From Trypanosoma brucei (lineage: Eukaryota): a stretch of DNA of 64,000 nt. This document shows positions 1-64,000 of the stretch, piece by piece. The stretch lies in assembly GCA_000002445.1 (NCBI GenBank), contig CM000208.1, positions 3,008,001 to 3,072,000 of the forward strand. Reading direction: 5' to 3'. Every line of letters starts with the position of its first letter. Position 1 is the stretch's first letter. The position numbers were made by a program, and so were the translations under genes. The notes beneath the pieces were generated by a model that did not search any database, was not told the DNA's origin, and was given only the letters and a program-made list of their open reading frames with translations.

Positions 1-593
1 CGGCTGTGGGCCGCAGTGCTTTCGCAATCGGTCAAAAGTGCCGAATTCCAAATGGTTTGTTGCATCGAGAGAAGAGGCGGTGCCACTTCTGCGGAAGAAA
101 GTGATTCTTTGCTGTTGCTACTGCCACAGAATACCGCCGTGCTGCCTGCATCCCACTCGTTTGACCTAGCAGCTTCCACTGAACTATTATCCAACCCTGT
201 TATAATGATAGGGAGGAGCGATGACGCTGACTTTGTCTTGCTCCTTTTTGGTGAGTCCTTCCCGTTGTACGCCCCAAGGAGAAACGCTATCGCCTCATCG
301 GCTGATTGACCCTCAAACACCATTCGCAGTGCGGTACAGCGATCTTCAGCTGTTGAGTTCACCATAGCTTTTATTTCTGACTCGGACAAGGAACACTTGG
401 AACGCGAAAGCATCGCTTGAATAGAAGCAGGAATACGTTGGTCTATCCTCTCCCCATCTCCGCCGCGACTCTCGTGGCTAACAGAAGAAGTTGCTGAAGG
501 TTCGGCCTTCTTCTTGGGTTTCTTGCGCTGCGCATTGCCTTGGGCATGGTTGCTCGTGGGCACGTTCACCGTTTTCCTTACACTTATCATCAT
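1..593 (-). CDS. Partial CDS: the ATG at 593-591 opens a minus-strand frame with no stop through position 3 (197 codons), so the 3' end lies beyond the window. Hypothetical protein; the segment SESEIKAMVNSTAEDRCTALRMVFEGQSADEAIAFLLG weakly resembles a UBA/CUE-type three-helix motif.
   Basis: I translated the minus strand codon by codon. The in-frame plus-strand triplets contain no tta/cta/tca, i.e. no minus-strand stop, from 593 down to 3. An upstream in-frame stop (cta at 612-614) delimits the 5' side. The orientation matches every other gene in the window. A purine-rich plus-strand tract at about 640-720 is a polypyrimidine tract on the coding strand, upstream of the ATG. The ORF is missing from the supplied track, presumably because it has no stop inside the window. 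Confidence 0.5.
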   Translation of the reverse strand, partial: MMISVRKTVNVPTSNHAQGNAQRKKPKKKAEPSATSSVSHESRGGDGERIDQRIPASIQAMLSRSKCSLSESEIKAMVNSTAEDRCTALRMVFEGQSADEAIAFLLGAYNGKDSPKRSKTKSASSLLPIIITGLDNSSVEAARSNEWDAGSTAVFCGSSNSKESLSSAEVAPPLLSMQQTIWNSALLTDCESTAAHS

Positions 594-639
594 GATCCGG
601 ACGAGTGCTGCCTAACTACGCGGAAGAACATACATTATC

Positions 640-720
640 GAAGGCAGATCATCAAAAAACGAAAAAAAACGAAGAAAGAGGTTAAACGTTGAGGAAATTT
701 GGAGGAAATGAGTAAAACAA
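640..720 (-). promoter_or_regulatory. Coding-strand polypyrimidine tract between RPL34 and the partial downstream gene (start 593). Candidate trans-splice/polyadenylation signal.
   Basis: Plus strand atcaaaaaacgaaaaaaaacgaagaaagaggttaaacgttgaggaaatttggaggaaatgag is greater than 85% purine. Confidence 0.35.
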
Positions 721-858
721 CGGTAGTTTGCTGAGCAGCAGTGTGCAGAGATAGCGCAAGTGATGTCCAACAAATTTAAATAAGTAAAAGAATCAAAACA
801 TGGAGAGCCCGGATGCATTACTATAACCTATACGTGGTCAATGGAGCTTCAGGTGCGA

Positions 859-1371
859 TCACTTCTTCAGCTTCGCACCAACAGGGGCCTTACCAGCCTT
901 CCTTTTGGGTGCTTCCTTCTTCGCGACGAGGGACTTGGTGCCGACCTTCGCTGCTACCTTCTTTGCCACGGCAGCCACCTTCTCTTCCTTGCTCTTCCTC
1001 TTGGCGGCGCGGCGCTTCTTTTCCTTCTGGACCTTCGCGTGTGCCTTCAGTGCCCGCTTCACGATGCGCTGCTCCTCAATGAGGAAGGCACGGACGATGC
1101 GGTCGCGTACCTGTTCGTGGCTCAACACACCACCGTATGGGCGCGAAGTCGTCTTCTGATGACGTGGGGCGAGACGCGCCTTTGTGTGGCGCAACGCCTT
1201 CGTGCCAGCGAGACGTTTGTGGCCAAGTACCCACGGAGTGTGTGGGCCCTGCGACCGCTTACCGCGCTTCTGCATCACGAGACGGTTTCCGGGTGTTCGC
1301 ACTAGGCGCATGCGGTTGCCACGCGTGGCGTAATGCATGCGCCGACGGTATTGCACACGGGGGCAAGACAT
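859..1371 (-). CDS. RPL34: 60S ribosomal protein L34e
   Basis: The translation [32 protein letters not shown]...[31 protein letters not shown] aligns to eukaryotic RPL34 (TYRRRLSYNT..TRLSRTPGNR...[26 protein letters not shown]). I chose the internal Met (cat at 1369-1371). The 63-residue upstream extension of the track ORF (to 1560) is low-complexity. Confidence 0.88.
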   Translation of the reverse strand: [170 protein letters not shown]

Positions 1372-1731
1372 CGCCTTCGTTATCTCCGTGCGCACAAGAC
1401 CTCCAGAGACTCCTAATCCGCCAGTATTTAAAAGAATGAATACAAAGATAAAGTGAACGAAACAGGAAGTAATCGTGTGAACAGTGGTGAGGAAGATGAC
1501 GTTATACACGAAAAGAGAGGTGCCCGTGCGGAGGAAGGGAGTGTATGTGCAAAGCATCAACGATATGACAGGAGGAGACCATACTGCCTACAAAAAGGAA
1601 GGTGGGGTACGTATCATTACCGGTGTGCACATGGCAGTCTCGCAATGTAGTGTGATTTGTAAATCCAGGAGAGAGAGACAGAGGGGAGGGGGCGTTTTAC
1701 TTGCGGATCTAATCGATCGTAACATTACTTA

Positions 1732-2778
1732 TTATTTTTTTTTGCTTGGTGGTGGTTCAGAGCCTTGCTCAACAAAACTCGCTTCTGCGTCGCGCAATTT
1801 TTGCGCCTGGCGGACTTCAATAAGATCGCCGAAGCGATCAGAGAAAAGTTCCCCACCGCCAGTTACAGCGGAGCCGATATACATGACTGCCCAGTAAATA
1901 ATATGGATGAAATCCAAGTCTTCTACGGCTGATCGCGGGTATCGCGTGCGTCCTTCAAGCTCCCAGTCGATTTTGTGCCAACCCTTCTCTCTTGCAGCTT
2001 CCAAAATAAGGTGGTAGCGTGCTGGGCTGGGGAGTGCTTCCAGGGGGTCTTCCTTCCCGAGTACCTCCATTGAAAGACGATAAATCTCGCTAAAACGCAT
2101 CCCTGTCACAATTTTTTGGTAATCAGAGCGATCCTCCGGACTTAACAACAACACAGTTTCCACCTCACGGTAGTACATCACAAGTGCAAGAACAACCCCG
2201 GTCAACCCCACGATGATTAGAGCAAGATGAGCGATGCGACGCCACCATTTGAACTGGCGCTCCGTTACGTTGCGAAAGGGATACCACATAAATCCGTACC
2301 AGCGTGTTTGGGCATAGCGATTGACGATATCGTGTTGCTGCTCCGCTGTCATTTGCATTGTGATACCCTCCTTTCGGCTTCGCCGCTTGCCGTTTAACAG
2401 TTCAACTGCTTTCAGAAAGCGAGCGGTGCTTCGGTCCTCTTTCGCATCGGTTTTCTGAGGTCTCAGCACAGCGAGGGGGTTAAGCGGCATCGCACGACCT
2501 GCTACTTTCCCGAAACCCAGAAAACCACGCCGTCCTTCCTCCACTTCACCGACAGGCATGCCGGTTGTATTTAAAAAGACGTTGGCAGCGGCGACAGTAG
2601 TTCGACCCGGGGACGTTGTCGGTGGAACATGTGTCTCCTCCCTTTTTGGTAACCGCAGTCTTCCTGGAGCGGTGCGGTGCCCTCTCCAAGCTAAGAATAT
2701 CACTGGCAGCCTCGGTATCCGAGAGTAGCCGGCGTTTGTTGCAGCAGGTGGATGGGATTGAATGCGCCACCGCAACAT
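1732..2778 (-). CDS. Hypothetical single-pass membrane protein, possibly mitochondrial. Longest ORF is 348 aa; an alternative start at 2559 (MPVGEVEEG...) gives 275 aa.
   Basis: Long minus-strand ORF. One strongly hydrophobic segment (IAHLALIIVGLTGVVLALVMYY). Arg/Pro-rich N-terminus (MLRWRIQSHPPAATNAGYSRIPRLP...) resembling a presequence. A purine-rich plus tract at about 2940-2990 is a coding-strand polypyrimidine tract upstream. I recognise no named family. Confidence 0.5.
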   Translation of the reverse strand: MLRWRIQSHPPAATNAGYSRIPRLPVIFLAWRGHRTAPGRLRLPKREETHVPPTTSPGRTTVAAANVFLNTTGMPVGEVEEGRRGFLGFGKVAGRAMPLNPLAVLRPQKTDAKEDRSTARFLKAVELLNGKRRSRKEGITMQMTAEQQHDIVNRYAQTRWYGFMWYPFRNVTERQFKWWRRIAHLALIIVGLTGVVLALVMYYREVETVLLLSPEDRSDYQKIVTGMRFSEIYRLSMEVLGKEDPLEALPSPARYHLILEAAREKGWHKIDWELEGRTRYPRSAVEDLDFIHIIYWAVMYIGSAVTGGGELFSDRFGDLIEVRQAQKLRDAEASFVEQGSEPPPSKKK

Positions 2779-4018
2779 TGGTAGTCAAAGTGCCAAATAC
2801 AACTAATGCCTTGCCTATGAACTACGATAAACGTGGACAAATTGATCAATGTCAAGTAGACATGCGCACTCTTGTTGAGGCGCGGCGCAGCAATTGATTT
2901 AAACTCCGCGGAAGAGTAGCCCCCGGCGGCATCGACCTATGAAAACGTGAGGAAAATGGAAGTAGCGGAAGAGGAAGATTAGAGAATCTTCGTTTTGAGT
3001 GACGACATATGGAAGGAAGCCATTCAACTCACAATTACCCCCCCCCCCACACACACACACGGTAAAAAGAGGTCCAACGAATAATACGATCCGCACTTCG
3101 CACACACAAATATGCATACGCTTTTGTCGCAAAGGCATATATACGTACGAGTATTACATTGTGCCTTTGACTTTGCACAATTTTTTTGTCTTCACTACCT
3201 CCCTCTACTCATTTTACCGTTTCCATTCCTTCTCTCCTTCCCGTTATTTCGTACGTTTGTTTTCCCTTTTGCCCCCTTCCCCCACTTCATATCGTCCAAA
3301 AAGTGAGCAAGTAAAACAAGAACTGCCCCCACCCCCTACGTTCGCTTCGTTTTGTCATTTTAAAGTCGTATTTCTTTTCCCTCCAACCCTCTCATCTCAG
3401 CTCCCATCTTCGATATAACACTAATATTTTGGTTCGTTCTGAAAACCAAATACGCAACCACCGTGGTGGGCCGTTGAAATCATCGTGAGTGAAGCTGCGC
3501 GAATAGTGAGAGAGTAAAATAAGAAAAAAAATGAGAAGGGAGAACAAAAAAAAAATGTACGCAAAACGAACAGGAAGAAAAATATAGTATAAACCAAAAC
3601 ACAAACGCAAACACAATAGGAATAGGAAAAAGGAAAGAAGAAATAATCGTTCCCTGACGTTACATCACCTTTTCATCTCCTGTTATCTTTTCCCACTTTC
3701 TCGCACTTCAGTGATAGGATAACTCGTTCGCCTATTTCCCCGTTCACCCGTGCATTACCTAAAGAGAGCCCCCAGCACCTTCTTCATGAGCGCGTGGAGC
3801 CACGCCGAATAGCTGACGAATCGGAAGAATGCATCCGTGACTTGTTTTGTGTTTGAGGTGGGTGCGCTTTCATCGTGTAAGTGGCAATTTGGCAGCCCAG
3901 TGACGGAATAACACGAGGTATCTGGGGATTCCTTTCTTACCGCTTCCGCACGCTCAAAAACTATATTAGACGATCCCCTGCTACCAGTGACCTCACTGTA
4001 TAGCACTGGGTCAGCCGT

Positions 4019-5155
4019 TCACGGCTTGGCATAAACTGTTCCTTGTGTTGTACGATGTTCGTACTGCTCTCCACAATAAATATCCGTGAAGAGTTCTTTC
4101 AGAGGGGTAATGGCCTGCTTCTCCGCAGGGGGAAGTTCCTTGTCCACCTCCTTCTTCACGTCCTTTTCCATTTGTTTAATTTCCTCGACCGTCATGATGC
4201 CCTCACTCACCACAAATTCCTTCATTTTTTCAATACAATCGCGTGTCCTGCGCACCTCCTGGATATCATTTTTGGTGCGGTACTGGCTGTCGGGATCACT
4301 CATCGAGTGACCCATGTAACGATATGAATCCATCTCTAGTACGACAGGTCCCTTGCCGGCAAGGCACCACTCCTTCGCCCAGCGCGTGCCCTCTTGAACC
4401 GCAAGGACGTCCATACCATCAACACGCAGCCCGGGAATATAATCACCACGGCGGTACATCTGTGGTTGATATGCAGCGCGGTCCTCCCTGGTGCCCATAC
4501 CATAGTGATTATTCTCACAACAGAATATGACGGGGATGCGCTGCAGTGCGGCGATATTCATTGCCTCAAACACCTGTCCTTGATTGGCTGCACCGTCACC
4601 ATAGAATGTAACAGCCACATTTGAGGGTTTGTCGCGGTTCTCGAGGGCATAGCGCCACGCGAGGCCCGCACCCAAGGGAGCCTGCGCACCAACGATGCCG
4701 TTCCCACCGTAGAAGTTTTCTTTAACCCTGTACATATGCATACTTCCACCTTTACCCTTGGAGCAGCCACCCTCTCGACCAAAGAGTTCCGCAAAGAGTT
4801 CCTCAATCGTGCCTCCCCGCGTCATAAATAATCCATGATCTCGATAACCGGTGACAACGGGGTCGCCACGCGAGAGGACGTTTTCCATACCCACAGGAAT
4901 GGCCTCCTGACCGATGCAGAGGTGGCAGAAACCGCGGATCTTCTTGAGTTTATATGACTGATCGGCAAGTGCCTCCACCCGACGGATACGAATCATCATC
5001 GCAAGGTTCTCTTTGATTTTCTCTGGTTCATATGTGGCGGTGGTCGGGATGGGCGGTAAATCATCGCGACCAGCCGTGTGCAGTTTGAAGGGAACATGAG
5101 GGTTAAGAGGTACCGTTTTGGCTCCCAAGAATACTCGGCTGACACACTTAAGCAT
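4019..5155 (-). CDS. Pyruvate dehydrogenase E1 component alpha subunit, mitochondrial precursor
   Basis: Thiamine-diphosphate-dependent E1-alpha signatures: GDGAANQGQVFEAMNIAALQRIPVIFCCENNHYGMGT and YRYMGHSMSDPDSQYRT (compare human PDHA1 YRYHGHSMSDPGVSYR). Start chosen at MLKCVSRVFLGAKTV (cat at 5153-5155), which is a typical matrix presequence. The track ORF extends to 5284, but that extension (MRTRGKLTGEICKK...) is Lys/Glu-rich and non-presequence-like. Confidence 0.85.
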   Translation of the reverse strand: MLKCVSRVFLGAKTVPLNPHVPFKLHTAGRDDLPPIPTTATYEPEKIKENLAMMIRIRRVEALADQSYKLKKIRGFCHLCIGQEAIPVGMENVLSRGDPVVTGYRDHGLFMTRGGTIEELFAELFGREGGCSKGKGGSMHMYRVKENFYGGNGIVGAQAPLGAGLAWRYALENRDKPSNVAVTFYGDGAANQGQVFEAMNIAALQRIPVIFCCENNHYGMGTREDRAAYQPQMYRRGDYIPGLRVDGMDVLAVQEGTRWAKEWCLAGKGPVVLEMDSYRYMGHSMSDPDSQYRTKNDIQEVRRTRDCIEKMKEFVVSEGIMTVEEIKQMEKDVKKEVDKELPPAEKQAITPLKELFTDIYCGEQYEHRTTQGTVYAKP

Positions 5156-5651
5156 GATTTTTTCCGATATTCTCCAATACCTTTCCTTTGTTCTTTCTTG
5201 CCGCGGCTGCTTGATTTTGTTGTGTGTGTCCAAACGTGTGTCTTTCTTACAGATTTCTCCAGTGAGTTTCCCACGTGTGCGCAATTACAATAGTCACTAC
5301 TGCGCACGCTTGTATGGCTAGTTCTTTGTGATCAACGGACTAAATTAAAAAAAAAAACGCGTTACCTATAATAACCGCGATATCATTTGTTTTGGCGACA
5401 GTTTCGGGGGTGAAGGGGTAAATTTTATAGGGTTGTATTAAGTTATATGAGACGACAAAGGTTACTTCTGGGAAGCCTCCCCGGGGGATTACCATTACGG
5501 TAACCTTCCCGAGGTGTTGTAAAGAGCGAGTTTTGGAAAAGAAAGAAGAGAAAGGGTGACCACAAATGCTGTCTACTTCGTTCTCCTTTTTCTCTCCTTC
5601 TACCTCACAGTTCTTTCTTTCCCGTTAGATTTAGGTAGCCAACTTAAAACA

Positions 5652-5703
5652 GTAATAATAATAATAATAGTAATAATAATAATAATAAATCGTAATAATA
5701 ATA
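5652..5703. repeat. (AAT)n trinucleotide microsatellite, imperfect, about 15 units
   Basis: Read directly from the sequence. Confidence 0.9.
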
Positions 5704-6105
5704 GGTGGTGGTTCTGTGTCGTTGTAGCACGGTGGGAAGAGTGTTAGGATGCCTTGATAAGCCCCTGTGCATGCGTTGAACGCTCATCTGTTTTCCTTTG
5801 ACCACTTCCAACGGCCCTGACCCCACATAATCCCGTGGGCCCGCTTACCTGTATACATCCACAAACAGTCGTAGGGGTGTTGAGGTGCTGTGTATACAAG
5901 ACAGAAGGCGTTTCCCCACAAGAAAATAATAATAATATAAAGAAGTCCTGGGCAACACGTGCACTGATACCCCACACTCACCGAACTCTGTTACACATCG
6001 TGTCTAAAGTGCAAAAGGGAAGATGGGTATGAGAAGCATCCATCACGGAAACCGAATAACTTTCTTCCCCTTCCTCACATTCGTGCTTATCACGAACCTC
6101 CTCTC

Positions 6106-8541
6106 CTAGTCAAGCTGATCATCCGACGGGGGCTTCTCCCCGTCTCCCGCCTGAGACACTTCAGGCGGCACATTACCGTCGGCAGCCGTTTCCCCATCTT
6201 TCGCCTCGGGCGTGGCCTCCTTCGGTTTCGGTGGGGGTGGTCGCTTCACAACCGCACGGACCGCTTCGGCGACTTCTTTCTGCTTCTCCCGCAACGTGGA
6301 ACACGTGAGTACCGGGGACTCGCTTTTGTGCTGTTTACGATATTTCTCCATTTCATTCTCTGCCCACGCCAGAGCCTCGTCGCATTTGGCTGCCGCTCCT
6401 CGTAGTTCCTCTTCGGTGATGTGCGCTTCCTTTCCAATGGCTGCTAGTGCTGTATTTTTTGCTTTGTTCACCTCCTGCTTGAAGGTGGGAAGTTCAAACT
6501 CCACATCTTCGAAGTTGCGGCGGCGGTCACTTGCTGCGTCCGCGATCGCACGGAGAGTCTTAACGCGCTCTTGGTACACATTGAGTTCTGCGTCAGCACC
6601 GTCTTCATAAAGCCAGTTTTCATACTCATTTGCCAGTTGAATGAACTTTGCTTGTTGCTCCTTTGTGACGTACTCGCATAGGATTCCTCCATCGGCAATT
6701 CGCGGGCGGTTGTCTAGGATATAGCTTTCCAGTTCGTTTTTGCTGTCGCGCGTCTTGGTTATCAGGGCGTCTCGATCGTTCATTTCTGTCTCTTTCTTCT
6801 GGAACTCCACAATCTCCTGGCCAGTCAAACCAATGACGTCAAGGCGGGGAGTAACGCTCAGCTCCACGCGGCGCTGCTTCTGCTTCTTCACCATTGGCTT
6901 CTTCTCTGCTGGCTGCTCTCCTTCCTCGTTAGCGGTCTCGCCCTTCCCCCCCTCCTCAGCATCAGCGGGTTCCTCCACCTCATAGACCTCCACTGAGACG
7001 GCAGATTCCACTGACACAAGGCCGTTGGGGAGCAGCCGCACGCGCACGCGTACTTCTGTAGCGTTGGAATCTTTTCTCTGCGTCCCGATTTCCCATTCAC
7101 CAATGACAAAATCTTTGCGGGGCAAGTATGCCTTCACTTTTGGGTGCTCGCTGTCATAAAAGGCGTACAACTTGAAACCACCGGGCCGCTTGATAGTGAT
7201 CTCCAGCACCTTTGGATAATGGTCATCCGTGCCTTGTACAGACACTACCTTGTTGATGTCCGGAAGAAATGGCACGTGGCTTACAGCACTTGCGTTTTCC
7301 ATGTAGTATCCAAGCTTGATGGGATACGTTGGGATATCGCTCACAACAAATTCACGTACCTTGAACTTGGGAGAATAAACAGCTGCGGTAATTGCTGCAC
7401 CACGGGCCGCTGTTTCAGACGCGTTAAGGGTGAAATTTGGCGCACGTCCCAGTAACTCCTCCGCTGCGCTTTTGAACATGGGTATACGACTGCCACCGCC
7501 AATCATCTCAATGCTGTGGAATTGATCTGGAGAAAGTCCGGACTCCTCAAACCCCTTCTTGATCACTGCCTTGAACCGTTCAACAAGACAAACAGAGAGT
7601 TCCTCAAGTGTGGACCGCGGGAATGACGGAATGTTCACGTCAACGTCCATGAGGTTTTCCACGTTGAGTTGTGCAACCTGATTGCCTGAGAGAAGATATC
7701 TGAGGCGCTCGCATGCCTGGAGAAGGCGGAGACTCGCTCTTTTGTTCTCCTTCACATCCACGTGATACTTCTTCTTCACTTCTTCCGCCATATACTCAAA
7801 GAGTTTGTAGTCGATGTCCCGTGTTCCAAGATGACGGTCAAATGTACGGCTCAGCAACTTCAGATGACCGCGCCAGAAGCATGCAACAGCAAACACCGTG
7901 GTGCCGTAGCCCATATCAAGGATACCGACTACCTGCCCCTTGTCTTCTGTCTCTCCAAGCGAAGAGCCACGGAAGATGCCGTAGTCGATGCCGGCTGCCG
8001 TCGTGTCGTTCACGAGCGAAAGGCAGTTTAACCCAGCAATCTCACACGCTTGCATGAGCAACTTCCTTTGTTCAGCGGTATAGTAACAAGGAACTGTCAG
8101 CACGCATTCACGAGAGTCTACTGTAACCTTTGAGTCGGACAAACTTGCCAGGTTGACGTAACCGCGAAGTCGCTGCAGCATCATTGCAAGTACTTGCTCT
8201 GGGTAGAAATAAGTCAGTTCTCCGCAGTAATTCACGCCGAACATAAGCCGCCCCTTGTCATCACCTTTTATCGCGCACGTCAAAAAACGCCTCTCAGATT
8301 CAAGGCTGGGGTCGTCCATATACATGCCGATGAAACGCTTAAGCAAGAAAATAGTGTTTGAGGAATTGCGCACATAGCGGTCCAGGCCCGGTTCACCGAT
8401 AAAACGTTCATTGTCAACAAACGAAGCGATGGTAGTCGTTTCACGCTTGCTGACTTCGTTCGTCACGATGTCAACACCACCGTGTCGGGTGATGGCGACG
8501 GTGGTGTTCAAATTTCCAAAGTCCACACCGAAGACTGACAT
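6106..8541 (-). CDS. HSP110: HSP110 (Hsp70-superfamily nucleotide exchange factor / holdase), 811 aa
   Basis: N-terminal actin-like ATPase motifs MSVFGVDFGNLNTTVAITRHGGVDIVTNEVSKRETTT and DTTAAGIDYGIF. The length and the acidic insertion (EEPADAEEGGKGETANEEGEQPAEKK) are typical of Hsp110/Grp170 rather than canonical Hsp70. Confidence 0.88.
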   Translation of the reverse strand: MSVFGVDFGNLNTTVAITRHGGVDIVTNEVSKRETTTIASFVDNERFIGEPGLDRYVRNSSNTIFLLKRFIGMYMDDPSLESERRFLTCAIKGDDKGRLMFGVNYCGELTYFYPEQVLAMMLQRLRGYVNLASLSDSKVTVDSRECVLTVPCYYTAEQRKLLMQACEIAGLNCLSLVNDTTAAGIDYGIFRGSSLGETEDKGQVVGILDMGYGTTVFAVACFWRGHLKLLSRTFDRHLGTRDIDYKLFEYMAEEVKKKYHVDVKENKRASLRLLQACERLRYLLSGNQVAQLNVENLMDVDVNIPSFPRSTLEELSVCLVERFKAVIKKGFEESGLSPDQFHSIEMIGGGSRIPMFKSAAEELLGRAPNFTLNASETAARGAAITAAVYSPKFKVREFVVSDIPTYPIKLGYYMENASAVSHVPFLPDINKVVSVQGTDDHYPKVLEITIKRPGGFKLYAFYDSEHPKVKAYLPRKDFVIGEWEIGTQRKDSNATEVRVRVRLLPNGLVSVESAVSVEVYEVEEPADAEEGGKGETANEEGEQPAEKKPMVKKQKQRRVELSVTPRLDVIGLTGQEIVEFQKKETEMNDRDALITKTRDSKNELESYILDNRPRIADGGILCEYVTKEQQAKFIQLANEYENWLYEDGADAELNVYQERVKTLRAIADAASDRRRNFEDVEFELPTFKQEVNKAKNTALAAIGKEAHITEEELRGAAAKCDEALAWAENEMEKYRKQHKSESPVLTCSTLREKQKEVAEAVRAVVKRPPPPKPKEATPEAKDGETAADGNVPPEVSQAGDGEKPPSDDQLD

Positions 8542-9209
8542 GTGAATTGGCTCTTTTGTGCTTCACTTACCTGAAGTTTTCCCTTGCAGAACTTGTATTT
8601 AAATCACTCCTTTCTTTGCTCTACTTCGGACAAGAGAAAGGGGGAAAAGGCAGCAATGCAGAGGAAGGATCTGGGGAAAAGGGACCGAGGAAAAATGTAT
8701 TCATGCAAAAAACAAACAAACAACACTCGGACACAAGACTCTCCCGGGTTGGATTGAGTTTTCCACACCTCTCCTTCAAACCTCGACAAGCAACGGTCGC
8801 ACCTCGGCGCCCCATGTGTGCTGATGACTTGCGACGAGAACGTTGGAAGGGAAGTGGAAGAAAAAAAAAACATGAAAGGATAATGCGCAACTATGTGACG
8901 CAACACACAGCAACTGACACAGAGAAAACACTAAACCGCGTTAAAGTATTTCCACCCTCATTTCCTTTTTTTCTAAAATCATCCAACCTTCCCCCATACC
9001 CTTCAGAAAATGCACAAACTGATACCCACAGCAACACAGTGCGTAGAAGCAAAGATGGTGGCAGATCATCAAAGAATGCAGCTTCTTACCTTCGCCAAAC
9101 TCCTTATATTGTTCCAATGGCTGTGCGAGGGCAAACCCTGTACGACACATAAAGTGGACAACTTCACAATGCTACTGGTTACTTGAGTAACTTTGATAGG
9201 GCACGCAAC

Positions 9210-11918
9210 TTAGCGCCATGGTCGAGGCATTGTGGCCCCATTTGATTGGGTTGGACTTTCAACTAACTGACAACAGCCCTGGGTCGCTGAGCATTGCTGT
9301 TGTTTGCGGCCACCACTAAGAGAACGCTGATTGTTACGGTACATTTCACTGTAGCCACCGGGTCGAGTGGTGATACTTAGCGGAATGCCCTCCTGTTGTT
9401 TCCATGATCTTGGCATTGAGGGTTTCCCATCGAGCTGTTGGACCTGCTCCTTGACGTTGTGCAGAAGATGCGTCCACTCTACATCCGTCTTTGGGGCCCG
9501 CCTCCTAATGTCGAGGAAGCTATCCAACTTTTCTGCCATCGTGTCGCGTTCCTGTCGTAGTGCCTCAGTTTCTTCTACTGCCCGCTCAACATCGCGCCTG
9601 GCTTCCTCAGCAGCTTCTCTCAACGCAGGTAGCACAAGTAATCGCTCCCGCGCATCCTCCAACTGCTTAGAAAGATGCTCTACACTTTTCATCTTTTTAT
9701 TGATTCGCTTTATTTCTTCACGAAGCGACTCATTCTCTAGTTTAACTTCGCGGTTTTGGGTTTGGAGCTGCAGATTCTTCTCTTCCAACTTCTTCTCATC
9801 ATCGGCTTCTTTTAAGGATTTCTGCTGCTGTTGCTCGAGTTCGGTTATGCGAAGTCGGGCTTTATGGAGTTTCTCTTGCAGCGTGTTACTATTTTTGTCT
9901 ATCTTCTGTACATCTTCCTTGTACTTTTGTGAATCATGTGTGTGCGTCTCCCGCTCCTTAGCGAGCTGCTGTTCCACCTCACACTTTTGGTCTTGCAGAC
10001 GATTCAACTCAAGTTGAAGCTGCCTTACCTCATTCTCGGCAGAATCACGCTTCTGCCGGAGATGATCTGCCTCTAAGTCCATTCTCTGTGTACGTTCTGT
10101 AAGTTGCTGTAAACGATATTGTTGCTGTTGGTTCTCCGTACGCAAACCAGCCAATTCCGCCTCTAATTTCGCCACAGTTGCCTCCACTGCCCGACGCTCC
10201 GATCGCTCCTTGTCGCGTTCTCGTTCTAACTCCCCGACTGCATCGAGTTGCTTTTGTAACCTACGCTGAGTGACATCTAGTTCGTGTTCAAGCCGTTTCT
10301 TTGTTTTTGCCAGGTCCTCCTTCATTGACCGCGCCATTTCTTGCTGCTGGCCTTCCGACTGCTGTTTGTAGTTCTCAAAGGAGAGGTCGCGGTTGTTTAG
10401 CTCTCGTTGAAGTGTTTTGGCACTTTCTTCCGCTTTATGCAGCTCATCCTTCAACCGTTGACACTCTTTTCGTGCCTTTTCCTGTTCCTTAGCTAGCCGT
10501 TCAGAGAGGTTCTCACAATCTCTCCTTAGCTTCTTGCAATCCTCCGTCATCTGTGCTATCTTCTCGCCTGACTGGCGCCTTTCTACACTTAGAAGCTCCC
10601 ACAACTCGTCTGCGCGCCGTGTCGACTCCTTTACTGTAATTTTATTTTCCCTCAGCTGGTCTTTGCACTGTCCCGCTTCCGCCTGCGCTGCCGAAATATC
10701 TCCGGTTAAGCGCTTTATTTGATCTTTCAGAGATCTATTGGTGGCTTTCAGTTCATTGATCTGTGCTTCATGTGCCTTCCTTTGCCTAGTTTGTGTTTCG
10801 ATAGCTTCTAAGGCGTCTGTCAGTTTGTCGGTGGTTAAGGCAAGTTTTTTCTGCGTGCACTCATGTTGATCCCGCGGGACCACATCACCTCTCCGCCGCT
10901 CAGCTTCCAACTTTGTAGAAAGGGTTTCATTCTCACCTTTCAACTTCGAGAGATGTTTCCACAACTCCTTGTTTTCAACAATAAGGGTATTAATCATTTC
11001 CATTGTTTCTTGCTCCGACACCTCGCTGAACGCAAGCATCTGCTCTTGAAGAGATGTTAGTACATCCTCCACGCCATTCAACTTCGATTCAAACTCCGCA
11101 ACGAGCGAAAGCACAGAGTTTCGAGTGGCAATAGCCGAAGCCTCGTCTTCTTCCTGTGCACGAAGTAACACACTAAAGGAGTCCGTTAGTCTGCCTGCAA
11201 AGGCTTTGTGCGTGTCGCGTATCTCATCTATACGTTGTTGCACCTCCCCAGTTGGAATGTACCGCGTACGGTCATTGAGCAAACGTTGAACCTCGCTCTG
11301 GTCCACAGTGGGCCGCTCGCGTTCTTGCTGCAGCTCACGACGAGCCCTCTCAACTTCCCATTGTGTCTCTTGGAGCATTGTTTTCAGACGGTCACACTCC
11401 CCACGCACATTGGCATGCTGCTGACGTTCGTGCACAAGGTGCTCCTCCAGCCGTTTTACACTACCCTCTGTTGCAGTTAGTTTTTCAACTGTTTCCCCGT
11501 ACCGCTGAGTCAAAGAACTAAACTCTACCTTTTGTTCATTTAGCTGCTTTGTCACGCGTGAGAGGCGTGAGTTCGTCTCCTTCAGCTCCTCTTGCATGAC
11601 ATCTGCCTCATGTTGTATGTTCTGAAGCTTCTGCTCCATTAAACCGCGGTGCAAGTCTCGAGTGCATGAGAGGCCCCCGATTACATCAGCGCCGTCGATC
11701 ACTCTTTCCAAGGGGGAGGAGGTGCCGCTACGGCGCCCAAAGGCGGATGCAGACCGGGAGGCAATACCAAGTTCCCCTTTTGGAGATGAAATATCTATGG
11801 TTCTAGGACCAGCACCTGGAGCACGGGACCCGCTTCTGTTCACACGCTCATCGGCTTTTCGTGATGGCGAACGGTCGGCATACAGTGAAGCGTCTTTCCA
11901 GCCGAGGTGCGTCTCCAT
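9210..11918 (-). CDS. Hypothetical coiled-coil protein (902 aa)
   Basis: About 700 residues of continuous heptad-like E/K/Q/L/R-rich sequence (e.g. LQQLTERTQRMDLEADHLRQKRDSAENEVRQLQLELNRLQDQKCEVEQQLAKE), with Ser/Arg-rich N- and C-terminal tails. No enzymatic motif recognised. Confidence 0.6.
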   Translation of the reverse strand: METHLGWKDASLYADRSPSRKADERVNRSGSRAPGAGPRTIDISSPKGELGIASRSASAFGRRSGTSSPLERVIDGADVIGGLSCTRDLHRGLMEQKLQNIQHEADVMQEELKETNSRLSRVTKQLNEQKVEFSSLTQRYGETVEKLTATEGSVKRLEEHLVHERQQHANVRGECDRLKTMLQETQWEVERARRELQQERERPTVDQSEVQRLLNDRTRYIPTGEVQQRIDEIRDTHKAFAGRLTDSFSVLLRAQEEDEASAIATRNSVLSLVAEFESKLNGVEDVLTSLQEQMLAFSEVSEQETMEMINTLIVENKELWKHLSKLKGENETLSTKLEAERRRGDVVPRDQHECTQKKLALTTDKLTDALEAIETQTRQRKAHEAQINELKATNRSLKDQIKRLTGDISAAQAEAGQCKDQLRENKITVKESTRRADELWELLSVERRQSGEKIAQMTEDCKKLRRDCENLSERLAKEQEKARKECQRLKDELHKAEESAKTLQRELNNRDLSFENYKQQSEGQQQEMARSMKEDLAKTKKRLEHELDVTQRRLQKQLDAVGELERERDKERSERRAVEATVAKLEAELAGLRTENQQQQYRLQQLTERTQRMDLEADHLRQKRDSAENEVRQLQLELNRLQDQKCEVEQQLAKERETHTHDSQKYKEDVQKIDKNSNTLQEKLHKARLRITELEQQQQKSLKEADDEKKLEEKNLQLQTQNREVKLENESLREEIKRINKKMKSVEHLSKQLEDARERLLVLPALREAAEEARRDVERAVEETEALRQERDTMAEKLDSFLDIRRRAPKTDVEWTHLLHNVKEQVQQLDGKPSMPRSWKQQEGIPLSITTRPGGYSEMYRNNQRSLSGGRKQQQCSATQGCCQLVESPTQSNGATMPRPWR

Positions 11919-13920
11919 GGAGGCACACTACAATATTTTCTATTATTTGCTCTGTGACTAGTAAACCACAACGAAGCAACAATTTGTAAAAGAGAGAGGA
12001 AGGAAAAAGAAAAAGGCAGCTTGTAGAAATAAAGTGAACGTGAGAGTAGTTCAACGGCAGCTCGGGGAGTTGAGAGAGAGGGGGAAAAGTAACACAAGGT
12101 AATTACCAACAAGAAACTCCAAAAATGAAGCAGAGATAGTCCAAACACATAGCTCTCCCTCTTTTTATCTCGGTTTGTTGTCTTCTGTTGGTGACTCGCG
12201 TCTTTTGTTTTTGTTTTCGCGTCAAACTTTGCTTTGCTTTGTTTTTTTATTATATTTTGTTATTTTTTTTTCTGTTTTTTTTTTTGCTTATTTGCTCTTC
12301 CCACTTATCCTCTTCTGTTCCTCAATTATTTTTTTTTGTTGGAGCGCAATAATATAAGTCAATCAAATAATAAAATGGAGGTGTTGAGGAAAAGCAAAGG
12401 AAGAAGGGTAGTGGCGGCGTATAGAGGGAGTACGTAGAAAATAAAACGAAAAATAATGAAAACAACAAAACAAAAACAATGATGATAATGGTAATACATA
12501 TAAGTAAATAAATATAAATAAATATAAATAAATAAACATATATATATATATATATGTATGTGGAGAAACGGGATGAAAAAGGTGGGGAAATCGCTACTGT
12601 TGATTGCAACAAGCCCCAACCACCCGGCTACCGTGCATCAACAAAGGAAGAACACGAAATAATGCAAATAAAAGTTAATGTCGACTGTAACAAATAAAAT
12701 AAAAGAGGACAGGTGGAAATGAGTTTTTCAAATCTTTTATTTTTGCGTCTTCAAATTGTTTTATTCGACACAGTTTGACGCCTGATTGTTTGCTTTTCCC
12801 ATTTTCACTCTTTTCTTTTTCCTGCCGTGCACTCAATTGACAGAAGATGGGGGAGTGGGAGAAAAAAAATACAGTGAGAAAAAAAAAAAACAACGAACAA
12901 CAGCAAAAAAAAAAAAAAGATCCACAAGTGTAACGCACGGCAACTGTGGCGCACATGCATGTCCCCACACACATATATAAATAAATAAATAAATATATGA
13001 ATGGTTGCGTCACAATACGGCACTGCTGTTGGTCTTTAACAGCGAAAAAAAAAAAACAGTGATAATGTTGAGGACGCAAGTGAAACGAGTAAGCGGCTCG
13101 ACAGAGTGAACTAGGGAACAAATGAAAAAAAAAAAAAGCAGCCAGCACTAAAGAGAATAATGACTGTAACAAACAGTAAATCCGGTTACTCGTCATTTTC
13201 CTCCTTTTCTTCTTGTTGAATTTGATGTTGTTTTCCCTTCGTTCTTCCTCCCTCTTTTTTTTTCTTTTTCTTTTTTTTAAACTCAATAAGACAAAGTCAC
13301 TTCATTCCCAATGAATGTAGTAATAACAACTGTACCACACTTGTTTTTACCCGGTGTTGTTTATTCGTGATTCCCCTTGTTGTGTTTATTTTTGTTTTAT
13401 GCTTAAACTTCAATTTAAGCAGAAGAAAAAGCGGATGATTTCCCTTCCTTCTGTTTTTTAATGCCTTTTTCTTCTGTTTTATTTTTTTTTAATTACTTTT
13501 AACTGTTGTTATTGTTTTCTTTTTGTTCGACCCTCATGAACCTGAGAGGTTTAATTTTTCTTAACAACGAAAAAAAAAAACATCATCTTGAAGCCGGTAT
13601 TGTTGTCATATTACCGTCGGTGTAACACATGTTACGACAATGATTATAAAATACCCTTCGATTATTTACTTCTACATTTACCCTCCCCAATCCCAATCAA
13701 TCCCTTTTGTTTTTCTTTTGCGTCTTTTTTCCTTTTCCTTTTTCTTTTTCTTCTTTCGTTTGACTACTTCCAACATTTCCTCTTCCTTTTCTTGTTTCTT
13801 ATTTGTGTATTATCATTCTTCTCACTTCATTTCTTCATCTGCCTCATCTCATTTAACTCACCTTTCTTTTCCAAACCCACATTTTGAGTATTTTCTTTTT
13901 TTTGTTTTCCTTTTTTCTTC

Positions 13921-13921
<1 letters not shown>

Positions 13922-13959
<38 letters not shown>
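13922..13959. repeat. (TA)19 microsatellite, followed by a degenerate TA-rich tail to about 13980
   Basis: Read directly from the sequence. Confidence 0.95.
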
Positions 13960-13965
<6 letters not shown>

Positions 13966-14812
13966 TACCTATATATGTATTTGTATTTGTGTGTTTGTAT
14001 GTTTTATTTTTTGTTCTTCCCCCCTCCTGGCTGTATCTTTCCCTATTTCCTCCATGCAATAATTCGATACGATGACAACAACCTGAAGGAGGTGTGGATT
14101 AACCAAAAGGGTTAATTTATTATTTGTTTCTTTTCTTTTTTTTTTGTGTGTGTGCGTATTTATGTGTGTCTGTGATTCCTGTTTTTCCTTTTCATCCCTT
14201 TCCTTTTCTCCTCCTGTTTTTTCTTTTTTAAATATGGAAGGGTAAAGGAAGGAATGTGAAATGAACACAACGGTGGACCACCGCTGCTAAACTACTCTCC
14301 CGCAGAGACACTACAAAAACGGTAAGAGACGCTACACAACTCTCGCTTCAGCACCGCGGCGAAATGCTCAAAAAAACAAAAAACAACAACAACAACAAAA
14401 AGAAGAAAAAAGAAAACGATGTGTGCACACTTCTTCAGAAAGGCTCAGGGTGGCGGAATAAAGGGGTTGAGGAAGAGATGCAAAAAAAAAAAAGAAGGAG
14501 AAAAGAGCCAGTACGATATCAAACTTTAAGAAGCACATCTCCCCTGACTTCCTGCCTGACCCGGTTTGTTCAGCATACACACACGACACTTCAAAATAAA
14601 AAAAAGGAGGGGGGGGGGAGGAAAGCGAAGTACTAATAACGAAGAAAGAAAAAAAACAAAAAAAAAGGCACGAAGGTAGTGACATGAGGCGCTACTTCCC
14701 AACAAATAAGATAGAAAAAAGTTTTCCCCATCACGATGAATACAATTCACCAGAAAAGCTGGTGGTACAACACATGATGCCATGCGGGCAGAGGCATTAC
14801 AACACGTGGTGT

Positions 14813-16237
14813 TTACCTCGCGTATGGCCAATTTAAAGGAACAGTGCCATCGTGTCCGGGTATTTGAGAGTTGTATAACTGCCATACATCCCCCAACGGC
14901 TGCGGCCGTGGCTGTTGAATGGTTCCGGTGCAACGTCGCTGCCCTGCGCCAAGAGTTACCACCGTGCTCAAAAACGAGCCATCAAAAACAGGTTGAACCG
15001 CCACTGCTTCAGCAGCGCCACGGGGGAGGAAAAGTAACGTTCCCACCGCAGCGGGATCATCCAACTGAGGAGACGGAGCAACGGTAATTGTCCGCGGAGC
15101 CGCTGCCTGTTGTGCCATGATGGAGACAAGTTGTGAGAGAAGAGTATTCATTTGATCTTGTGGAACTGTTCTGCCCGTTGTAGCGGAAGCATATCCAGTG
15201 CCGCAAACCCCCGCTGTTCTTAATGCGGCAAGTATTTCTTGGGTATTGGTGTCTCCCATTGGCGGTGTAGTGGCGGAGGGGCTACGTGGCCCTGAAGTTG
15301 GCTTCTGAGGGGCATTTTGTGGGAGACCACATGTTCCATTTAATCCTTGTCGAAGCGCCATTTGCACAACGGGACTTGGTTCAAAGGAGGGTGAACTAAC
15401 GTTGGGCACCCACCCGGATCCTCCATCGTGTCGACCTTCTTCTGGTGCTTTCCTCATCCCTGCGCTATGTTCTTCTTTATTGAAACCGCTGCCGTTATTT
15501 CCAACGACACTCTTTTTCCCCTTGATATTGTTGGAGTGCTGAGGAGATGTGCATGCTGAGGCATTTGGTTCAGCAACAACCTTTGGTGCACGCTTGAAGG
15601 CACCTTGTGCGTTTGGATCAACGCAAACAACATGGATAAAATTGCATCGTTCCCCAGTAAAACAGGTTTGGTTCGTTTCAAAGTACTTGCAGCGGATCAG
15701 CGGCTCAGCAATGTCATGACGGGCACAAGCTCCGCGCGTGTTAAGAACTTGTTCACTGGGGATTAAATTTACGGTAGTCATATCAGCGGAAAGAACCTCC
15801 AAAACTTCTCCGGCTGGTAGCCGTTCGTATGTACATTCACTCTCGTGGCGCCATATGTAATTCACATGAATGGGATGCGTCTCCAACGTGTTGTAATCAA
15901 CATCGGCATGAACAAATTTGCAACCGCTACCCATGGTGCATGAACTCGGCTCATATGATTTATAATTGCGGCAGGCCACCAACCGGGTAATATTCAACCG
16001 TGCTGATGGCATGTGCACTATGAGATGTGAAGGAACCTCATACAAACACTTAAACTCGGCGTCAAATACTTTTGTTAAATTAGCATTCGCACAGTTCTCG
16101 GTGCTGACACTCAACGGAAAATTTGTGCTTCCACACAACTCATTGCTTTGTTTCCATTGTTCCCAAATTTCATCAATTGCCCACATCGGCAACAACTCGT
16201 TGTCCATACTGTCCCCCTCGATAATATCCATCGTCAT
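14813..16237 (-). CDS. CCCH zinc-finger RNA-binding protein, the longest and most divergent paralog of a four-gene tandem array (474 aa). It has no C-terminal HNPY motif.
   Basis: Shares with the three downstream paralogs the block VFDAEFKCLYEVPSHLIVHMPSARLNITRLVACRNYKSYEPSSCTMGSGCKFVHADVDYNTLETHPIHVNYIWRHESECTYERLPAGEVLEV, followed by a second C-x8-C-x5-C-x3-H finger (CKYFETNQTCFTGERCNFIH). The C-terminus is a long Gly/Pro/Ser-rich low-complexity region. Confidence 0.75.
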   Translation of the reverse strand: MTMDIIEGDSMDNELLPMWAIDEIWEQWKQSNELCGSTNFPLSVSTENCANANLTKVFDAEFKCLYEVPSHLIVHMPSARLNITRLVACRNYKSYEPSSCTMGSGCKFVHADVDYNTLETHPIHVNYIWRHESECTYERLPAGEVLEVLSADMTTVNLIPSEQVLNTRGACARHDIAEPLIRCKYFETNQTCFTGERCNFIHVVCVDPNAQGAFKRAPKVVAEPNASACTSPQHSNNIKGKKSVVGNNGSGFNKEEHSAGMRKAPEEGRHDGGSGWVPNVSSPSFEPSPVVQMALRQGLNGTCGLPQNAPQKPTSGPRSPSATTPPMGDTNTQEILAALRTAGVCGTGYASATTGRTVPQDQMNTLLSQLVSIMAQQAAAPRTITVAPSPQLDDPAAVGTLLFLPRGAAEAVAVQPVFDGSFLSTVVTLGAGQRRCTGTIQQPRPQPLGDVWQLYNSQIPGHDGTVPLNWPYAR

Positions 16238-19200
16238 CCAGTGGGTCGGGAGGTGTCACCTCACCCTTCTTTTTTTCTTTTATTTTTTTGCCTTCTGTGG
16301 TAAAACCACACCTTCCCTTCACAATTATTGTTTCCTTTCCCTTCCTTTTTGGTTTACACTATTTTTCTTCGCTTATTCACTGTAACTTTGGTCACTTTTC
16401 ACGCCTTCAGTTTGTCTCTCACCTCGTTGACCTTCAACCGCGCAAATGTGAAAAGGGGAAAGGACGTCAAAAGAAAAAAAAGAAGGGTGAGGTGAGGTTG
16501 AAACATACAAACACACACACACATATATATATATTAGTCGAGCTACCGAGGCATTTATTTTTTGTATTCAGCAGCAAATACTTAAATGCACATTTCCATA
16601 CTGTGTAACATAACACAAAGTATTATCACATGCATATGCATAAGCAGAAAGACAAATAAATACATTTAATTGCCAGCTTGCCATTCGCAAGTTATTTAAG
16701 GTTCCTCCTTTTTTTTCTTTTTTAGGAGGAGGAGGAGAACATTCCGTTAGTTTTCATCACACCAATTGCGTCCATAACCGACGTTTAGTCACCGCAAATA
16801 CGACATTTCCCCCCGTTTCTGCACGTCATTTACTATATATATATATATACAAATTATACTATATGCATCTAACTGTACAAAATAAAATATAAATGGATAA
16901 CTAAAAAACAAAAAAGAATAATTATACGGAGAGAGAGAGAAAGAGAGAGAGCGCGTATGTGAAACGTTTATTTGAGATGAAAAGTGACTCATGTCGACTC
17001 AATTAAACCATCATGAGAGGGGGGGGGAAGAAATAATTAAATAAAAAACAACAAATCACAGAAACAAAATAATGTTAAAAAAGAAAAAAAAAGAAAACAT
17101 TGGAAAAAAATGAAGTGTAGGAACAAAAAAAATGTTGGAAAAAACGACGAAATAAACAAAGTACGTAAAAAAAAAATAAGCAAATAAATAAATGGTGTGG
17201 AGCTTTTTTTTTTTTGATGAAAATAGGAAGGGATACTGAAAAAACATACCAAGAAAAAGAAAAAAAAGGCAAAAAAAATAATCCCAATAAATAAAATCAA
17301 GTAAAGGAGATAGAGAGGGGAATGAAAATAATGAAAAAAAAAAGATCCAAACGACCCACTGAAAAAGAGAAAAGACGAGGGCAAAAGCAAAGGCAAAGGA
17401 GGAAGAAGGTGACAGAGACAGTTTCAAAAAATAAAAAAAAATAAAAAGGGGAGGAGGGGAATTAGTTGGTGGAGTGGAGTGTAGGAGGAATAAAAAAGAA
17501 AAGAAGAATGGAAGGAAGGAAGGAAGGGAAGTAAAGAAAAAAAAAGAAGGTAAAATAATATAAGTAATATAAATGATATAATTATATACGCACATGTCAG
17601 GCAGCTTCAAAAATAAATAAACAAACAAATAAACAGAAAGAAGGGGACAAAAAAAAGTTTTTTTAAAAAAAATTATGATATAAAGATAAAATGAGTAAGG
17701 GGTTCGAGTTATATAAAAATGGTGGAAGCGACCGCAACGCGTTGAGGCCCCGAATGAACGGAATGAAAATTACCGGCAGTGCTGCTGATTTCACACACAC
17801 ACCACACACCACACACGCAAAAAGAAAAAAATAAATAAAAATAAAAATAGACAGACAAACAACAGCCACACAAACAAACACTTCCCGTAGATTAGAGAGT
17901 ATAAAAAGGTACCAACTTATAAATTCCGTGGCCCGTATTCACGTTGAAGGAAAACAAAAATATATATTAATATTATTAATAAGTAATGAAAAATGTGCGG
18001 GTGGTAGGTGAAGAGACAATAAATTGGCATAATGAAAACTCACATAATTCTACTCGCTTCCCACATATTCGCCGCAGAAATACGCGCATAAAAATACGCG
18101 ACAGTGAAATCAGGCGTGTCAGTGGTTGCGTTAGTTCGTATTTATTTTTTCTTTTTTCTTGTTTTGTCTTATTTTTCTTTTTATCTTACTTGACTTTTGC
18201 TTTGGCATCAAAGAAGGATTGGAAAATTATGTGGGGAGGGGAGAAACGAGGATAATAATAATAATAATAAAGGGAAGGGAGTGACAATGGGAAAAGGTAA
18301 ACAAGAGGGGAAACTAAGTTAAAGTAATAAAAATATGAAAGTAAAGGGTAAAAAGTCGACACAACAAAAATGAGAACGTGTGTAAATTAGTGGCCCATTT
18401 AAAAACTTAAAGAAAGAGGGAAAAAAAGAGTAAAGTAATGTTTATTTGTTCGCTGCGTATTTATTGGCAAGTTGAACGATGCAAAAATAGGAGAGAAATT
18501 ATGTTGGGGCATAGGGAATAGTTGCTCCGCCTCCCCACCCTCTTTAGAACCATCAGCATCGTGTTTTGTTCTCTTTTTTTTCTTTTTTTTTTCATTTTAA
18601 AGGTTTCTTGTAAATGTTGCTATAGTATATAATGAAAGGTAATAATCCCACAAAAATAAATGCAAACATTTATATATTCATACATTCACACAAAAACACT
18701 GCTTTTCGGAGTTGGCGGAGGGATATGAGCGTTTTTAAAACCACACGTATGCGTTAGCGGAAGATGATACGCACAAAATAAAGTTTAAAAGAAAGGAATT
18801 GGGTAAAAACAAAAAGAAAAACAGAAACAAAAAAGGAAGGGAAGGGAAGGGAAGGGGAAAAAGAAAAGAGAAAAAGGGATGATGCATGCCCGGGGAAACA
18901 TATAAATGGATATGCAAATATATAAACATATATGCAAGTGTCAGATCATATAAAAATGCAAACATATATAAGTGTCAGGTCATATAATGACTTAAACAAA
19001 CACATATATAAATTTATATACATTAATTTACTTATACATATTTTTTTTTTAAAAAATAACAAAAATAGTTTAGGGAGGAGTAAGACAAAGACGATAAGGA
19101 AACAAAAAAAAATATTCAAACACAAAGCTCAAGTGTCACATTATTTCATTTCATTTCATTTCTTTTGTTTTGTTTTTTTTCTTTTTTTAAAAAATACCAC

Positions 19201-20669
19201 CTTTTTTTTCTTTCCTTTCCTCCTCTTTTTCTTTACCTTTTTTTTCTTTCAAAAATGGGGTAGTGAAAAGAAGCGTCGAAGGAAATTATATTGATAATAA
19301 TTAAACACTAAAATGAGAGAAAATAAGTAAATAAACAAAAAAAGCAATCACAACATGATGAGATGAGGTGTACATAAGGGGAAACTCATGTCAGTCGTGT
19401 TTTGCCTTGTTTGACCCCGGTCATACGTGTAGAAGTGGAGAAATAAAAATAACGATAAGAAAAAAAAAGAAAAGAAAAAGAAACAACACGACACAGAACA
19501 AGTAATGTTACGTATATGTTTTTTCTTTTGTTTTCAACACACCAAAACAAAATAAATAAATAAAAGAGGGGGCGTAAGGTTGAAACTAGTTATGCGTATT
19601 ATCATTCGGAAATGGAAGCGACGAAATGTTTAAAGGAAAATAAGTTAATTAAATAATAGAAAAATGGAGGGAAATGCGGAAAAGCTCTCGTCATTGGCCT
19701 ACATTTCATATTTGACCTCGAGGCACGTTATTTTTCTTAAAATTTTTGTGTTATAAATGCCGAAACGACAACGCCAATAATTATGGTTGTATAATGTGAA
19801 AGGAGTTAAAACCAATAGGAAAAAAAGACAAAAATCAGAAAAAAAAAGAAGGAGGATGGAGGGAGAAAAACAAAACAATATATCAGTAATAATTCAACAA
19901 ATAAAACGCTCCTCAAAAAGTCAAATATGTCTCATAATCGGTACCCTTCTACAACATATAAAAAAAACCAATTCCCCACAGTCGTATAGTTCGTGGCTAT
20001 TTTCTTTGCCTTATATTCAAGTTTCTCCATCTTTTTTTTCCTTTTCACATAAACCACAAATGTATGCACATACACGCCGATGAAGAGCCCTCTTTACCCC
20101 TCCCCCCCTTTTTTTTTTAAAAAAGAAAATTTAGTTCTTTCTTCATCCCATGAATCCGCTCAAATAAATAAGTAGAAAGACAAACCAAAGACAAAAAAAA
20201 ACTTAAAGACAATCCCAATAAAAATAAATAAAATAATAAAAAAATATATACTTATTATCTTATATTATTTCCTCCACCCCCTTTTTTTCCCCCACTGTCT
20301 TGTCTCCCCTCTCCACTCCAAAACCCACGCAATGTCCCCCTTTCCGTTGTCATATTTCCTTCATCAGTTATCCTCTTGCTTCGTATTTCTCTTTCAATTC
20401 ATACGTGCACTCGTATATTTTATTGTACTTACTCATAACCATATATATAAAGATATGCTTGTACGTTTGTTTATACGCACATAGGTTATACACAAAGGGG
20501 AAGTCAAAAGGCAGAGAGACGAGTAACGAGAAAGAAAGAGAAAGAGAGAGGAATAGAGAAGGAGAAAATAAAAAGGCACACATATACAAACATATATATA
20601 TATATATATAAATGTTTGTGTGCTTGTGTGTATATGTATGCATTGCTGTATGGATTGAAATATTCATCT

Positions 20670-21620
20670 TTATGACCTGCAGAGAACAGGATAGTAAGGA
20701 TTATGGCAATATGAAGCGGGCCGTGAGTTGGTTGCCATGGCGCTCCGTCTGGAGACTGAAGCATCGCTGAAGGCTGCAACAAGTGTCGGTCGGCTCTTCA
20801 CGACGGTACTCGTGCGGACGCGTGCGGTCACTCGGCATCGTGGAATTACGCTGCATGTTGCTGGAAGTGGCTCACCAGCGGCATCTACACGAAAAGACAA
20901 GGCGGTGTAACCGCCTGCTCCCATGGATAACGCTGGCGCCTCACGCTCCGGTGACGAAATGCAGAAGTCGCTTAACATCGGAGTCCCGCTTGCAAACGTA
21001 CGCGGCATCTTTTGAGAATCCGTGGCACTCGCGACTGCAGGGGACCTCGGCGTTGGAGTTACGGCTGCGGTACGGGCGGGTGCCCGTTTAAAGTCACCCA
21101 CAACAGTCGGGTCAACACAAAGTGTATGAATAAAACTGCATCGCTCGCCACGGCTGCACATTCGGTTGGTTGTATAAAGAGGGCAACGCATCAGTGAGTG
21201 CGGGAGTGCATTATGGTGTGCCACTGACCCGCGTGTGACGAGGACAAGTTCGCTGGAAATAAGTTCATGCTCTTGAGGGTTTTCCTGTGAGCAAACCTCC
21301 AAAACGTCTCCAGCTGGTAGCCGTTCGTACGTGCAATGGTCCTCATGGCGCCATATGTAATTCACATGAATGGGATGCGCCTCCAGCGTGCTGTAATCAA
21401 CATCGGCATGTACGAAGCGACAACTTTCCTCCTTTGCGCAGGAGTTTGGAACGCCAGATCTGTAATTGCGGCAAATCACAAGGCGGGAGATATTCAACCG
21501 TGCTGGTGGAACATGTAAAACAAAGTGGGCGGGCACCAGGTAAAGGTACTTGAAGTTGGGATCAAATACCTCCATGACGCCGTTTTGAACGTATTTGGCG
21601 CGATTGTCCTGCGATGACAT
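20670..21620 (-). CDS. CCCH zinc-finger RNA-binding protein paralog (316 aa from the MSSQDNRAKY start) with a C-terminal YCHNPY motif
   Basis: Same two-finger core (EVFDPNFKYLYLVPAHFVLHVPPARLNISRLVICRNYRSGVPNSCAKEESCRFVHADVDYSTLEAHPIHVNYIWRHEDHCTYERLPAGDVLEV; CPLYTTNRMCSRGERCSFIH). Start chosen at cat 21618-21620. The track ORF's extra 89 N-terminal residues (to 21887) are F/L-rich and AG-rich low complexity, translated from the upstream polypyrimidine tract and 5'UTR. Confidence 0.75.
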   Translation of the reverse strand: MSSQDNRAKYVQNGVMEVFDPNFKYLYLVPAHFVLHVPPARLNISRLVICRNYRSGVPNSCAKEESCRFVHADVDYSTLEAHPIHVNYIWRHEDHCTYERLPAGDVLEVCSQENPQEHELISSELVLVTRGSVAHHNALPHSLMRCPLYTTNRMCSRGERCSFIHTLCVDPTVVGDFKRAPARTAAVTPTPRSPAVASATDSQKMPRTFASGTPMLSDFCISSPEREAPALSMGAGGYTALSFRVDAAGEPLPATCSVIPRCRVTARVRTSTVVKSRPTLVAAFSDASVSRRSAMATNSRPASYCHNPYYPVLCRS

Positions 21621-21789
21621 ATTTCCACTTCCTTGTCTTTTCTTTTCCTCCCTTTTTTTTTCTCCTGCTTTCCTTTTGCAAGCGTTTCCTGTTGTCACGT
21701 TCAAACCGTTATCCGCTGTGCGATGCTTACTTTGTTTTAACTTTAAGAAACTGAAGATGAGTGTATTCGGCTTAACTTTGATATTTAAA

Positions 21790-21890
21790 CCAAACCAGGT
21801 TTGCAAAAAATAAAAAAAGGGGGGAAAAAATTGAAATCCATGAATATGCTTCAGAAAGAGAAACAGATAAGAAAAGTATGCACACAAACC
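21790..21890 (-). promoter_or_regulatory. Coding-strand polypyrimidine tract (purine-rich on the plus strand), the likely trans-splicing and upstream-polyadenylation signal for the zinc-finger gene starting at 21620
   Basis: The plus strand reads ...caaaaaataaaaaaaggggggaaaaaattgaaatcc...cagaaagagaaacagataagaaaag. Kinetoplastid SL trans-splicing needs a polypyrimidine tract on the mRNA-sense strand upstream of the AG acceptor (established knowledge). The placement is my inference. Confidence 0.4.
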
Positions 21891-24497
21891 TTTTTATAGT
21901 TTAACTTTCCAGTTTCCCTTTTCTCCTGGTCTGTTGGATGGGGAGTGCGGTGCCAATGTTAACACACTTCCCTCCCCCTCCCCTCCCTAACAAAAACAAA
22001 AAAAAAACAAAAAAAACAAAAAGACGAGAGAAAGATGGAGAGAGAAAAAAAGAAAAAGAAAAACGCTGTAAATTCCGTTTTTATTCCTTCTTAACCCTCC
22101 TAATGTAGAAAAAATAAAATTTAAAGAAAAAATCTCCTGAATAAGTAAACGAAAAAGGAAGAGAATGGGGGAAAAAAATAATTAAAAAGCCCCCGGTAAA
22201 AAAAATAAAATAAATACTCCACTAACGAACGATTTCGCCCTCACAGGCATATTTTTCTTTTGTTTTTTTTTTAAAACTTTTCCTACCTCTCCATTACACT
22301 TCTCTGTTTTAATTAATCACTTTGGCCTCTTTTTTTTCTTTTTAACACCCTCTCGTTTCGTTTAGTTCGAGCTGTTAAATTAAACTTAAAAAAGAAAAAA
22401 AAGGAAAAAAAAATCACGCTCACAAATGTTAAATGTGTTGCCGCAAGTCGAAGAGAAATAAGAAAGAGGAAGTAAAAAAGGGATAAAAAGACAATAAAAT
22501 CCAAAATAAAAAAAAGTGAAGGTAAAAAGAGTTTTTCCCCTTCACAAAGTGAACCAACTAAATTAAAAAAAGCTGATAATAATAATAATAAACTAAGAGT
22601 AGAAAAAAAAGGTTTTCTCCCACATAAATCCATTTAATAATAATAACCATCATCATCATCGAAAGAAAAGAAAAAAGTATAATGAAATAAGTGAAGAAAA
22701 ACAATAAATAAAAATAAAAAAGAAAAAAAAAGACAAGAAAACAAAACAAAACAAAATGCAAACAAAGAAACGAAATAAAACTAAAAAATTAAGACGACGT
22801 GAGTGTGCTCTGTGTTTGCAGCTTGTGCAACTACACTGTGTGGGATATCCAACACCATATGGTATCTTACATATGGTTTGGTACATATTTTTCACATAAA
22901 TGTAGCAGAAACACATTTAAAGCATCATCTTTCTTTTTTTTTTTGTTATTGTCCCCCTTCTTTCCCTCTTTTCACACACCACCTTCATCTAACGCACATT
23001 TTAAATCCATTTACATGCACATGTATGCATTTAATTCACTTTCATTCGTTAATTTATTCAATCATACACATATATTCATATATGTATATTCTTTTCATTT
23101 TCCTATCTCTCTATCTCTCTATTTCTTGCCATTCAGTTTTTAATGTCCATCAGGTACCGGTAACTTTCATAAAATTATAAACAGTTATTGTATGAAGGAA
23201 AATCAGAAAGTGTCGGAGGAGGGGAAATAATAAATGAAAGAGAATTCCCTTTTTCATTTTTTTTTCAAAAATAAAAAAAAATGAATTACTTCAATACATA
23301 AACTTAAGCTAATCGAAACAACTGCAGCCACAAAAACCAAAGGAGAGTTTGTTTTTTTTTTTAAAAAAAAAGAAAATTTGAGGGAAACGAACAAAATAAC
23401 AAAACAAAAAATTTTCTCTTCCCAACTTTTATGACGTAACGTAATGACAAATAAGCATAATTTTAAAAGGAAATAAAATGGGACAGGGGGAAAAGGCTGA
23501 GTAAGCTCAAATGATAAATCACAGTGATATAAAAATCAGTGTATCATCAGGAAAACAATAAAAAAAAAGACTAAAACAAGGGCGTTAGTACAGGAGTGAA
23601 AATAAATCCCGCTGCATTCCCATTTAAAAAAAATGAATAAACAATACATGAGGAGTAAAGAAAAAGGAAGTGAAAATATATATATATATATATATATATA
23701 ATTATTTTTTAAAAAAGAACGCACTCCATCGAAAAGAAATGCGGAAAGTGTGGGAAGAAATCGGTACAGGAAGAAAAATAAAATGCACATGGTTGTGGCC
23801 AGTGCCCAAGTGATACAAAATGATTCAAAGAAAAAAAAAGAAAGAAAGAAGAAAGAAGAGAAACTAAAGACGGATGCGACGTAAGGCCCGTAGGAACTTG
23901 AATCCGCTTTTCTCTTCTTCTTATTTTCTTTGTGCATCATTTTCTCCTCGCGGAATAAATATGGGTACAAATATATATATATAGATAGATAGATACATAT
24001 ATAAGTAAACGTAAAAACAAAACAAAACTCAAGGTGAGGTGTCACAGCGCATTAGATCTTACTATATTATTATCATTAATATATTTTTTTTTAAAAAAAG
24101 GAAATGAAAAAGCATAAATGAATTCGGCGTTACGCCCACTCTAAAACGTTTCATAATGAAACAAACGAAATGACGCATAAAAGAAGTCACTCAAACCAAC
24201 CCAAAACCTTTAAAGGCCCATGGCCGCCGATAACATTCGATATCTCGATAGTATTAATTTAACGAACGGTAAACAAACTAAAAAAAACCACAAACTAAAA
24301 TAATGTGCGATAAAAAGGGTTTAAAAGAACATGAATAAGAAAAGATAAACTAATAAGTTTATTATTAACAATATATGAGAGTAAAATAAAGGAAAAGGAA
24401 CGAAATAGAGAGTTAAAAAAAAGTGGGGAAAAAGACGCACCTCCCACCGAACAACTCATCACTGGTTACAATTAAACTCAGCGAATATTATCCTCAT

Positions 24498-25358
24498 TTA
24501 TAACCCGTAAGGATTATGTCGGTAGAAACGTGGGCGCCGAGGAGCACTGCCATCAGAAATGGTGTTCATGTCAGATGTAGTGCAATCATCATGTTGATGG
24601 CCACTTCCAGAAAGTCCGAGATGCCCGTTATCGCGACCTGAAGTGGGACTCGTCACATCGCTACTGCCGACGGAAGGAACTCTTTTGTGCACAACCATCG
24701 CGAAACCAAGTGGCGTCCCATCGGGAAATGAACCGGGAGAACTGTCGAGAGGGCTCCCAGCTGATAATTTTTCTCCGGATTTATTACCACTGGCGTGATG
24801 GCGCCGATGAGAGCGGCAAAGAATACGATTGGAGCTGAGATCCACTTCAGGGTCGACGGCAACAGCATGAACAAAGTTGCAGGACGCGCCACGATGACAT
24901 ACGCCATTAAAATAGTAATGTGCGCAATGAGAAAGTGGTCTTCCCTCCGCAGAGGGCTGTGGAATAACTGCTTGTGTAACAAGAACGAGTCCGCTAGCAA
25001 TCCTCTCAATTGGTTTTTTATTATTGGGAAGCAGAACCTCAAGCACATCACCCGATTGACAGCGTTCGTATGTACATTCACTCTCATGGCGCCATATGTA
25101 ATTCACATGAATGGGATGCGCCTTCAGCGTGCTGTAATCAACATTGGCGTGTAGAAACCTGCAATCGCTACCCGCAAGACATGAGTTCGGGTCGTAAGGT
25201 TTATAATGAGTACAAATCATTGTGTACGGGTTGCTTGGATGCACATGTGGCATGTGGACCACTGAATGAGAAGGTATCTCGTACATGTACCTGAACTCTA
25301 TATCAAATACCTCCACAGTGGTTTTACGGTTTTTTGCCATAGATTTCTTTGAGGGCAT
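24498..25358 (-). CDS. CCCH zinc-finger RNA-binding protein paralog (286 aa), ending FYRHNPYGL
   Basis: Fingers C-x10-C-x5-C-x3-H (CTHYKPYDPNSCLAGSDCRFLH) and C-x8-C-x5-C-x3-H (CAHYYFNGVCHRGASCNFVH). Near-identical at nucleotide level to the 29528-30436 gene over about 810 nt. The C-terminal [FY]RHNPY matches the MKT1-interaction motif described for trypanosome RNA-binding proteins (established knowledge). Confidence 0.8.
   Translation of the reverse strand: MPSKKSMAKNRKTTVEVFDIEFRYMYEIPSHSVVHMPHVHPSNPYTMICTHYKPYDPNSCLAGSDCRFLHANVDYSTLKAHPIHVNYIWRHESECTYERCQSGDVLEVLLPNNKKPIERIASGLVLVTQAVIPQPSAEGRPLSHCAHYYFNGVCHRGASCNFVHAVAVDPEVDLSSNRILCRSHRRHHASGNKSGEKLSAGSPLDSSPGSFPDGTPLGFAMVVHKRVPSVGSSDVTSPTSGRDNGHLGLSGSGHQHDDCTTSDMNTISDGSAPRRPRFYRHNPYGL
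24505..25317. repeat. Copy A of an approximately 0.81-kb segmental (tandem-gene) duplication. Its partner is at 29531-30346.
   Basis: Long runs are identical between the copies, for example ggattatgtcggtagaaacgtgggcgccgaggagcactgccatcagaaatggtgttcatgtcagatgtagtgcaatcatcatgttgatggccacttccagaaagtcc (24510-24617 and 29536-29643) and the whole zinc-finger-encoding block. An internal patch of about 120 nt (24618-24736 versus 29644-29771) is unrelated and is flanked by re-convergence at gagaactgtcgagagggctccc. Confidence 0.85.
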
Positions 25359-28300
25359 TATGTCTTTGCTTCAATAGTTGCTTTCTTTTTTTCCCCCCTT
25401 TTTGTGCTTCTTGCTGTTGCTTTGTTGGTGTTTTCTTATGCTTTTTTTCTATTGTGTTTGCCATGTGTCCATTTTTTTTTTTTTAGTTTATGGTGAGGAA
25501 TGACAAAGAATAAGAAAATTAACGGAGGATAAATTTGATCAAATAAGAAGTTTTCGCATGTATACAGACAAATCAGTTGATTGGTACGAATGTTAATACA
25601 AGAAGATATTACGCTCACCCTGAACCACAAGGAAGTACATATTACAAAACTAAGAAAACAGCAACAGCAACATTATTTAAATTGGAAAGAGAAAAGAGTC
25701 ACAACACCAAAAAAACGAAATAATTATTTTCTCATGCTTTACCGTCAGCACTTACTGAACACATCACCACACAATGGGAAATTGCGAAGATGTTGTGTTC
25801 AAGAAGTGGGAATGACAGCACTAGATGAAGAAATAAGTGATTACAACGTCTGACTTCATCATCCCTTCTTCTTTCCCGCGCAAATTTATGACAAGTAGAG
25901 GAGATTATTAAGAAAAGAGGAAAAAAAAACAATAAAAAACAATAAAAGAACAAAGAAACGAAAAAAAAAGAGGAGGATGAACACATACGCGCACGTTCTT
26001 TTTCCCCACCCGTGACCCCGAGAGTCACGCTTTCGCTTAATCATCCCACACCCCATATTTTCTTTCCCTTTATTTCCTTCAGTTACCTTCGTCTTTTTCT
26101 TTCTTCCCCTCATCTCTCTCTCTCTCTCTTATTTTCTTTTTTTTTTGTTTTTTGTTTGTAAGTTAAATTGTAGAGGAGTGTGCGTATGCATTAAATCCAT
26201 ACCTTTCTTCACTATTTTTTTAAAATTTCTTTTACCTCTCCTCCTATTTTTTATTCTCTCTTTACCTTTTGTTAACAAAACAAAACAAAGAAAAAATTAC
26301 ATAATTTCTCCCTTCTCCTCTTCCTCTTCCTCCTTTTTTTTCTCTCTCGTTCTTTCTATTTACTCTGTTTCCTTTAATATTTTCACAAAAAAAAACGGTA
26401 AGACGGCATTAACGACACCGGTAGAAACATTTGGAAGAAGCAGAGGAGGAAAAAAAAAAGAAAGAAAGCAATTAGAAGGGAGAGTTAAAAAAGGTACATC
26501 CCCAAAATAAGACATTAACAAAACAAAACAAAGGAAAAAAAAGAAAAAAGAAGACAAACACGAACACAAAAACACACACACACACAAAAAAAAGAAACAA
26601 TGATCGGCACAGTTTGTTATTATTTACTACTGCTGCTGCTCATTTTTTTTTAATTTGTTTATTTGGATTTTTCTTTTATTCTCTCATCGCTGTTTGAGGT
26701 ATTTGGAACGATTATTCATATCATATTCATCTTCCCTCGCGTGTTGTCTTCGTTTTACATCCACTCGACTCTCCCTCATTCTATCTTCCCTTCCCCTCCA
26801 ATTGCGTCAAATCAATAAAAAAAAGAAAAGAAAAAAAAAGACAAAGACAAAGAAAAATGCGACTAAACCCTTCGCACCTCTTTTATCTTTATCCTTGCTT
26901 TTTTTTTTAAAAAAAAGAGAAATTTACAAAAATAATAACAATAATGATTTTAAAAAAGTTTCATTATTATTTTTATTATTGTGGTCATATATATATTTCT
27001 TTTCTTTTCTTTTCTTCTTTTCTTTTCTTTGTTAAAATTTGAAACATTTGTCTCTTCCTTTACACTCTTTCTTTCTTTCTTTCACCCTTTCTCTCTCTCT
27101 TTTCTTTCCCCCTTCACATACACTTAAACTTGAACTTTTCATTCCTTCACACCTTCATACAACATACACATATGTGCGGTGACTCGCATTTTAGTTCCAT
27201 CGCCACATTATTTTACTCCGCAAGCACTTCAATATAATATATATATATATATATATATTTATTTATTTATTTAAAAATAGAAGAAAATTGAGAAACAAAC
27301 GAAAAGAGGTTGAGGAATAGTAATGGCGGAGGTGATGAGGCAAACGTGTTGCTCCCAACTAATACAGCTGCGGGTCCGACGGCAACTTCTGTTTTTTTCT
27401 TTTCTTTCCTTTTCTTTTCTTTTCTCTTCTTTTCTTTCCTTTTCCTTCATCTTTTTTATTCTTTACTTTACCTTACTCTTCTCTTCACTTTTATTTATTT
27501 ATTATATATTTGTTTGTTTCTTCATTCTTTTTTTCTTCGTTTTTAAATCCCACCGCTGCGAAGTGATGGTCCATTTTTCTTTTCCTTTGTTTTTCGAAAT
27601 TGCAGGACAGAGGAGTAAAATGCAAGAGCGTGTAAAAAGAAGTTGTTGAAGGAAGATACGAAAGAAAAAAAAAGGAGGAGGGGGGGGGGTGAAATAACAC
27701 ACCGGAGAAGGGAAAGAGACAAATAAAAAGAGAAAAAAGAAAGGAAGAAAGAAAAAAAAATACATATATTGACTGAGCGAATAACTGAGTAGTTCTTCTT
27801 TCTTTTTTTTTCCTTCTTCTCTTTTTCTTCCTTTTCTGTTAGGGTTTCTCAGCATTCTGACATTATTTATTATTTTTTTTGTTGTTGTTTCCCCTGCCAT
27901 AAAGGAGAGGAACATGGAGTGGAAGGAAGTTTGGAGATAAATAGGGAAAACATGATTGAGTGAAGTGGATTGGGAAGTCATGGCGTAACCCGTTCCATTC
28001 ATTACGTTGCATATATATATATATATTATTTTGCATTTGTTTGTTTGTGTTCATTGTGTTGTTGTTGTTGTTGTTTTTATCTTCTAGAGGGTAGTTATGA
28101 CGACAACAGAGGCTCAGCAAGCAAAATAGTAGTAATAGACAATAATAATAATAATAACAATAGCAATAGTAATAATAATAATAAGCACTAAAATTAAAAT
28201 TTTCTCTTCTTTATATTTTAAAAACAGAGCAATACCACCTTTCCATATCCGACATTTTACTCTTGCCTCCTTCTTAAGATTTTCACTCGTGTTATTATAT

Positions 28301-29428
28301 CAACCTTAGACAAAATTGCCATGAACGGACGAACCCCTCTCATTAGTAATATTATTATCAACGCTATTATTTCTTTTTTTTTTCCCTCCCTTTTAAGTTG
28401 ACACTCCCTTCTCCATTCTCTCATTACATTGGATCTCTTATTTTTCTTTGCTTTTTTCTTTTTTAAAAAAACATTCTCATTTATCTATCTGTTTGTTGTT
28501 CCTTCACTAACCACTATATTTATATTTATTTATAACAGAGGTTACCGCAGAAATTCTTAAGGAAAAGCAAATCAAAATATATTTTGTTGTGGCTCTCCTT
28601 CGATTTCTCTCGCTCTTTTTTCTTTTCTTTTCTTTTATTTATTTTTTCTCCCACACCACACCACGTGTTGTGGTATGCGGAAACGGAGCAGCGGGACGCG
28701 AAAGTGTGGAGAAATAATAAACAAAATCGGGCGTGCCACATGCAAAACAAAAAAAAAGAAAAAAAAAGAAAAGAAGCGGATCTACAGAACACAGGTACGC
28801 TCCAGCAAATACCTGTAAGGCATATTAAGCAGCAATACAAATAAACAAGAAAAAAGAAAAGGAAGAAGAAAAAGAAAAAGAAAAATGACATTTGCAAGGA
28901 GGGTAGGCGGGGGAAACGATCGTTAAAGTAAAAAAATTCACACACATTTTCATTTCTTTGTTTGTTTTTCTTTTTCTTTTGTATGAACCACAATCATGCA
29001 GCATCGTTTCTGGACGTTTGGCTGCCTTCTCTTTCCTTCTATTTTTCCGTTTCTTCATCTCTTTGGTTCCTTAACAAAAAAAAAAAAAGAGTCGTATCCG
29101 TCACGACCGTTCACGTTAATAAAAGATATGTTGTGAATTTAAACTATTTTCGATCGACCCCGCAGTAAAACAAAACGCAAAAAAAAAAAATTCAACAACA
29201 AGAGCAAACGAACGAAAATTAAAACGGCAACGGCAAAAAAAAACGCGCCTTTTTTTACGGTATGAAGGGAAAGGAAGATTGAGGAAAAGAAAACACGCAT
29301 AGTATCACTTCGCCCACAATCAAAATGGACGCACCCAAAAAGGGCCGCAGGGATCAGACAAAAAGTTAAAGTAAAAAAAAAGAAAAAGAAAGAAAAAAGA
29401 AAGGTGGACAAACGGGGGAGGGGAAACA

Positions 29429-29430
<2 letters not shown>

Positions 29431-29461
<31 letters not shown>

Positions 29462-29462
29462 A
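29431..29462. repeat. (ACA)n trinucleotide repeat, about 10 units, immediately 3' of the zinc-finger paralog at 29528
   Basis: Read directly from the sequence. Confidence 0.9.
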
Positions 29463-29527
29463 TTACAAACAAGTCCACAAGACGAGTGCAGCAGAGTAGA
29501 CTAAATGAGAGAAGGGATTCCCCACAT

Positions 29528-30436
29528 TTACAGCTGCTGGTAAGGATTATGTCGGTAGAAACGTGGGCGCCGAGGAGCACTGCCATCAGAAATGGTGTTC
29601 ATGTCAGATGTAGTGCAATCATCATGTTGATGGCCACTTCCAGAAAGTCCATATTGCATACTTCCAACTGCAGAGGCGGAAAATGATGAGCCGCTGTAAA
29701 CTGTAGAAGGGGCTCGCTTACAAACCATTGTTGCAATGCTGGCGGGTACTCCTGCAGCACACGGGTTCGGAGAACTGTCGAGAGGGCTCCCACACGCCGT
29801 CTTCACAGCGGATTTATTACCACTGGCGTGATGGCGCCGATGAGAGCGGCAAAGAACACGTTTGGAGCTGAGATCCACTTCAGGGTCGACGGCAACAGCA
29901 TGAACAAAGTTGCAGGACGCGCCACGATGACATACGCCATTAAAATAGTAATGTGCGCAATGAGAAAGTGGCTTTGCCCTCGGTCTCCGGCGAGGAATAA
30001 CTGCTTGTGTAACAAGAACGAGTCCGCTAGCAATCCTCTCAATTGGTTTTTTATTATTGGGAAGCAGAACCTCAAGCACATCACCCGATTGACAGCGTTC
30101 GTACATACAGCACTGCTCGTGGCGCCATATGTAATTCACATGAATGGGATGCGCCTTCAGCGTGCTGTAATCAACATTGGCGTGTAGAAACCTGCAATCG
30201 CTACCCGCAAGACATGAGTTCGGGTCGTAAGGTTTATAATGAGTACAAATCATTGTGTACGGGTTGCTTGGATGCACATGTGGCATGTGGACCACTGAAT
30301 GAGAAGGTATCTCGTACATGTACCTGAACTCTATATCAAACGCACTGGTCACATCAGTTGCTGTGGTCATCTTGACTTTGTTTGGTTCTTCTTGATATTC
30401 TTCTCTTTCTTGATGAACTATTCGGTGCTGTGCCAA
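29528..30436 (-). CDS. CCCH zinc-finger RNA-binding protein paralog (302 aa; alternative start MTTATDV at 30373), ending FYRHNPYQQL
   Basis: Recent tandem duplicate of the 24498-25358 gene. The zinc-finger core is identical, and the N-terminus, an internal patch and the 3' flank have diverged. A purine-rich plus tract at 30440-30520 is a coding-strand polypyrimidine tract immediately upstream. Confidence 0.8.
   Translation of the reverse strand: MAQHRIVHQEREEYQEEPNKVKMTTATDVTSAFDIEFRYMYEIPSHSVVHMPHVHPSNPYTMICTHYKPYDPNSCLAGSDCRFLHANVDYSTLKAHPIHVNYIWRHEQCCMYERCQSGDVLEVLLPNNKKPIERIASGLVLVTQAVIPRRRPRAKPLSHCAHYYFNGVCHRGASCNFVHAVAVDPEVDLSSKRVLCRSHRRHHASGNKSAVKTACGSPLDSSPNPCAAGVPASIATMVCKRAPSTVYSGSSFSASAVGSMQYGLSGSGHQHDDCTTSDMNTISDGSAPRRPRFYRHNPYQQL
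29531..30346. repeat. Copy B of the approximately 0.81-kb segmental duplication (partner at 24505-25317)
   Basis: See copy A. Similarity ends at about 30346 on the 5' side of the gene, where the N-terminal coding sequences diverge, and at about 29531 just beyond the stop codon. Confidence 0.85.
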
Positions 30437-31426
30437 CTAAAAAACTGTCTAGAGGAGAACAATATACCAAATATTGCATCAGGAAGGCGGAAGGTAAGTG
30501 ACCACAGAATTCCAGTATGACTTGTATGACAGCATCATATCGCTATTAAGGGGAGGGGGGATGAGATAACTTAAATGGCCTGTACATGAAAGGAGTGAAT
30601 CGGCACAGGGTGAATAGGAATCGTTTATTCGGGCATTGCGATCAAAAAAAAAAAAAGAGAGAACGAAAGGAAAAAAAAATGGGGCGATACGTAAATCAAC
30701 CACCACAATTGAGAATGTTTTCCGCTGATGTCACCCGATCTACCATTTTTTTTTTTACCCCTACTCCTACCTCGCCTCCTCCTCCGCCTTCGATATATAT
30801 AGAGAGAAATTTCCCCTCTTTTCTTCACAGACCTTTTTTTTTTAATTATTACTCCTATATCCACAAAACATGCCACTAGCGCCAACACCATCGCGCAATA
30901 CACCCCCATGTTCCCCCTTCACGTTTCCAAGTCCTGGCATTTTTTTTTTTTTGCACCTCAACTCACTTCTCCCCCTTGAGGTAATCTGGTTGAAGGCAAC
31001 AAGTACAGCATGAGTCAACGAAAGAAATGAAACTTCGTGTGAGGAGGAGGAGGAGGAGAATCAAAACCAAAATCAGGACGTTTTCTAATTTTCTTCCCGA
31101 GCGGAAACGAATGATTGCAATGTTAAAGGAAAGGGAGAAATACCCCCAGAGGAGACACCACCCACCCAAACTAAAACACTTTGGCATTTCCCCCTCCTCA
31201 TCTTACACTAATAAAAGTAATGCTTTCACCACCTGTACCGAAACACACAAACATCTAGCAATCGACCACTACTCCCTTTAAACTTCCCCAAAGGACATGC
31301 GACACACGGGATGGACTGCGCTTTTTTTTTTTTTTTAAAATGCTCTTTACAGAGCCCCCGAGTATACAAGGAAAGTAAGGGAGTGTAGAAGGAGGGGGAA
31401 AAAAGAAAAGAAAAGAATCAGTTCAA

Positions 31427-32947
31427 CTACGACCCCTCCATAACAGTTGATCGACTACTCGCATTGTCCCTTCGAGATAACTCCACTTCAGTAGCATCAC
31501 GAATGCGGGCAATTAGCAGACTTGTTGATATCCCTTCCGTACGTGGTGCTGTCCGAAGAATACCCATTCTGCGTGGCACTGCATAATACGTGTCATCAGG
31601 GCGGTTGTATTCATCACCACACACCACCACGTGAATATTGTAGCGTTTGATCATTTCTTCAGTGACGCCGGTAACAGGGCTGTTCCGAATAACCTGTGAA
31701 ACAAACTTACACATCTTTACTTCATTCACCCTTTCATCGACTGTCATGATTGGCCGTCGTTTGTACGCTTCGCATTCATCATCTCCACAAACACCAACAA
31801 TGAGGCGATTGCCGTAGAGAAGAGCATTCTGCAGGAAGTTCTTATGTCCCGCATGACACAAGTCAAAAACACCATCACAGAACACATTTCTCACAGGCGC
31901 GAAAAGGGGAATACGCGCGGAATATGACAGATCCGCCATCATCCCAATAACGTACAGGATCGATGCGCCTATGGAAAGAATATCGTTAAATACGGATCCC
32001 ACACAAATACAAATGACGGCCGCATGCACCCGCCTGCCGGAAACGTTGCTCACATGCACCTCCGTTGAAAGTAAACCAACAGCAAGAGATCCACTGATAA
32101 GACTGAATACATTGTTGTTAGTGAAAGAAAAGATATTGAACAGCGGCACCACACGAGTGGCCAAACACACGGCAATCGCCGCCTTATGTTTCTTCTCCAT
32201 CTTCAGAAGCAACAAGTTTGTGAAGCTCACCATGACAAGGAATATGAATGCATCTCTCAAAAAGTTTGGATAGACTGGACTGTAAAAGTTCATATCCGGA
32301 AATACCACTCTTGCAATCAACGCGCAGAGAATTAGGAAGGAAAGTTCCGAGTCACGAAAGCAATACGTCAGGTGATAAACAACTGTCTTCGCCTTCCCTC
32401 CTCTCAGATTTTCAGCGCTTATGCGTCCCAGCACCGTGTTGAATTCGATCAGTTGCAGTACCATTAGAGCATACCACTGTGTTGAGATATCAACTATATT
32501 GAACGCTTTCATGAGCGTCAGAGCAAAGAAAATGCGCAGAACACTACTGCAGACACGAGAAAATATGTCACCCAGTGGCGTAGCGGAGCGGCACCGCCTT
32601 GCGTGCACACCATCCAACGCACCGCACATGATAGCTACAACACATAACAAAGACGACATTAATATGGGCCCAGTTGCCGCTGCAGTGTGTGACTGAGGGG
32701 TTTGGTCATAGTACTCGCTGAGGATCTGGTATGACTGCACGGAGCTCATTAAACCCACTAATGTAATGGTGTTGGGTGCCACGGCCTCCGGCACAAAAGT
32801 GCTATCTAAAAAAACCCAAAGTGAGTGGAGCACCAACGTCACAAAACTAACGGGACGCGTCTCAACACTTGTATCTGCATGTGCGACGCGGTCCCGCTCC
32901 AGAGGTGTAAAAAAAAAACTGTGGTCACTCAGGTAGTGGGATACCAT
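31427..32947 (-). CDS. Choline/ethanolamine-phosphate cytidylyltransferase (C-terminal about 170 aa) fused to an N-terminal multi-pass CDP-alcohol-phosphotransferase-like membrane domain (506 aa)
   Basis: C-terminal domain: HxGH nucleotidyltransferase motif (GVFDLCHAGHKNFL) and the CCT/ECT signature RTEGISTSLLIARI. N-terminal domain: the CAPT-family entry motif VAPNTITLVGL and a partial DG-x2-AR-x8-G-x3-D-x3-D motif (ALDGVHARRCRSATPLGDIFSRVCSS), with about 7 hydrophobic helices. Confidence 0.8.
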   Translation of the reverse strand: MVSHYLSDHSFFFTPLERDRVAHADTSVETRPVSFVTLVLHSLWVFLDSTFVPEAVAPNTITLVGLMSSVQSYQILSEYYDQTPQSHTAAATGPILMSSLLCVVAIMCGALDGVHARRCRSATPLGDIFSRVCSSVLRIFFALTLMKAFNIVDISTQWYALMVLQLIEFNTVLGRISAENLRGGKAKTVVYHLTYCFRDSELSFLILCALIARVVFPDMNFYSPVYPNFLRDAFIFLVMVSFTNLLLLKMEKKHKAAIAVCLATRVVPLFNIFSFTNNNVFSLISGSLAVGLLSTEVHVSNVSGRRVHAAVICICVGSVFNDILSIGASILYVIGMMADLSYSARIPLFAPVRNVFCDGVFDLCHAGHKNFLQNALLYGNRLIVGVCGDDECEAYKRRPIMTVDERVNEVKMCKFVSQVIRNSPVTGVTEEMIKRYNIHVVVCGDEYNRPDDTYYAVPRRMGILRTAPRTEGISTSLLIARIRDATEVELSRRDNASSRSTVMEGS

Positions 32948-34733
32948 TGACCACGTAGCTTCAAATCAGTTAGCGTTCAGGAGTGAAACGGCAAAAGAAG
33001 GAAAAAAGAAAGATATATACGTGCGTTAGGAAAAACGAATTCGAAAACAGAGGTAAAACGGCTTTTCAGCGGAACATTATATTCGAAAGTGTTTGCTCCT
33101 GATAGATATGCAAAAAACGATTTATGTGTACGCCCACCTACAGGTGCTTACACGCTTGCAAAAGTGATGCAATGCTGAGTTGCGGCAGAAAAAGAGAGCA
33201 CTTCCGAATAGCCCCCTTCCTGCCACATATACACATATACGCTGTTTGAGAAAGAAACTACGAGGATACTTTTGCGTCATCATGTGCCTACTAGAGGTAG
33301 TGCATATTGACGTGCCCCCCCAAAAAAAAGTGTAAAGAATGGGAGCCAAACGTTTTCTCTAGCGAAGAAAAAAAAAGAAAGAGAGAGAGCTAAAGAGGGA
33401 TATCTTAGAGGCAGTGACACTCGTAGACATTTAGACAAGCAAGCAAACACGGTAATAAATGTACATGGCATGAAGGAGTGCACAGAAAGCGAGTAGTCTG
33501 ACCCGTGAGTCATGGGTACAGAACATATATGATTTCAAACGGTTATGATCAAGTATAAATGACCAGGACTGCAAGCGAATAAATCAAAGTTAAAAGGAAA
33601 AAAAAGCAAGGCAAGGGAGACGAAAGATAAAAGAAGAGAAAAAAAAAGAGGGACACAAAGTCCGGCAGGTCAATATAAAAGTTTATTTGTTTACTCCACT
33701 TCTCTCCGGCATCGAAACTTTTTCCTCATTGATCCTCTTACTGGAAGAAGCGTTACATGAGGAGCGAATACAAATATAAAATAGGAATCAAGTATATCAT
33801 AGGGGGGAAGGGAAGGCTAAAGGAAAAGAATGCCATTCAAAGGAAACAGCCCCTTCCTTTTGTACAGATACACACATATACAAATACTTAATGTGAAATA
33901 ACAGCCCGAATGCTCGCAATTTATCATACATTGGTCTAACAAACTGTGCAGAACCACCAGATCCCGGAGCATATATTTATATACAAATGTATGTCACGGA
34001 AATTCGCCACTTATCTTAGGTTATACCGCCTGACTGTGCGTATTTCCTCCTCCCCCCCCTTTCTCGCTTTCTTTACTACCCCTTCACATATCTCTGATGT
34101 TGTGGTGCCGCTGAATCATTGCCTGTACACTTATTTCTGTGATCCTTAAGTCAGTGCTCAAGTTTGCAATTTGTTGCGTTTGCAGAGATGCACACCAAAC
34201 GTGCAGAGTCCCCTCCCCCAGAAAAAAAAAACAGAATGAAATTATGAAAAACAAAACACCATTAAAAATCATTCAAAATATTAAACAATGACCCCGCCCC
34301 CCCCTCCATATATACACCGAAACAAAAGTATGAAATAGTGGTAAGGGGCAAACGAGACCGACGAGACGGAACATGACCCTTCATCTATTATTCCACGCAC
34401 TCCAATCAGGTCTGCAAATCACAAAATACATCCAACTACTGCCATTAGTGGTATATCGGTTCCCCATTAATTAATTCTTCTGCTTTCTTTCTCTTTTTCT
34501 GTTCTCCCCCTCTCCCTACCTTTTACATATTTTGCTTTTTTCCCTCTTGGGCAACCTTTTATTTCAGTTTAATACATCATTTCCACCACCGCAGTTCAAT
34601 AACAGGTCCTGAAGTACATGTATTACATAGCGCGGCAATGACGCCATCATCCCGTATCAATTAATCCATTTGTTTGTGTGCTTCCTTCTGTATCTATTTC
34701 GTAAGGAGGCTCACAGTCCAGTTGGTTTCACAG

Positions 34734-37700
34734 TTACTTGGTTACCTTTCGTTTGATGCGCACCATCGCCGTTACTGCTTTGCGCAGTTCATCCGCTTTG
34801 CGGTCCCACACGGATCCCAGCGTACATCCGTTACCATCCACCACTTGCACGGTACTGTTCGGCCCAGCGTCCCTCACGCGATTCACCACACCAACGGAGA
34901 ATCCCGGAATGCCATGAATCGGTTGCGTGTCATACCCCAGTAAGGTCATAGTGATTGGTTTGTTGTTCACCATGGCATCGCGGCATGCTTCGAAGAAGGT
35001 TCCAGCTGCCGCAAAGTCCACTACTGATGCTTCCAATGGAATGAGAAGCCGCTCGAACGCCGTGTTTGCAAAGTCAACAATCTCTTTGCTGTCAAGGCGG
35101 CTCGCGACGGCTGTGTCCGGAACAGAGAATGTCGTTTTAGTGTACAGGAAGTCCTCAGAGGAGTACTGCCCAGTGCCACTTACGGAAGTGGAGCCATCAC
35201 CACCGCACATCTCGGAAGCAACGAGGGCCAAGCAATGAAAGGCTGGCCAAACACTCGGCTTAAAGGGATGGTGCACAATTGAGTGGGACATGTCATAGCC
35301 GTACGTTCCAACGTAGTTGTCGCCCTGCCTGGCCGTAGTGAGCAGGAGCGTGCCACGGGCGCGCAGCGATATTGAATCCACGGCAGCCAAGGCATCGAAA
35401 AGTACGTTCAGTGGGCAGACCCAAGCACGAAGAAACGCCTCGTGGTTTGCGTCACTAAGCGTGACAACAGCGCGCTCTTTGTCGTAGCTCAGAACAATGG
35501 CGTACGGTCCCCCAGAACCTCCATTCCATACCTCTCTATTGGCTTGTATAACAGCGGGGTCGAAGTTCACAATGAGGCAACGTTCCTTGGGGGCCTCTAA
35601 CGCAGAGAGAATTTGGCCAACAAGTGCTTCAGGAGTGGAGTGCTTAACGTCCTTGTCCATGTGTGTCGTGAAGACACTCACCTTGTCCCCCAGATGATTG
35701 TGGGAGTAGTTCCTCGCGACAGTCGCTGCACTTTCCAATGGCAAATGTGCGGACAACATGAAAGAAGTATGGAATCCACTGAGGTTAGCCACAGTTTCCA
35801 CGTTTGCATCGAAGCCGAGAGTATCTAAAGCTTCAGCAAGGATTGTCACAACATAATTCTTTTTCGGATATTCAAAACGAAGGAGTCGCATTGTGGGTGG
35901 AAGTGAGTACCGAGCATCACTCAAAATGGAATCCTCGAACTGTTGGGCGCTGAGTTTGGAAATAGTGTCTGGCGACTTGGCAGCCAATATATAACCGTAC
36001 CCAATCACGGCAGAATACAGCCGGGGAAGTGGCACGTTCCATGTCTTACGGTACTTCTTCACACTGACGTCAGCGAGCCGAACGACCCCCTGCTCTGCAT
36101 CGAAGCCAATAACAATGGCAAAGTGACAAGGTTCGGCACGTTGGTCCACCATGACATTCAATGCAATGTTAACATTAAAGCCAATAAGCATAACACTTTT
36201 GGTTTTCACAACGAGATCAATATGTGCCATGAAAGTGTCATCTGTGATGTTTACTGGTCCATCTGCAGCATCCCCACGACGGTTAATGAGCACAACACCA
36301 AGTGCAACAGCGTCGGCGAGGTTCAACTTCTTAAGAAACACCCTGTACCAGCTAAAGGCCCTGCAAACAGAAACCTTGGTGCTGTTACCAACAATGGTGG
36401 CAATGTCAAGGTTGAGTACCTGGCACAATTTTGTAACGGGAATACCACGCAGTTTACCGCGGTCTAGTGCGCTACCAACGCCACTTTCCCGGTGTTTTCC
36501 TTGGTTCAGAAGAGTGCATGAGACAAGGTGGTGCATTAATGCGAGGCCAACTATGTGTGGTGCGATGGAGGCGTCAACCGCAGTCATTAATAACCCGCCA
36601 CTGAGGGAACCATCGAGCATGCCCAGCGGGAATATGGAAGGTACTTTTTCCATGTGTCGTTCGCTCACAAAGACGCGAACGAATCCACGGGATCGATTGC
36701 AGTATCCGTCCTTCACGCACAACGCATTGTAGAGCGTTTGTAGAGGAACGCCATGCTCCTCAACAACAATACGGCCATCCTCCAACAAAAGTGGCACCCC
36801 GAAACTAACAGAGTGCAGGGCAGGCCTGAAATCAGTAATCAGGGCAAAGGTGCCTTGGTTCTTGGCCGACCAACGTGGTTTTATTGGGTCTGGTAAACCC
36901 TCGCCATCGGGGTTCTCAGTGTAGTTCAGGCGCATCCTTATTTCGTGTTGTTCAATCAAGTAAGGATCAAAGTTTATTATATACATTGGGTTTTCCTCAT
37001 TTTGAGACAGCTCCTTGCGAAACTGGGACAAAGTTCGGATGGTGGCTTGTTCCTCCGCACCCATCCCATCACACGACTCATCTACTGCTTCCGTGTCAAA
37101 TGTAACCACCTCACAGCGAGTCTTGGTCCTCAGCATTGCCGGATGACCTTCTACGAACTCATTCGTCACATCAAATAGTTCAGCGAGTGTAACAGACGGA
37201 AAGGATACGTAGTGCATTGCCAAACGGTTTTGGCGAAGGATGTCTTCGATTGTTATCTTCTCACCGGATACATAGCTGCACGCAAGTGCAATGCTGAGTA
37301 ACCAAGCGCATGGCGCATTGGCCAACTCGTTTACGTCGTTCGAATCAGGTTGTGTTAACATCGGCTTTAAGAATTCCTGCAGTTTTTGCTTCGCGGCCTG
37401 GGCTTTACGGCGGTTGTTCAGAGCATCGGTATGCTCAGGAGATTTAGCAGCAGTTAGCACCACCTTTTTGGAGTGAGCACCGGTAGCGGTGGCGCCGGCC
37501 GCTGTCGATCCCGCAAGTGGCGGAAGAAAGCTGGAGTTGGCTGCGGTGGCGGTTGCACCTGGATCTAAAGTGGGTCGCTGAACGTTGAAGCGAGCCCCTC
37601 GTCCAATCGCCATGGCCGAGGCTGATGGGCTGACTGCAGTTTCGGATGCCAAACGACCCTCACGCCCATCTGCAGTGACACAAGGCGCAAGCTTCTTGAT

Positions 37701-37835
37701 GTCGGAATGCATCAGATCCAGCTTTGCCTGGATTGATTGCAACCTTTCATCCAAAGATTCTGGTTTGGCTCCCATTGTAACAAAGCTGTTTTCTGGTGGT
37801 GCTTCGCGGAAAAGATGCCAGAAATAATTCGACAC
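34734..37835 (-). CDS. Large protein (1033 aa) made of four tandem, divergent phytochelatin-synthase-like (papain-fold, peptidase C83-like) repeats
   Basis: Repeat segments resemble the plant PCS N-terminal catalytic domain ([40 protein letters not shown]). Repeat 2: CHFAIVIGFDAEQGVVRLADVSVKKYRKTWNVPLPRLYSAV. Repeat 3: GPYAIVLSYDKERAVVTLSDANHEAFLRAWVCPLNVLFDAL. Repeat 1: QHEIRMRLNYTENPD...ALITDF...VPLLLED, plus a Cys-containing CAWLLSIALA (compare YCGLASLSVV). Repeat 4: ITMTLLGYDTQPIHGIPGFSVGVVNRV. Confidence 0.65.
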   Translation of the reverse strand: MSNYFWHLFREAPPENSFVTMGAKPESLDERLQSIQAKLDLMHSDIKKLAPCVTADGREGRLASETAVSPSASAMAIGRGARFNVQRPTLDPGATATAANSSFLPPLAGSTAAGATATGAHSKKVVLTAAKSPEHTDALNNRRKAQAAKQKLQEFLKPMLTQPDSNDVNELANAPCAWLLSIALACSYVSGEKITIEDILRQNRLAMHYVSFPSVTLAELFDVTNEFVEGHPAMLRTKTRCEVVTFDTEAVDESCDGMGAEEQATIRTLSQFRKELSQNEENPMYIINFDPYLIEQHEIRMRLNYTENPDGEGLPDPIKPRWSAKNQGTFALITDFRPALHSVSFGVPLLLEDGRIVVEEHGVPLQTLYNALCVKDGYCNRSRGFVRVFVSERHMEKVPSIFPLGMLDGSLSGGLLMTAVDASIAPHIVGLALMHHLVSCTLLNQGKHRESGVGSALDRGKLRGIPVTKLCQVLNLDIATIVGNSTKVSVCRAFSWYRVFLKKLNLADAVALGVVLINRRGDAADGPVNITDDTFMAHIDLVVKTKSVMLIGFNVNIALNVMVDQRAEPCHFAIVIGFDAEQGVVRLADVSVKKYRKTWNVPLPRLYSAVIGYGYILAAKSPDTISKLSAQQFEDSILSDARYSLPPTMRLLRFEYPKKNYVVTILAEALDTLGFDANVETVANLSGFHTSFMLSAHLPLESAATVARNYSHNHLGDKVSVFTTHMDKDVKHSTPEALVGQILSALEAPKERCLIVNFDPAVIQANREVWNGGSGGPYAIVLSYDKERAVVTLSDANHEAFLRAWVCPLNVLFDALAAVDSISLRARGTLLLTTARQGDNYVGTYGYDMSHSIVHHPFKPSVWPAFHCLALVASEMCGGDGSTSVSGTGQYSSEDFLYTKTTFSVPDTAVASRLDSKEIVDFANTAFERLLIPLEASVVDFAAAGTFFEACRDAMVNNKPITMTLLGYDTQPIHGIPGFSVGVVNRVRDAGPNSTVQVVDGNGCTLGSVWDRKADELRKAVTAMVRIKRKVTK

Positions 37836-38274
37836 GCAGTTTTAACCAATTGAAAGGAAGAGAGAGGCATTAACACCAGCGGTGTAATATCAGAAAGACA
37901 GAATGACACGGAAGTGTGAACGGCAGTATTACGTGTCCACTACGCACAAAAAAAATTTAGTGAGTGAGACATTAATGACACAATAATTGCAACAATGCAA
38001 TCCCCCCTCTTCACGCACGAGGCCGGATTTCAGCAGTTTCCACATGTTTTCTTGCTTTTACCTCTCCCTCCATTTTTAATAATGAAACTAACTACGGAGA
38101 TGGCCACCTGAACCCACATCACCCTACAATCGTACGAAACACATGATCAGAACCCAGCAATGGTAAACAGACGTATATTTCAGCGGAAAGTACAACATTA
38201 TTCAAGATACCATAAGTCACATTGATGGCGGTTAATAAATTAAAGCCTTCACGGTCGCGACTAACGACGTGAGT

Positions 38275-39285
38275 TTAACTTCTGAATAACTCAATATCAG
38301 CAACGCGCGCAAGGTCCTCATCAAGTCCCACAATTTCGCCGCCGTCCGTCAAATCCGTGCGCAACCCAACCGAACCTGTGCTTGCCTGTTTATACCGACA
38401 GACTCCATGTTGAAGCACAGCATTACCTAGACTGCTAAAGTCGCCACGCCTAATAACCAAGAGCATGCCATCGTGCAGTCTGGCATCAAACATATAAAAG
38501 CCACGTATCACACGTACCCGCATAAAACCTCTTGAAGAATAAAAACGCAACAACGCTTCATCTGATGCCAAGCAATGTAACCAGACTTCCGCCACACCGC
38601 AGCGAAGGTTCGAGTGGCCGGAATCGATCGGTCTGTCAGGGAGTGTTTTGGGGTCCCTTGGAGGGTTATTCAGCTGCTCACTATGGCTTTCTATTCCAAG
38701 ACGCTGCTGCAAAAAACTTGAAACAGCTGTAAAAAAACTTTTCAGCACCGGAGCGAGCGCTTTGCCAAAGGAGAGACCACCATTTCCTGCCCGAATGAGA
38801 GGCGGCACAGGAATATTGAAGAACATGTATGTTAAAAATCGTGTCAGTAAAAGTTCCCCAACACCGCGACGGCGGAGTCTTGGATCCACGGCAAACGACA
38901 TCAAATAGCCCGTCGGTGATGGCTCCAACTGGCCGTCTTCGTACCGTTTATGGCCGAGTTGACCAATACAGAAACCAGCCAGACAGGAGTATACCAAAGG
39001 GGGTTCAACAACCCCAGCTTCCGTAGACAATTCTGTTTCCACTCCACTATGCGTGTCATGGGGATCCATGACGACATCTCTATGAGATACATGCGCAACA
39101 ATAGCCACAGACGATCCTGAGCGCAGCCAATTGTAGTAATCGTCCGGATATTCGACAGGGAAAGATATGGCGTGGAGCGCCTGTATGCTTTCCATGTCGC
39201 TCTCTGCAATTCCCCAGCTAAGATGCACTGTTAATGGTCTTCCCCCATTACGACTCGGGAGTGCAACAAGCTCCACTGCGCTCAT
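38275..39285 (-). CDS. GNAT-family N-alpha-acetyltransferase (Naa50/Naa60-like) with an internal insertion and a C-terminal extension (336 aa)
   Basis: AISFPVEYPDDYYNWL matches Naa50 (VIFPVSYNDKFYKDV). Acetyl-CoA-binding motif A: SFAVDPRLRRRGVGELLLTRF. Putative motif B, displaced about 120 residues downstream: WLHCLASDEALLRFYSSRGFMRVRV. Confidence 0.72.
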   Translation of the reverse strand: MSAVELVALPSRNGGRPLTVHLSWGIAESDMESIQALHAISFPVEYPDDYYNWLRSGSSVAIVAHVSHRDVVMDPHDTHSGVETELSTEAGVVEPPLVYSCLAGFCIGQLGHKRYEDGQLEPSPTGYLMSFAVDPRLRRRGVGELLLTRFLTYMFFNIPVPPLIRAGNGGLSFGKALAPVLKSFFTAVSSFLQQRLGIESHSEQLNNPPRDPKTLPDRPIDSGHSNLRCGVAEVWLHCLASDEALLRFYSSRGFMRVRVIRGFYMFDARLHDGMLLVIRRGDFSSLGNAVLQHGVCRYKQASTGSVGLRTDLTDGGEIVGLDEDLARVADIELFRS

Positions 39286-40410
39286 TTACACCTCATGGAT
39301 GAATAAAAAAGAGAATGAGGATAGCGGAAAGCACTACAAGATAAAGAAATTAATAACGTGGCAGTCCAGGCTTGAAATGACTAAAGGAAATAACGGCAGG
39401 TTTCTACACCCAAAGCAAAGGTGCGGGAACTCCACCAACTAGCATCCTCTCTTTATCTCCTAACCGGAAGCACATGATTTCATGGCTTAACTCACCAGTA
39501 ATGTCGTTGTATGTTTTTTTTTTAAAAAAAAAAGAAGATAAAAAAGATATAAGAAATTGTGTTAAACAAACCATGTGCTTATTTTTCACCATTACAATCT
39601 ATGTAACAATTAGCATATACATATGAGCGCTCAATTAGCCTACCGATAACTAAAGAAAAAGAAACAAGAAAGGGAGAGGACAACAATACAACAACAACCA
39701 CTCTTCGCCTTTACACACACACATTCGCTTATTCCTTCCTATTAAACGCCCCTTCACTTCTCTTTTTTTGTTATTCCACTGAAAAGTGATCATATGTAGA
39801 GAGTTGCCTCGTATATAATTTCCTTTGTAGTTGGTTTATTTATTCCGTTGTCTTCACCACATTTTCCTTTTTTTTTTTTACAGTTTTTTTTCTTTTTCAG
39901 ATCGTGGATGCAAGAAGGTTTGCGGCAACTCTTCTTTCCCGTCTCCGTACGCTCCTGATCCTATACCTTCTATAGTTAAATTAATTCGTTCACAAATGGG
40001 CACATCACCTCATCCCCTCCCTGAAAAAAAAAAAGAATAAAATGAATTTAAAAAAAGATAAGATTAGGAGAAAAAAAAAATGACGCCCATGTAAATAATC
40101 TTTTCGTATCTCATCCACCCGTATTCATCACATAACCTCAAATTTCCCCCTCCCCCGTCCGAGCGTTAAGTTGAAAAGTTACCAGGAGCGGAACCATTAT
40201 CATGGTGTTTAAACACGTACACACAAACACACACATATATATATATACGTATATATGAAGTCAAAGTGAGAAAAACAGAGGAAGAAACTCTCCAAAAAAA
40301 AAAAAGATAAGCGATCAAGTACAAAACAAAAGAAAGTGTCAGAAGAGTCACAGCTGAACCACAATTTGGTCTCTTGTCGCTTTGTCTCTTTTTCATCTTC
40401 AAAGCCCAGT

Positions 40411-40437
40411 ACACACACACACACACACACACACACA
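40411..40437. repeat. (AC)13 microsatellite. A second (AC)n/(TA)n patch lies at about 40210-40255.
   Basis: Read directly from the sequence. Confidence 0.95.
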
Positions 40438-40749
40438 AGGCATTACTAAAAAGCGGAGTTATCATCAGCTCTTGTCTCGTCGTGTGAGGATATTCGAACA
40501 CAAAGTAATCGATTTCGAAAAACAACAGTAAAAAAAAACGAAGCAAAAAAAAAAAGCTGCCAAAAACGGCAACATCTCGTACAGATTGTCCCCTTCACTT
40601 ATTCGCTCCTCCAGTACTTAGAAAAAAAAAGGAAATCAGAACATACACACACAGACACTCATACATGTCGCCGCTTCATGTTTCTAACATAACGTGACGC
40701 AGTGATTTATTCACACTATTACAATAAGTAAAGGGGACTTAATGAGACA

Positions 40750-41664
40750 CTACTGCTTTGCCTGAAGCTTGGCGGCACGCCACCCCTTCACCTTTCTTGT
40801 GATGTATTCAATTGTGAAGAAGCACACCACTGTGTGTGTCGCACAGCGGAAAAAGTACGGCGCGAAGGAGTCGTACACCGCCAATGCCCCCTCCTCACGA
40901 ACGACTCGTCCTATCGTCTGAGTCACACTCTTATACTTTGCTTTGGTGGTATCAGCGGACATACGTACACGTGCGAATTCAACTGGCATCGTGATAACGG
41001 AATAAAACAATGCTGTAAGGATGCTCGCTGCATTGACGACAATGTTGTCTCCGTATGGTTGGGTTCCGTGCAATTGAGAGTAGGAAACATTACGACGCCG
41101 CAACGCGGAAAGGACTTGATCATGCACAGCGACTTGGGCAACGCCCACCAGTGCTGCACGAGAAGCAAGGGCACTGACACCACGCCAATATCCCGTGATT
41201 CCGTTAGTTGAGTATACGGTAATCGCCGCACGCGTCAACGACTGCTTCGATGCACCGGTCATTTGCAGAACGAGACAAACCTCCACTGGGGAAGTGAGGA
41301 TACTGGAAAAGACACCAGCCAGGGCGCCAGCAAGTGCACGCTCGGCAACTGTTGGCATGCCGTCGGCGTCACCCTTCAGAGACATGATGGCATCACGAAA
41401 TATGGGATAACACCCAAGTCTTGCAGGAGCGTACACGGCCTGGCGGAGGATTCCCGTAGACAAACCCCTGAATGGTCCACGTTCCCACACCTTAACCAAA
41501 CATTCCTTCTGTGAGGTACCTTTGGGTGCAGTCATCACCGTATTCTTCCACATTTCATAAGGGTGCGTGAACAACCATGCAAACATGCCGGAAAAACCAG
41601 CAATCCCGATCGTGTAGACCTTAGGAAGGGGCGCATTCGCGGGCGCCTTTGTCTCTTTCGACAT
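40750..41664 (-). CDS. MCP12: Mitochondrial carrier family (SLC25) protein, 304 aa
   Basis: Three carrier signature repeats P-x-[DE]-x-x-[KR] (HPYEMWKN, SPVEVCLVLQ, MPVEFARVRM) and six hydrophobic helices. The symbol comes from the remembered T. brucei synteny (HSP110...TRF neighbourhood) and is only moderately certain. Confidence 0.82.
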   Translation of the reverse strand: MSKETKAPANAPLPKVYTIGIAGFSGMFAWLFTHPYEMWKNTVMTAPKGTSQKECLVKVWERGPFRGLSTGILRQAVYAPARLGCYPIFRDAIMSLKGDADGMPTVAERALAGALAGVFSSILTSPVEVCLVLQMTGASKQSLTRAAITVYSTNGITGYWRGVSALASRAALVGVAQVAVHDQVLSALRRRNVSYSQLHGTQPYGDNIVVNAASILTALFYSVITMPVEFARVRMSADTTKAKYKSVTQTIGRVVREEGALAVYDSFAPYFFRCATHTVVCFFTIEYITRKVKGWRAAKLQAKQ

Positions 41665-42293
41665 TTCTTTTTTTTTCTTCCTGTCGTTCGATCCTCGAGT
41701 AGATGTATTAAAATGTATTGTTACTTTCTTGCTGTTTTTTTTTTTTTTAGGGGGTCCCTTTTGTTTTGTTTTGTTTTGCAGGCGAAGAAAAAGTCGGAAA
41801 TTACACGGATCTCATCACACCAGAGGCGTCAACAAAGGATACTTGACATATGTAAGATGGTACCACAGAAATACAAAAATAAGTGAATAAGAAAACGAAA
41901 GGCAAATCACTTGTACAATGCACGTCTACAGACGTTGAGTTGCACGCACAGCGTTAAATTGCTTGAAGGGAAGGGAAGGAAAAAAAAAAAAGAAGAAAAT
42001 TATCTAAAAAAAAGAAAAAGGGGGGAAAGAAAAAAAAAAAAAGAAACACTTTATATACTGTGTATTGTCTTCCGGTTGTCGTCTTGCTGCTGCCGACATT
42101 GCGCACAATTGAATACAATTTTTACCTCTTTTTGTTATTTTTTTTTTTTTGTAACGGCAGTTACTTCGGTCAAAGGTCGCGAATGGGTTGACTCCTTTGA
42201 TCCTATAGTGTCAAACAGACAACAGAGTACGACACGCTAGCACAGTGAAGACTCTACCTTTACCCAAGTTCCTCAATGTTTCAACAAACTCAT

Positions 42294-43442
42294 TCACTCG
42301 TTATTCTCCATATTGGAGGCTTTCTCGGGAGAGCGTGCGGCGACGCTGTTCTTTCCCCTGTATCCTTGTTGTTGTATAACCTTATAGCGCAGCGTCCCAC
42401 GCCAATGATCATACAGTTGACTGACAGTTCTTGCAGGGTGCCACACGGAGCGGTAGGCGTAGTAAATTTGTTGAAACCTCTGCTGTCCCTTCGTGAAGCG
42501 TGCCAAACCTTTTATGATAGCTTCATCTTCCGATGCGCTAAATTTATACCGTTTTTGCTTGCCGGATGATGTCCCAACGCCCACATTAGCAAAGTTGCTT
42601 ACCTCACTGCTAGAGTGTGTTTCGATAGTAGAGCCCCTTTCAGACCCCACACGAAACTCACTCGGATTAGTAGGGTGTAGTGACGGTCCTCCAGCTCCAC
42701 GGTTGACCATTTCACCAACAGCATCGAAAGATGACACTGTGCGGGTGGTGCCCGGCAGTGCGGGCAGTTGTTCCAAGACGTCCAAGGCATTATTTTGTTC
42801 AGCTTCGTCAACAGTGTCATCACCGGAATTGGCAGCGGGACTCAACGTCTCACTCGCTGGCACTGGACTTTCCGGTCGCACATAGGCCCACTCCGTTACT
42901 TCAGGAGAATCACGCCGCCTTTTCGTACCAGCGGCACCGTTTGAACAAGTTTTCCATTTCCCTGGTGTTTGACCACAATCATACTCTCCCATGCAAGGGG
43001 AAGAGCGTCCAGTCAACGCGTCGTAGCCTTCACTAATAAGTGAGCGAAGGCGCTCCGTAGACGAGGTGATTCCTCCACTACCGTCATCGGGGTCACACTC
43101 ACCAGATTCAAGTCGCGCAATGATCTGTCGAAGATGAGCGTTTTCGTCAACAACGTGCCTTAACATCGCATACACATCAGCCACAGTCATCGGTTCAAGG
43201 TGTGACAACTGGTCCGTCTCCCTCTGGACACCCAAAGAAGAGGCTAATAATGCGGAGACGATTCCACTTCGGTATCCGCACGTACGCCAAAACTCCGAAC
43301 TGCCGTGGAGAGGTTCAAGCGCGACGGCGGCCGCAACTGAGAAGTTGTTGCCCTGCTTTATGTGCCCACAGAGAATCTTGTGGACCTCCGAGAAATCTGT
43401 TGGTGAAGGGGATGTGGATGGAACGCCAGCGTGACAGTACAT
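42294..43442 (-). CDS. TRF: TTAGGG-repeat-binding-factor-like telomeric protein with a C-terminal Myb/telobox domain (382 aa)
   Basis: C-terminal KQKRYKFSASEDEAIIKGLARFTKGQQRFQQIYYAYRSVWHPARTVSQLYDHWRGTLR follows the Myb/SANT/telobox spacing (acidic-hydrophobic helix 1, G..RF/W helix 2, W/R recognition helix). Length and architecture match what I recall of TbTRF; this is not database-verified. Confidence 0.78.
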   Translation of the reverse strand: MYCHAGVPSTSPSPTDFSEVHKILCGHIKQGNNFSVAAAVALEPLHGSSEFWRTCGYRSGIVSALLASSLGVQRETDQLSHLEPMTVADVYAMLRHVVDENAHLRQIIARLESGECDPDDGSGGITSSTERLRSLISEGYDALTGRSSPCMGEYDCGQTPGKWKTCSNGAAGTKRRRDSPEVTEWAYVRPESPVPASETLSPAANSGDDTVDEAEQNNALDVLEQLPALPGTTRTVSSFDAVGEMVNRGAGGPSLHPTNPSEFRVGSERGSTIETHSSSEVSNFANVGVGTSSGKQKRYKFSASEDEAIIKGLARFTKGQQRFQQIYYAYRSVWHPARTVSQLYDHWRGTLRYKVIQQQGYRGKNSVAARSPEKASNMENNE

Positions 43443-43812
43443 TGCCCCCCTGGAATTACGTCAACAAAGTATATGAGAAAAATATAAAAGAACAACCAAA
43501 TTTTGATGTTGTATACTGAAGTCTTGTGTATTAACAGCGCGCAGTAGTCACGTATAAGCGGAATGATAAATACCCTTTTATGAATCCCTGTTTTCCTTAT
43601 ATATCTCCCTGGCAATACGCGAACTTGTGTGGTTGTATGAATGCTTGTATTTCTCTCAACAATTTATGAATGAAATTCGGTTGTAGCTAGTTATCACTAT
43701 GTTCCTTCACTTACAGAAAACCTTTTGGGAGGCGCCCTTGGAGAGAGACAAAAAAGGAAGAAAAAAGCAAGTTCGATGCCACACGGAAACATGAGCGACT
43801 GGGAGAGGGGGT

Positions 43813-43814
<2 letters not shown>

Positions 43815-43846
<32 letters not shown>

Positions 43847-43854
43847 AAATGTTC
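43815..43854. repeat. (AT)20 microsatellite in the TRF / PIH1 intergenic spacer
   Basis: Read directly from the sequence. Confidence 0.95.
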
Positions 43855-43881
43855 GCGGCCACAGCACCTTGTGTAATAATT

Positions 43882-45966
43882 CTAATCTATGGTAAAAATA
43901 TGTTTGTTGCTCAAAGGAACCTCATTCATGCACTCACGAAGTTTCGCTTCAGCCGCTTCCTGCAGTTTCGCTGCGTTAGCACGCCGCTTCAGCCGCTCGG
44001 CTTCTCGCTGTGCTTCACGCTCAACGCGCTGTGCCTCTTGACGCTCCTCCTCCTCCGTCATATCCAAGCGCTGCTGTACGCCCTGACGCCATGCGTCCTG
44101 TCTTCGCCGCAAAGTTTCCAGCTCCTCTTCCTTCCTCCGCTCATCCGAAGGACCGTCTGAAGGAGGAACCGCGGCGGTAGCAGCTGGCATTACCGTTGCC
44201 GCTTCAACCGGGGTGTGGTTGTGATCAATACTGCTATCGACTACCGCACCGTTACCCAATGCACAACCTTCTGTGACAGTGGTATCGGTGTTTGTATCCT
44301 TTCTGTTCTCACCACTTTTCTTCTCTATCTCTTCTCTCTCTACCCGCTCCCGCTCTCGTCGTGCGGCCTGAACCTTCTCCATCACCTGCCGCACGCGCTC
44401 CTGATCAGACATTGTGGAAAACTGTGGTGTAGAGACGTCTTCCTCCCTCCTTTCCACATTCTTCTCCATTGAATTTGGAACCGCCGTGCCGGTGTGAACG
44501 TCTTCACTTTCTGTAGTAGGATTTGCATCATCATCGACGGTTGCGGTGTCTGCCTTCTTCCCGTCGGTATGATGATCATTGAGCACCTGCTCTCCTCCGG
44601 CGTCGGCGTCCATGGGGGCATCAGCAGTACAACTCCCCATCAATTGCTGCCGCATATCCGCTGCGCTCACTCCCGTAGGAGCTGGTGGCACAACCCGTAA
44701 CACCAACGTCAGCGTGCTGCGCTTCCGTTCAAATTTCGCCTCGAGTGGTGTCGGTTCAACCGTGAAGGGTAGTAGCAGGGAACCGTGGTAATTGTGCAGG
44801 TTACTACGAGCAATTTTCACGTACATGCCCTCCACCTCCACATCGAGTGCAGAGGAGGACTGCAAACCCACAAATTCCATTTTCACAACGAGAGCCTCGG
44901 GAACGCCGATGCGGCGGTCCACAATCTTCCATCCCCACGTATCAGAGAGGTCAATGTGACCACGATGGGCAATGGTGTACTGCGGCATGTTCTCCTCTTC
45001 AGGTGTTCCTCTCCTGGTGGAACTTCCTTTGGCTTCTTCACTAATTACTTTTTTATCCTTTCCCTTATTCCCATCGCTTCGACATCCGACGCTACCGGCG
45101 ATCCCCTTCTCCGATGAGGAACCTCTGCCCGACTTTTCCTCCGCGACCTCCAGTGGTTGGGGGAGCTTTTGCGTTGGCCGTTTCAACACTGGTTCATTTG
45201 CCGCTAGTTCAAAAGGTGATTTGCCCTTCTCCCGCCTGACCGTTTGGTTTTGCAGGCTCCCCACTGACGCGACGTCACTGGACAACCGACGAAATTGAAA
45301 ACCGTGGTTATCTCCGTAACCTGTGTTGATATGCTCAACGGCAATGTTCACCAGAAAGCAACAAAAACGGTCGCTTCGATCTGCCAACTGCAACGTGTGT
45401 GGGTGAAACACCGCATCATAGACAACCACAGCATCCGGGCCACAACTCTCGACCTCTTGCCCTTCCTCACCCGCATTCCGATTTGGTTCCTCACTGAACA
45501 ACTCTGTTCGTGGTTTCGAGATAGAAACCGGGACGAACCAATTACTACTATTGCGATCACCTGTAGTTTCCTCACGGAAGGGGTCAATCTTCTCACTGCT
45601 ACACATATTAATGTATACGGGCGTGTTCGCATGCTTTTTTGCCTGCGCTGCCACTGACGAAGTGGCTTTCACACGATAGGATGTTTTTGCTTCCAAAAGC
45701 TCCACAACGAAACCCGGACGCGGAAAGACAAAGTCAAAGCTATAATCCCCTCCTTCCCTTGCCTCCCGCTCAACTTGTTCAAGATAGGCCTCTTCTTCGC
45801 GGCGGGTTTCGGGGTCTTCCATGGACTTCATGTATTCTTGAAACAGCTTCAAGAACTTCGGGTCATCCATTTTTTTTCTGATTGTTTGAATCTCCTCAGG
45901 TGTGGGGGTAAATGTTTCCCCATCCTTCGTGTTCTTATTCATAAAATTAACTGTTTCTAGTGGCAT
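43882..45966 (-). CDS. PIH1/Kintoun-like protein (putative axonemal dynein pre-assembly / R2TP-type co-chaperone adaptor), 694 aa from MPLETVNF
   Basis: N-terminal PIH1-type region (FTPTPEEIQTIRKKMDDPKFLKLFQEYMKSMEDP...GFVVELL...KATSS...PVYINMCSSEKI) and a CS-like beta-sandwich segment (HIDLSDTWGWKIVDRRIGVPEALVVKMEFVGL...VEVEGMYVKIARSNL). The C-terminal half is acidic and Arg/Glu-rich. Start chosen at cat 45964-45966; the track ORF extends to 46038. Confidence 0.68.
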   Translation of the reverse strand: MPLETVNFMNKNTKDGETFTPTPEEIQTIRKKMDDPKFLKLFQEYMKSMEDPETRREEEAYLEQVEREAREGGDYSFDFVFPRPGFVVELLEAKTSYRVKATSSVAAQAKKHANTPVYINMCSSEKIDPFREETTGDRNSSNWFVPVSISKPRTELFSEEPNRNAGEEGQEVESCGPDAVVVYDAVFHPHTLQLADRSDRFCCFLVNIAVEHINTGYGDNHGFQFRRLSSDVASVGSLQNQTVRREKGKSPFELAANEPVLKRPTQKLPQPLEVAEEKSGRGSSSEKGIAGSVGCRSDGNKGKDKKVISEEAKGSSTRRGTPEEENMPQYTIAHRGHIDLSDTWGWKIVDRRIGVPEALVVKMEFVGLQSSSALDVEVEGMYVKIARSNLHNYHGSLLLPFTVEPTPLEAKFERKRSTLTLVLRVVPPAPTGVSAADMRQQLMGSCTADAPMDADAGGEQVLNDHHTDGKKADTATVDDDANPTTESEDVHTGTAVPNSMEKNVERREEDVSTPQFSTMSDQERVRQVMEKVQAARRERERVEREEIEKKSGENRKDTNTDTTVTEGCALGNGAVVDSSIDHNHTPVEAATVMPAATAAVPPSDGPSDERRKEEELETLRRRQDAWRQGVQQRLDMTEEEERQEAQRVEREAQREAERLKRRANAAKLQEAAEAKLRECMNEVPLSNKHIFTID

Positions 45967-46966
45967 GGTTCGTGTTCTTTGCACTTCGTCACCTATCCCA
46001 GTCACGTAAAGAGAGAGGATGAGAGGAGAGATACACAAAAGGAACAGTTTCTACAGCACCAGGGGAAATGTGATAGCATCGTGCGTACAACGGCACAGGA
46101 AAGAGAATATTTTCGTAGTGATGACCAACGAACGGACCATAGCACAAGACCGTCTCCCTTTGAAGGCAAAATGCAACCCAGACGCAGCGGGGGCTACACA
46201 CCAGTCTCTTGATGAATGAAGGAGAGGGCGGTGGAAATAAAGAGCAAAACAAAGCAGTAAGAAAAGATAATTACACATACACGAATATATCTCTGGGGTT
46301 GAAAGAATCCCCTTCAACCCCCACAACCGTGCCGCCAAAACTCACATCGCACTAGCACAAACATCATTGGCGCCCGCCATATCAGCGTCAACTACTGTAC
46401 CATTGAAAAGACGAAGGTGGGGAAAAGAGGGGAGAAACAAACCAAACCCAAGACAGGATCTGCAAAATGGGTGGGGCTGAGAGTGGCAGCCCTACTTGCG
46501 TACACCCTAAATTTTATTCCTCCCAGTTGAACATCAAAACGCCAACCCTCAAAGGCTGTCACCGCACCCGATGGATGTTGAAGGGCATGGCAGCAGGAAC
46601 TCGAGCACAACTTCACTTGGGCCGCAATGCACCATAGGACAGCATGTACTCATGACACAACCACCCTGCCCAACCAACATACAGAAAGGTAAAGCAAGAA
46701 GGGAATAAGTAAAAATTAAAAAAAAAGGAGGAGGACAACACGACAGTGTACAGTTGCACCCACTCCAATATGTACTCAGCCGTACCGCTCACACTGTAGA
46801 GTCTTCAACAACCTTTTATCATATCACGTCCCTTAAACACATCCTTGTTATACACATAGTCAGGTGTGAGCACGCAGTTACACATGCCCTTCCCTCCTCT
46901 CCATTAGCATTGTACCCTTAACCATCCCCTATATGCGTGCAATAACGAAAGGGGAAAAATTAAAAA

Positions 46967-49900
46967 TTAGTGTTTTTGTTTTCTACGCTTCCGCTTCGTA
47001 TGCCCTCGCTTCTTCCCCTTGCGAGCCTGTTTTGTCTCAGGTGTTTTGTCGGATGCTGTGACTGTTTCAGAAGGACTTTTGCCTCCACAGCTACTTTCAC
47101 CGCCGTTCTCGGCTCTTCTCTTCACTACTTCACTGTTAACAGTTGTATTGGCGTGTGCTGGACGCCTGACGCTCTCTGGTGTGCACAGTCCCGCCGTGCT
47201 GTCGTTCGTGGTGTCGTCGTTCGTACGCAACCTCTGTTCATTTCTTCTCTGCAAGGCATAATTGCGGCCAGATCCGGCCACCTGTGGGGAATGACGCTCG
47301 CACCGCGTTTGCAAACCCATTGAATGGAGTCGTTCCGCCTGTCTCTCCATCGCCTCCCGTGAAAGCCGCTCACGCCTTCGTTGATCATTCCGCAACTCAT
47401 CTAATAACTCACTAAAGTGTTGCGTCGTTTTCCACTTGCGTAAGAACTCATCATACAACCTAGCGGTTGCATCATCAGCATGACCACTTTGGACACGTCG
47501 CACATGAAAACCAAGGCCCCCACGGGCACTCGTGAAACTCTTGTATGTCTTTCCGTTGTAAGATCCTGTTGCATTATATCGCCTACTTCTAGACACTGAC
47601 GAGGAATCTTTGTCAGTGGACGCATACGACAATCCGTTGGCATAGTTGAAGTTTTCCTCTTCGTCCCAAACACTTTCAGCCTGCCCCTTCGACACTTTGC
47701 TATAAGTTCCATTCTTCCCCAACTCAAAACCTCTACCCGCCATCTCTCGGGCCGTCCTCACATCCCATGGCTTCATGTCTGACGCACTGCTGACATTGTT
47801 GTAGTACTTATGAGTGCATAGTTCGCCTATGCCTACTGAAGATGATGCTCGGCGCGGTGGCGATGCCGAACACGGGGTGAAGCAAGTCAGCAGAAGGCCA
47901 TCCGAATGCATGGAAATATCCTTCTCGCCGTTGAATTGCTTATACCTTTTCTTACTTACAGGGTTGTTGCGCGTCCGTGGAACAGAAGGGGCTGATCCTC
48001 CGTCAAGAAAGTTCGGACTTCTCTCACCTTTTCGGCCGCTTTCCCGCTTCTCTAAGCTGCGAAGATTGGTTATTTGCAAACTGCCCCGCGTACCACTCTG
48101 GCGATCGCTATTCTGTTGACCATTTGCCACGGACACGCTGTGACCTTTTGCGGCCGGCTCTTCCGGTGCACGGACAAAGATGGGAGGCATGCTGACCAAA
48201 CCATTCGCGGTGGGGGACATTTCGTTTCCTTGTCGGTGTTTTTCCTTCAAAACGGTATCCTGCCGCACATCTGCATCATCTACAATATTACTGTGTTTCT
48301 TTCCTTCGGTCTGAAGAGAAGCTGCTCCGTTGGAAGGGTTCTTAGGTTTAGCCCTCACCGACACGGGGCTTCCACGTCTCGTCGGCGGGTTACTTGGGTC
48401 ATTATTTTCCTCTTCATCATCACCGTAGGAGGTCAGACTTGTGCTGCTGCTATTGATGCCATCCTCGTTAGTGCGACGTACGCTACTTCTCAGGTGGTCT
48501 TCCGATTGCGCTTGCTTGTTTCCTGTACCTTCTTCTTGATCTGGCTTCTTTTCCGCCATCGAAGCAGGAGGCGGAGAAGTATTTTCAAGAGACGGGTGAT
48601 TCACAATCGAGAAATCACCTTCCTTTGTGTACGAGTTAGTTGAAAACGAGGGAAGATTCTCGTGATTATCCGCATGGAACATCGACGGTGATCTTCCGGT
48701 GGCCCTGCAATAAACTTCGTAGGTTGTGACCGCCTGCGCAATATCTTTAAGTCGCTCACCAGTTCCTTCAAAAAAATGGTTGGTTTCAGTCCACATTGAC
48801 TTCAGTTGCTGAAGGTCCGGTGCATGTCGGTAGTCGGACGTATAAGGCAGTACAAGTCCCCACATACACTGCGAGTCAGCTGTGGCGGAACTCTTGCCTT
48901 TAGTCGGTGTGCGTTTCCCCCACTCGCGATCATAAACAACGGAATTTTGCACAGCATATAACGGAAACGTGTTAACACGAGGGACGCTCCGCAACAAAAC
49001 ACCAACTGCTGCGCACCATCCTCCCTCTTCTTCCACTAGTGGCAGCCGGAGCAAACACCGCGTGAATGTTCCCTCGCTGCATTCCATGAGCATTACCAGG
49101 AATAAGCCAAGCTCGTCTAGTTGATCACGATCGTGGCCGGAAATGGGCACCTTGAGTGGCAGCTTGCATCGGCCCTCCGGAAGACCCTTCTCGTTTACCC
49201 AAAACAATTCACACGTGTCGAGTGAAAGGTGCGCCTTATCACGAGCCACGACGAGGGATCGTCCAGAAGAAAACCCGCTTGTTGCCGTAGCAGATATGGT
49301 ACAACCATGGGAGGTGCAGCGCCCCTTTTCTGTGAGGACGAGGTTACTCCTGCCTCCATAAACCGCCTCGAGACTGCTGTCTCGAATCTCCAGACTACCC
49401 TGGTTTCTAACCCAAATACTGCCGCTGTTCTGTGAGAAGACACTGCGGAATACCACAGCACTACTTGTGTCGCTTACGATGAGGCTGTGGCCACTGCAGC
49501 GGCTGACACTCACATTTTCGACCTCAAGCGAAGCATTATCAGTAAGCATCATTGCTGTGGATGCCACTCCAGACCCCAAGAAGCTGCTGTTGTGTACATT
49601 CAGTGTTGCGCGCCCTGAACCCAAAAGGACTGGAATTTCGGAACCCCCAACGTCAGCTGCCGATCCACAATTGTGTACAAATTCGCATTCAGAGAAGGCG
49701 CACAGATTTGTTGCAGAAACATGCACACTCGCAAACGATTCTGTTGACGAAATACCTCTGTGAACGCGCTGTGCAGCAGCTCCAAACATACACTCGTTGA
49801 AAAACACCGGACCATCACCCGTCACCTCCACGCGATTTGCAAACCACACACACTTGAAAACAATCAACGAATGGGCATCGATCTTCACCGGTTGCTTAAA

Positions 49901-50230
49901 AACACTCCACAGAGACCTACCGCTGTCGCCACGTGACTCCTTCCTCGAATCCGCTGACTCGCCGTCAGTAGAAGCCGCAGGCGGTGCTGCACCCATAATA
50001 AGACAAGGGGCGCCATTTTTTATGTAAGACTGCCCATAATCACCATTCTGAAGACAAACACGAAAGGACTGACTCCCAGCTATTTTTTTCAGCTCGGCAG
50101 GCAACGTCGCCGGTGAAGCGTGTGTGGTTAAGAGCGAAGGGGCGCTTTCCATAAAGTTGGCGAACGCGATTCTCACACTGGACACATTCCATGAGGGGGT
50201 CAAACAACCCTCATTGGTTGCTTCGGTCAT
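46967..50230 (-). CDS. Large hypothetical protein (1087 aa) with right-handed parallel beta-helix (PbH1/CASH-like) repeats, a Ser-rich disordered middle and a highly basic C-terminal tail
   Basis: Periodic segments of about 22-25 aa: VHNCGSAADVGGSEI.., ATLNVHNSSFLGSGVAS.., ASLEVENVSVSRCSGHSLIVSD.., SAVVFRSVFSQNSGSIWVRNQ.., SLEIRDSSLEAVYGG.., GCTISATATSGFSS... The C-terminus ...KQARKGKKRGHTKRKRRKQKH is NLS-like. Confidence 0.62.
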   Translation of the reverse strand: MTEATNEGCLTPSWNVSSVRIAFANFMESAPSLLTTHASPATLPAELKKIAGSQSFRVCLQNGDYGQSYIKNGAPCLIMGAAPPAASTDGESADSRKESRGDSGRSLWSVFKQPVKIDAHSLIVFKCVWFANRVEVTGDGPVFFNECMFGAAAQRVHRGISSTESFASVHVSATNLCAFSECEFVHNCGSAADVGGSEIPVLLGSGRATLNVHNSSFLGSGVASTAMMLTDNASLEVENVSVSRCSGHSLIVSDTSSAVVFRSVFSQNSGSIWVRNQGSLEIRDSSLEAVYGGRSNLVLTEKGRCTSHGCTISATATSGFSSGRSLVVARDKAHLSLDTCELFWVNEKGLPEGRCKLPLKVPISGHDRDQLDELGLFLVMLMECSEGTFTRCLLRLPLVEEEGGWCAAVGVLLRSVPRVNTFPLYAVQNSVVYDREWGKRTPTKGKSSATADSQCMWGLVLPYTSDYRHAPDLQQLKSMWTETNHFFEGTGERLKDIAQAVTTYEVYCRATGRSPSMFHADNHENLPSFSTNSYTKEGDFSIVNHPSLENTSPPPASMAEKKPDQEEGTGNKQAQSEDHLRSSVRRTNEDGINSSSTSLTSYGDDEEENNDPSNPPTRRGSPVSVRAKPKNPSNGAASLQTEGKKHSNIVDDADVRQDTVLKEKHRQGNEMSPTANGLVSMPPIFVRAPEEPAAKGHSVSVANGQQNSDRQSGTRGSLQITNLRSLEKRESGRKGERSPNFLDGGSAPSVPRTRNNPVSKKRYKQFNGEKDISMHSDGLLLTCFTPCSASPPRRASSSVGIGELCTHKYYNNVSSASDMKPWDVRTAREMAGRGFELGKNGTYSKVSKGQAESVWDEEENFNYANGLSYASTDKDSSSVSRSRRYNATGSYNGKTYKSFTSARGGLGFHVRRVQSGHADDATARLYDEFLRKWKTTQHFSELLDELRNDQRRRERLSREAMERQAERLHSMGLQTRCERHSPQVAGSGRNYALQRRNEQRLRTNDDTTNDSTAGLCTPESVRRPAHANTTVNSEVVKRRAENGGESSCGGKSPSETVTASDKTPETKQARKGKKRGHTKRKRRKQKH

Positions 50231-50600
50231 ATCTCCCGGGGAGGGGGAGTGAGAAGCGAATAGTGGGTCAACTTTGCACTCTTGAGGGAGGGGAGGGTGG
50301 GAAAGGTGCGGGGGTCAAAGAAAAAAAAGTAAAACATTTACATGACGACAATTCCGAAAAGGGCAAACAGGTACACCAACAAAGGCAAATTCATGAGACG
50401 CAAGCAAGAAGGTAAACGGCGAAACAATGTTAGACGACTCCTTTCAAAGTAAGTAAACTGTTCGTTTCTTGAAAGCTACTTGCACACATGCGAGTATGTC
50501 TGAGGCGATAACGAGTATAACGCACGCGCCTTCCTCGGTACGAAAAGTGCAACGAAAGAGGGGTAGCTGTGTTCCAAACAACTGTACCATCCCCTCGTAC

Positions 50601-51923
50601 CTAGGGCGGAAAAAGTTTCTGGCGAATATCAACCCGCCGCTCCGCAACAATCGTTGCCACTTCCAAAAGGTCCGCCGATGTATACGGAGAATCGATAGAT
50701 GGGATGAAGCCCCACTGCAACTGCCAGGCGGCCCGACCTTCGCCAGTGGCCACAGATATGCCATCACCGCCGCCGCTAACTGGAGCACCCACCACACCGC
50801 GTTGTTTTGGATTTGTAGCCGGAGACGCGTAGCAAAGAGAAAGTTCCTCACCCTCCTTGATCTCACGAATGCTGAACGTGTGCAAGTAAGGCTCGTACAA
50901 CAACTCAGAATCAACCCCAGCCAGCATATTGTCGAACACGTCGATTCCGCAGAAGCTCTCTTCAGTAGCCATTGTGTAATAGCAGTTAGGTTCCGGGCTA
51001 TGGTTAAGCTTGTCCACAACAGGGATAAGAGTAGCCGCCCCGGTGCGACGTGAAAGCACCAAACTCACCCACCATGCATACTCTTCCTTTGTCAGCCTTT
51101 CGCGCAGAAACACACTAAGCGGCAGGCCTTCCATATCGCGATGGAAGTACTCCCACAACTGAAGTGCCGGGCTGCTGGTATCCTCCAAACCAGTGGTGAC
51201 GCCGACAGACGACTTCGCCTTACCTAACAATTGTGTCACCTCCCCCATTTCTAAAAATGGAAGGTTGTTGCAGGGTGTGACCGATTTCTTTAGGTAGTCC
51301 ACATACCCAGCATGCGAAGGAGGAGGATCACCCGAACACTCCACGGCCACAAGTTGACCGACCAGGTCTTCTACGTGCATGAAAAAGGACGTTAACGGGT
51401 CGGTGGCTGGTGGTGGACTAGAGAAAAAAATTGCAGAGGTGGGAACACTCAACAGAAAAACACCGGGAAGGATATTTCGTGTGGCCACAAAAGAGCTTCC
51501 ACGAGGTGCATTTGCTGCTTCTGGTTGTGCTAGCGTCAGGAACGGTGATATTACGGCCTTCAAATCGGTAATGCAGCTCCGTGCAAAGAGAAAGTCATCC
51601 ATGTTGGGCGACAAGGTTCCAGTTGGAACCACAGCCAGTTTGTTCCGCATACAGTCCCGCCACCAGTTCCGCCGCATCCCACTCATCACAGCACATCGCC
51701 ACCGACGAAGCGATGTAACACTCATGCCAAGTTCGCGGCAGAAGAAGTTTATCACCTCTTCACCATCTGCTGCTGTCGATATCTCAAGAGGTAATAGCAT
51801 CTTAATTGAATCCTCACGAGAAGGACAGTTCAGCGATGAGGCTATATCCTTGTAGAGGCGGACAATGGTAGGCAACGAGCAGTGCAGGTTGCGCAGTAAA
51901 GCCGGGGGGCTCTGAGTCGGCAT
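50601..51923 (-). CDS. SET-domain protein (putative protein-lysine N-methyltransferase, SETD3/RuBisCO-LSMT-like), 440 aa
   Basis: SET core motifs IPVVDKLNHSPEPNCYY (NHS..PN pseudoknot motif) and GEELSLCY (E-E-L-x-x-x-Y C-terminal SET motif). Confidence 0.72.
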   Translation of the reverse strand: MPTQSPPALLRNLHCSLPTIVRLYKDIASSLNCPSREDSIKMLLPLEISTAADGEEVINFFCRELGMSVTSLRRWRCAVMSGMRRNWWRDCMRNKLAVVPTGTLSPNMDDFLFARSCITDLKAVISPFLTLAQPEAANAPRGSSFVATRNILPGVFLLSVPTSAIFFSSPPPATDPLTSFFMHVEDLVGQLVAVECSGDPPPSHAGYVDYLKKSVTPCNNLPFLEMGEVTQLLGKAKSSVGVTTGLEDTSSPALQLWEYFHRDMEGLPLSVFLRERLTKEEYAWWVSLVLSRRTGAATLIPVVDKLNHSPEPNCYYTMATEESFCGIDVFDNMLAGVDSELLYEPYLHTFSIREIKEGEELSLCYASPATNPKQRGVVGAPVSGGGDGISVATGEGRAAWQLQWGFIPSIDSPYTSADLLEVATIVAERRVDIRQKLFPP

Positions 51924-52800
51924 CCTTTTCCACTTTCTCCCCCACCCCCAGCTGCCCTATTGCCTATTTTCCAGTGGATGAACATCAGTTCACCAAGAAG
52001 CAAGAATAGCAATTCAGCAAAAGGGAAAGCTGTACTACAGCAGTTGGCATTATAAACAAACAAATAATCGAGGCTCTTCAGTGGTGAGTTGAGACTTGGG
52101 GGGGGGGGGCGAGGAATCTTCTTCCCTGAAATCCCCTTAAAATATCACCTCCTCCGTTTTCCACTGTCGGTGATGACGAAAAATGTTTAGCGTGGCATAA
52201 TTGAAACCATTTTCCCTATTGACCACCTCTTAGCTCTACCCGTTTTACGTTACAGCGGCGGTGAACGACAAGAGTTTTAGCACTGACTCCACGTAGCCTC
52301 TCTCGTCTTCACTACTGCACTCCGAAATTAACTCGCCTGAAAACATTCCTTTTTGCTTCCGTTCCTCACACTCCAGTGTACTCCTCTTTCCTTTACTTAT
52401 TTCTTCGCACACATTCTCTCCTCAACCACCTGTCTTCTCCCACCCCCATCAGTTTGTTGAAAAACGTTTTGACCGTTCCCGTAGCGAACGGCAGCGGTTA
52501 TTTCCTCTTCTCGCGCTCACAAGACGACACCAGCAGCCACTTCCCGTCGTGTGCTCATGAGATGAAATCGATAGTGAAACCACATTATAATAATTGGACA
52601 GCGAAAGAAAAAAAAACCAACCGGCAAAAACAAGGAGAGGGAATACAATAAAGAAGTAGGGATAGGGGAAGAAACAACTGCAAGGGGAAAGAGAAAGAAG
52701 ACAGCAGTACACAATGATGCAAATTATTGACCATTGCCAGGACATCATTTCAGAGGAATATGAAAGGAAAAAAACAGGTGACTTATGTGCTGGCTCTGTT

Positions 52801-55254
52801 TCAATAGCTTCTCCCAAATAAAACCCACTTCTGCGCCGGTTTATCACAAGATCTGCATATGCACTTCTTTCCTTCCACAGATTCGGGCTGTTCAAACGGT
52901 ATGCACAGAGCCTTCGCTCCCATACTCGGCGCACGGGCGTCCTCCCGCTCCTCTTGGGTCTGCAATGCCTTAGACTCCTCAGCGCTGTCCTTCTTCACCT
53001 GATCTTCGCACGATTCGGCGCCACACCACGGCGCGAGCACGAGCGATTTATTGTTAATTGCTGCAGTGAAGTCATCCCATCGCGTTATCTTCTTTCGGTT
53101 CTCCTCCGCCTCCTTCGATGCCCTCTGGAACATGATGTTGTGAATTTCGTTGAGCAAGTCAGACATTGTCTCAGCGATGCGACCGTCCCAGGGTACGCTG
53201 CGACGTTGACCGTCACAGCGCAATACCAACGATAACTGTTTCGTTTCCATTTCCTTCGGTCCAAGTTCCACACGGACAGGCACACCCTTAAGCTCCCAGT
53301 GGTTAAAGCGCCAGCCGGGACTGTAGTTGTTGCGCAGGTCAGCCTTCACCCGGATGCCAGCGGTGCGGAGCTCCCCTTCGAGTGCCTTACACCCGTCCAG
53401 AAGCACGTTGCGCTGTTCTTGTCGAGTGTCTTTGGTGATGCCAACGGGAATTATAACAACCTGCAAGCAGGCAACGCGTGGTGGCAATACTATGCCGCGG
53501 TCATCACCGTGCACCATAATGGTAACACCAATGACACGGGTGGACAAACCCCACGAATTTTGCCACGGAATCAGGGTTGAGTCATCATTTTTGTCTGGGT
53601 CCTGGAAACAAATGTTGAACATCTTTCCGAAGTTCTGACCCAAGTTGTGACTGGTGCCACCCTGGCAGCCACGACCGACAGCTGCAATGTATGTTTCCAC
53701 TGTTGTCGTGTAGTACCCCCCAGCAAACTTCTCCTTTTCCGTCTTTTTGCCCTTCACAACTGGTACGGCAAGTAGATCAGTGTAAACAGCCGCATAGTGA
53801 TCAAGAATTTCCAAAACTTCACGGGAGCATTCCTCTTCGGTCTGCCACGCGCAGTGACCCTCTTGCCAGAGGAACTCCCGCGTACGAATGAAAGGCATAG
53901 GGTGTGAAAATTCCCATCGCACAACACTGTTCCATGCATTCAAGCGAACTGGAAGGTCCCGGTGCGAACGGATCCACTTGGCGTAGTACGGGTACATAAC
54001 TGTCTCGCTTGTGGGACGAATCGCGACGGGAACTTCGAGGTCGGATTCGCCTGCTTTGGTTACCCATGCCACCTCCGGGGCGAAGCCTTCAATGTGATCT
54101 TTTTCCCGCTCCAAGCACGTCTTGGACACGAACATAGGGAAATAGCAGTCCTCAACACCCATCGCCTCAATGCGGCTGCCAAAGAACTTTTGGACGCTTT
54201 TCCAAATAAAGAAGGACCAAGGACGCATTATGTAACAACCGGAGACGTCATAATACTCAATCATTTCCGCCTTCGTAATAACCTCCGTGTACCATTGAGA
54301 GAAGTTATCGCGTCGACTCGCCATGATTCCCAGTTTGGTTTCGCCCTTGGTGTCTCCCTTGGCTTCGCCTACCGAGGGCCCGGGCGCCACCTTTGTTTTT
54401 TTTGCATCAGTAGTGGCGGGCGCGGTGGTCGCCTTCTCTGAAAAGTCGACAACAATATATGGAAAATCAATTTTCTGCAAGAAATCCTGGAGCTGCGTCG
54501 GTGTTATTAAAGTACTCTTGTCGTTACGACATGGATGAAAAACAACTGGAAGGGTGCTGTCGACCAACGCCTTGTCCAGGGCGACTTTTACGTCCTTCGC
54601 GCCATTATTAACCAATGCAAAGGGTGTCACGCTACCCTGCACAACACCCAACTTTTCAAGTAAAAGGTCTTCCGACGCAAAGCGGAGGTCCTTCGTTTTC
54701 ATGGCGTTCTGTACCGTTTTCATGTTAGTTTTGGTTGTATGTAATGCTGAAACGAGAACCAATTCACCCTTTGAACTCTTGAGAAACAAGTTCTTGGTGC
54801 CAATGCAAGGGACCTCAAATCGACCTAGTTCCTTGTTCGCCTCTTCCACCGTGTGCTTCTCTTCATGAGAAATAGTTGGAAGACTTAAACCCAAGCTCTG
54901 CAGCACTTGCAAGAGCTCCGCCTCGCCTCGACAATTACTTGCTGACATTGTTCTGGGTGCTTTTGTGCTCTGCTCTGTTGTGGTGGTAAAGGGGGAGTTT
55001 ACACTAGGGCGCAAATTTGAACATAATGGTCCATGCACTTCACTGCGATGTCGTTGAGAGTAGCACCGCGCTGAATAACAGGCAGCAGCAGCATGACTGT
55101 TAATAACTCTCCGTGTCACTGCGGAGAACAGCAGGCCCCGCCGCTGCCTCTGGCGCAAGGCGGCGCAACTCCAACAGCGCGACAGGAGAGGACTAAGGTT
55201 ATTGCGGATACATGTTGCCATCAGCATTGAAGCTTTTGGAGTGAACAGCACCAA
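52801..55254 (-). CDS. Prolyl-tRNA synthetase (eukaryotic/archaeal-type class II) with an N-terminal YbaK/ProX-like deacylase domain. The long form (817 aa) carries a presequence-like N-terminal extension. An internal Met at 54948 gives a 715-aa form.
   Basis: YbaK-like region (LVLVSALHTTKTNMKTVQNAMKTKDLRFASEDLL...GSVTPFALVNN). Class II ProRS catalytic-core motifs (YDVSGCYIMRPWSFFIWKSVQKFFGSRIEAMGVEDCYFPMFV; GGYYTTTVETYIAAVGRGCQGGTSHNLGQNFGKMF). The C-terminal Zn-binding-type end CICRSCDKPAQKWVLFGRSY is typical of eukaryote-type ProRS. The 102-aa N-terminal extension is Arg/Ser/Leu-rich and almost acid-free. Confidence 0.85.
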   Translation of the reverse strand: MVLFTPKASMLMATCIRNNLSPLLSRCWSCAALRQRQRRGLLFSAVTRRVINSHAAAACYSARCYSQRHRSEVHGPLCSNLRPSVNSPFTTTTEQSTKAPRTMSASNCRGEAELLQVLQSLGLSLPTISHEEKHTVEEANKELGRFEVPCIGTKNLFLKSSKGELVLVSALHTTKTNMKTVQNAMKTKDLRFASEDLLLEKLGVVQGSVTPFALVNNGAKDVKVALDKALVDSTLPVVFHPCRNDKSTLITPTQLQDFLQKIDFPYIVVDFSEKATTAPATTDAKKTKVAPGPSVGEAKGDTKGETKLGIMASRRDNFSQWYTEVITKAEMIEYYDVSGCYIMRPWSFFIWKSVQKFFGSRIEAMGVEDCYFPMFVSKTCLEREKDHIEGFAPEVAWVTKAGESDLEVPVAIRPTSETVMYPYYAKWIRSHRDLPVRLNAWNSVVRWEFSHPMPFIRTREFLWQEGHCAWQTEEECSREVLEILDHYAAVYTDLLAVPVVKGKKTEKEKFAGGYYTTTVETYIAAVGRGCQGGTSHNLGQNFGKMFNICFQDPDKNDDSTLIPWQNSWGLSTRVIGVTIMVHGDDRGIVLPPRVACLQVVIIPVGITKDTRQEQRNVLLDGCKALEGELRTAGIRVKADLRNNYSPGWRFNHWELKGVPVRVELGPKEMETKQLSLVLRCDGQRRSVPWDGRIAETMSDLLNEIHNIMFQRASKEAEENRKKITRWDDFTAAINNKSLVLAPWCGAESCEDQVKKDSAEESKALQTQEEREDARAPSMGAKALCIPFEQPESVEGKKCICRSCDKPAQKWVLFGRSY

Positions 55255-55511
55255 TCATGGTGGAAAAAGTGAAAAGGTATACGATGCACGACGAGGAAGA
55301 AAAAAAAGTACCTTCAATCACAACCTTCTTCCCCGCAGCGCATATAAAATGCGTCACGAGATTATGACGATAACGAAAAACAATAGTGCAACATGTTCAA
55401 TAGCAGATACAAAGCGAAGTGAGTAAGGGAACTGCTCAACTAACCTAGCTCCGAAAGACACAAACTGTTATCACGCCTTACTAATTCCTTCCTCACTCCG
55501 TCCAATGTGCG

Positions 55512-55982
55512 CTAGTGTACCAATGAGAACCTCATGTCTGGACTCATATGTCGCAACTCATCCAATTTATTCTTTCCGTAATTCATTTGCCACTCAATAC
55601 GAGTAATATACTTCCGCGATATGTTTGCACTCTTGTCAAATTCGGACCGTATGAATCGGCGAAGATTAGCCTGCGTTCGAAGATCCCTCATTCGTCTGGT
55701 TTCCTTGAGTAGATCACGGTAGAGTTGAAGTATTTCCCTTTGCACACCGCTAAGCCGAGGTCCCCGTGGTAATTGATGCTGCATTTCCGCAGGAGACGTT
55801 GGAGAAGCTGTGGACGCAGCGGCTGCAGAATGTCCAGGGGTCACAGAATTTCCAGAGTGTGATAAATTGTTTCCATACACTGCGTCTCTGTAAACCTTTG
55901 TCAAGGCATCAAAGGCAAAGTTGTGTGCGGTCCCTCCGCGATCGTTCACTCTGTGTCTGAGCCACTGTGAACAGTGCAGCAT
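55512..55982 (-). CDS. LYR-motif (Complex1_LYR / LYRM family) protein. Core of about 90 aa (55512-55784, from MQHQLPRG), with a possible N-terminal extension to 55982.
   Basis: REILQLYRDLLKETRRMRDLRTQANLRRFIRSEFDKSANISR fits the L-Y-R...F-R pattern of LYRM/ISD11/SDHAF1-type proteins. Alternative Met codons at 55982 (cat 55980-82) and 55784 (cat 55782-84). The track ORF extends to 56117 through a hydrophobic low-complexity head. Confidence 0.5.
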   Translation of the reverse strand: MLHCSQWLRHRVNDRGGTAHNFAFDALTKVYRDAVYGNNLSHSGNSVTPGHSAAAASTASPTSPAEMQHQLPRGPRLSGVQREILQLYRDLLKETRRMRDLRTQANLRRFIRSEFDKSANISRKYITRIEWQMNYGKNKLDELRHMSPDMRFSLVH

Positions 55983-56215
55983 CCTCCCAAGACTGACCAA
56001 CTTTGTGAAAACACGAGGGTAAAAAATGGTAGGGACAAATGAATCAGAAACCCGGAGCACAACCAAACTTGTGCACTCACAGATGCACAATAACAACCAA
56101 AACCACGAAGATACCAATGGGATAATAAGCTTGCAAACGACCCCTACGCCTTTTCCCCTAAATGTGTTTCATCCGCTTCACCCCCACGTACACCCTTTTC
56201 ACATGGCAACGCGTT

Positions 56216-59032
56216 TCAATCAAGGAAATCGTAGACTTCATTGTCAAGGAAGCCCTCCATGTTATCTGGCACATTTCTGTCAGAGTTTTTCACGCGGTCC
56301 TTACTTTGAGTCCACGGGTTGGTGACAAGAATGCCTGGGCACAGGAGCAACTCCGATGTGTGCTCCATATCCCGGAAAAACGCCACTTCCTCTTGTACAC
56401 CAACCAGGCGGAGAGGCATTTTACTGTTCTTTCCGCGGACTAAGGTCCCCACCGCTGCATCAAACGATGCCGCAGCAGCTGCGGATTGGCCGCTTTCATC
56501 ATAAAAGCGGAGCGGATGCCTGCTCTTTGCGACCGTCGACCACGGAAGGAGGTATCCAACAAAACGTGATGCCGTGTCGCCTGTGGGATTCACTATAGCG
56601 CAGGCCTCTCGCACAGACCCAGTGGTCCCAAGCCACAACCACTTTCTGCTAGAGTCACGTGTGGGCGAAAGCTCGTCCAGGAGGTCCCAGCGCGACGCAT
56701 CGCCGCTGAAGCTACGGTGTGCGGGAGGGTAAACAACATGCCTTTTCCACAACTCCGAGTCGCCACTGCCACCCGTTTGTAGTGACAAGTTCTGACCGTC
56801 GCACCCGAGAGGGTAAGACCAACCAAATGCACTAAACTCCGTACAAGTGGGGTCTGGAACCAGCATATCCAACAACGAACGGAGCACCATACAGTTAGTA
56901 GGAGCCTGCCAATGCGCTTCCTGTTCTCTGCCCCCGGGGTCACAACACGAGCAGTATTCGTGGTGCAACAACAACATTGTCCACAGAAGTCGATGGCGCA
57001 TCATCCGTTGTATGTCAAACTTCCCGGATTCGGTGCCCTCCCTTCCGCTTTGATTATGGTTCGTCAAGCTACTCCCTCCAACTTTTGTTCTCTCCCAAAC
57101 ACCGAAGAAGGCGTTTGCCGCTGTATTCGAGTAGGCTCTTCCTTTCAACCAGTTCACGCACTGCTGTGAGTGGAGCACAAGGGCCTGTATTGCTACGAGG
57201 CGCAGTCCTTCCACCACCGCTATAACATCCTGCTGGAAGGGATGCTGAAGGACGTGTCGTGCAGTGAAAAGCGGCGAGTGGCCTCCCGCGTGGTGTTCAA
57301 TATCGGATATGGCTGCGGTAATTTCGCCATTGTCACCGAGTGACCTCCACACACTGGAGTGAGATGAGCACTCATCAAGTGCATTGTAATAGCGTAGCAG
57401 TGATGTCTCAAGAACACGGAAGGCAACGTTACGAAGCAAGGTGGCAACGTCATTGCGAGAAGCAACCGTGCCTCCCGCAAGAAGCACAGATCCTTCACAA
57501 CCTTCTTCCATTAGGCTTGCTTTCTTTTCCACCATCACGGCCCTTACGAGGTGGCGCGCCGCTCGGTAAAAAAAGTGAAGCACTTGAAGTTGCTGCTGTG
57601 GGGTCTCTCCTGGGAAGCATACGTAATCACCAACCGATCCGCGTGACGGGCGCTGGCCTTTCTGCATCTTTTCTTTAATGTCGGACAGGAGCCGCTCGCA
57701 AAGGTCCTTGAGAGCATGAACACGTGGTTTATGGGGAAGTAGCGCGTAGTGGTGTTCCGCAGACTGTCCCTGTAGCCTTTGTAGCTCACTGATGGCGTTG
57801 TAAATAATTGTTTGAATGCTCCCAAACGAAAGGGGGAGTAGCGTCCCGATACCGGTATCAAGCACTTGGCTGACAAATTCGGCCAGCGGTACGATACATC
57901 GGAGGATTACAGACGGCTCGTCCAGCTTTAATTTCACTTCGACAGGCACCACGGGCGCTGAAGTCATATCTCTTTCCTCATTGCTCCCAACTCCCACTCG
58001 TGAATCAACTGACAACCGCAACAACACGCGTCGCAGCTTATCATCATCCCCAACGAAAACACTCAAAGAAGGACTGTTAGTTGCCGGACCACCAGTGCTC
58101 CGGGGTGAGGTATCAAACCAGTCGTTGTAGAACCGCGCGTAAGCAGTGCGAACGCTGCCGTGAATAAGCAACGGCGCCTCGCCCCTCCAGAAAAAACATT
58201 TTTCCAGAGAATCAGTTACAGGATTTATCGATGCGGAACAACAGCTCCTCGATTGCCCTGTTTCCGCTGGGTGGCGTTGGCCCCATAAACCAAAAAGCGC
58301 CACCATCTTGCATATGACATCGTTAACTTCTTGTTTAACCGCTTCGTCACTGATATGGAGGGACTGACGGGCGAAATTGTGCAGCAAAAACTCCAGAGAC
58401 GGCCACTCGTGGCGGGACATATCCTCCAAACTCATCTCACTGAGGTTGTTGACGTAGAGCGCCACGTGTCCAACAACTATCTGCATTGGCATATTGGCAA
58501 CACTGAGTAGCCATTCCACTATCACAGGCAGCAGCGGTCGCACCGCCGAGTGCGTCGCAACAAGGGGAATTAGAGGAGTTAGTAAACGTTCTGTTAATAG
58601 AATTATCGAACCCCCTGAGTGTCCGCATCGTATTGCCCACCCACATCCCTCCGGCCCGACCGCATATCCCAAACGCTTCGTCACTTCCACCGCCAGGAGC
58701 GGGTGGAGTTCACCACTATGACTACGGTCCAGAAACAATGTCAGTAACGCATCGACGCGACCTGGCGATTCCCACCAGCGGACCGATACCTTTTGTTGCT
58801 CACGAAGAAAACGACGCACGGCAACAGAAGTTGAATTCAAAACTACTGAAGTTTCCCCTTTTGAGCTCGTATTTGTGCTCCCTAAACGGTGACCGTTCCC
58901 TTGAGTTACCCCACCTTTTGATGGGCCGCAATGGTATCGAGTGGCGGTACCACGAGGACATACAACCGCAAAGCGAGGCACCACCCGTCGTGCTACCGGG
59001 GGGAACATGATCAGCTTTCCCCAAAACACCAT
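56216..59032 (-). CDS. Hypothetical protein (938 aa), with a presequence-like N-terminus (MVFWGKLIMFPPVARRVVPRFAVVCPRG)
   Basis: Long uninterrupted minus-strand ORF of ordinary amino-acid composition (not low complexity). No family signature recognised by eye. Confidence 0.58.
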   Translation of the reverse strand: MVFWGKLIMFPPVARRVVPRFAVVCPRGTATRYHCGPSKGGVTQGNGHRLGSTNTSSKGETSVVLNSTSVAVRRFLREQQKVSVRWWESPGRVDALLTLFLDRSHSGELHPLLAVEVTKRLGYAVGPEGCGWAIRCGHSGGSIILLTERLLTPLIPLVATHSAVRPLLPVIVEWLLSVANMPMQIVVGHVALYVNNLSEMSLEDMSRHEWPSLEFLLHNFARQSLHISDEAVKQEVNDVICKMVALFGLWGQRHPAETGQSRSCCSASINPVTDSLEKCFFWRGEAPLLIHGSVRTAYARFYNDWFDTSPRSTGGPATNSPSLSVFVGDDDKLRRVLLRLSVDSRVGVGSNEERDMTSAPVVPVEVKLKLDEPSVILRCIVPLAEFVSQVLDTGIGTLLPLSFGSIQTIIYNAISELQRLQGQSAEHHYALLPHKPRVHALKDLCERLLSDIKEKMQKGQRPSRGSVGDYVCFPGETPQQQLQVLHFFYRAARHLVRAVMVEKKASLMEEGCEGSVLLAGGTVASRNDVATLLRNVAFRVLETSLLRYYNALDECSSHSSVWRSLGDNGEITAAISDIEHHAGGHSPLFTARHVLQHPFQQDVIAVVEGLRLVAIQALVLHSQQCVNWLKGRAYSNTAANAFFGVWERTKVGGSSLTNHNQSGREGTESGKFDIQRMMRHRLLWTMLLLHHEYCSCCDPGGREQEAHWQAPTNCMVLRSLLDMLVPDPTCTEFSAFGWSYPLGCDGQNLSLQTGGSGDSELWKRHVVYPPAHRSFSGDASRWDLLDELSPTRDSSRKWLWLGTTGSVREACAIVNPTGDTASRFVGYLLPWSTVAKSRHPLRFYDESGQSAAAAASFDAAVGTLVRGKNSKMPLRLVGVQEEVAFFRDMEHTSELLLCPGILVTNPWTQSKDRVKNSDRNVPDNMEGFLDNEVYDFLD

Positions 59033-59728
59033 CGTTTAACAGCAGTGGCGGTACGAGGGTATAATTACGATGCAAACAAAGACAAAACAGTGCAAAAGTT
59101 AGATGTTTAAGCCGGTCCACAGTAACCCTTCTACACAGAAATACGAAGGATGAAAACTAAATGTAACGAAGGACAGTGCGGTGCCTCTTACCCAGTAACA
59201 CTTGGTTTAAGGATTTTCACTGCAAGTACCAACCGACTCCGAACTCTCCAGAGCCAGCGGTAACGACAACAACTTGCTTTCGTAAACAAACATCTCGCTT
59301 CATTGCAACGTCAAAGAGAATTTAAAATCATTTGTTGTGGGAAGTGGCAATAAGAGCGGTGGTAACGAACACTTACATACGGAGGAGGAGTAACAGTTGG
59401 TAACGACATCATGAAGAGAAAACCATGATAATAATGACAAAAGCAACGAACCTGCTGATCTAATGTGAATAGGGACCCTTGTAAACGAATGCACGATTGT
59501 TAGTAACAAAATTTTTGTTGGCACCTCCGTTAAAAACTTTTATTACTTACACCACACGCTTGTTAGCATCAATAGATAGCCCCTGTCATCCAACCGCCAA
59601 GTACTAAAAAATGTAAAAATAAAAAATGAAAACCACAATTTATTCCTTATTGTCGTGAAAGTCTAAATCAAAATAACAAACCACATCATTGGTTTGGCCA
59701 CAGACGCGCGGCATCTGTTCTGCCGTAT

Positions 59729-62700
59729 CTATCTTCGGCATAGACGCACTGACGCCCACCTCCCCGCGAGGTTGGGGTCGTTTTGCGAAAGGGGAAACAA
59801 TCTGGGGGAATTGCTATTAGTTGCATTGCATGATTGGATATACAGTGAGTCACATCGGCCTGGGGAAGACACGGACCTTCGTTGGGTCAACTCGCCTGTA
59901 ACCACCTGCTGCCTACCCAACGGAGCCACAACGTCAATACCCAGCTGCGATCTAGCAGCGGTAAACCCATCGGCAGATGCGTCCCTATCAGATTCTGTCG
60001 ATCTTCGGCCCGCGAAATCTTCAAAAACGAAGGGTGGTAACGTCATTCTGCCGCTAAGTGGTGATGGCGGCAGACTCCGTGGTGTTTCCCTGGGGTACGC
60101 CACCCCACCACCAGGCTTTGGACTGGGCATGGGTGTCCATTTCGACTGCCCCTGCGAGTGTATGAACAAGCCGGGTATGCGGTTCTTCGCACCGCTCTTA
60201 ACTGCAGACACGCTTAAAGGTTGAATTGGGAAGCCGTGGCCTACCTGTTGCATTGGTTGATTTTCCTTTTGTTCTTCAAAAGGTCCCTTGGGCATCCGGC
60301 TATGCTGTATCCGAACTACGGCGGGACTTCCCTTATTTTCCACCACGTTCATCGACTGCTGTTGGAATAACCACCTGATTGCTTCAGTAAGCATCAAACG
60401 CAACGTATGACTAAATTCGTCCAGCTGTTGTTCCAGATGCTTCTGTAGGTGCGCCAAACCGCCGTCATACAATGAATGCAAGACTGGCACACGGTTTCTC
60501 ACACCCAAAAACTCTGAATCGACTGAAAGTTGTGCTTCAGTATCATTTCGATGCGATGGACAGACATTCTCCTCTACATTGTTAGTTATCTCTTCTTTCG
60601 CAGCACAACCTGTCACACATGTATTCCTCTGCGGCTCTACACTCTTTGGCTGCAGATGCGGCCGCTGTGCCAACTGGCACTCTTCCCTCTCGCATACATC
60701 ATACGCTACGGGAGTCGCTTTCATCTCTACACGCAGCGTCGAGCGGTGGGTGTATAAGTTCCTCATCCGCTTCTCCAATTGAGCTACACACTCTCCGGCG
60801 CAATGTAAAAGTTCGGCAGTACTTTCACAACCTTTCAACGTTGTTGTTGAGGCATCAGAACCCCCTCTAAAAACTACAGGGGTACCACACTCCTCAGATA
60901 GCATCACAATCTCTGAGGATTTGAGCGCTTCCAAAGATTCAACGAGTGCCATTAGTTTCGGGTGGTCAGACACTGATGTTACACCCTTGTTGCACACACC
61001 CATATTCACTCGCCTCAGCACGTGTGAAAGTTGGTCCGCAACCCACTTTCTCCGAGACTCACCACACTGTAATGCAGCAACCACATGGAGTAACTGAGTT
61101 TCAATGTCCTGAGTTTGAGATACACTCATACTCAACGGGTCGTCACCGTCATCAAGGCCAACAGCATCTGTGAAGCAACCGCCGTTTGAGTCTATGTTGC
61201 TCTCACATCCCCTTAACTCCGCTTTAAGTTCACTTATTCTCTGCTGCAATCGCTTGTTTTCTTCAACCCTCCTTTGGTCGAGCTCCCTTAGTCTTTTCAC
61301 CTGAGCCTCACTTTCCAAAAGGGCAGTTTTAACTGCATTGCACCTTGATATCACCGCTTTAAACTCCAATTCCCTCTCTTCAATGCGCTGCATCGTGCGC
61401 ATCGCGGTGAGTCGGGCTTGACGCAGTGCTGTCGCCAGGAGTTCTTGCTTTAATCTGACTACCTTTTCCCTCGCGAGCCACTCGTCCATCTCCCCAACCA
61501 ACTTTGCTTCAGCGCCTTCAGTGGAAATAGCCCAACTACATGGATGGGGTGCGACCGCACCCGGGGCACAACAGAACGGTAAGGCGGTAGGTCGCTGCAC
61601 GCTGCATTCGTCGCTCGCCACACCCGAAGGCTGTTCATCTGTTCCGCTTGTTCTCACATCGGCACCCTGCTCATATCCATAAGCAGCTGTCTCCCCCTTT
61701 GTGATCCCTCCTTCTCCATCCAAATCCTCCTTTACCTGCTGTCCCCAGTTGACGTTGGGCACGGCGGAGGTCGACACACCAGACGTCGGCGGAAACGGTT
61801 GTATGTCGTCTACATCCGCTGGTGACAGCACGTGCTGTCGCTGCGCCGACATGGTATTATGGTATTCCCAGAGACACCGAATTGCCACAGCGAGCTGATG
61901 CTCTGCAAACAAACAACGACGCTTCCAGTCGGCAGTGCCATTTCCCTCCACGTTGACCCCTCCTTGACCCACAGCCATAATAGAAGAACCAGAAAAATCC
62001 AAAGCACCTCCAAATCTCTGTGAGCCCTCCTCCCACATATAGCGGCAACCACTAGGCGAGCTCGCTTGGACTGGGGTGATTGCGCTGGTGTGGTGCCCTC
62101 GACGACGCCGCTTGGCGTTCCTTCCGCCCGTCAGCATGAATGAGAGTGGAGGCCGATGCCCATCATTCGCAATTTCCGTGATCGTCTCTGACGTTGCGTA
62201 GACCCCCTTCACAGGTGAAAGAGACCGCAATTTCTCCTGAGTAGGGTCGTTATGACTTGTATCAGCATTCACTGGGCACCCGCGAACGAGGAGCGTTTCA
62301 AAATGTGCGGGGTGCTCTTCCACACTACCAGAGGTGAAAACGGCACTTTGGGAATAAGCCGTCTCGGTCAGTAACTTTGACCGCAATGCTTCATCATCGT
62401 CTCCTGCGCCTCCCCCGCAATACAAGTTTCCTGAGTTCCGCTCCTCCACCAAAGCGTCCCGTCTGTGTGGTTCTATATGAGCGCTCCCTTCACGAACTGC
62501 GCATACCTCTTCCCCATTCCTGTTAACCATTAGTAAGTCAAAGGTCGGGATGCAGTGGGACGTCAGTCTTCCCTCAACGGACACCTCGCGGGGGGTGAGA
62601 ACAATGCTAGGAGTCCGCGGGGAGCAGCTGAACATGGGAGACATCCCTGGTCCCGCCACATCTTCCAGCACATCGGGAAGGCTCGAGTCTGTCACAGAGA

Positions 62701-62836
62701 TGGCATCACATCGACCGCGCGCAGGCAACTCAGGGGATGCCTGAGACGAAGAAGGGGAGCTGCTGCTGGTTGAAGCAGCAATATTGGAAGTTATTTCGGG
62801 GGCCACCGACACGACTTCTTGGTTGTCGCAGTTCAT
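59729..62836 (-). CDS. Hypothetical protein (1035 aa) with a central coiled-coil segment and Ser/Pro-rich disordered termini
   Basis: Long minus-strand ORF. Heptad-like region (EMDEWLAREKVVRLKQELLATALRQARLTAMRTMQRIEERELEFKAVISRCNAVKTALLESEAQVKRLRELDQRRVEENKRLQQRISELKAELR). No catalytic motif recognised. Confidence 0.58.
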   Translation of the reverse strand: MNCDNQEVVSVAPEITSNIAASTSSSSPSSSQASPELPARGRCDAISVTDSSLPDVLEDVAGPGMSPMFSCSPRTPSIVLTPREVSVEGRLTSHCIPTFDLLMVNRNGEEVCAVREGSAHIEPHRRDALVEERNSGNLYCGGGAGDDDEALRSKLLTETAYSQSAVFTSGSVEEHPAHFETLLVRGCPVNADTSHNDPTQEKLRSLSPVKGVYATSETITEIANDGHRPPLSFMLTGGRNAKRRRRGHHTSAITPVQASSPSGCRYMWEEGSQRFGGALDFSGSSIMAVGQGGVNVEGNGTADWKRRCLFAEHQLAVAIRCLWEYHNTMSAQRQHVLSPADVDDIQPFPPTSGVSTSAVPNVNWGQQVKEDLDGEGGITKGETAAYGYEQGADVRTSGTDEQPSGVASDECSVQRPTALPFCCAPGAVAPHPCSWAISTEGAEAKLVGEMDEWLAREKVVRLKQELLATALRQARLTAMRTMQRIEERELEFKAVISRCNAVKTALLESEAQVKRLRELDQRRVEENKRLQQRISELKAELRGCESNIDSNGGCFTDAVGLDDGDDPLSMSVSQTQDIETQLLHVVAALQCGESRRKWVADQLSHVLRRVNMGVCNKGVTSVSDHPKLMALVESLEALKSSEIVMLSEECGTPVVFRGGSDASTTTLKGCESTAELLHCAGECVAQLEKRMRNLYTHRSTLRVEMKATPVAYDVCEREECQLAQRPHLQPKSVEPQRNTCVTGCAAKEEITNNVEENVCPSHRNDTEAQLSVDSEFLGVRNRVPVLHSLYDGGLAHLQKHLEQQLDEFSHTLRLMLTEAIRWLFQQQSMNVVENKGSPAVVRIQHSRMPKGPFEEQKENQPMQQVGHGFPIQPLSVSAVKSGAKNRIPGLFIHSQGQSKWTPMPSPKPGGGVAYPRETPRSLPPSPLSGRMTLPPFVFEDFAGRRSTESDRDASADGFTAARSQLGIDVVAPLGRQQVVTGELTQRRSVSSPGRCDSLYIQSCNATNSNSPRLFPLSQNDPNLAGRWASVRLCRR

Positions 62837-63621
62837 TTATTAATGCAGAAGCGGGCAGTACAAGGCTCTATCAATGGAGAAGATGAGATCTATTAGTGAA
62901 AAAAAACTAGATGACCCTATATATATATACTCTATTAAAATAAAAGGGACCACCCTCGGATTACCTGGAATTTCTCACTGTGTAAGAACTCGAAACAAAA
63001 AGGGCGTGAGTGCTCCAAACCGCTACCCTCTTCACAATCTAATTCTACCACCCCCGTTGGTGCTAACAAACTGAGCCCTTGTGGAGTAGAGCAGAACGAA
63101 AAGAAAGTGGGGAAAAAGATGTTTGGAACAATCGTAGGAGTAACCTTTGTTACACTCAGGAAGAATGGGGAGATCCAACGAAGTAGGACCTTTGCTTGCA
63201 CTTTCTCCGATAGCGCATCTCTCCTTTCGTTACTCACGCTCCCTATTTTATCTCCTTCCTCAGCGATCGTTTTTCTTCAGGTGGCCATCAAAACAGAATG
63301 CACACTGCGCTAGGGTCTGGGAACCGTGGTCCAATAACCGTAACACCCACACTCGCTCCACGCGGCAACCGAACAAGGTCCGCGGTGGGGATAATTACCA
63401 TCTTACGGGTGGTAGTAGCAACACTTCCCACTTTATTACTTCTAATAGAGACTATGGGATAACCCCACCGAAGCCGATCCCTACGTAAGCATAACTATAC
63501 AACAGAGAACCCCCTCTCGACCGCCCACACGTTGCAACAGCCATTCAAGAATGGCTCTGTAACCTGGTGCACGCGTGACCCCCCCCCCCACGTGAGTTCA
63601 CTTCTCGCCCACCGCTGTCTT

Positions 63622-64000
63622 TTAGTTGACATTTGTGCTTATCCCTACGGGTGCGAGTGTTGGCTTCGGCGGCACCAACGACAGCTTCCCTTCCGTATCT
63701 TTCTGGCACTGTTCATCCAGCCAGTGCTTCCTTTGAGTCTGTACCTCGAGTTCGCGGCGGCGCACCGCCAGCATCGCAGCCTTCCGCCGCCACCAGGAAA
63801 AGTTTTCGTAGAAGAATCGATCCTCCAGGTGGAAATCCTCCGTCTGCCCACCGTTACTCCAGGGCGCACCGATTGGCGCATTCGCATAGGGCCAGAAACG
63901 AATCCCCGTCTGGTCCATGAGGCACGTGCGCCACTCCCACTCTTCATCACGACAAAAAAAAAGTGCCCGTGCCGGCTCCGTCATGTGGCATTTCAACAAC
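63622..64000 (-). CDS. Partial CDS with its 5' end outside the window: C-terminal 125 codons of a hypothetical protein (...WPYANAPIGAPWSNGGQTEDFHLEDRFFYENFSWWRRKAAMLAVRRRELEVQTQRKHWLDEQCQKDTEGKLSLVPPKPTLAPVGISTNVN)
   Basis: The minus-strand frame is open from the window edge (the first codon is TTG, not ATG, so the leading 'M' in the track is an artefact) to the stop at 63622. Orientation is consistent with the polycistron. Confidence 0.45.
   Translation of the reverse strand, partial: LLKCHMTEPARALFFCRDEEWEWRTCLMDQTGIRFWPYANAPIGAPWSNGGQTEDFHLEDRFFYENFSWWRRKAAMLAVRRRELEVQTQRKHWLDEQCQKDTEGKLSLVPPKPTLAPVGISTNVN

Follow-up and report, generated by a model that had tools for sequence, protein, structure and literature searches.

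Tandem two-finger CCCH paralogs with stage-specific expression have been described in Trypanosoma brucei at the ZC3H20/ZC3H21/ZC3H22 locus (chromosome 7, Tb927.7.2660-2680). There, ZC3H20 and ZC3H21 carry an HNPY motif and activate when tethered (122-fold and 65-fold, respectively), and the third, longer member, ZC3H22, represses. The prototype adaptor linking HNPY to MKT1 is ZC3H11 (Tb927.5.810), a CCCH protein and tethered activator in which HNPY is needed for MKT1 binding and a separate C-terminal region, also required for activity, binds PBP1. In the VSG mRNA stabilizer CFB2 (Tb927.1.4650), a C-terminal (F)RHDPY is sufficient for MKT1 binding, a nonapeptide being enough. The complex engaged by such motifs, MKT1–PBP1–LSM12–XAC1, recruits poly(A)-binding protein and EIF4E6–EIF4G5. 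The docking motif (Y/W/T)(R/T/Q)H(N/D)PY was derived by Singh et al. 2014 (PMC3985637), who also gave a looser consensus among confirmed partners, (H/N)(D/E/N/Q)PY.

The ZC3H35–ZC3H38 genes, named by Kramer et al. 2010 (PMC2873481), resemble the chromosome 7 cluster in that ZC3H36, ZC3H37 and ZC3H38 correspond to its activating, HNPY-bearing members and ZC3H35 to its longer repressor. The two clusters are nevertheless different families: in ZC3H20-22 both fingers are C-x8-C-x5-C-x3-H, whereas finger 1 of ZC3H35-38 is of the C-x10 type, and ZC3H20-22 were not among the homologs of ZC3H35-38 in any homology search. The mRNA targets of ZC3H20 and ZC3H21 are defined, while none are defined for ZC3H35-38. 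In ZC3H11 there is just one finger, and HNPY is central (residues 196-199), whereas ZC3H37 and ZC3H38 have two fingers and a terminal motif; only two to three residues follow HNPY in these two proteins, and therefore a downstream PBP1-binding region is not possible. The extreme C-terminal arrangement is instead that of CFB2, although CFB2 is an F-box rather than a CCCH protein and its RNA target is known. We consider it very probable that the region Tb927.10.12740-12800 encodes four proteins with a shared core, that the HNPY tails of three of them recruit MKT1, that ZC3H35 represses and that the genes are regulated by their own 3′UTRs.

The ZC3H35–ZC3H38 genes and their shared core

The window, a 64,000-nucleotide stretch of T. 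brucei DNA, contains the following genes and core features:

14813-16237, minus strand: ZC3H35 (Tb927.10.12740), CDS 1425 nt, 474 aa; exact match to EAN78650/XP_823478; primer match
20670-21620, minus strand: ZC3H36 (Tb927.10.12760), CDS 951 nt, 316 aa from the first ATG; EAN78651; primer match
24498-25358, minus strand: ZC3H37 (Tb927.10.12780), CDS 861 nt, 286 aa; EAN78652; primer match
29528-30370, minus strand: ZC3H38 (Tb927.10.12800), CDS 843 nt, 280 aa from the ATG at 30370; EAN78654; primer ATGACCACAGCAAC
15908-15973, minus strand: ZC3H35 finger 1 (C-x10-C-x5-C-x3-H), residues 89-110, by regular expression
15632-15691, minus strand: ZC3H35 finger 2 (C-x8-C-x5-C-x3-H), residues 183-202 by regular expression and 182-203 by Pfam
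24867-25325, minus strand: predicted ZC3H37 structured core, residues ~12-164, the fold reaching ~residue 175

All four proteins are identical, residue for residue, to the T. brucei brucei TREU927 chromosome 10 products EAN78650, EAN78651, EAN78652 and EAN78654, and the source-record names for the matched proteins include ZC3H35 and ZC3H37. For all four gene IDs the window agrees with the published CDS lengths and with the cloning primers, whose 5′ ends ATGACGATGGATAT, ATGTCATCGCAGGA, ATGCCCTCAAAGAA and ATGACCACAGCAAC coincide with the four start codons. The window is TREU927 reference sequence and the cluster consists of the named ZC3H35-38 genes; nothing differs. A first-pass annotation of this DNA had reported four minus-strand genes sharing a two-finger CCCH module, which the open reading frames and motif matches bear out, and had likened the locus to a "ZC3H36-38" cluster, correctly, the exact protein matches identifying the fourth, long member as ZC3H35. 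Position 30436, which it gave as the ZC3H38 start, is a TTG codon; starting from the first ATG, at 30370, the gene fits the published CDS length and primer. Upstream, the cluster is flanked by a 1521-nt cytidylyltransferase gene (Tb927.10.12810) and downstream by 2709-nt and 2436-nt (HSP70-family) genes (Tb927.10.12720 and.12710). The gene order in Trypanosoma vivax is likewise cytidylyltransferase, 37/38-like, 36-like, 35-like, HSP70.

Similarity among the paralogs is far above chance (E-values of 1e-42 to 1e-60), ZC3H37 and ZC3H38 being 82% identical as proteins. Regular-expression searches located one C-x10-C-x5-C-x3-H and one C-x8-C-x5-C-x3-H finger in each protein, both fitting the C-x(7-10)-C-x5-C-x3-H ligand spacing of CCCH proteins, and all eight Cys/His ligand columns are invariant in an alignment of 50 homologs. 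Both fingers lie in a ~165-aa core common to all four proteins, within which HPIHVNYIWRHE is invariant in 4/4 paralogs and the fingers are separated in each case by 72-74 conserved, beta-rich residues. The conserved block described in the first-pass annotation is thus real, but its motifs are not uniform, as ZC3H35 has FxCxY rather than FxYxY and ZC3H38 has CMYER rather than TYER. Pfam PF00642 (zf-CCCH) scored ZC3H36 at 22.2 bits, above the gathering threshold of 20.5, and ZC3H35, ZC3H37 and ZC3H38 below this cut-off, at 19.8, 15.0 and 15.0 bits; the scores are marginal because the domain is short.

Modeling of ZC3H37 predicted that both fingers lie within a single compact, beta-rich domain and that the tail after it is disordered, and a comparison of this confidently predicted fold with solved folds found no relative. 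The two fingers of TTP/TIS11 (PDB 1rgo, 1m9o) share the x5 and x3 spacing of ZC3H35-38, but in TTP both are of the C-x8 type, have conserved lead-in sequences and are joined by a short linker of ~18 residues. Profile similarity to 1rgo and 1m9o was weak (E = 0.05-0.28) and limited to finger 2. By finger spacing, linker and the lack of a fold match, ZC3H35-38 fall outside the TTP/TIS11 tandem-finger type. The core is kinetoplastid-specific and presumably binds mRNA.

HNPY tails and MKT1

HNPY motifs were found at three positions in the cluster:

20694-20705, minus strand: ZC3H36 HNPY, residues 306-309, in SYCHNPY plus 8 further residues
24507-24518, minus strand: ZC3H37 HNPY, residues 281-284; the protein ends FYRHNPYGL
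29540-29551, minus strand: ZC3H38 HNPY, residues 274-277; the protein ends FYRHNPYQQL

Of the three proteins previously said to end in HNPY, ZC3H37 and ZC3H38 do so, whereas in ZC3H36 another 8 residues follow the motif. ZC3H35, the longest member, has no H[ND]PY anywhere, as had been proposed, and the motif is also absent from 10/10 ZC3H35 orthologs searched. ZC3H36 orthologs from T. vivax, T. grayi, T. theileri, T. melophagium, T. cruzi and T. rangeli keep Y[CR]HNPY[HLKY]P, and Bodo homologs carry HHNPY. The proteins form three orthogroups across Trypanosoma, each consistently with or without HNPY; judged from these sequences, the split is ancient.

That HNPY is an MKT1 docking site was already published by Singh et al. 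2014 (PMC3985637). In the same study ZC3H37 and ZC3H38 were manually confirmed as MKT1 two-hybrid partners in yeast and V5-tagged ZC3H38 coimmunoprecipitated weakly with MKT1; MKT1-TAP purification yielded neither protein. Tethering gave strong activation by ZC3H36, ZC3H37 and ZC3H38 (50-, 65- and 49-fold, respectively) and repression by ZC3H35 (Table 2; Erben et al. 2014, PMC4055773). The subfunctionalization suggested in the first-pass annotation therefore corresponds to published data, the HNPY paralogs activating and ZC3H35 repressing.

ZC3H37 and ZC3H38 carry YRHNPY, which fits the strict consensus, ZC3H35 fits neither consensus, and ZC3H36 (YCHNPY), with Cys in place of R/T/Q before HNPY, fits only the loose one. 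As the ZC3H36 motif departs from the strict consensus at the −1 position and is not terminal, ZC3H36 could be read as activating without MKT1, leaving ZC3H37 and ZC3H38 as the only true recruiters; Table 4 of the MKT1 study includes these two and omits ZC3H36 (PMC3985637). However, that table is one of selected partners only, the ZC3H36 motif matches the consensus of confirmed partners and is kept in all ZC3H36 orthologs, mostly as YRHNPY, and ZC3H36 activates as strongly as 50-fold. We regard MKT1-independent activation by ZC3H36 as unlikely and infer that ZC3H36, too, binds MKT1.

Spacers, 3′UTRs and stage-specific expression

The cluster spacers and the features within them are as follows:

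11919-14812, minus strand: spacer downstream of ZC3H35, 2894 bp, GC 0.35; ZC3H35 3′UTR and Tb927.10.12720 5′UTR
16238-20669, minus strand: spacer downstream of ZC3H36, 4432 bp
17667-20669, minus strand: annotated ZC3H36 3′UTR, 3003 nt, with five UAUUUUUU (RBP10-type) motifs
21621-24497, minus strand: spacer downstream of ZC3H37, 2877 bp, GC 0.31
25359-29527, minus strand: spacer downstream of ZC3H38, 4169 bp, GC 0.33
27502-28002: Tb927.10.12790 (EAN78653), a low-complexity ORF in the ZC3H38 spacer, annotated "T. brucei spp.-specific protein"

The spacing of 4-4.4 kb given in the first-pass annotation holds for two of the three internal spacers; that between ZC3H36 and ZC3H37 is 2.9 kb. Its observations that the spacers are far longer than others in the window and skewed in purine/pyrimidine content were confirmed: the four measure 2877-4432 bp, whereas the median length of the other 16 is 682 bp and the longest of them has 1786 bp; of the 100-nt windows in the four, 20% reach a purine or pyrimidine content of 75% or more, compared to 4% in the other spacers. 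GC content is 0.31-0.35 in the cluster spacers and 0.37-0.48 in the others. Self-BLAST found no spacer-to-spacer similarity, returning only CDS similarity and low-complexity matches, and so rejects a true tandem-repeat unit with repeated spacers.

The idea of long regulatory 3′UTRs is borne out for ZC3H36, whose mRNA is bound by RBP10; its 3′UTR sequence and length, a motif count of 5 and ∼7-fold enrichment of the mRNA with RBP10 are given in the supplement of Mugo & Clayton 2017, and we reproduced the UTR sequence and the count of five motifs on the window. Polypyrimidine tracts are so numerous in the cluster spacers (9-20 in each) that the sequence does not locate the 3′UTR ends of ZC3H35, ZC3H37 and ZC3H38. 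Developmental regulation, also proposed in the first pass, agrees with published stage-specific mRNA levels for three of the genes: expression of ZC3H36 is high in proventricular tsetse forms, ZC3H38 is a marker of the slender bloodstream form and ZC3H35 is up-regulated in skin infection.

Could the spacers instead conceal other protein-coding or noncoding RNA genes? Tb927.10.12790 is annotated in the ZC3H38 spacer, and ∼1.2 kb separates the annotated ZC3H36 poly(A) site from the likely ZC3H35 splice-acceptor tract. However, every spacer ORF of at least 70 aa is a low-complexity translation of a pyrimidine or purine tract, and only 1/8 tested was found in any database, as a T. brucei-specific entry. 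An Rfam scan of the spacers, run with permissive E-values, found no family at even half its gathering score, and the spacers contain no tRNAs. Matches to mir-3149 and mir-1277 were subthreshold and due to chance, lying in AT-rich palindromes and (TA)n tracts, as was one to Plasmodium RNase P (40 bits vs. a gathering score of 100). Moreover, the ZC3H36 UTR takes up 3.0 kb of its 4.4-kb spacer, and in T. vivax and T. cruzi, where synteny is kept, the 36-like and 35-like genes are likewise followed by long spacers. Hidden genes are thus quite improbable, and we favor regulatory UTRs.

The high similarity of the core, with HPIHVNYIWRHE invariant, and the 82% identity of ZC3H37 and ZC3H38 might be taken to mean that the four genes are redundant copies in which it is incidental whether HNPY is present or not. 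This is hardly credible, as it is already contradicted by the opposite tethering activities, by the consistency of the HNPY state within each orthogroup and by the unrelated 3′ spacers and differing stage expression.

The ZC3H37/ZC3H38 mosaic and the ZC3H35 C-terminal block

The ZC3H37 and ZC3H38 coding sequences form a mosaic in which blocks of 100% identity alternate with unrelated patches. The identical blocks total 624 nt and span the core and the MKT1-docking tail, the longest run being 221 nt in copies 5 kb apart. As the two genes share every nucleotide of their final 37 codons up to HNPY, the earlier statement that the termini differ completely is false for this pair. Five intervening islands are as dissimilar as random sequence, and one replaces RRRPRAK with QPSAEGR, a basic-to-neutral swap immediately before finger 2. 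Compensated frameshifts were rejected as the source of the patches by gapped DNA alignment (patches 2-4, z = 0.6, 0.7 and −0.2 vs. shuffles); the 16-nt patch 1 was marginal (z = 2.5 vs. shuffles). The pattern points to gene conversion, which may keep the 624 nt identical so that the two genes evolve in concert. The randomlike divergence of the islands and the basic-to-neutral swap suggest that these persist through selection for paralog-specific RNA or partner specificity.

Identical runs of this length, 5 kb apart, might mislead an assembler, and the mosaic could then be an artifact of collapsed or chimeric reads. We find this very improbable: ZC3H37 recurs in the independent assemblies of T. 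b. gambiense DAL972 and T. b. equiperdum and ZC3H38 in that of DAL972, gene-specific primers served to clone both genes by PCR and the divergent patches partly agree with the single-copy T. congolense and T. vivax orthologs.

In place of HNPY, ZC3H35 has a conserved C-terminal block of its own:

14942-15160, minus strand: ZC3H35-specific block, residues ~360-432, ~75 aa, including the motif GTLLFLPRGAAEA

Its conserved core, GTLL[FY]LPRGAxEA, is common to ZC3H35 orthologs. Residues S389, P390, L392, P395, G399-L402, L404, P405, G407, E410, A411, V417, D419 and G430 are invariant in 11 Trypanosoma orthologs, and homologs from Leishmania, Leptomonas and Porcisia have GTLLYLPRGA[SV]EA close to the C-terminus. 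A phmmer search of the whole library with the block returned ZC3H35 orthologs and nothing else apart from P0073, a bacterial-looking repeat protein whose match, a repeated LDDPxAVGSLL string, is spurious. An AlphaFold2 model of ZC3H35 from an 11-sequence alignment had a mean pLDDT of 34 and is unusable for the fold of the block. We infer that the block is a candidate effector (repressor) region. The ZC3H35 orthogroup may have exchanged HNPY for its own trypanosomatid-wide linear motif, SP.LD.P...GTLL[FY]LPRGA.EA....PV, which could be a docking site for a repressive partner and a negative counterpart of HNPY. The C-terminal LNWPYAR of ZC3H35, with NWPY two residues from the end as in ZC3H37 and ZC3H38, is scarcely conceivable as a decayed HNPY, a reading rejected on the ortholog alignment: the Trp but not the PY recurs in the ortholog tails, which are ANWSNIR (T. 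congolense), AQWSHS (T. vivax) or a different ...AW[MV]xGV end (T. cruzi, T. grayi, T. rangeli and T. conorhini), W at position 2 lies outside both published consensuses and tethered ZC3H35 represses.

The mechanism that we favor builds on points established here or published, namely identity, motifs, the MKT1 two-hybrid interactions of ZC3H37 and ZC3H38, tethering, RBP10-bound ZC3H36 mRNA and stage-specific mRNA. Four paralogous, cytoplasmic CCCH mRNA-binding proteins would be produced from one polycistron transcribed in the order 38, 37, 36, 35. The disordered C-terminal tail would set the fate of mRNA bound by the core. In ZC3H36, ZC3H37 and ZC3H38 the short linear HNPY motif would dock MKT1 and bring in its partners PBP1, LSM12 and XAC1, and poly(A)-binding protein and EIF4E6–EIF4G5, recruited in turn, would leave the bound mRNA stabilized and better translated. 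ZC3H35, lacking HNPY in every species examined and carrying the other conserved block, would repress its bound mRNA. Transcription being polycistronic, each paralog would be controlled individually through its own long, AT-rich, unrelated 3′UTR, for example by the RBP10 sites in ZC3H36, giving stage-specific expression.

The first-pass account is largely right but was already published for these same genes, and its main points therefore represent no new biology. The additions are the ZC3H35 C-terminal motif, the ZC3H37/ZC3H38 conversion mosaic and a predicted core fold without a solved relative. That ZC3H35 has its own motif replacing HNPY and that ZC3H37 and ZC3H38 evolve in concert, both of which may be undescribed, we propose jointly and tentatively, as possible rather than probable. 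These additions offer handles for finding the repressor partner of ZC3H35 and the RNA targets of the four proteins. Trypanosome gene expression is controlled almost entirely after transcription, and therefore such RNA-binding proteins and the MKT1 complex that they recruit take the part played in other organisms by transcription factors. This locus is a clear case of one presumed RNA-binding scaffold being combined with activating or repressing tails, and with a separate 3′UTR for each gene, to yield stage-specific regulators.

Identity of the tandem CCCH genes

The first-pass annotation had proposed four minus-strand open reading frames in this region, and all four are present. Because T. brucei is a eukaryote, we accepted only ATG as a CDS start; the fourth frame, previously begun at 30436, which is a TTG, has its first ATG at 30370. 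The resulting gene models are:

14813-16237, minus strand: ZC3H35 (Tb927.10.12740), ATG-start ORF, 474 aa
20670-21620, minus strand: ZC3H36 (Tb927.10.12760), ATG-start ORF, 316 aa
24498-25358, minus strand: ZC3H37 (Tb927.10.12780), ATG-start ORF, 286 aa
29528-30370, minus strand: ZC3H38 (Tb927.10.12800), ATG-start ORF, 280 aa

As described previously, each of the four proteins harbors one C-x10-C-x5-C-x3-H and one C-x8-C-x5-C-x3-H finger, and 72 to 74 residues separate the two motifs in every case. The conserved core that holds both fingers also stood, with the four proteins aligning over ∼165 residues and HPIHVNYIWRHE invariant in all of them. Homologue searches gave paralogue E-values of 1e-42 to 1e-60, ruling out chance similarity.

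The four proteins are identical, residue for residue, to the T. brucei brucei TREU927 proteins EAN78650, EAN78651, EAN78652 and EAN78654 (4.05 Mb contig). Supplementary data of Erben et al. 2014 (PMC4055773) list CDS lengths of 1425, 951, 861 and 843 nt for Tb927.10.12740,.12760,.12780 and.12800, and the 5′ ends of the cloning primers from that study correspond to the start codons of all four genes in the window. The flanking genes Tb927.10.12810 (1521 nt, cytidylyltransferase-like),.12720 (2709 nt) and.12710 (2436 nt, HSP70 family) agree in length as well. Together, these data identify the genes as ZC3H35, ZC3H36, ZC3H37 and ZC3H38, names that go back to Kramer et al. 2010 (PMC2873481), whose CCCH census also discussed tandem CCCH loci. 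The locus has been correctly re-identified as a known one, whose genes are named and, in part, characterised.

Two nearby genes showed additional features. The upstream neighbour Tb927.10.12810 (31427-32947, minus strand) encodes 506 aa whose N-terminal region resembles CDP-alcohol phosphatidyltransferase (E = 5e-5) and whose C-terminal part matches a cytidylyltransferase domain (E = 2e-16); judged by these matches, two consecutive steps of phospholipid synthesis appear to be fused in one protein. In the 1013-aa protein encoded at 34734-37775 (minus strand), residues 711 to 808 weakly match the phytochelatin synthase family (E = 2e-7).

HNPY motif, orthogroups and ZC3H35-specific modules

The HNPY motif of ZC3H11 is needed for binding to MKT1, and two-hybrid data yielded the motif (Y/W/T)(R/T/Q)H(N/D)PY (Singh et al. 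2014, PMC3985637). In that study ZC3H37 and ZC3H38 were manually confirmed, HNPY-containing MKT1 interactors, and coimmunoprecipitation of V5-ZC3H38 with MKT1 was weak. We find HNPY in the three members for which it was first reported, namely ZC3H36 (SYCHNPY), ZC3H37 (FYRHNPYGL, then stop) and ZC3H38 (FYRHNPYQQL, then stop), and confirm its absence from ZC3H35, which ends in ...PLNWPYAR. Contrary to the first description, the ZC3H36 motif is not at the very C-terminus; eight residues come after it. Singh et al. 2014 (PMC3985637) report that the final four amino acids of ZC3H37 are HNPY; the reference sequence differs, with two residues following the motif in ZC3H37 (GL; 24498-24506) and three in ZC3H38 (QQL; 29528-29539). 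When ZC3H37 was modelled in AlphaFold2 from an alignment of 50 sequences, residues ∼12 to 175 were predicted to form a single compact, predominantly beta domain enclosing both fingers, with 10-residue block means of 85 to 97, the majority >90, over residues 11 to 170, and residues 180 to 286 were predicted to be disordered. Such a predicted disordered tail fits a short linear motif at a flexible end.

In a genome-wide tethering screen, ZC3H36, ZC3H37 and ZC3H38 scored as activators (50×, 65× and 49×, respectively) and ZC3H35 as a repressor (Erben et al. 2014, PMC4055773); suppression of boxB reporters by ZC3H35 is restated in a later preprint. MKT1 forms a complex with PBP1, LSM12 and XAC1, through which poly(A)-binding protein and EIF4E6-EIF4G5 are recruited. 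Thus, MKT1 docking, sub-functionalisation and long regulatory 3′UTRs, the interpretation offered at first pass, are each supported and had all been published previously.

Three Trypanosoma orthogroups emerge from homologue searches and from neighbour-joining analysis of the core. ZC3H35-like proteins (470 to 620 aa) lack H[ND]PY in all 10 species; ZC3H36-like proteins carry Y[CR]HNPY[HLKY]P followed by a tail, which measures 6 to 16 aa in every orthologue but one; and ZC3H37/38-like proteins carry YRH[ND]PY followed by 2 to 3 aa. HHNPY is present in Bodo saltans homologues, indicating that the motif is old within the family. Gene order is kept across T. brucei, T. vivax (cytidylyltransferase, two to three 37/38-like copies, 36-like, 35-like, HSP70) and T. 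cruzi (genes of 313, 437 and 580 aa).

We considered whether LNWPYAR of ZC3H35 is a decayed HNPY and rejected this, as orthologues show ANWSNIR, AQWSHS or ...AW[MV]xGV there. ZC3H35 orthologues share two modules, neither of which is covered by Pfam: an N-terminal helix motif, IDEIWEQWNQxNDL (residues 21 to 34; 16135-16177), and a C-terminal block (residues ∼360 to 432; 14942-15160) with invariant SP.L..P...GTLL.LP.G..EA, which includes the motif GTLL[FY]LPRGA.EA. As GTLLYLPRGA[SV]EA, this motif also occurs near the C-terminus in Leishmaniinae homologues, those of Leishmania, Leptomonas and Porcisia, which are ∼620 aa long. When 1.84 billion representatives were searched, the block turned up in ZC3H35 orthologues only, bar one match judged spurious. 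The C-terminal block is a candidate effector region that may underlie repression by ZC3H35.

Intergenic spacers and 3′UTRs

The sequences 3′ of the four genes have a GC content of 0.31 to 0.35:

Spacer 3′ of ZC3H35: 2894 bp
Spacer 3′ of ZC3H36: 4432 bp
Spacer 3′ of ZC3H37: 2877 bp
Spacer 3′ of ZC3H38: 4169 bp

The longest of the window's 16 other intergenic spacers is 1786 bp; their median length is 682 bp, and their GC content ranges from 0.37 to 0.48. Hence the cluster spacers are indeed far longer than others in the window, but the range of 4 to 4.4 kb first given does not hold for that between ZC3H36 and ZC3H37 (2.9 kb). The reported purine/pyrimidine skew is borne out: in the four spacers, 20% of 100-nt windows consist to 75% or more of either purines or pyrimidines, compared to 4% in other spacers. 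Long spacers recur after the 36-like and 35-like genes of T. vivax (3162 and 4971 bp) and T. cruzi (4091 and 3434 bp), supporting function in these spacers.

Rfam and tRNA scans recognised no RNA genes in the four spacers, and no credible ORFs were found in them. One gene is annotated in the spacer downstream of ZC3H38:

27502-28002, minus strand: Tb927.10.12790 (EAN78653), 166 aa

This T. brucei-specific prediction, annotated as a "T. brucei spp.-specific protein," consists of pyrimidine and purine tracts read as low-complexity protein and is unlikely to be a genuine gene. Sub-threshold Rfam miRNA matches (mir-3149, mir-1277, mir-297) were dismissed as spurious, as they arise from (TA)n and AT-rich palindromic tracts in each spacer:

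13922-13980, 20574-20644, 23676-23700 and 27232-27270: (TA)n/AT-rich palindromic tracts

According to supplementary data of Mugo & Clayton 2017, the ZC3H36 3′UTR is 3003 nt long and has five UA(U)6 motifs, and mRNA enrichment with RBP10 is ∼7-fold for ZC3H36, ∼2-fold for ZC3H37 and 1.8-fold for ZC3H35. We reproduced the start of this 3′UTR and its five-motif count on window positions 17667-20669. Counted over each complete spacer, there are 9 copies of UAUUUUUU after ZC3H36 (2.1 expected), 4 after ZC3H37 (1.8), 1 after ZC3H35 (0.3) and 1 after ZC3H38 (0.6). Within 16238-17666, the annotated ZC3H36 poly(A) site (17667) is separated by ∼1.2 kb from a polypyrimidine tract that starts ∼215 to 265 nt upstream of the start codon of ZC3H35; this stretch either is intergenic and unassigned or belongs to an alternative, longer ZC3H36 3′UTR. 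Expression is not uniform across the paralogues: in proventricular tsetse forms, ZC3H36 mRNA ranks with the most abundant transcripts, ZC3H37 mRNA falls upon ZC3H20 RNAi, ZC3H38 is a common slender bloodstream-form marker, and ZC3H35 is up in skin infection and copurifies with ZC3H28.

The ZC3H37/ZC3H38 mosaic

The claim that the N- and C-termini of the paralogues differ completely is false for ZC3H37 and ZC3H38, whose likeness is confined to the CDS and stops at its edges, the UTRs being unrelated:

24507-25307 and 29540-30340, minus strand: aligned CDS segments of ZC3H37 and ZC3H38, forming a mosaic

Six runs of 221, 110, 110, 48, 24 and 111 nt show zero differences, amounting to 624 nt with no synonymous changes, and are separated by patches of 16, 22, 5, 16 and 118 nt with 25 to 60% identity. 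Given the overall identity of 87.7%, a single identical run of such length has p ∼1e-13. For three of four patches tested, similarity was no higher than for shuffled sequence, even with gaps allowed. The simplest reading is that the two genes duplicated long ago and have since undergone recurrent gene conversion, with a handful of islands shielded from homogenisation. That 37 and 38 come out as sisters in the neighbour-joining tree is therefore no reliable guide to the age of the duplication. The 37/38-like amplification in T. vivax is independent of the T. brucei pair and much more recent; its tandem unit is 3.73 kb, with copies 99.65% identical including UTR sequence. The T. vivax array lies at 1-9193 of SOPI01000011.1 and on a second contig, and copy number differs between the two.

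We used the single-copy proteins of T. congolense and T. vivax to judge the ancestral state of the patches. For the 118-nt patch, that state survives in ZC3H37. Directly before finger 2, the basic patch RRRPRAK is ancestral and kept in ZC3H38 (29972-29993), whereas in ZC3H37 (24939-24960) it is replaced by the neutral-to-acidic QPSAEGR, a difference that may alter RNA affinity or specificity.

Follow-up and report, generated by a model that had tools for sequence, protein, structure and literature searches.

Near-identical blocks and diverged patches in the tandem zinc-finger genes ZC3H37 and ZC3H38 of Trypanosoma brucei, a mosaic that points to repeated short-tract gene conversion within a known array

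The DNA analysed here (referred to as the window) is a stretch of 64,000 nt from chromosome 10 of Trypanosoma brucei, in which every open reading frame (ORF) of at least 150 aa with a match to known genes is carried by the minus strand. It contains an array of four CCCH-type zinc-finger genes:

14813-16237, minus strand: ZC3H35 (Tb927.10.12740, identifier assigned via gene order), fourth array member; 1,425-nt CDS, 474 aa (P0011)
20670-21620, minus strand: ZC3H36 (Tb927.10.12760), third array member; 316 aa, family D9
24498-25358, minus strand: CDS of ZC3H37 (Tb927.10.12780); ORF of 286 aa with two CCCH fingers and a C-terminal HNPY motif
29528-30370, minus strand: CDS of ZC3H38 (Tb927.10.12800, old identifier Tb10.389.0740); ORF of 280 aa

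ZC3H37 and ZC3H38 are tandem genes of one transcription unit, share their orientation and lie 5,033 nt apart. The translation of ZC3H37 is identical to a protein of T. b. brucei TREU927 (P0020, XP_823480.1) and 99.7% identical to the database entry named ZC3H37 (P0001), the gene identifier and name being paired according to PMC3985637 and PMC4055773, while that of ZC3H38, taken from its ATG, is identical to P0002 (TREU927 and DAL972 accessions). Finger 1 reads C-x10-C-x5-C-x3-H and finger 2 C-x8-C-x5-C-x3-H in the sequences of both proteins, which are matched by Pfam zf-CCCH-type models below the curated cut-offs (e.g., 23.1 bits vs. 29) and, as likely members of the mRNA-binding ZC3H family, are putative RNA-binding proteins. 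Both also have RFYRHNPY near the C-terminus. The HNPY motif has been reported to bind MKT1 (PMC3985637), and both the two-hybrid interaction of ZC3H37 and ZC3H38 with MKT1 and their activation in tethering assays have been published (PMC3985637, PMC4055773).

The locus is already known, as judged from the text and tables of Jackson 2007 (BMC Evol Biol 7:54, PMC1855330), in which it is array Tb109c (Tb10.389.0830-0740), subjected to GENECONV analysis, the output of which is shown for copies 1-3 in Figure 1. The supplementary table of that study lists Tb109c on chromosome 10 (2971249-2986804) with 4 copies, CDSs of 843-1425 bp and a C-x8-C-x5-C-x3-H zinc finger. Its span of 15,556 bp compares with 15,558 bp in the window (14813-30370), the window CDSs of 843 nt and 1,425 nt are the extremes of its size range, and its neighbour, the CCT gene Tb10.389.0730, likewise adjoins ZC3H38 in the window. 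Tb109c was described there as having "mixed dynamics": its UTRs are unrelated, copies are concerted, and orthology is retained by the fourth copy. Table S2 reports for it one event only, of 22 bp and involving copies 2 and 4, which was independently recovered here as patch B (see below). Little is added by the present analysis as discovery, since the array, its mixed dynamics and conversion events appeared in 2007 and subspecies-specific mosaics in 2010; the text and tables of PMC1855330 contain neither a block-by-block map, T. b. gambiense-specific tracts in ZC3H37 and a 69-nt stretch common to four copies, nor the HNPY link and the later gene names.

ZC3H37 and ZC3H38 can be aligned over 801 nt at a constant offset of 5,033, and the alignment is made up of six blocks and four patches, with the following features (coordinates in ZC3H37 / ZC3H38):

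24507-24617 / 29540-29650, minus strand: converted block G, 111/111 identical
24618-24735 / 29651-29768, minus strand: patch F2, 118 nt in both copies, 45/118 identical, 73 differences
24736-24759 / 29769-29792, minus strand: identical island of 24 nt between F1 and F2
24760-24775 / 29793-29808, minus strand: patch F1, 16 nt, 13 differences (GEKLSA vs. AVKTAC)
24776-24938 / 29809-29971, minus strand: converted block E, 161/163 identical
24939-24960 / 29972-29993, minus strand: patch D, 14 differences (PQPSAEGRP in ZC3H37 vs. PRRRPRAKP in ZC3H38)
24961-25070 / 29994-30103, minus strand: converted block C, 110 nt, 0 differences
25071-25086 / 30104-30119, minus strand: patch B, 10 differences (SECT vs. 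QCCM)
25087-25307 / 30120-30340, minus strand: converted block A, 221 nt, 0 differences

Divergence between the two genes is strongly bimodal, with sharp boundaries between blocks and patches. The blocks total 621 nt and contain only two differences (619/621), both of which are non-synonymous, with dS = 0 and approximately 138 synonymous sites identical between the paralogs, vs. about 40% identity and saturated synonymous sites (pS ~0.95) in the 180 nt of the patches. A first-pass annotation of the sequence had described a mosaic duplication at about these coordinates, and the pattern lies far beyond chance, since the longest identical run is 221 nt, whereas no run exceeded 98 when the 110 differences were permuted 20,000 times. 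Identity over the alignment as a whole is 691/801 (86%). Block A spans the first CCCH finger, and block E, whose two non-synonymous differences are at 24828 and 24824, spans the second, directly ahead of which lies patch D. Block G encodes GLSGSGHQHDD...PRRPRFYRHNPY, a segment that contains the HNPY motif, and homogenisation, previously attributed to the RNA-binding module, involves both the zinc-finger core and this C-terminal block.

The single internal patch of the first-pass annotation corresponds to F2 and indeed encodes part (39 residues) of the Ser/Gly-rich C-terminal tail; three further patches had been missed (F1, and D and B within the zinc-finger core), and the break and resumption of identity in copy 2 are located at 29651 and 29769/29770, respectively, rather than at 29644 and 29772. 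Patch F2 had been regarded as having no similarity, but it is diverged homologous sequence: its length is equal in both copies, register and frame are kept, an identity of 45/118 was reached in only 1 of 5,000 shuffles, and the T. congolense protein bridges the two versions. Similarity is lost at 25308 / 30341, and the N-termini differ as had been noted (MPSKKSMAKNRKTTVEV vs. MTTATDVTSA); the last residues of the two proteins are also unrelated. BLAST among all flanking intergenic regions gave no match between any of them, in agreement with the flanks having been called unrelated. A simple recent tandem duplication of the whole unit was rejected on the basis of these dissimilar intergenic regions and the bimodal divergence.

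Strains were compared by using three separately deposited T. brucei-group assemblies, i.e., the window (which matches TREU927), GCA_000210295.1 and GCA_003543875.1, which cover TREU927, T. b. gambiense and T. equiperdum. The same patches and flanks are present in all three, which also agree in the spacing of 5,033 nt, in copy number and in the two unrelated intergenic regions, the DAL972 assembly having been ordered on the TREU927 reference. ZC3H37 of T. b. gambiense has the ZC3H38 state at 9 sites in patch B and at 13 sites that comprise patch F1 and one neighbouring position, which is not the case in TREU927 and T. equiperdum. Patch F1 in this gene marks a tract of 65-92 nt converted specifically in this strain. 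Tracts of this kind, with lengths of about 12-50 nt and 65-92 nt, are short and internal, with boundaries that vary between T. brucei subspecies, and the differences in patches D and F2 are fixed in all three strains. At alignment column 943, both TREU927 paralogs have T, whereas both paralogs of the other two strains have C. Within the blocks, paralogs of the same strain differ at 2-6 of 628 sites and orthologues of different strains at 1-5 of 628; in TREU927, the paralogs differ at 2 sites and ZC3H37 differs from its own orthologues at 3-5. Paralog divergence in the blocks is therefore no greater than orthologue divergence between subspecies, and this, together with the T. b. gambiense tracts and the polymorphism at column 943, indicates that conversion is ongoing. 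The T. b. gambiense genome paper reported array copies that are recombinants of other duplicates and found subspecies-specific mosaics to be general in tandem arrays (PMC2854126), which is the same phenomenon in the same genomes; array 109c is absent from the 35 arrays in its Table 2, and the T. b. gambiense ZC3H37 mosaic is hence not listed there.

Other array members are also involved. ZC3H36 has only a short converted stretch in common with the ZC3H37/ZC3H38 pair, and ZC3H37 is identical to ZC3H35 over 23 nt at patch B in TREU927 and T. equiperdum. One stretch is homogenised in all four paralogs:

25083-25151, minus strand: homogenised stretch of 69 nt, with partners at 30116-30184, 21342-21410 and 15842-15910

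Synonymous sites of this stretch vary freely between species. In addition, T. melophagium and T. cruzi show partial homogenisations of their own, and the locus is conversion-prone in general.

Comparison with other trypanosomes revealed different affinities for different parts of the two proteins. The N-terminus of the ZC3H37 type (MPSKKS...EVFD) is also found in T. cruzi and T. melophagium, and the short ZC3H38-type N-terminus in T. congolense, T. vivax and T. grayi. In patch D, ZC3H38 shares 5/7 residues with T. congolense and 6/7 with T. vivax, vs. 0/7 and 1/7 for ZC3H37, the ancestral-like version being that of ZC3H38. The tail and C-terminus of ZC3H37 resemble T. congolense, and the one T. 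congolense protein known has the look of a chimera, its N-terminus and patch D being ZC3H38-like but its tail and C-terminus ZC3H37-like. In patch F2, ZC3H37 and ZC3H38 share 10/39 residues with each other, and 16/39 and 13/39, respectively, with T. congolense; over the core, agreement is 165/177 between the paralogs but only 108-111/177 between either of them and T. congolense. Invariant columns in the species alignment of the zinc-finger core reflect protein-level constraint. Considering the unrelated flanks, the weak in-register homology of F2 and the separate cross-species affinities, the duplication is probably old, a dating that is based on short protein segments. The T. vivax array (L003) is arranged differently, with a whole 3.7-kb unit, intergenic DNA included, present three times at 99.3-99.7% identity.

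It is very likely that ZC3H37 and ZC3H38 are old tandem paralogs under repeated short-tract interlocus gene conversion. Repeated gene conversion had already been put forward in the first-pass annotation, and it is in line with the clustered differences, the blocks with dS = 0, the strain-specific tracts and the cross-species affinities. Short events of non-reciprocal homologous recombination between the two genes, which belong to one polycistronic transcription unit and are separated by 5,033 bp, would repeatedly copy stretches of one CDS onto the other. Since the flanking DNA has no homology, each tract would start and stop within the coding region, and successive overlapping tracts may have erased all synonymous divergence across 621 of the 801 nt. 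Patches B and F1 are still segregating, since ZC3H38 sequence has already replaced them in the T. b. gambiense copy of ZC3H37, and patch B may reflect exchange with the more distant paralog ZC3H35 as well. F2 represents old, unconverted homologous sequence; in F2 and D, either local divergence might block the recombination intermediate or selection might remove convertants.

Unequal crossing over in the array, which would homogenise the copies through cycles of expansion and contraction instead of non-reciprocal conversion and which the first-pass annotation had named as another possible cause, appears very improbable for the T. brucei pair. The three T. vivax units are what unit duplication or unequal exchange is expected to produce, and the chimeric-looking T. 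congolense protein could be a crossover product. However, a crossover would bring flanking DNA along and alter copy number, whereas identity in T. brucei ends within the CDS on both sides and the strain-specific tracts are short and internal; with spacing, intergenic regions and copy number constant in three assemblies, such exchange is not needed.

Slightly less probable still is a recent duplication of the coding region only, in which the blocks would simply be young and the ends and four patches would have diverged very fast under positive or relaxed selection. An identity of 619/621 would by itself suit a very young duplicate, and the patch changes are mostly non-synonymous at the protein level. 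Nevertheless, saturated synonymous sites in the patches next to blocks with dS = 0, wholly unalignable flanks and patch boundaries that vary in a copy-and-paste fashion between subspecies speak against it, as do the affinities of the ZC3H37 N-terminus to T. cruzi and T. melophagium, of the ZC3H38 N-terminus and patch D to T. congolense and T. vivax, and of the ZC3H37 tail and C-terminus to T. congolense. An assembly artefact (collapsed or chimeric repeats), for which near-identical repeats are a known cause, or purifying selection alone, in view of the constrained zinc-finger core, can practically be dismissed, because the same two genes, patches and flanks occur in all three assemblies and selection on protein cannot keep approximately 138 synonymous sites identical when the same codons vary freely between species.

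Gene conversion of this kind would leave the two proteins with zinc fingers and an HNPY C-terminal block in common, but with different N-termini, linkers ahead of finger 2, 39-residue segments of the tail and UTRs on both sides, differences that may allow distinct stage-specific regulation. Trypanosomes lack gene-specific promoters, and the divergent flanks here are UTRs, which bear essentially all gene-specific regulation. The locus clearly exemplifies how two regulators can be kept near-identical in protein and yet be given distinct life-cycle expression by unrelated UTRs. ZC3H38 is enriched in slender bloodstream forms and ZC3H37 has been linked to procyclic (insect-stage) forms, according to published transcriptomics in which near-identical CDSs can cross-map. 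Indeed, the 619/621 match in the blocks makes it ambiguous to which of the two genes short reads, microarray probes, RNAi fragments or peptides belong, and published expression or knock-down data for ZC3H37 or ZC3H38 should be read with this in mind. The unconverted patches point to the site of any functional difference between the two proteins. That patches D, where the basic linker PRRRPRAKP of ZC3H38 is replaced by PQPSAEGRP in ZC3H37, and F2 are held apart by selection as carriers of such a difference is a rather doubtful proposal; if true, selection would set the limits to gene conversion here, and the specificity determinants that distinguish these otherwise identical regulators would lie in the patches.

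Similar systems are known. Human fetal globin genes HBG1 and HBG2 are a classical case of interlocus gene conversion in a different organism and gene family, with an old duplication, a near-identical tract, sharp boundaries, diverged flanks and conversion tracts that are polymorphic between haplotypes. The T. vivax array belongs to the same gene family and locus and is also homogenised within the species, but, unlike that of T. brucei, it has no internal patches or distinct UTRs and has the features of a whole-unit tandem duplication, which the T. brucei pair does not. ZC3H20 and ZC3H21 resemble ZC3H37 and ZC3H38 in being related CCCH proteins with two fingers that are encoded side by side; they have overlapping targets, and their expression falls in different life-cycle stages (bioRxiv 10.1101/646547); ZC3H21 also has the HNPY motif, and this pair is located on chromosome 7, outside the window.

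Every ORF of at least 150 aa with a known-gene match in the window lies on the minus strand and the intergenic DNA is AT-rich and of low complexity; the layout is that of a trypanosomatid polycistronic unit. The product of the ORF at 24498-25358 (minus) matches XP_823480.1 (T. b. brucei TREU927) at every residue and a database entry with the name ZC3H37 at 99.7%, and that of the ORF at 29528-30370 (minus) is identical to a TREU927 and DAL972 protein known in the literature as ZC3H38. All Pfam assignments scored under their cut-offs, and gene names follow published usage, in which Tb927.10.12760, Tb927.10.12780 and Tb927.10.12800 are ZC3H36, ZC3H37 and ZC3H38 (PMC3985637, PMC4055773) and Tb927.10.12740 is ZC3H35. 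The remaining members of the array and its neighbor are as follows.

Genes around the ZC3H37/ZC3H38 pair (window coordinates)
14813-16237, minus strand: ZC3H35, 474-aa paralog, downstream in the direction of transcription, named by gene order
20670-21620, minus strand: ZC3H36, 316-aa paralog, transcriptionally downstream of ZC3H37
31427-32947: cholinephosphate cytidylyltransferase (CCT) gene, Tb10.389.0730, transcriptionally upstream of the array

In the T. equiperdum assembly GCA_003543875.1, the ZC3H38 ORF is intact (positions 4974-5816 of the extracted locus), yet the annotation leaves it out and records at the array just ZC3H36, ZC3H37 and the 474-aa gene.

From 24507/29540 to 25307/30340, ZC3H37 and ZC3H38 align with matching positions always 5,033 nt apart; outside this span there is no relationship in the first 10-17 codons, the final 2-3 codons or any of the flanking DNA. 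This alignment bears out the first-pass annotation in its overall picture of two near-identical copies with sharp breaks; its layout was also right, with the ZC3H38 positions displaced by 2-7 nt. The single divergent patch it described corresponds to F2, and three further patches (F1, D and B) had been overlooked.

Blocks and patches of the alignment (minus strand; ZC3H37 coordinates unless paired, patch residues as ZC3H37 vs ZC3H38)
25087-25307: block A, 0 differences in 221 nt
25071-25086 vs 30104-30119: patch B, SECT vs QCCM
24961-25070: block C, 0 differences in 110 nt
24939-24960: patch D, PQPSAEGRP vs PRRRPRAKP
24776-24938: block E, 2 differences in 163 nt
24760-24775: patch F1, GEKLSA vs AVKTAC
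24736-24759: island, 0 differences in 24 nt
24618-24735: patch F2, 73 differences, 118 nt long in each copy
24507-24617: block G, 0 differences in 111 nt

The earlier statement that the F2 copies have no similarity does not hold, as they are homologous: equal in length, in frame, in register and identical at 45 of 118 positions, a value matched by 1 of 5,000 shuffles. Three other origins for F2 were rejected: an inversion (the reverse-complement alignment was no better than shuffles), a frameshifted reading (the other copy was not matched in any alternative frame) and a copy of other window sequence (no second BLAST match within the window). A small inversion or compensated frameshift in patch D was not adopted, the gapped alignment only marginally beating the ungapped one.

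The longest identical run between the two genes is 221 nt, and none of 20,000 permutations of the 110 differences gave a run above 98 nt. By Nei-Gojobori counting, the blocks contain no synonymous difference over approximately 138 synonymous sites and the patches have a pS of about 0.95. Protein-level selection cannot keep these synonymous sites identical, and block codons vary freely between species. The proposed mechanism is a series of short, non-reciprocal recombination events between the ZC3H37 and ZC3H38 coding sequences, in which each conversion tract would be confined to the coding region because the flanks lack homology. Unequal crossing over, which had been offered as an alternative, is not required in T. 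brucei, since three assemblies keep the same spacing, the same copy number and both intergenic regions.

Conversion in this array is already known from Jackson 2007 (PMC1855330), and the present finding is a correct rediscovery. That paper describes array 109c (Tb10.389.0830-0740, chromosome 10, coordinates 2971249-2986804) as four copies with CDS of 843-1425 bp and a C-x8-C-x5-C-x3-H zinc finger. The window array is the same array, because CDS lengths (first 843 nt, last 1,425 nt) and span (15,558 nt vs the published 15,556) agree and Tb10.389.0730 is the adjoining CCT gene. Its Figure 1 uses 109c as an example of "mixed patterns of variation", giving GENECONV output for copies 1-3 and marking the UTRs as distinct; orthology is said to be kept by the fourth copy, and a 22-bp conversion is listed for copies 2 and 4. 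The T. b. gambiense genome paper (PMC2854126) reported subspecies-specific mosaics as a general feature of tandem arrays, array 109c being absent from its Table 2. Neither the names nor the IDs of ZC3H35-38 occur in the main text of Kramer 2010 (PMC2873481).

Both genes from the window, T. b. gambiense DAL972 and T. equiperdum were aligned, representing three T. brucei-group assemblies. The paralog differences in patches D and F2 are fixed in all three strains. The ZC3H37 copy of T. b. gambiense has ZC3H38 sequence in patch B (9 sites) as well as in patch F1 and one adjacent site (13 sites; tract of 65-92 nt). Alignment column 943 is T in both TREU927 paralogs and C in both paralogs of DAL972 and T. 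equiperdum. The TREU927 paralogs agree at columns 326 and 331, where those of T. b. gambiense and of T. equiperdum differ. These comparisons indicate that conversion between the two genes is ongoing. Over 628 block columns, the two genes of one strain differ at 2-6 positions and orthologues from different strains at 1-5, which puts the coalescence of the blocks at about the age of the subspecies.

The duplication is old: the unconverted parts resemble different relatives in other species, which indicates that the ZC3H37 and ZC3H38 sequence types are both older than T. brucei. The ZC3H37 N-terminus (MPSKKS...EVFD) has counterparts in T. cruzi (MPSKGS...EVFD) and T. melophagium (MPSQKS...EVFD), the ZC3H38-type short N-terminus and PRRRxRxKP linker are shared by T. 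congolense and T. vivax, and the ZC3H37-type tail and ...HNPYGL end are shared by T. congolense. In patch F2, ZC3H37 and ZC3H38 match at 10 of 39 residues, fewer than the 16 and 13 of 39 at which they match the T. congolense protein; in the core they match each other at 165 of 177 residues and T. congolense at 108-111 of 177. No BLAST similarity was detected between the intergenic regions flanking the two genes on either side. The only T. congolense homologue found (TCIL3000_10_10890, compared as protein) has the look of a chimera of the two T. brucei types: the N-terminus and PRRRTRVKP linker are ZC3H38-like, and the tail patch and ...HNPYGL end resemble ZC3H37. A crossover may have produced it, or it may be one copy among several.

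Exchange also appears to involve the whole array. A 69-nt stretch encoding HA(N/D)VDYSTL.AHPIHVNYIWRHE is near-identical in ZC3H35-38, synonymous sites included (window 25083-25151 in ZC3H37, 30116-30184 in ZC3H38, 21342-21410 in ZC3H36 and 15842-15910 in ZC3H35), with identity at 21-22 of 23 third positions and approximately 36% elsewhere. It looks like a short array-wide conversion tract rather than nucleotide-level constraint, because the T. vivax, T. cruzi and T. melophagium orthologues encode the same residues with different codons. In patch B, ZC3H37 of TREU927 and T. equiperdum is identical to ZC3H35 across 23 nt. The ZC3H38 version (CAGTGCTGTATG) matches that of ZC3H37/ZC3H35 (AGTGAATGTACA) at 26 of 30 positions with a +1/-1 indel pair 5 nt apart and at 21 of 30 in frame, which suggests that a compensated +1/-1 frameshift made QCCM out of SECT in ZC3H38.

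Related trypanosomes have variants of this process of their own. At the T. melophagium locus, two small paralogs (2205-3113 and 4759-5676) share 99.9% identity along 832 nt that begin 10 nt 5' of the ATG and reach approximately codon 274, beyond which their C-termini (...CFYRHNPYRPLVP vs ...RVYRHDPYQLLK) and flanks are unrelated. This pair represents the same kind of coding-limited homogenization, arisen independently in a distant trypanosome. In T. cruzi, a 313-aa ZC3H37/38-type gene (10001-10942) and a 437-aa ZC3H36-type gene (12254-13567) are 88.5% identical over 696 nt, including 178 nt 5' of the ATG, and the two proteins are near-identical in about their first 60 residues; exchange there therefore involves a different pair of array members. 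The T. vivax locus (1-10857) holds the orthologous gene in three whole-unit tandem repeats of approximately 3.7 kb, coding and intergenic, with 99.3-99.7% identity; the encoded proteins differ at one residue, and the units lack distinct UTRs, in contrast to the T. brucei genes.

Published data suggest that ZC3H37 and ZC3H38, whose UTRs are unrelated, are regulated differently: levels of ZC3H38 (Tb10.389.0740) in cultured bloodstream forms exceed those in procyclic forms, and levels in slender forms exceed those in stumpy forms; it has been listed as a slender-form marker; and ZC3H20 RNAi in insect-form cells lowers ZC3H37 mRNA, all subject to possible cross-mapping between the near-identical coding sequences. 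The homogenized part covers both CCCH fingers and a C-terminal block with RFYRHNPY, and the HNPY motif was reported to bind MKT1 (PMC3985637). Tethered to a reporter mRNA, ZC3H37 and ZC3H38 each activate expression (PMC3985637, PMC4055773); the tethering screen placed the HNPY-bearing ZC3H36-38 among the activators and ZC3H35 among the repressors (PMC4055773). ZC3H37 ends in ...RHNPYGL* (window 24498-24512), and HNPY is followed by two more residues in ZC3H37 and three in ZC3H38 in all three strains. ZC3H35 (14813-16237) lacks HNPY and ends in ...NWPYAR.

What the first reader, a model, noticed from the sequence alone, without database searches (positions are those of the whole stretch)
31427..32947. 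Cytidylyltransferase fused to a CDP-alcohol-phosphotransferase-like membrane domain whose catalytic aspartates are largely missing
The C-terminal 170 aa form a clear CCT/ECT catalytic domain (HxGH = CHAGH; RTEGISTS). The N-terminal roughly 330 aa look like a choline/ethanolamine phosphotransferase, which is the next enzyme in the Kennedy pathway. They carry the family's entry motif APNTITLVGL and the ...DG..AR........G... backbone. In the canonical D1xxD2G..AR-x8-G-x3-D3-x3-D4 metal-binding motif, however, the sequence reads G-A-L-D-G-V-H-A-R...G-D-I-F-S-R-V-C-S. So D1, D3 and D4 appear to be replaced (G, S, S). If that holds, the CDP-alcohol phosphotransferase fold has been kept only as a membrane anchor or regulatory pseudo-enzyme for the cytidylyltransferase. 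Metazoan CCTs reach the membrane through an amphipathic helix instead. The alternative would be substrate channelling between two consecutive Kennedy-pathway steps in a single polypeptide.
Basis: partly seen in the sequence, partly recalled or inferred. Interest (0 to 1): 0.65.

Follow-up and report, generated by a model that had tools for sequence, protein, structure and literature searches.

The report
Membrane-anchored trypanosome CCT with dead phosphotransferase domain
This is the known Trypanosoma brucei choline-phosphate cytidylyltransferase gene, whose enzyme domain is fixed in the membrane by a ten-helix domain descended from the next enzyme of the same lipid pathway, which has lost the residues needed for catalysis.

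Summary
Window 31427..32947 (-) is one uninterrupted 506-aa ORF, 100% identical to T. brucei brucei TREU927 XP_823483.1/Q388W5 (Tb927.10.12810, "cholinephosphate cytidylyltransferase A, putative").

- **C-terminal domain.** Residues 354-486 are a CCT/ECT-type cytidylyltransferase domain with HAGH at 365-368 and RTEGISTS at 469-476.
- **N-terminal domain.** Residues 1-349 have the whole 10-TM CHPT1/CEPT1 fold.
- **Catalytic motif.** A gapless HMMER alignment to three solved CHPT1/CEPT1 structures puts G109, S130 and S134 at D1, D3 and D4. R131 sits at the catalytic His. Only D2 (D112) is kept.

- **The gene is already studied.** The L. major orthologue is an ER-resident enzyme with measured CCT activity, and a separate CEPT is essential there.
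- **The fusion is not a kinetoplastid invention.** More than 100 sequence clusters from Heterolobosea, Amoebozoa, Ichthyosporea, red algae, glaucophytes, cryptophytes, stramenopiles, Perkinsus and giant viruses share the architecture. Most have a fully intact DxxDG..AR..GE..DH..D motif.

Kinetoplastids are therefore a derived lineage of an apparently bifunctional family, and the phosphotransferase half is most likely inactive. It is still conserved, most strongly around the former active site. I found no paper that describes this pseudo-enzyme status.

The parts
31427..32947 (-). Complete CDS (506 aa plus stop) of the T. brucei choline-phosphate cytidylyltransferase Tb927.10.12810
   Evidence: Single ORF. 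It is 100% identical to P0059, which is XP_823483.1/Q388W5 of T. b. brucei TREU927. Papers name this gene as choline-phosphate cytidylyltransferase.
31901..32947 (-). N-terminal membrane domain, aa 1-349, with the CHPT1/CEPT1-type 10-TM CDP-alcohol phosphotransferase fold. It is predicted to be catalytically inactive.
   Evidence: Foldseek aligns it to the whole of human CEPT1 8gyw_A (385 columns, target TM 0.67), and to 9uet, 8ero and 8ul9. phmmer to CHPT1/CEPT1 gives E 3e-9 to 8e-8. BLASTP to the N-domain of the motif-intact Percolomonas protein covers aa 12-349 at E 2e-26. The helix pattern comes and the hydropathy.
32360..32779 (-). Pfam PF01066 CDP-OH_P_transf match, aa 57-196. It begins with A57-PNTITLVGL, where N59 corresponds to the cytidine-binding Asn64 of xlCHPT1.
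   Evidence: 24.2 bits, cutoff 22. Alignment. Residue roles from PMC10182977.
32546..32623 (-). Degenerate CDP-alcohol phosphotransferase signature, aa 109-134: G109(D1) xx D112(D2) G113 xx A116 R117 x8 G126 D127(E) xx S130(D3) R131(H) xx S134(D4)
   Evidence: Gapless alignment to 8ero, 9uet and 8gyw. All kinetoplastid orthologues lack D1 and D3. This stretch is the most conserved part of the N-domain in kinetoplastids.
31886..31933 (-). Conserved linker between the last TM helix and the catalytic domain, aa 339-354 (D339-LSYSARIPLFAPVRN)
   Evidence: Mean column conservation is 0.81 for aa 341-360 among 38 kinetoplastid sequences. D339, S341, P347, F349 and N354 are invariant or nearly so.
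31490..31888 (-). Cytidylyltransferase catalytic domain, aa 354-486 (CCT/ECT type, HxGH nucleotidyltransferase fold)
   Evidence: PF01467 at E 2.3e-16. phmmer to rat CCT 3hl4 (7e-21), PfCCT 4zcp (8e-19) and human ECT 3elb. Foldseek target TM 0.6-0.83.
31844..31855 (-). HxGH motif (H365-A-G-H368)
   Evidence: It is invariant in the family.
31520..31543 (-). RTEGISTS motif (R469-S476)
31430..31489 (-). Short C-terminal tail, aa 487-506. It leaves no room for the amphipathic membrane-binding M domain or the phosphorylation region of animal and yeast CCT.
   Evidence: Sequence length. The model shows only one short helix at 487-496, with low pLDDT at the end.

Best explanation
**What it is.** The ORF is the Trypanosoma brucei CTP:phosphocholine cytidylyltransferase (Tb927.10.12810).

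**The active part.** The C-terminal 130-residue domain is the working enzyme. It makes CDP-choline from CTP and phosphocholine.

**The membrane part.** The N-terminal 349 residues form a ten-helix membrane domain with the fold of choline/ethanolamine phosphotransferases. It descends from the working phosphotransferase half of an old two-domain protein that is still widespread, with an intact active site, in many protists and giant viruses.

**What changed in kinetoplastids.** Three of the four Mg2+-binding aspartates and the catalytic histidine were lost. This half is now most probably inactive.

**What the dead domain does.** It holds the cytidylyltransferase permanently on the cytosolic face of the ER or nuclear envelope. 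CDP-choline is therefore released at the membrane where the separate enzyme CEPT uses it. This replaces the reversible amphipathic-helix membrane binding that regulates animal and yeast CCT.

**Shown:** the domain identities, the fold, the residue losses, and the distribution of the family.

**Taken from papers on the Leishmania orthologue and on T. brucei:** CCT activity, ER or nuclear-envelope location, and a separate essential CEPT.

**Inferred:** loss of phosphotransferase activity, the cytosolic orientation, and the anchoring role.
For: **Identity.** The protein is 100% identical to T. b. brucei TREU927 XP_823483.1.

**Domains and fold.**

**Active-site loss.** G109, S130 and S134 sit at D1, D3 and D4, and R131 at the catalytic His, in a gapless alignment to three solved structures.
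- In xlCHPT1, D111 and D132 each bridge both Mg2+ ions.
- Each Asp-to-Ala change leaves less than 20% activity.
- E129A and H133A almost abolish activity (PMC10182977).

**Loss across the clade.** The residues are missing in all 38 kinetoplastid sequences examined, including bodonids. These sequences form one clade.

**Descent from an intact fusion.**
- The exhaustive profile search found more than 100 full-length, two-domain cluster representatives.
- 133 of 300 retrieved proteins have DDDD plus HxGH.
- Named members include Percolomonas, Balamuthia, Sphaeroforma, Rhodosorus, Cyanophora, Pteridomonas, Klosneuvirus, Tupanvirus and Fadolivirus.
- The T. brucei N-domain aligns end to end with the intact Percolomonas N-domain at E 2e-26.

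**Relaxed constraint.** At equal C-domain divergence, kinetoplastid N-domains are more diverged than motif-intact ones. For example, N-domain identity is 0.36 against 0.53 when C-domain identity is 0.65-0.75.

**Function of the orthologue.** LmCPCT (LmjF.18.1330) lysate makes CDP-choline, the knockout cannot put choline into PC, and the protein is in the ER with six predicted TM helices (PMC6527706).

**Separate last step.** L. major CEPT converts CDP-choline plus DAG to PC and is essential in promastigotes (PMC7996062). T. brucei has TbCEPT and TbEPT.

**Location in T. brucei.** Tb927.10.12810 is listed among nuclear-envelope-associated transmembrane proteins (PMC7889174).

**No M domain.** Only 20 residues follow the catalytic domain.
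Against: **No assay.** No phosphotransferase assay has been done on this protein or any orthologue, so inactivity is inferred from sequence only.

**The N-domain is more than a bare anchor.**
- 34 positions are at least 97% conserved across 38 kinetoplastids, and many are polar or charged (E17, R18, Q71, D112, Q165, E201, R265, E296, R305, H308, N321, D339).
- The best-conserved stretch is aa 101-140, the former active site.
- The residues matching the cytidine-binding Asn (N59) and the choline cation-pi Trp (W44) of CHPT1 are kept.
- These points suggest a ligand-binding or partner-binding role that a pure anchor model does not explain.

**The CT domain is atypical.**
- V425 replaces the choline-box Trp (rat W151, Pf W692).
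- C443 replaces the phosphate-binding His (rat H168, Pf H709).
- The Leishmania enzyme showed only about 26% of the yeast activity in lysates.

**Weak tree.** The neighbour-joining tree is crude, so the direction and timing of the loss rest mainly on parsimony.
Confidence: 0.75

Rival explanations
1. The N-domain is a regulatory pseudo-enzyme rather than a passive anchor. It keeps a pocket that binds a cytidine- or choline-bearing ligand (CDP-choline, CMP or phosphocholine) or diacylglycerol. Alternatively, it pairs within the membrane with the active CEPT or EPT. Either way it would tune or channel the output of the attached cytidylyltransferase, taking over the lipid-sensing role of the missing M domain. 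This refines the main explanation and does not exclude it.
For: - The former active-site helices (aa 101-140) are the most conserved part of the N-domain.
- N59 (cytidine-binding Asn64 in xlCHPT1), W44 (choline cation-pi Trp50), D112, G113, A116 and G126 are retained across kinetoplastids.
- The linker to the catalytic domain is highly conserved, and pTM 0.82 suggests a fixed domain arrangement.
- CHPT1 is a homodimer. Pairing of a dead paralogue with a live one would therefore be structurally plausible, though this is inference.
Against: - The diphosphate-binding Arg (R117) is not conserved in kinetoplastids. It is K, Q, E, A or S in orthologues.
- The choline-contacting Glu43 equivalent is Thr or Ala.
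- Without Mg2+ the diphosphate has no counter-charge.
- There is no binding or interaction data at all.
- The N-domain evolves faster than motif-intact counterparts.
Confidence: 0.3
2. The protein is still bifunctional. The N-domain carries out the cholinephosphotransferase or ethanolaminephosphotransferase step with a non-canonical metal site built from other acidic residues (D112, D127, E201, E296, D339). The two consecutive Kennedy steps would then be channelled in one polypeptide.
For: - The whole fold, D2, the glycines and Ala-Arg are kept, and the Pfam score is above threshold.
- Several acidic residues in the membrane domain are invariant.
- The relatives with intact motifs are presumably bifunctional.
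Against: - D1 and D3, each of which bridges both Mg2+ ions, are Gly and Ser. The proposed catalytic His is Arg. Single Ala changes at these positions leave less than 20% activity or almost none in xlCHPT1.
- E201, E296 (Asp in intact relatives) and D339 are conserved in the motif-intact relatives as well, so they are not compensating novelties.
- D127 is not conserved in bodonids.
- L. major promastigotes cannot survive without the separate CEPT although they keep CPCT.
Confidence: 0.07
3. The cytidylyltransferase domain does not primarily act on phosphocholine. It would activate phosphoethanolamine or another phospho-alcohol or phosphonate, and the database name 'cholinephosphate cytidylyltransferase' would be misleading for T. 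brucei.
For: - UniRef labels the family ethanolamine-phosphate cytidylyltransferase.
- The best PDB sequence hit by total score is human ECT, although this sums two domains.
- The choline-box Trp is Val425, and the His matching rat H168 is Cys443.
Against: - The L. major orthologue has the same Val and Cys. It nevertheless makes CDP-choline in vitro and is required for choline incorporation into PC, while ethanolamine incorporation continues in its absence.
- T. brucei has a separate ECT, Tb927.11.14140.
- The single-domain score is higher for rat CCT (77 bits) than for either ECT domain (72 and 54 bits).
Confidence: 0.08
4. The fusion is an artefact, meaning two adjacent genes joined by a sequencing frameshift or misassembly.
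For: None found.
Against: - It is one open frame.
- Identical or collinear proteins occur in independent genomes of T. brucei, T. b. gambiense, T. equiperdum, T. congolense, T. vivax, T. cruzi, Leishmania, Phytomonas and bodonids. They also occur in more than 100 unrelated clusters.
- The full-length L. major ORF was cloned, tagged at either end and shown to be functional.
Confidence: 0.01

Closest known systems
Leishmania major CPCT (LmjF.18.1330), Moitra et al. 2019, PMC6527706
   Same: Direct orthologue, about 55% identical and collinear over both domains. It has the same degenerate motif (G-D-S-S, with Arg at the His position), the same Val and Cys in the CT pocket, ER membrane location and CCT activity.
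   Different: The Leishmania protein carries an insertion of about 80 residues between the first two TM helices. The paper reports 'six predicted transmembrane helices' and does not mention homology to CDP-alcohol phosphotransferases (0 occurrences of 'CDP-alcohol').
Animal, yeast and Plasmodium CTP:phosphocholine cytidylyltransferase (PCYT1A; PDB 3hl4, 4mvc, 4zcs)
   Same: Same catalytic fold and motifs: HxGH, RTEGISTS, Lys396 (rat K122), Tyr447 (rat Y173) and Tyr455 (rat Y182). Sequence identity is about 34-36% over 135-150 residues. It catalyses the same reaction in the orthologue.
   Different: Canonical CCT is amphitropic. It is soluble and is activated by reversible insertion of an amphipathic M-domain helix, which is established knowledge (cited in PMC6527706). 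Here there is no M domain, and the enzyme is an integral membrane protein through an N-terminal 10-TM domain. The choline-box Trp and the phosphate-binding His are replaced by V425 and C443.
Eukaryotic choline/ethanolamine phosphotransferases CHPT1/CEPT1 (PDB 8ero, 9uet, 8gyw, 8ul9)
   Same: Same 10-TM fold over the full length (target TM 0.58-0.67). The APN entry motif, D2-G, A-R and G2 are present in exact register.
   Different: D1, D3, D4 and the catalytic His are replaced by G, S, S and R. Glu129 becomes Asp. Overall identity is only 12-17%. A cytidylyltransferase is attached to the C-terminus.
Uncharacterised fused PF01066 + PF01467 proteins of protists and giant viruses (for example Percolomonas A0A7S1PGS5, Balamuthia 'CEPT', Sphaeroforma SARC_03319, Klosneuvirus KNV1 'cytidylyltransferase', Tupanvirus, Fadolivirus)
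   Same: Same domain order, similar length (about 450-520 aa) and full-length homology. The kinetoplastid proteins nest inside this family in a rough tree.
   Different: Most of these keep the complete D-x2-D-G-x2-A-R-x8-G-E-x2-D-H-x2-D signature. They are therefore candidates for true bifunctional enzymes. I found no experimental paper on any of them.
Archaeal bifunctional IPCT-DIPPS (CTP:inositol-1-phosphate cytidylyltransferase fused to a CDP-alcohol phosphotransferase; Archaeoglobus fulgidus). This comparison is from my own knowledge of the literature and was not tested here.
   Same: A cytidylyltransferase and the CDP-alcohol phosphotransferase that uses its product are joined in one polypeptide. 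This is a precedent for consecutive steps being fused.
   Different: The domain order is the opposite, with the cytidylyltransferase N-terminal. The cytidylyltransferase has a different fold (sugar-nucleotidyltransferase type, not HxGH). The membrane core has six TM helices, and both halves are active. The protein here matches PF01467 and no NTP_transferase family.

Membership tests
CTP:phosphocholine/phosphoethanolamine cytidylyltransferase (PF01467, HxGH nucleotidyltransferase) | Profile match above the curated threshold | tested here: met
   PF01467 scores 60.6 bits against a cutoff of 21, at aa 356-480.
CTP:phosphocholine/phosphoethanolamine cytidylyltransferase (PF01467, HxGH nucleotidyltransferase) | HxGH and RTEGISTS motifs, and the Lys that binds the substrate phosphate (rat K122) | tested here: met
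   H365-AGH-368, R469-TEGISTS-476 and K396 are aligned to rat CCT and PfCCT. They are invariant in the family.
CTP:phosphocholine/phosphoethanolamine cytidylyltransferase (PF01467, HxGH nucleotidyltransferase) | Choline pocket Trp (rat W151, Pf W692) and phosphate-binding His (rat H168, Pf H709) of bona fide CCTs | tested here: not met
   V425 and C443 sit at these positions. Residue roles come from PMC6060094. Y447 and Y455 of the aromatic box are kept.
CTP:phosphocholine/phosphoethanolamine cytidylyltransferase (PF01467, HxGH nucleotidyltransferase) | Amphipathic membrane-binding (M) regulatory domain C-terminal to the catalytic domain, as in animal, yeast and Plasmodium CCT | tested here: not met
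   Only 20 residues follow the catalytic domain.
CTP:phosphocholine/phosphoethanolamine cytidylyltransferase (PF01467, HxGH nucleotidyltransferase) | [quoted passage not shown] | not testable with these tools
   It is shown for the L. major orthologue in E. coli lysate and by knockout labelling (PMC6527706). It has not been shown for the T. brucei protein in the papers I could search.
CDP-alcohol phosphotransferase (PF01066), CHPT1/CEPT1 subfamily | Profile match above the curated threshold | tested here: met
   24.2 bits against a cutoff of 22, which is marginal. The precomputed Pfam lists do not record PF01066 for any kinetoplastid orthologue.
CDP-alcohol phosphotransferase (PF01066), CHPT1/CEPT1 subfamily | Ten-TM fold of eukaryotic CHPT1/CEPT1 | tested here: met
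   Foldseek against 8gyw_A gives 385 columns and target TM 0.67. Target TM is 0.63 for 9uet, 0.58 for 8ero and 0.58 for 8ul9. The model has pLDDT 85.4.
CDP-alcohol phosphotransferase (PF01066), CHPT1/CEPT1 subfamily | Signature D1xxD2GxxAR...GxxxD3xxxD4 with four metal-binding Asp | tested here: not met
   The four positions read G109, D112, S130 and S134. The spacing and the G, A, R and G residues are in register.
CDP-alcohol phosphotransferase (PF01066), CHPT1/CEPT1 subfamily | Glu-His catalytic pair of eukaryotic CHPT1/CEPT1 (xlCHPT1 E129 and H133) | tested here: not met
   D127 and R131 sit at these positions.
CDP-alcohol phosphotransferase (PF01066), CHPT1/CEPT1 subfamily | Transfer of phosphocholine or phosphoethanolamine from the CDP-alcohol to diacylglycerol | not testable with these tools
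   No assay is reported for this protein or its orthologues. Absence of activity is predicted from the residue losses.
Fused CAPT-CCT family (PF01066 followed by PF01467 in one chain) | Collinear homology over both domains with other members | tested here: met
   Profile hits cover positions about 10-476 in more than 100 cluster representatives. P0049 covers 92% of the query. The N-domain alone scores E 2e-26 against Percolomonas.
Fused CAPT-CCT family (PF01066 followed by PF01467 in one chain) | Both active sites intact, which is the majority state of the family | tested here: not met
   133 of 300 retrieved proteins are DDDD plus HxGH. All kinetoplastid members are degenerate at D1 and D3.
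IPCT-DIPPS type bifunctional cytidylyltransferase/CDP-alcohol phosphotransferase | N-terminal sugar-nucleotidyltransferase-fold cytidylyltransferase followed by a six-TM CDP-alcohol phosphotransferase | tested here: not met
   The domain order is reversed and the cytidylyltransferase is PF01467. The membrane domain has the 10-TM eukaryotic fold. The description of IPCT-DIPPS itself is from memory.

The most novel reading that the evidence does not exclude
**Proposed reading.** The kinetoplastid N-domain is a relic of an ancient bifunctional Kennedy-pathway enzyme, in which a phosphotransferase and a cytidylyltransferase sat in one chain. That fusion may date back to the last eukaryotic common ancestor and still works in many protists and giant viruses.

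**What the relic became.** It has been re-used as a ligand- or partner-sensing pseudo-enzyme.
- It would still bind a choline- or cytidine-bearing ligand or diacylglycerol, or pair with the active CEPT.
- In that way it would control the rate-limiting step of phosphatidylcholine synthesis.
- It would replace the amphipathic-helix lipid sensor used by all CCTs studied so far.

**Recurrence.** The same decay of the phosphotransferase site has happened independently in several other lineages. Examples are Arcella and Difflugia, Cochliopodium, the Perkinsus group and an unnamed DSQYS clade. This points to a recurrent evolutionary route.
Probability: 0.25. Interest if true: 0.7.

Novelty: new variant of a known kind. 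Interest (0 to 1): 0.5.

Why it matters
**A different regulatory logic.** CCT is the rate-limiting, regulated step of phosphatidylcholine synthesis. Its textbook regulation rests on reversible membrane binding of an amphipathic helix. In trypanosomatids, and in the wider fused family, the enzyme is permanently in the membrane, so control must work differently.

**A specific structural hypothesis.** Recognising the anchor as a decayed copy of the next enzyme in the pathway has three uses:
- It suggests where to look for that control.
- It explains the 'six TM helices' noted but left uninterpreted for the Leishmania enzyme.
- It identifies a parasite-specific feature of a pathway already considered for drug targeting.

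**A wider question.** Most non-kinetoplastid relatives, including those of giant viruses, look like genuine single-chain enzymes for two consecutive Kennedy steps. Nobody appears to have characterised them.

**What limits the importance.**
- The gene and its CCT function are known.
- The domain pair is visible in public domain annotations.
- CPCT is dispensable in L. major.
- The inactivity of the N-domain is a sequence-based inference.

Tried and rejected
1. **Frameshift or two genes.** Rejected. It is a single ORF with collinear homologues everywhere.

2. **Misaligned motif.** Rejected. The HMMER alignment to three solved structures is gapless and in exact register, and the intact relatives align the same way.

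3. **Compensating acidic residues.** E201, E296 and D339 are also conserved in motif-intact relatives, and D127 is not conserved in bodonids. None is a convincing substitute.

4. **Kinetoplastid-specific invention of the fusion.** Rejected by the exhaustive profile search and the named hits.

5. **Literature searches.** I searched for a prior description of the fusion or the pseudo-enzyme domain. I found:
   - the Leishmania CPCT papers;
   - a nuclear-envelope survey that calls Tb927.10.12810 a transmembrane protein with a CCT domain and patchy orthologues;
   - the EMC paper that names the gene.

   None mentions the CDP-alcohol phosphotransferase homology or the lost aspartates. The library lacks most subscription journals and TriTrypDB pages, so prior mention elsewhere cannot be excluded.

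6. **Model geometry.** The model's coordinates are not exposed by the tools. I could not measure how close the CT active site lies to the former phosphotransferase pocket, or list residues lining the pocket.

7. **Timing of the loss within Euglenozoa.** No named diplonemid or euglenid homologue turned up. The nearest outgroups in the rough tree (P0047 and P0109, unnamed metagenome proteins) are themselves degenerate. I did not trace their origin.

8. **dN/dS.** Not attempted. The close T. brucei-group sequences differ at 0-3 residues, and the next orthologues are too diverged for reliable synonymous rates. I used a domain-wise identity comparison instead.


Full report
**1. What is at the coordinates**

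Window 31427..32947 (minus strand) is one ATG-initiated ORF of 506 codons with no internal stop. All 24 ORFs of 200 aa or more in the window lie on the minus strand. This arrangement is typical of a trypanosomatid polycistronic unit.

The translated protein is identical, residue for residue, to P0059. That is XP_823483.1 / EAN78655.1 / UniProt Q388W5 of Trypanosoma brucei brucei TREU927, named "cholinephosphate cytidylyltransferase A, putative". It differs at one position from the T. equiperdum protein and at three from the T. b. gambiense protein. Two papers name Tb927.10.12810 as the T. brucei choline-phosphate cytidylyltransferase. I equate the ORF with that gene from the shared product name and from its position next to a cluster of CCCH zinc-finger ORFs. 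That step is inference, because no tool output links the protein accession to the locus tag.

**2. The two domains**

- Pfam gives PF01467 (CTP_transf_like) at aa 356-480 (E 2.3e-16).
- Pfam gives PF01066 (CDP-OH_P_transf) at aa 57-196 (24.2 bits, gathering cutoff 22, E 5e-5).

Against solved structures:
- The C-terminal 157 residues match rat CCT 3hl4 (E 7e-21), Plasmodium CCT 4zcp (8e-19) and both halves of human ECT 3elb.
- The N-terminal 349 residues match Xenopus CHPT1 8ero (3.3e-9), human CHPT1 9uet (7.4e-9) and human CEPT1 8gyw (8.4e-8).

An AlphaFold2 model built on 42 homologues has mean pLDDT 85.4 and pTM 0.82.
- By Foldseek, its N-terminal part superposes on the entire 10-TM human CEPT1 (385 columns, target TM 0.67). 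It also superposes on CHPT1 and yeast CPT1.
- Its C-terminal part superposes on CCT catalytic domains (target TM 0.6-0.83).

The N-domain is therefore the full eukaryotic CHPT1/CEPT1 fold, not merely a hydrophobic stretch.

**3. The catalytic motif**

The HMMER alignment to the three solved enzymes has no gap between aa 100 and 140. I used the residue roles published for xlCHPT1 (PMC10182977).

| xlCHPT1 residue | Role | T. brucei residue |
|---|---|---|
| D111 | Mg2+ ligand, bridges both ions | G109 |
| D114 | Mg2+ ligand | D112 |
| D132 | Mg2+ ligand, bridges both ions | S130 |
| D136 | Mg2+ ligand | S134 |
| E129 | catalytic pair | D127 |
| H133 | catalytic pair | R131 |
| G115, A118, G128 | motif scaffold | G113, A116, G126 |
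| R119 | diphosphate binding | R117 |
| N64 | cytidine binding | N59 |
| W50 | choline cation-pi | W44 |
| E43 | choline contact | T37 |

In xlCHPT1 each Asp-to-Ala change leaves less than 20% activity, and E129A or H133A almost abolishes it. Loss of cholinephosphotransferase or ethanolaminephosphotransferase chemistry is the most economical inference.

**4. Conservation in kinetoplastids**

Orthologues occur in all trypanosomatids sampled and in bodonid-like sequences such as Neobodo designis.
- All lack D1 and D3.
- D4 survives in only one bodonid-like sequence.
- The diphosphate-binding Arg117 varies (K, Q, E, A or S).

The domain is nevertheless far from decaying.
- 34 N-domain positions are at least 97% conserved in 38 kinetoplastid sequences, and many are polar residues inside the membrane region.
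- The best-conserved N-domain stretch is aa 101-140, the former active site.
- The linker to the catalytic domain is as conserved as the catalytic domain itself.

At matched C-domain divergence, kinetoplastid N-domains are more diverged than those of motif-intact relatives.

| C-domain identity | N-domain identity, kinetoplastid pairs | N-domain identity, motif-intact pairs |
|---|---|---|
| 0.55-0.65 | 0.33 | 0.42 |
| 0.65-0.75 | 0.36 | 0.53 |
| 0.75-0.85 | 0.51 | 0.68 |

They suggest relaxed but continuing constraint. Two caveats apply: the pairs are not independent, and the alignment profile was built from intact sequences.

**5. The fusion is old and widespread**

An exhaustive profile search of 1.84 billion cluster representatives found more than 100 representatives that match both domains end to end at about 450-520 aa.

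Of 300 retrieved proteins aligned to a common profile:
- 133 have all four Asp plus HxGH;
- about 40 are of the kinetoplastid type;
- several other groups are degenerate in their own ways.

Named members:
- Percolomonas (Heterolobosea, in the same supergroup as kinetoplastids)
- Balamuthia, Arcella, Difflugia, Thecamoeba, Cochliopodium and Soliformovum (Amoebozoa)
- Sphaeroforma and Amoebidium (Ichthyosporea)
- Rhodosorus (red alga)
- Cyanophora (glaucophyte)
- Rhodomonas (cryptophyte)
- Pteridomonas (stramenopile)
- Perkinsus
- the giant viruses Klosneuvirus KNV1, Tupanvirus and Fadolivirus

The T. brucei N-domain alone aligns over aa 12-349 with the intact N-domain of the Percolomonas protein (E 2e-26). 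In a rough neighbour-joining tree the kinetoplastids form one clade nested among these proteins.

The simplest history is an ancestral two-domain protein with both sites intact, followed by loss of the phosphotransferase site in the kinetoplastid stem. This agrees with Padilla-Mejia et al. They list Tb927.10.12810 among T. brucei nuclear-envelope-associated proteins, describe it as a transmembrane protein with a CCT domain, find patchy orthologues, and bin it as dating back to the last eukaryotic common ancestor (PMC7889174).

**6. What the protein does**

For the L. major orthologue (LmjF.18.1330), Moitra et al. (PMC6527706) report:
- six predicted TM helices;
- ER location with GFP at either end;
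- CDP-choline formation by E. coli lysate, at about 26% of the yeast enzyme;
- loss of choline incorporation into PC in the knockout, while ethanolamine incorporation persists.

The same laboratory showed that the separate CEPT converts CDP-choline plus DAG to PC and cannot be deleted from promastigotes without an episomal copy (PMC7996062). T. brucei likewise has a separate TbCEPT and TbEPT in the ER.

Only 20 residues follow the catalytic domain. The amphipathic M domain that regulates canonical CCT is therefore absent.

CHPT1 has ten TM helices and its active site opens to the cytosol. A C-terminal extension should therefore lie on the cytosolic (or nucleoplasmic) face, next to the former active-site opening. 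This orientation is inferred.

**7. Mechanism I commit to**

Confidence is 0.75. The protein is an active CCT that is permanently tethered to the ER or nuclear-envelope membrane by a catalytically dead CHPT1/CEPT1-fold domain. That domain descends from a once-bifunctional enzyme. CDP-choline is produced at the membrane surface and used by the separate CEPT.

A refinement I consider plausible (about 0.3, not exclusive) is that the dead domain still binds a ligand or partner and regulates the enzyme. The reasons are the conservation of the ex-active-site helices and of N59 and W44.

Other readings are unlikely:
- residual phosphotransferase activity, about 0.07;
- a different substrate for the cytidylyltransferase, about 0.08;
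- an assembly artefact, about 0.01.

**8. Comparison with known systems and novelty**

The closest known entity is the characterised Leishmania orthologue. The catalytic half belongs to the CCT/ECT family but lacks the M domain and two pocket residues. The membrane half has the CHPT1/CEPT1 fold but fails the family's defining signature, so it should not be filed as a phosphotransferase.

The archaeal IPCT-DIPPS enzyme is a functional analogy only. It also fuses consecutive steps, but the domain order, the cytidylyltransferase fold and the activity status all differ. That comparison is from memory.

- **Already public:** the gene, its CCT role, its membrane location and its patchy distribution. 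Domain-based names such as [quoted passage not shown] already appear in some genome annotations.
- **Not found in any searchable paper**: recognition that the anchor is a phosphotransferase with a destroyed active site; that most relatives keep the site; and that the decay recurs in several lineages.

I therefore rate it a new variant of a known kind, of moderate interest.

Noticed in passing
window 31427-32947 (-), aa V425 and C443: In the cytidylyltransferase pocket, Val425 replaces the Trp that gives the cation-pi contact to choline (rat W151, Plasmodium W692). Cys443 replaces the His that binds the phosphocholine phosphate (rat H168, Pf H709). Tyr447, Tyr455, Lys396 and Arg469 are kept. 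The Leishmania orthologue has the same Val and Cys and is still active on phosphocholine. In the wider fused family the Trp position varies and is never Trp in the sequences I tabulated.
   Followed up: partly
proteins P0061-P0300 (no window coordinates), e.g. P0206 Percolomonas, P0218 Klosneuvirus KNV1, P0221 Tupanvirus, P0211 Fadolivirus: There is a large, apparently uncharacterised family of single-chain proteins with an intact CDP-alcohol phosphotransferase signature followed by an intact cytidylyltransferase. It is found in many protist groups. A big clade includes giant-virus proteins on contigs of 1.4-1.6 Mb. These are candidates for one-polypeptide catalysis of two consecutive Kennedy-pathway steps.
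   Followed up: partly
proteins P0274 Arcella, P0263 Difflugia, P0051 Cochliopodium, P0268 Perkinsus and relatives, P0278-P0284: The phosphotransferase signature has decayed independently in other branches of the fused family, while HxGH stays intact. The patterns (D1 D2 D3 H D4) are DDAHC in Arcella and Difflugia, DDGDI in Cochliopodium, DDNQD or DDNND in the Perkinsus group, and DSQYS in an unnamed clade.
   Followed up: partly
protein P0069 (733 aa, metagenome): One fused family member carries a third domain, PF00696 (amino-acid or uridylate kinase family), in addition to PF01066 and PF01467. The source names it 'uridylate kinase'. This may link pyrimidine nucleotide supply to the same chain.
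   Followed up: no
alignment A1 columns about 100-190; Leishmania, Leptomonas and Phytomonas orthologues (P0014, P0019, P0010): Leishmaniinae orthologues have a low-complexity insertion of about 80 residues between the first and second TM helices of the N-domain. Trypanosoma lacks it. This accounts for the 580-590 aa length of the Leishmania protein.
   Followed up: no
window 14813-16237, 20670-21887, 24498-25358, 29528-30436 (all -): Four successive ORFs downstream of the CCT gene carry weak CCCH zinc-finger matches. Two of them (286 and 302 aa) have the same zf_CCCH_4/Torus match at similar positions and look like tandem paralogues. Unusually long AT-rich spacers separate them (GC 0.29-0.39 between about 12 and 30 kb, against about 0.5 elsewhere).
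   Followed up: partly
window 34734-37835 (-): The ORF immediately upstream (1033 aa) has a partial match to the Phytochelatin synthase family (PF05023, 30.6 bits, aa 731-828, the C-terminal half of the profile only) and nothing else recognisable.
   Followed up: no
window 38275-39285, 40750-41664, 42294-43442 (all -): Further upstream neighbours are a GNAT acetyltransferase-like ORF, a mitochondrial carrier protein (PF00153, E 1e-31) and an ORF with an MCRS_N match. None has an obvious link to lipid synthesis.
   Followed up: no
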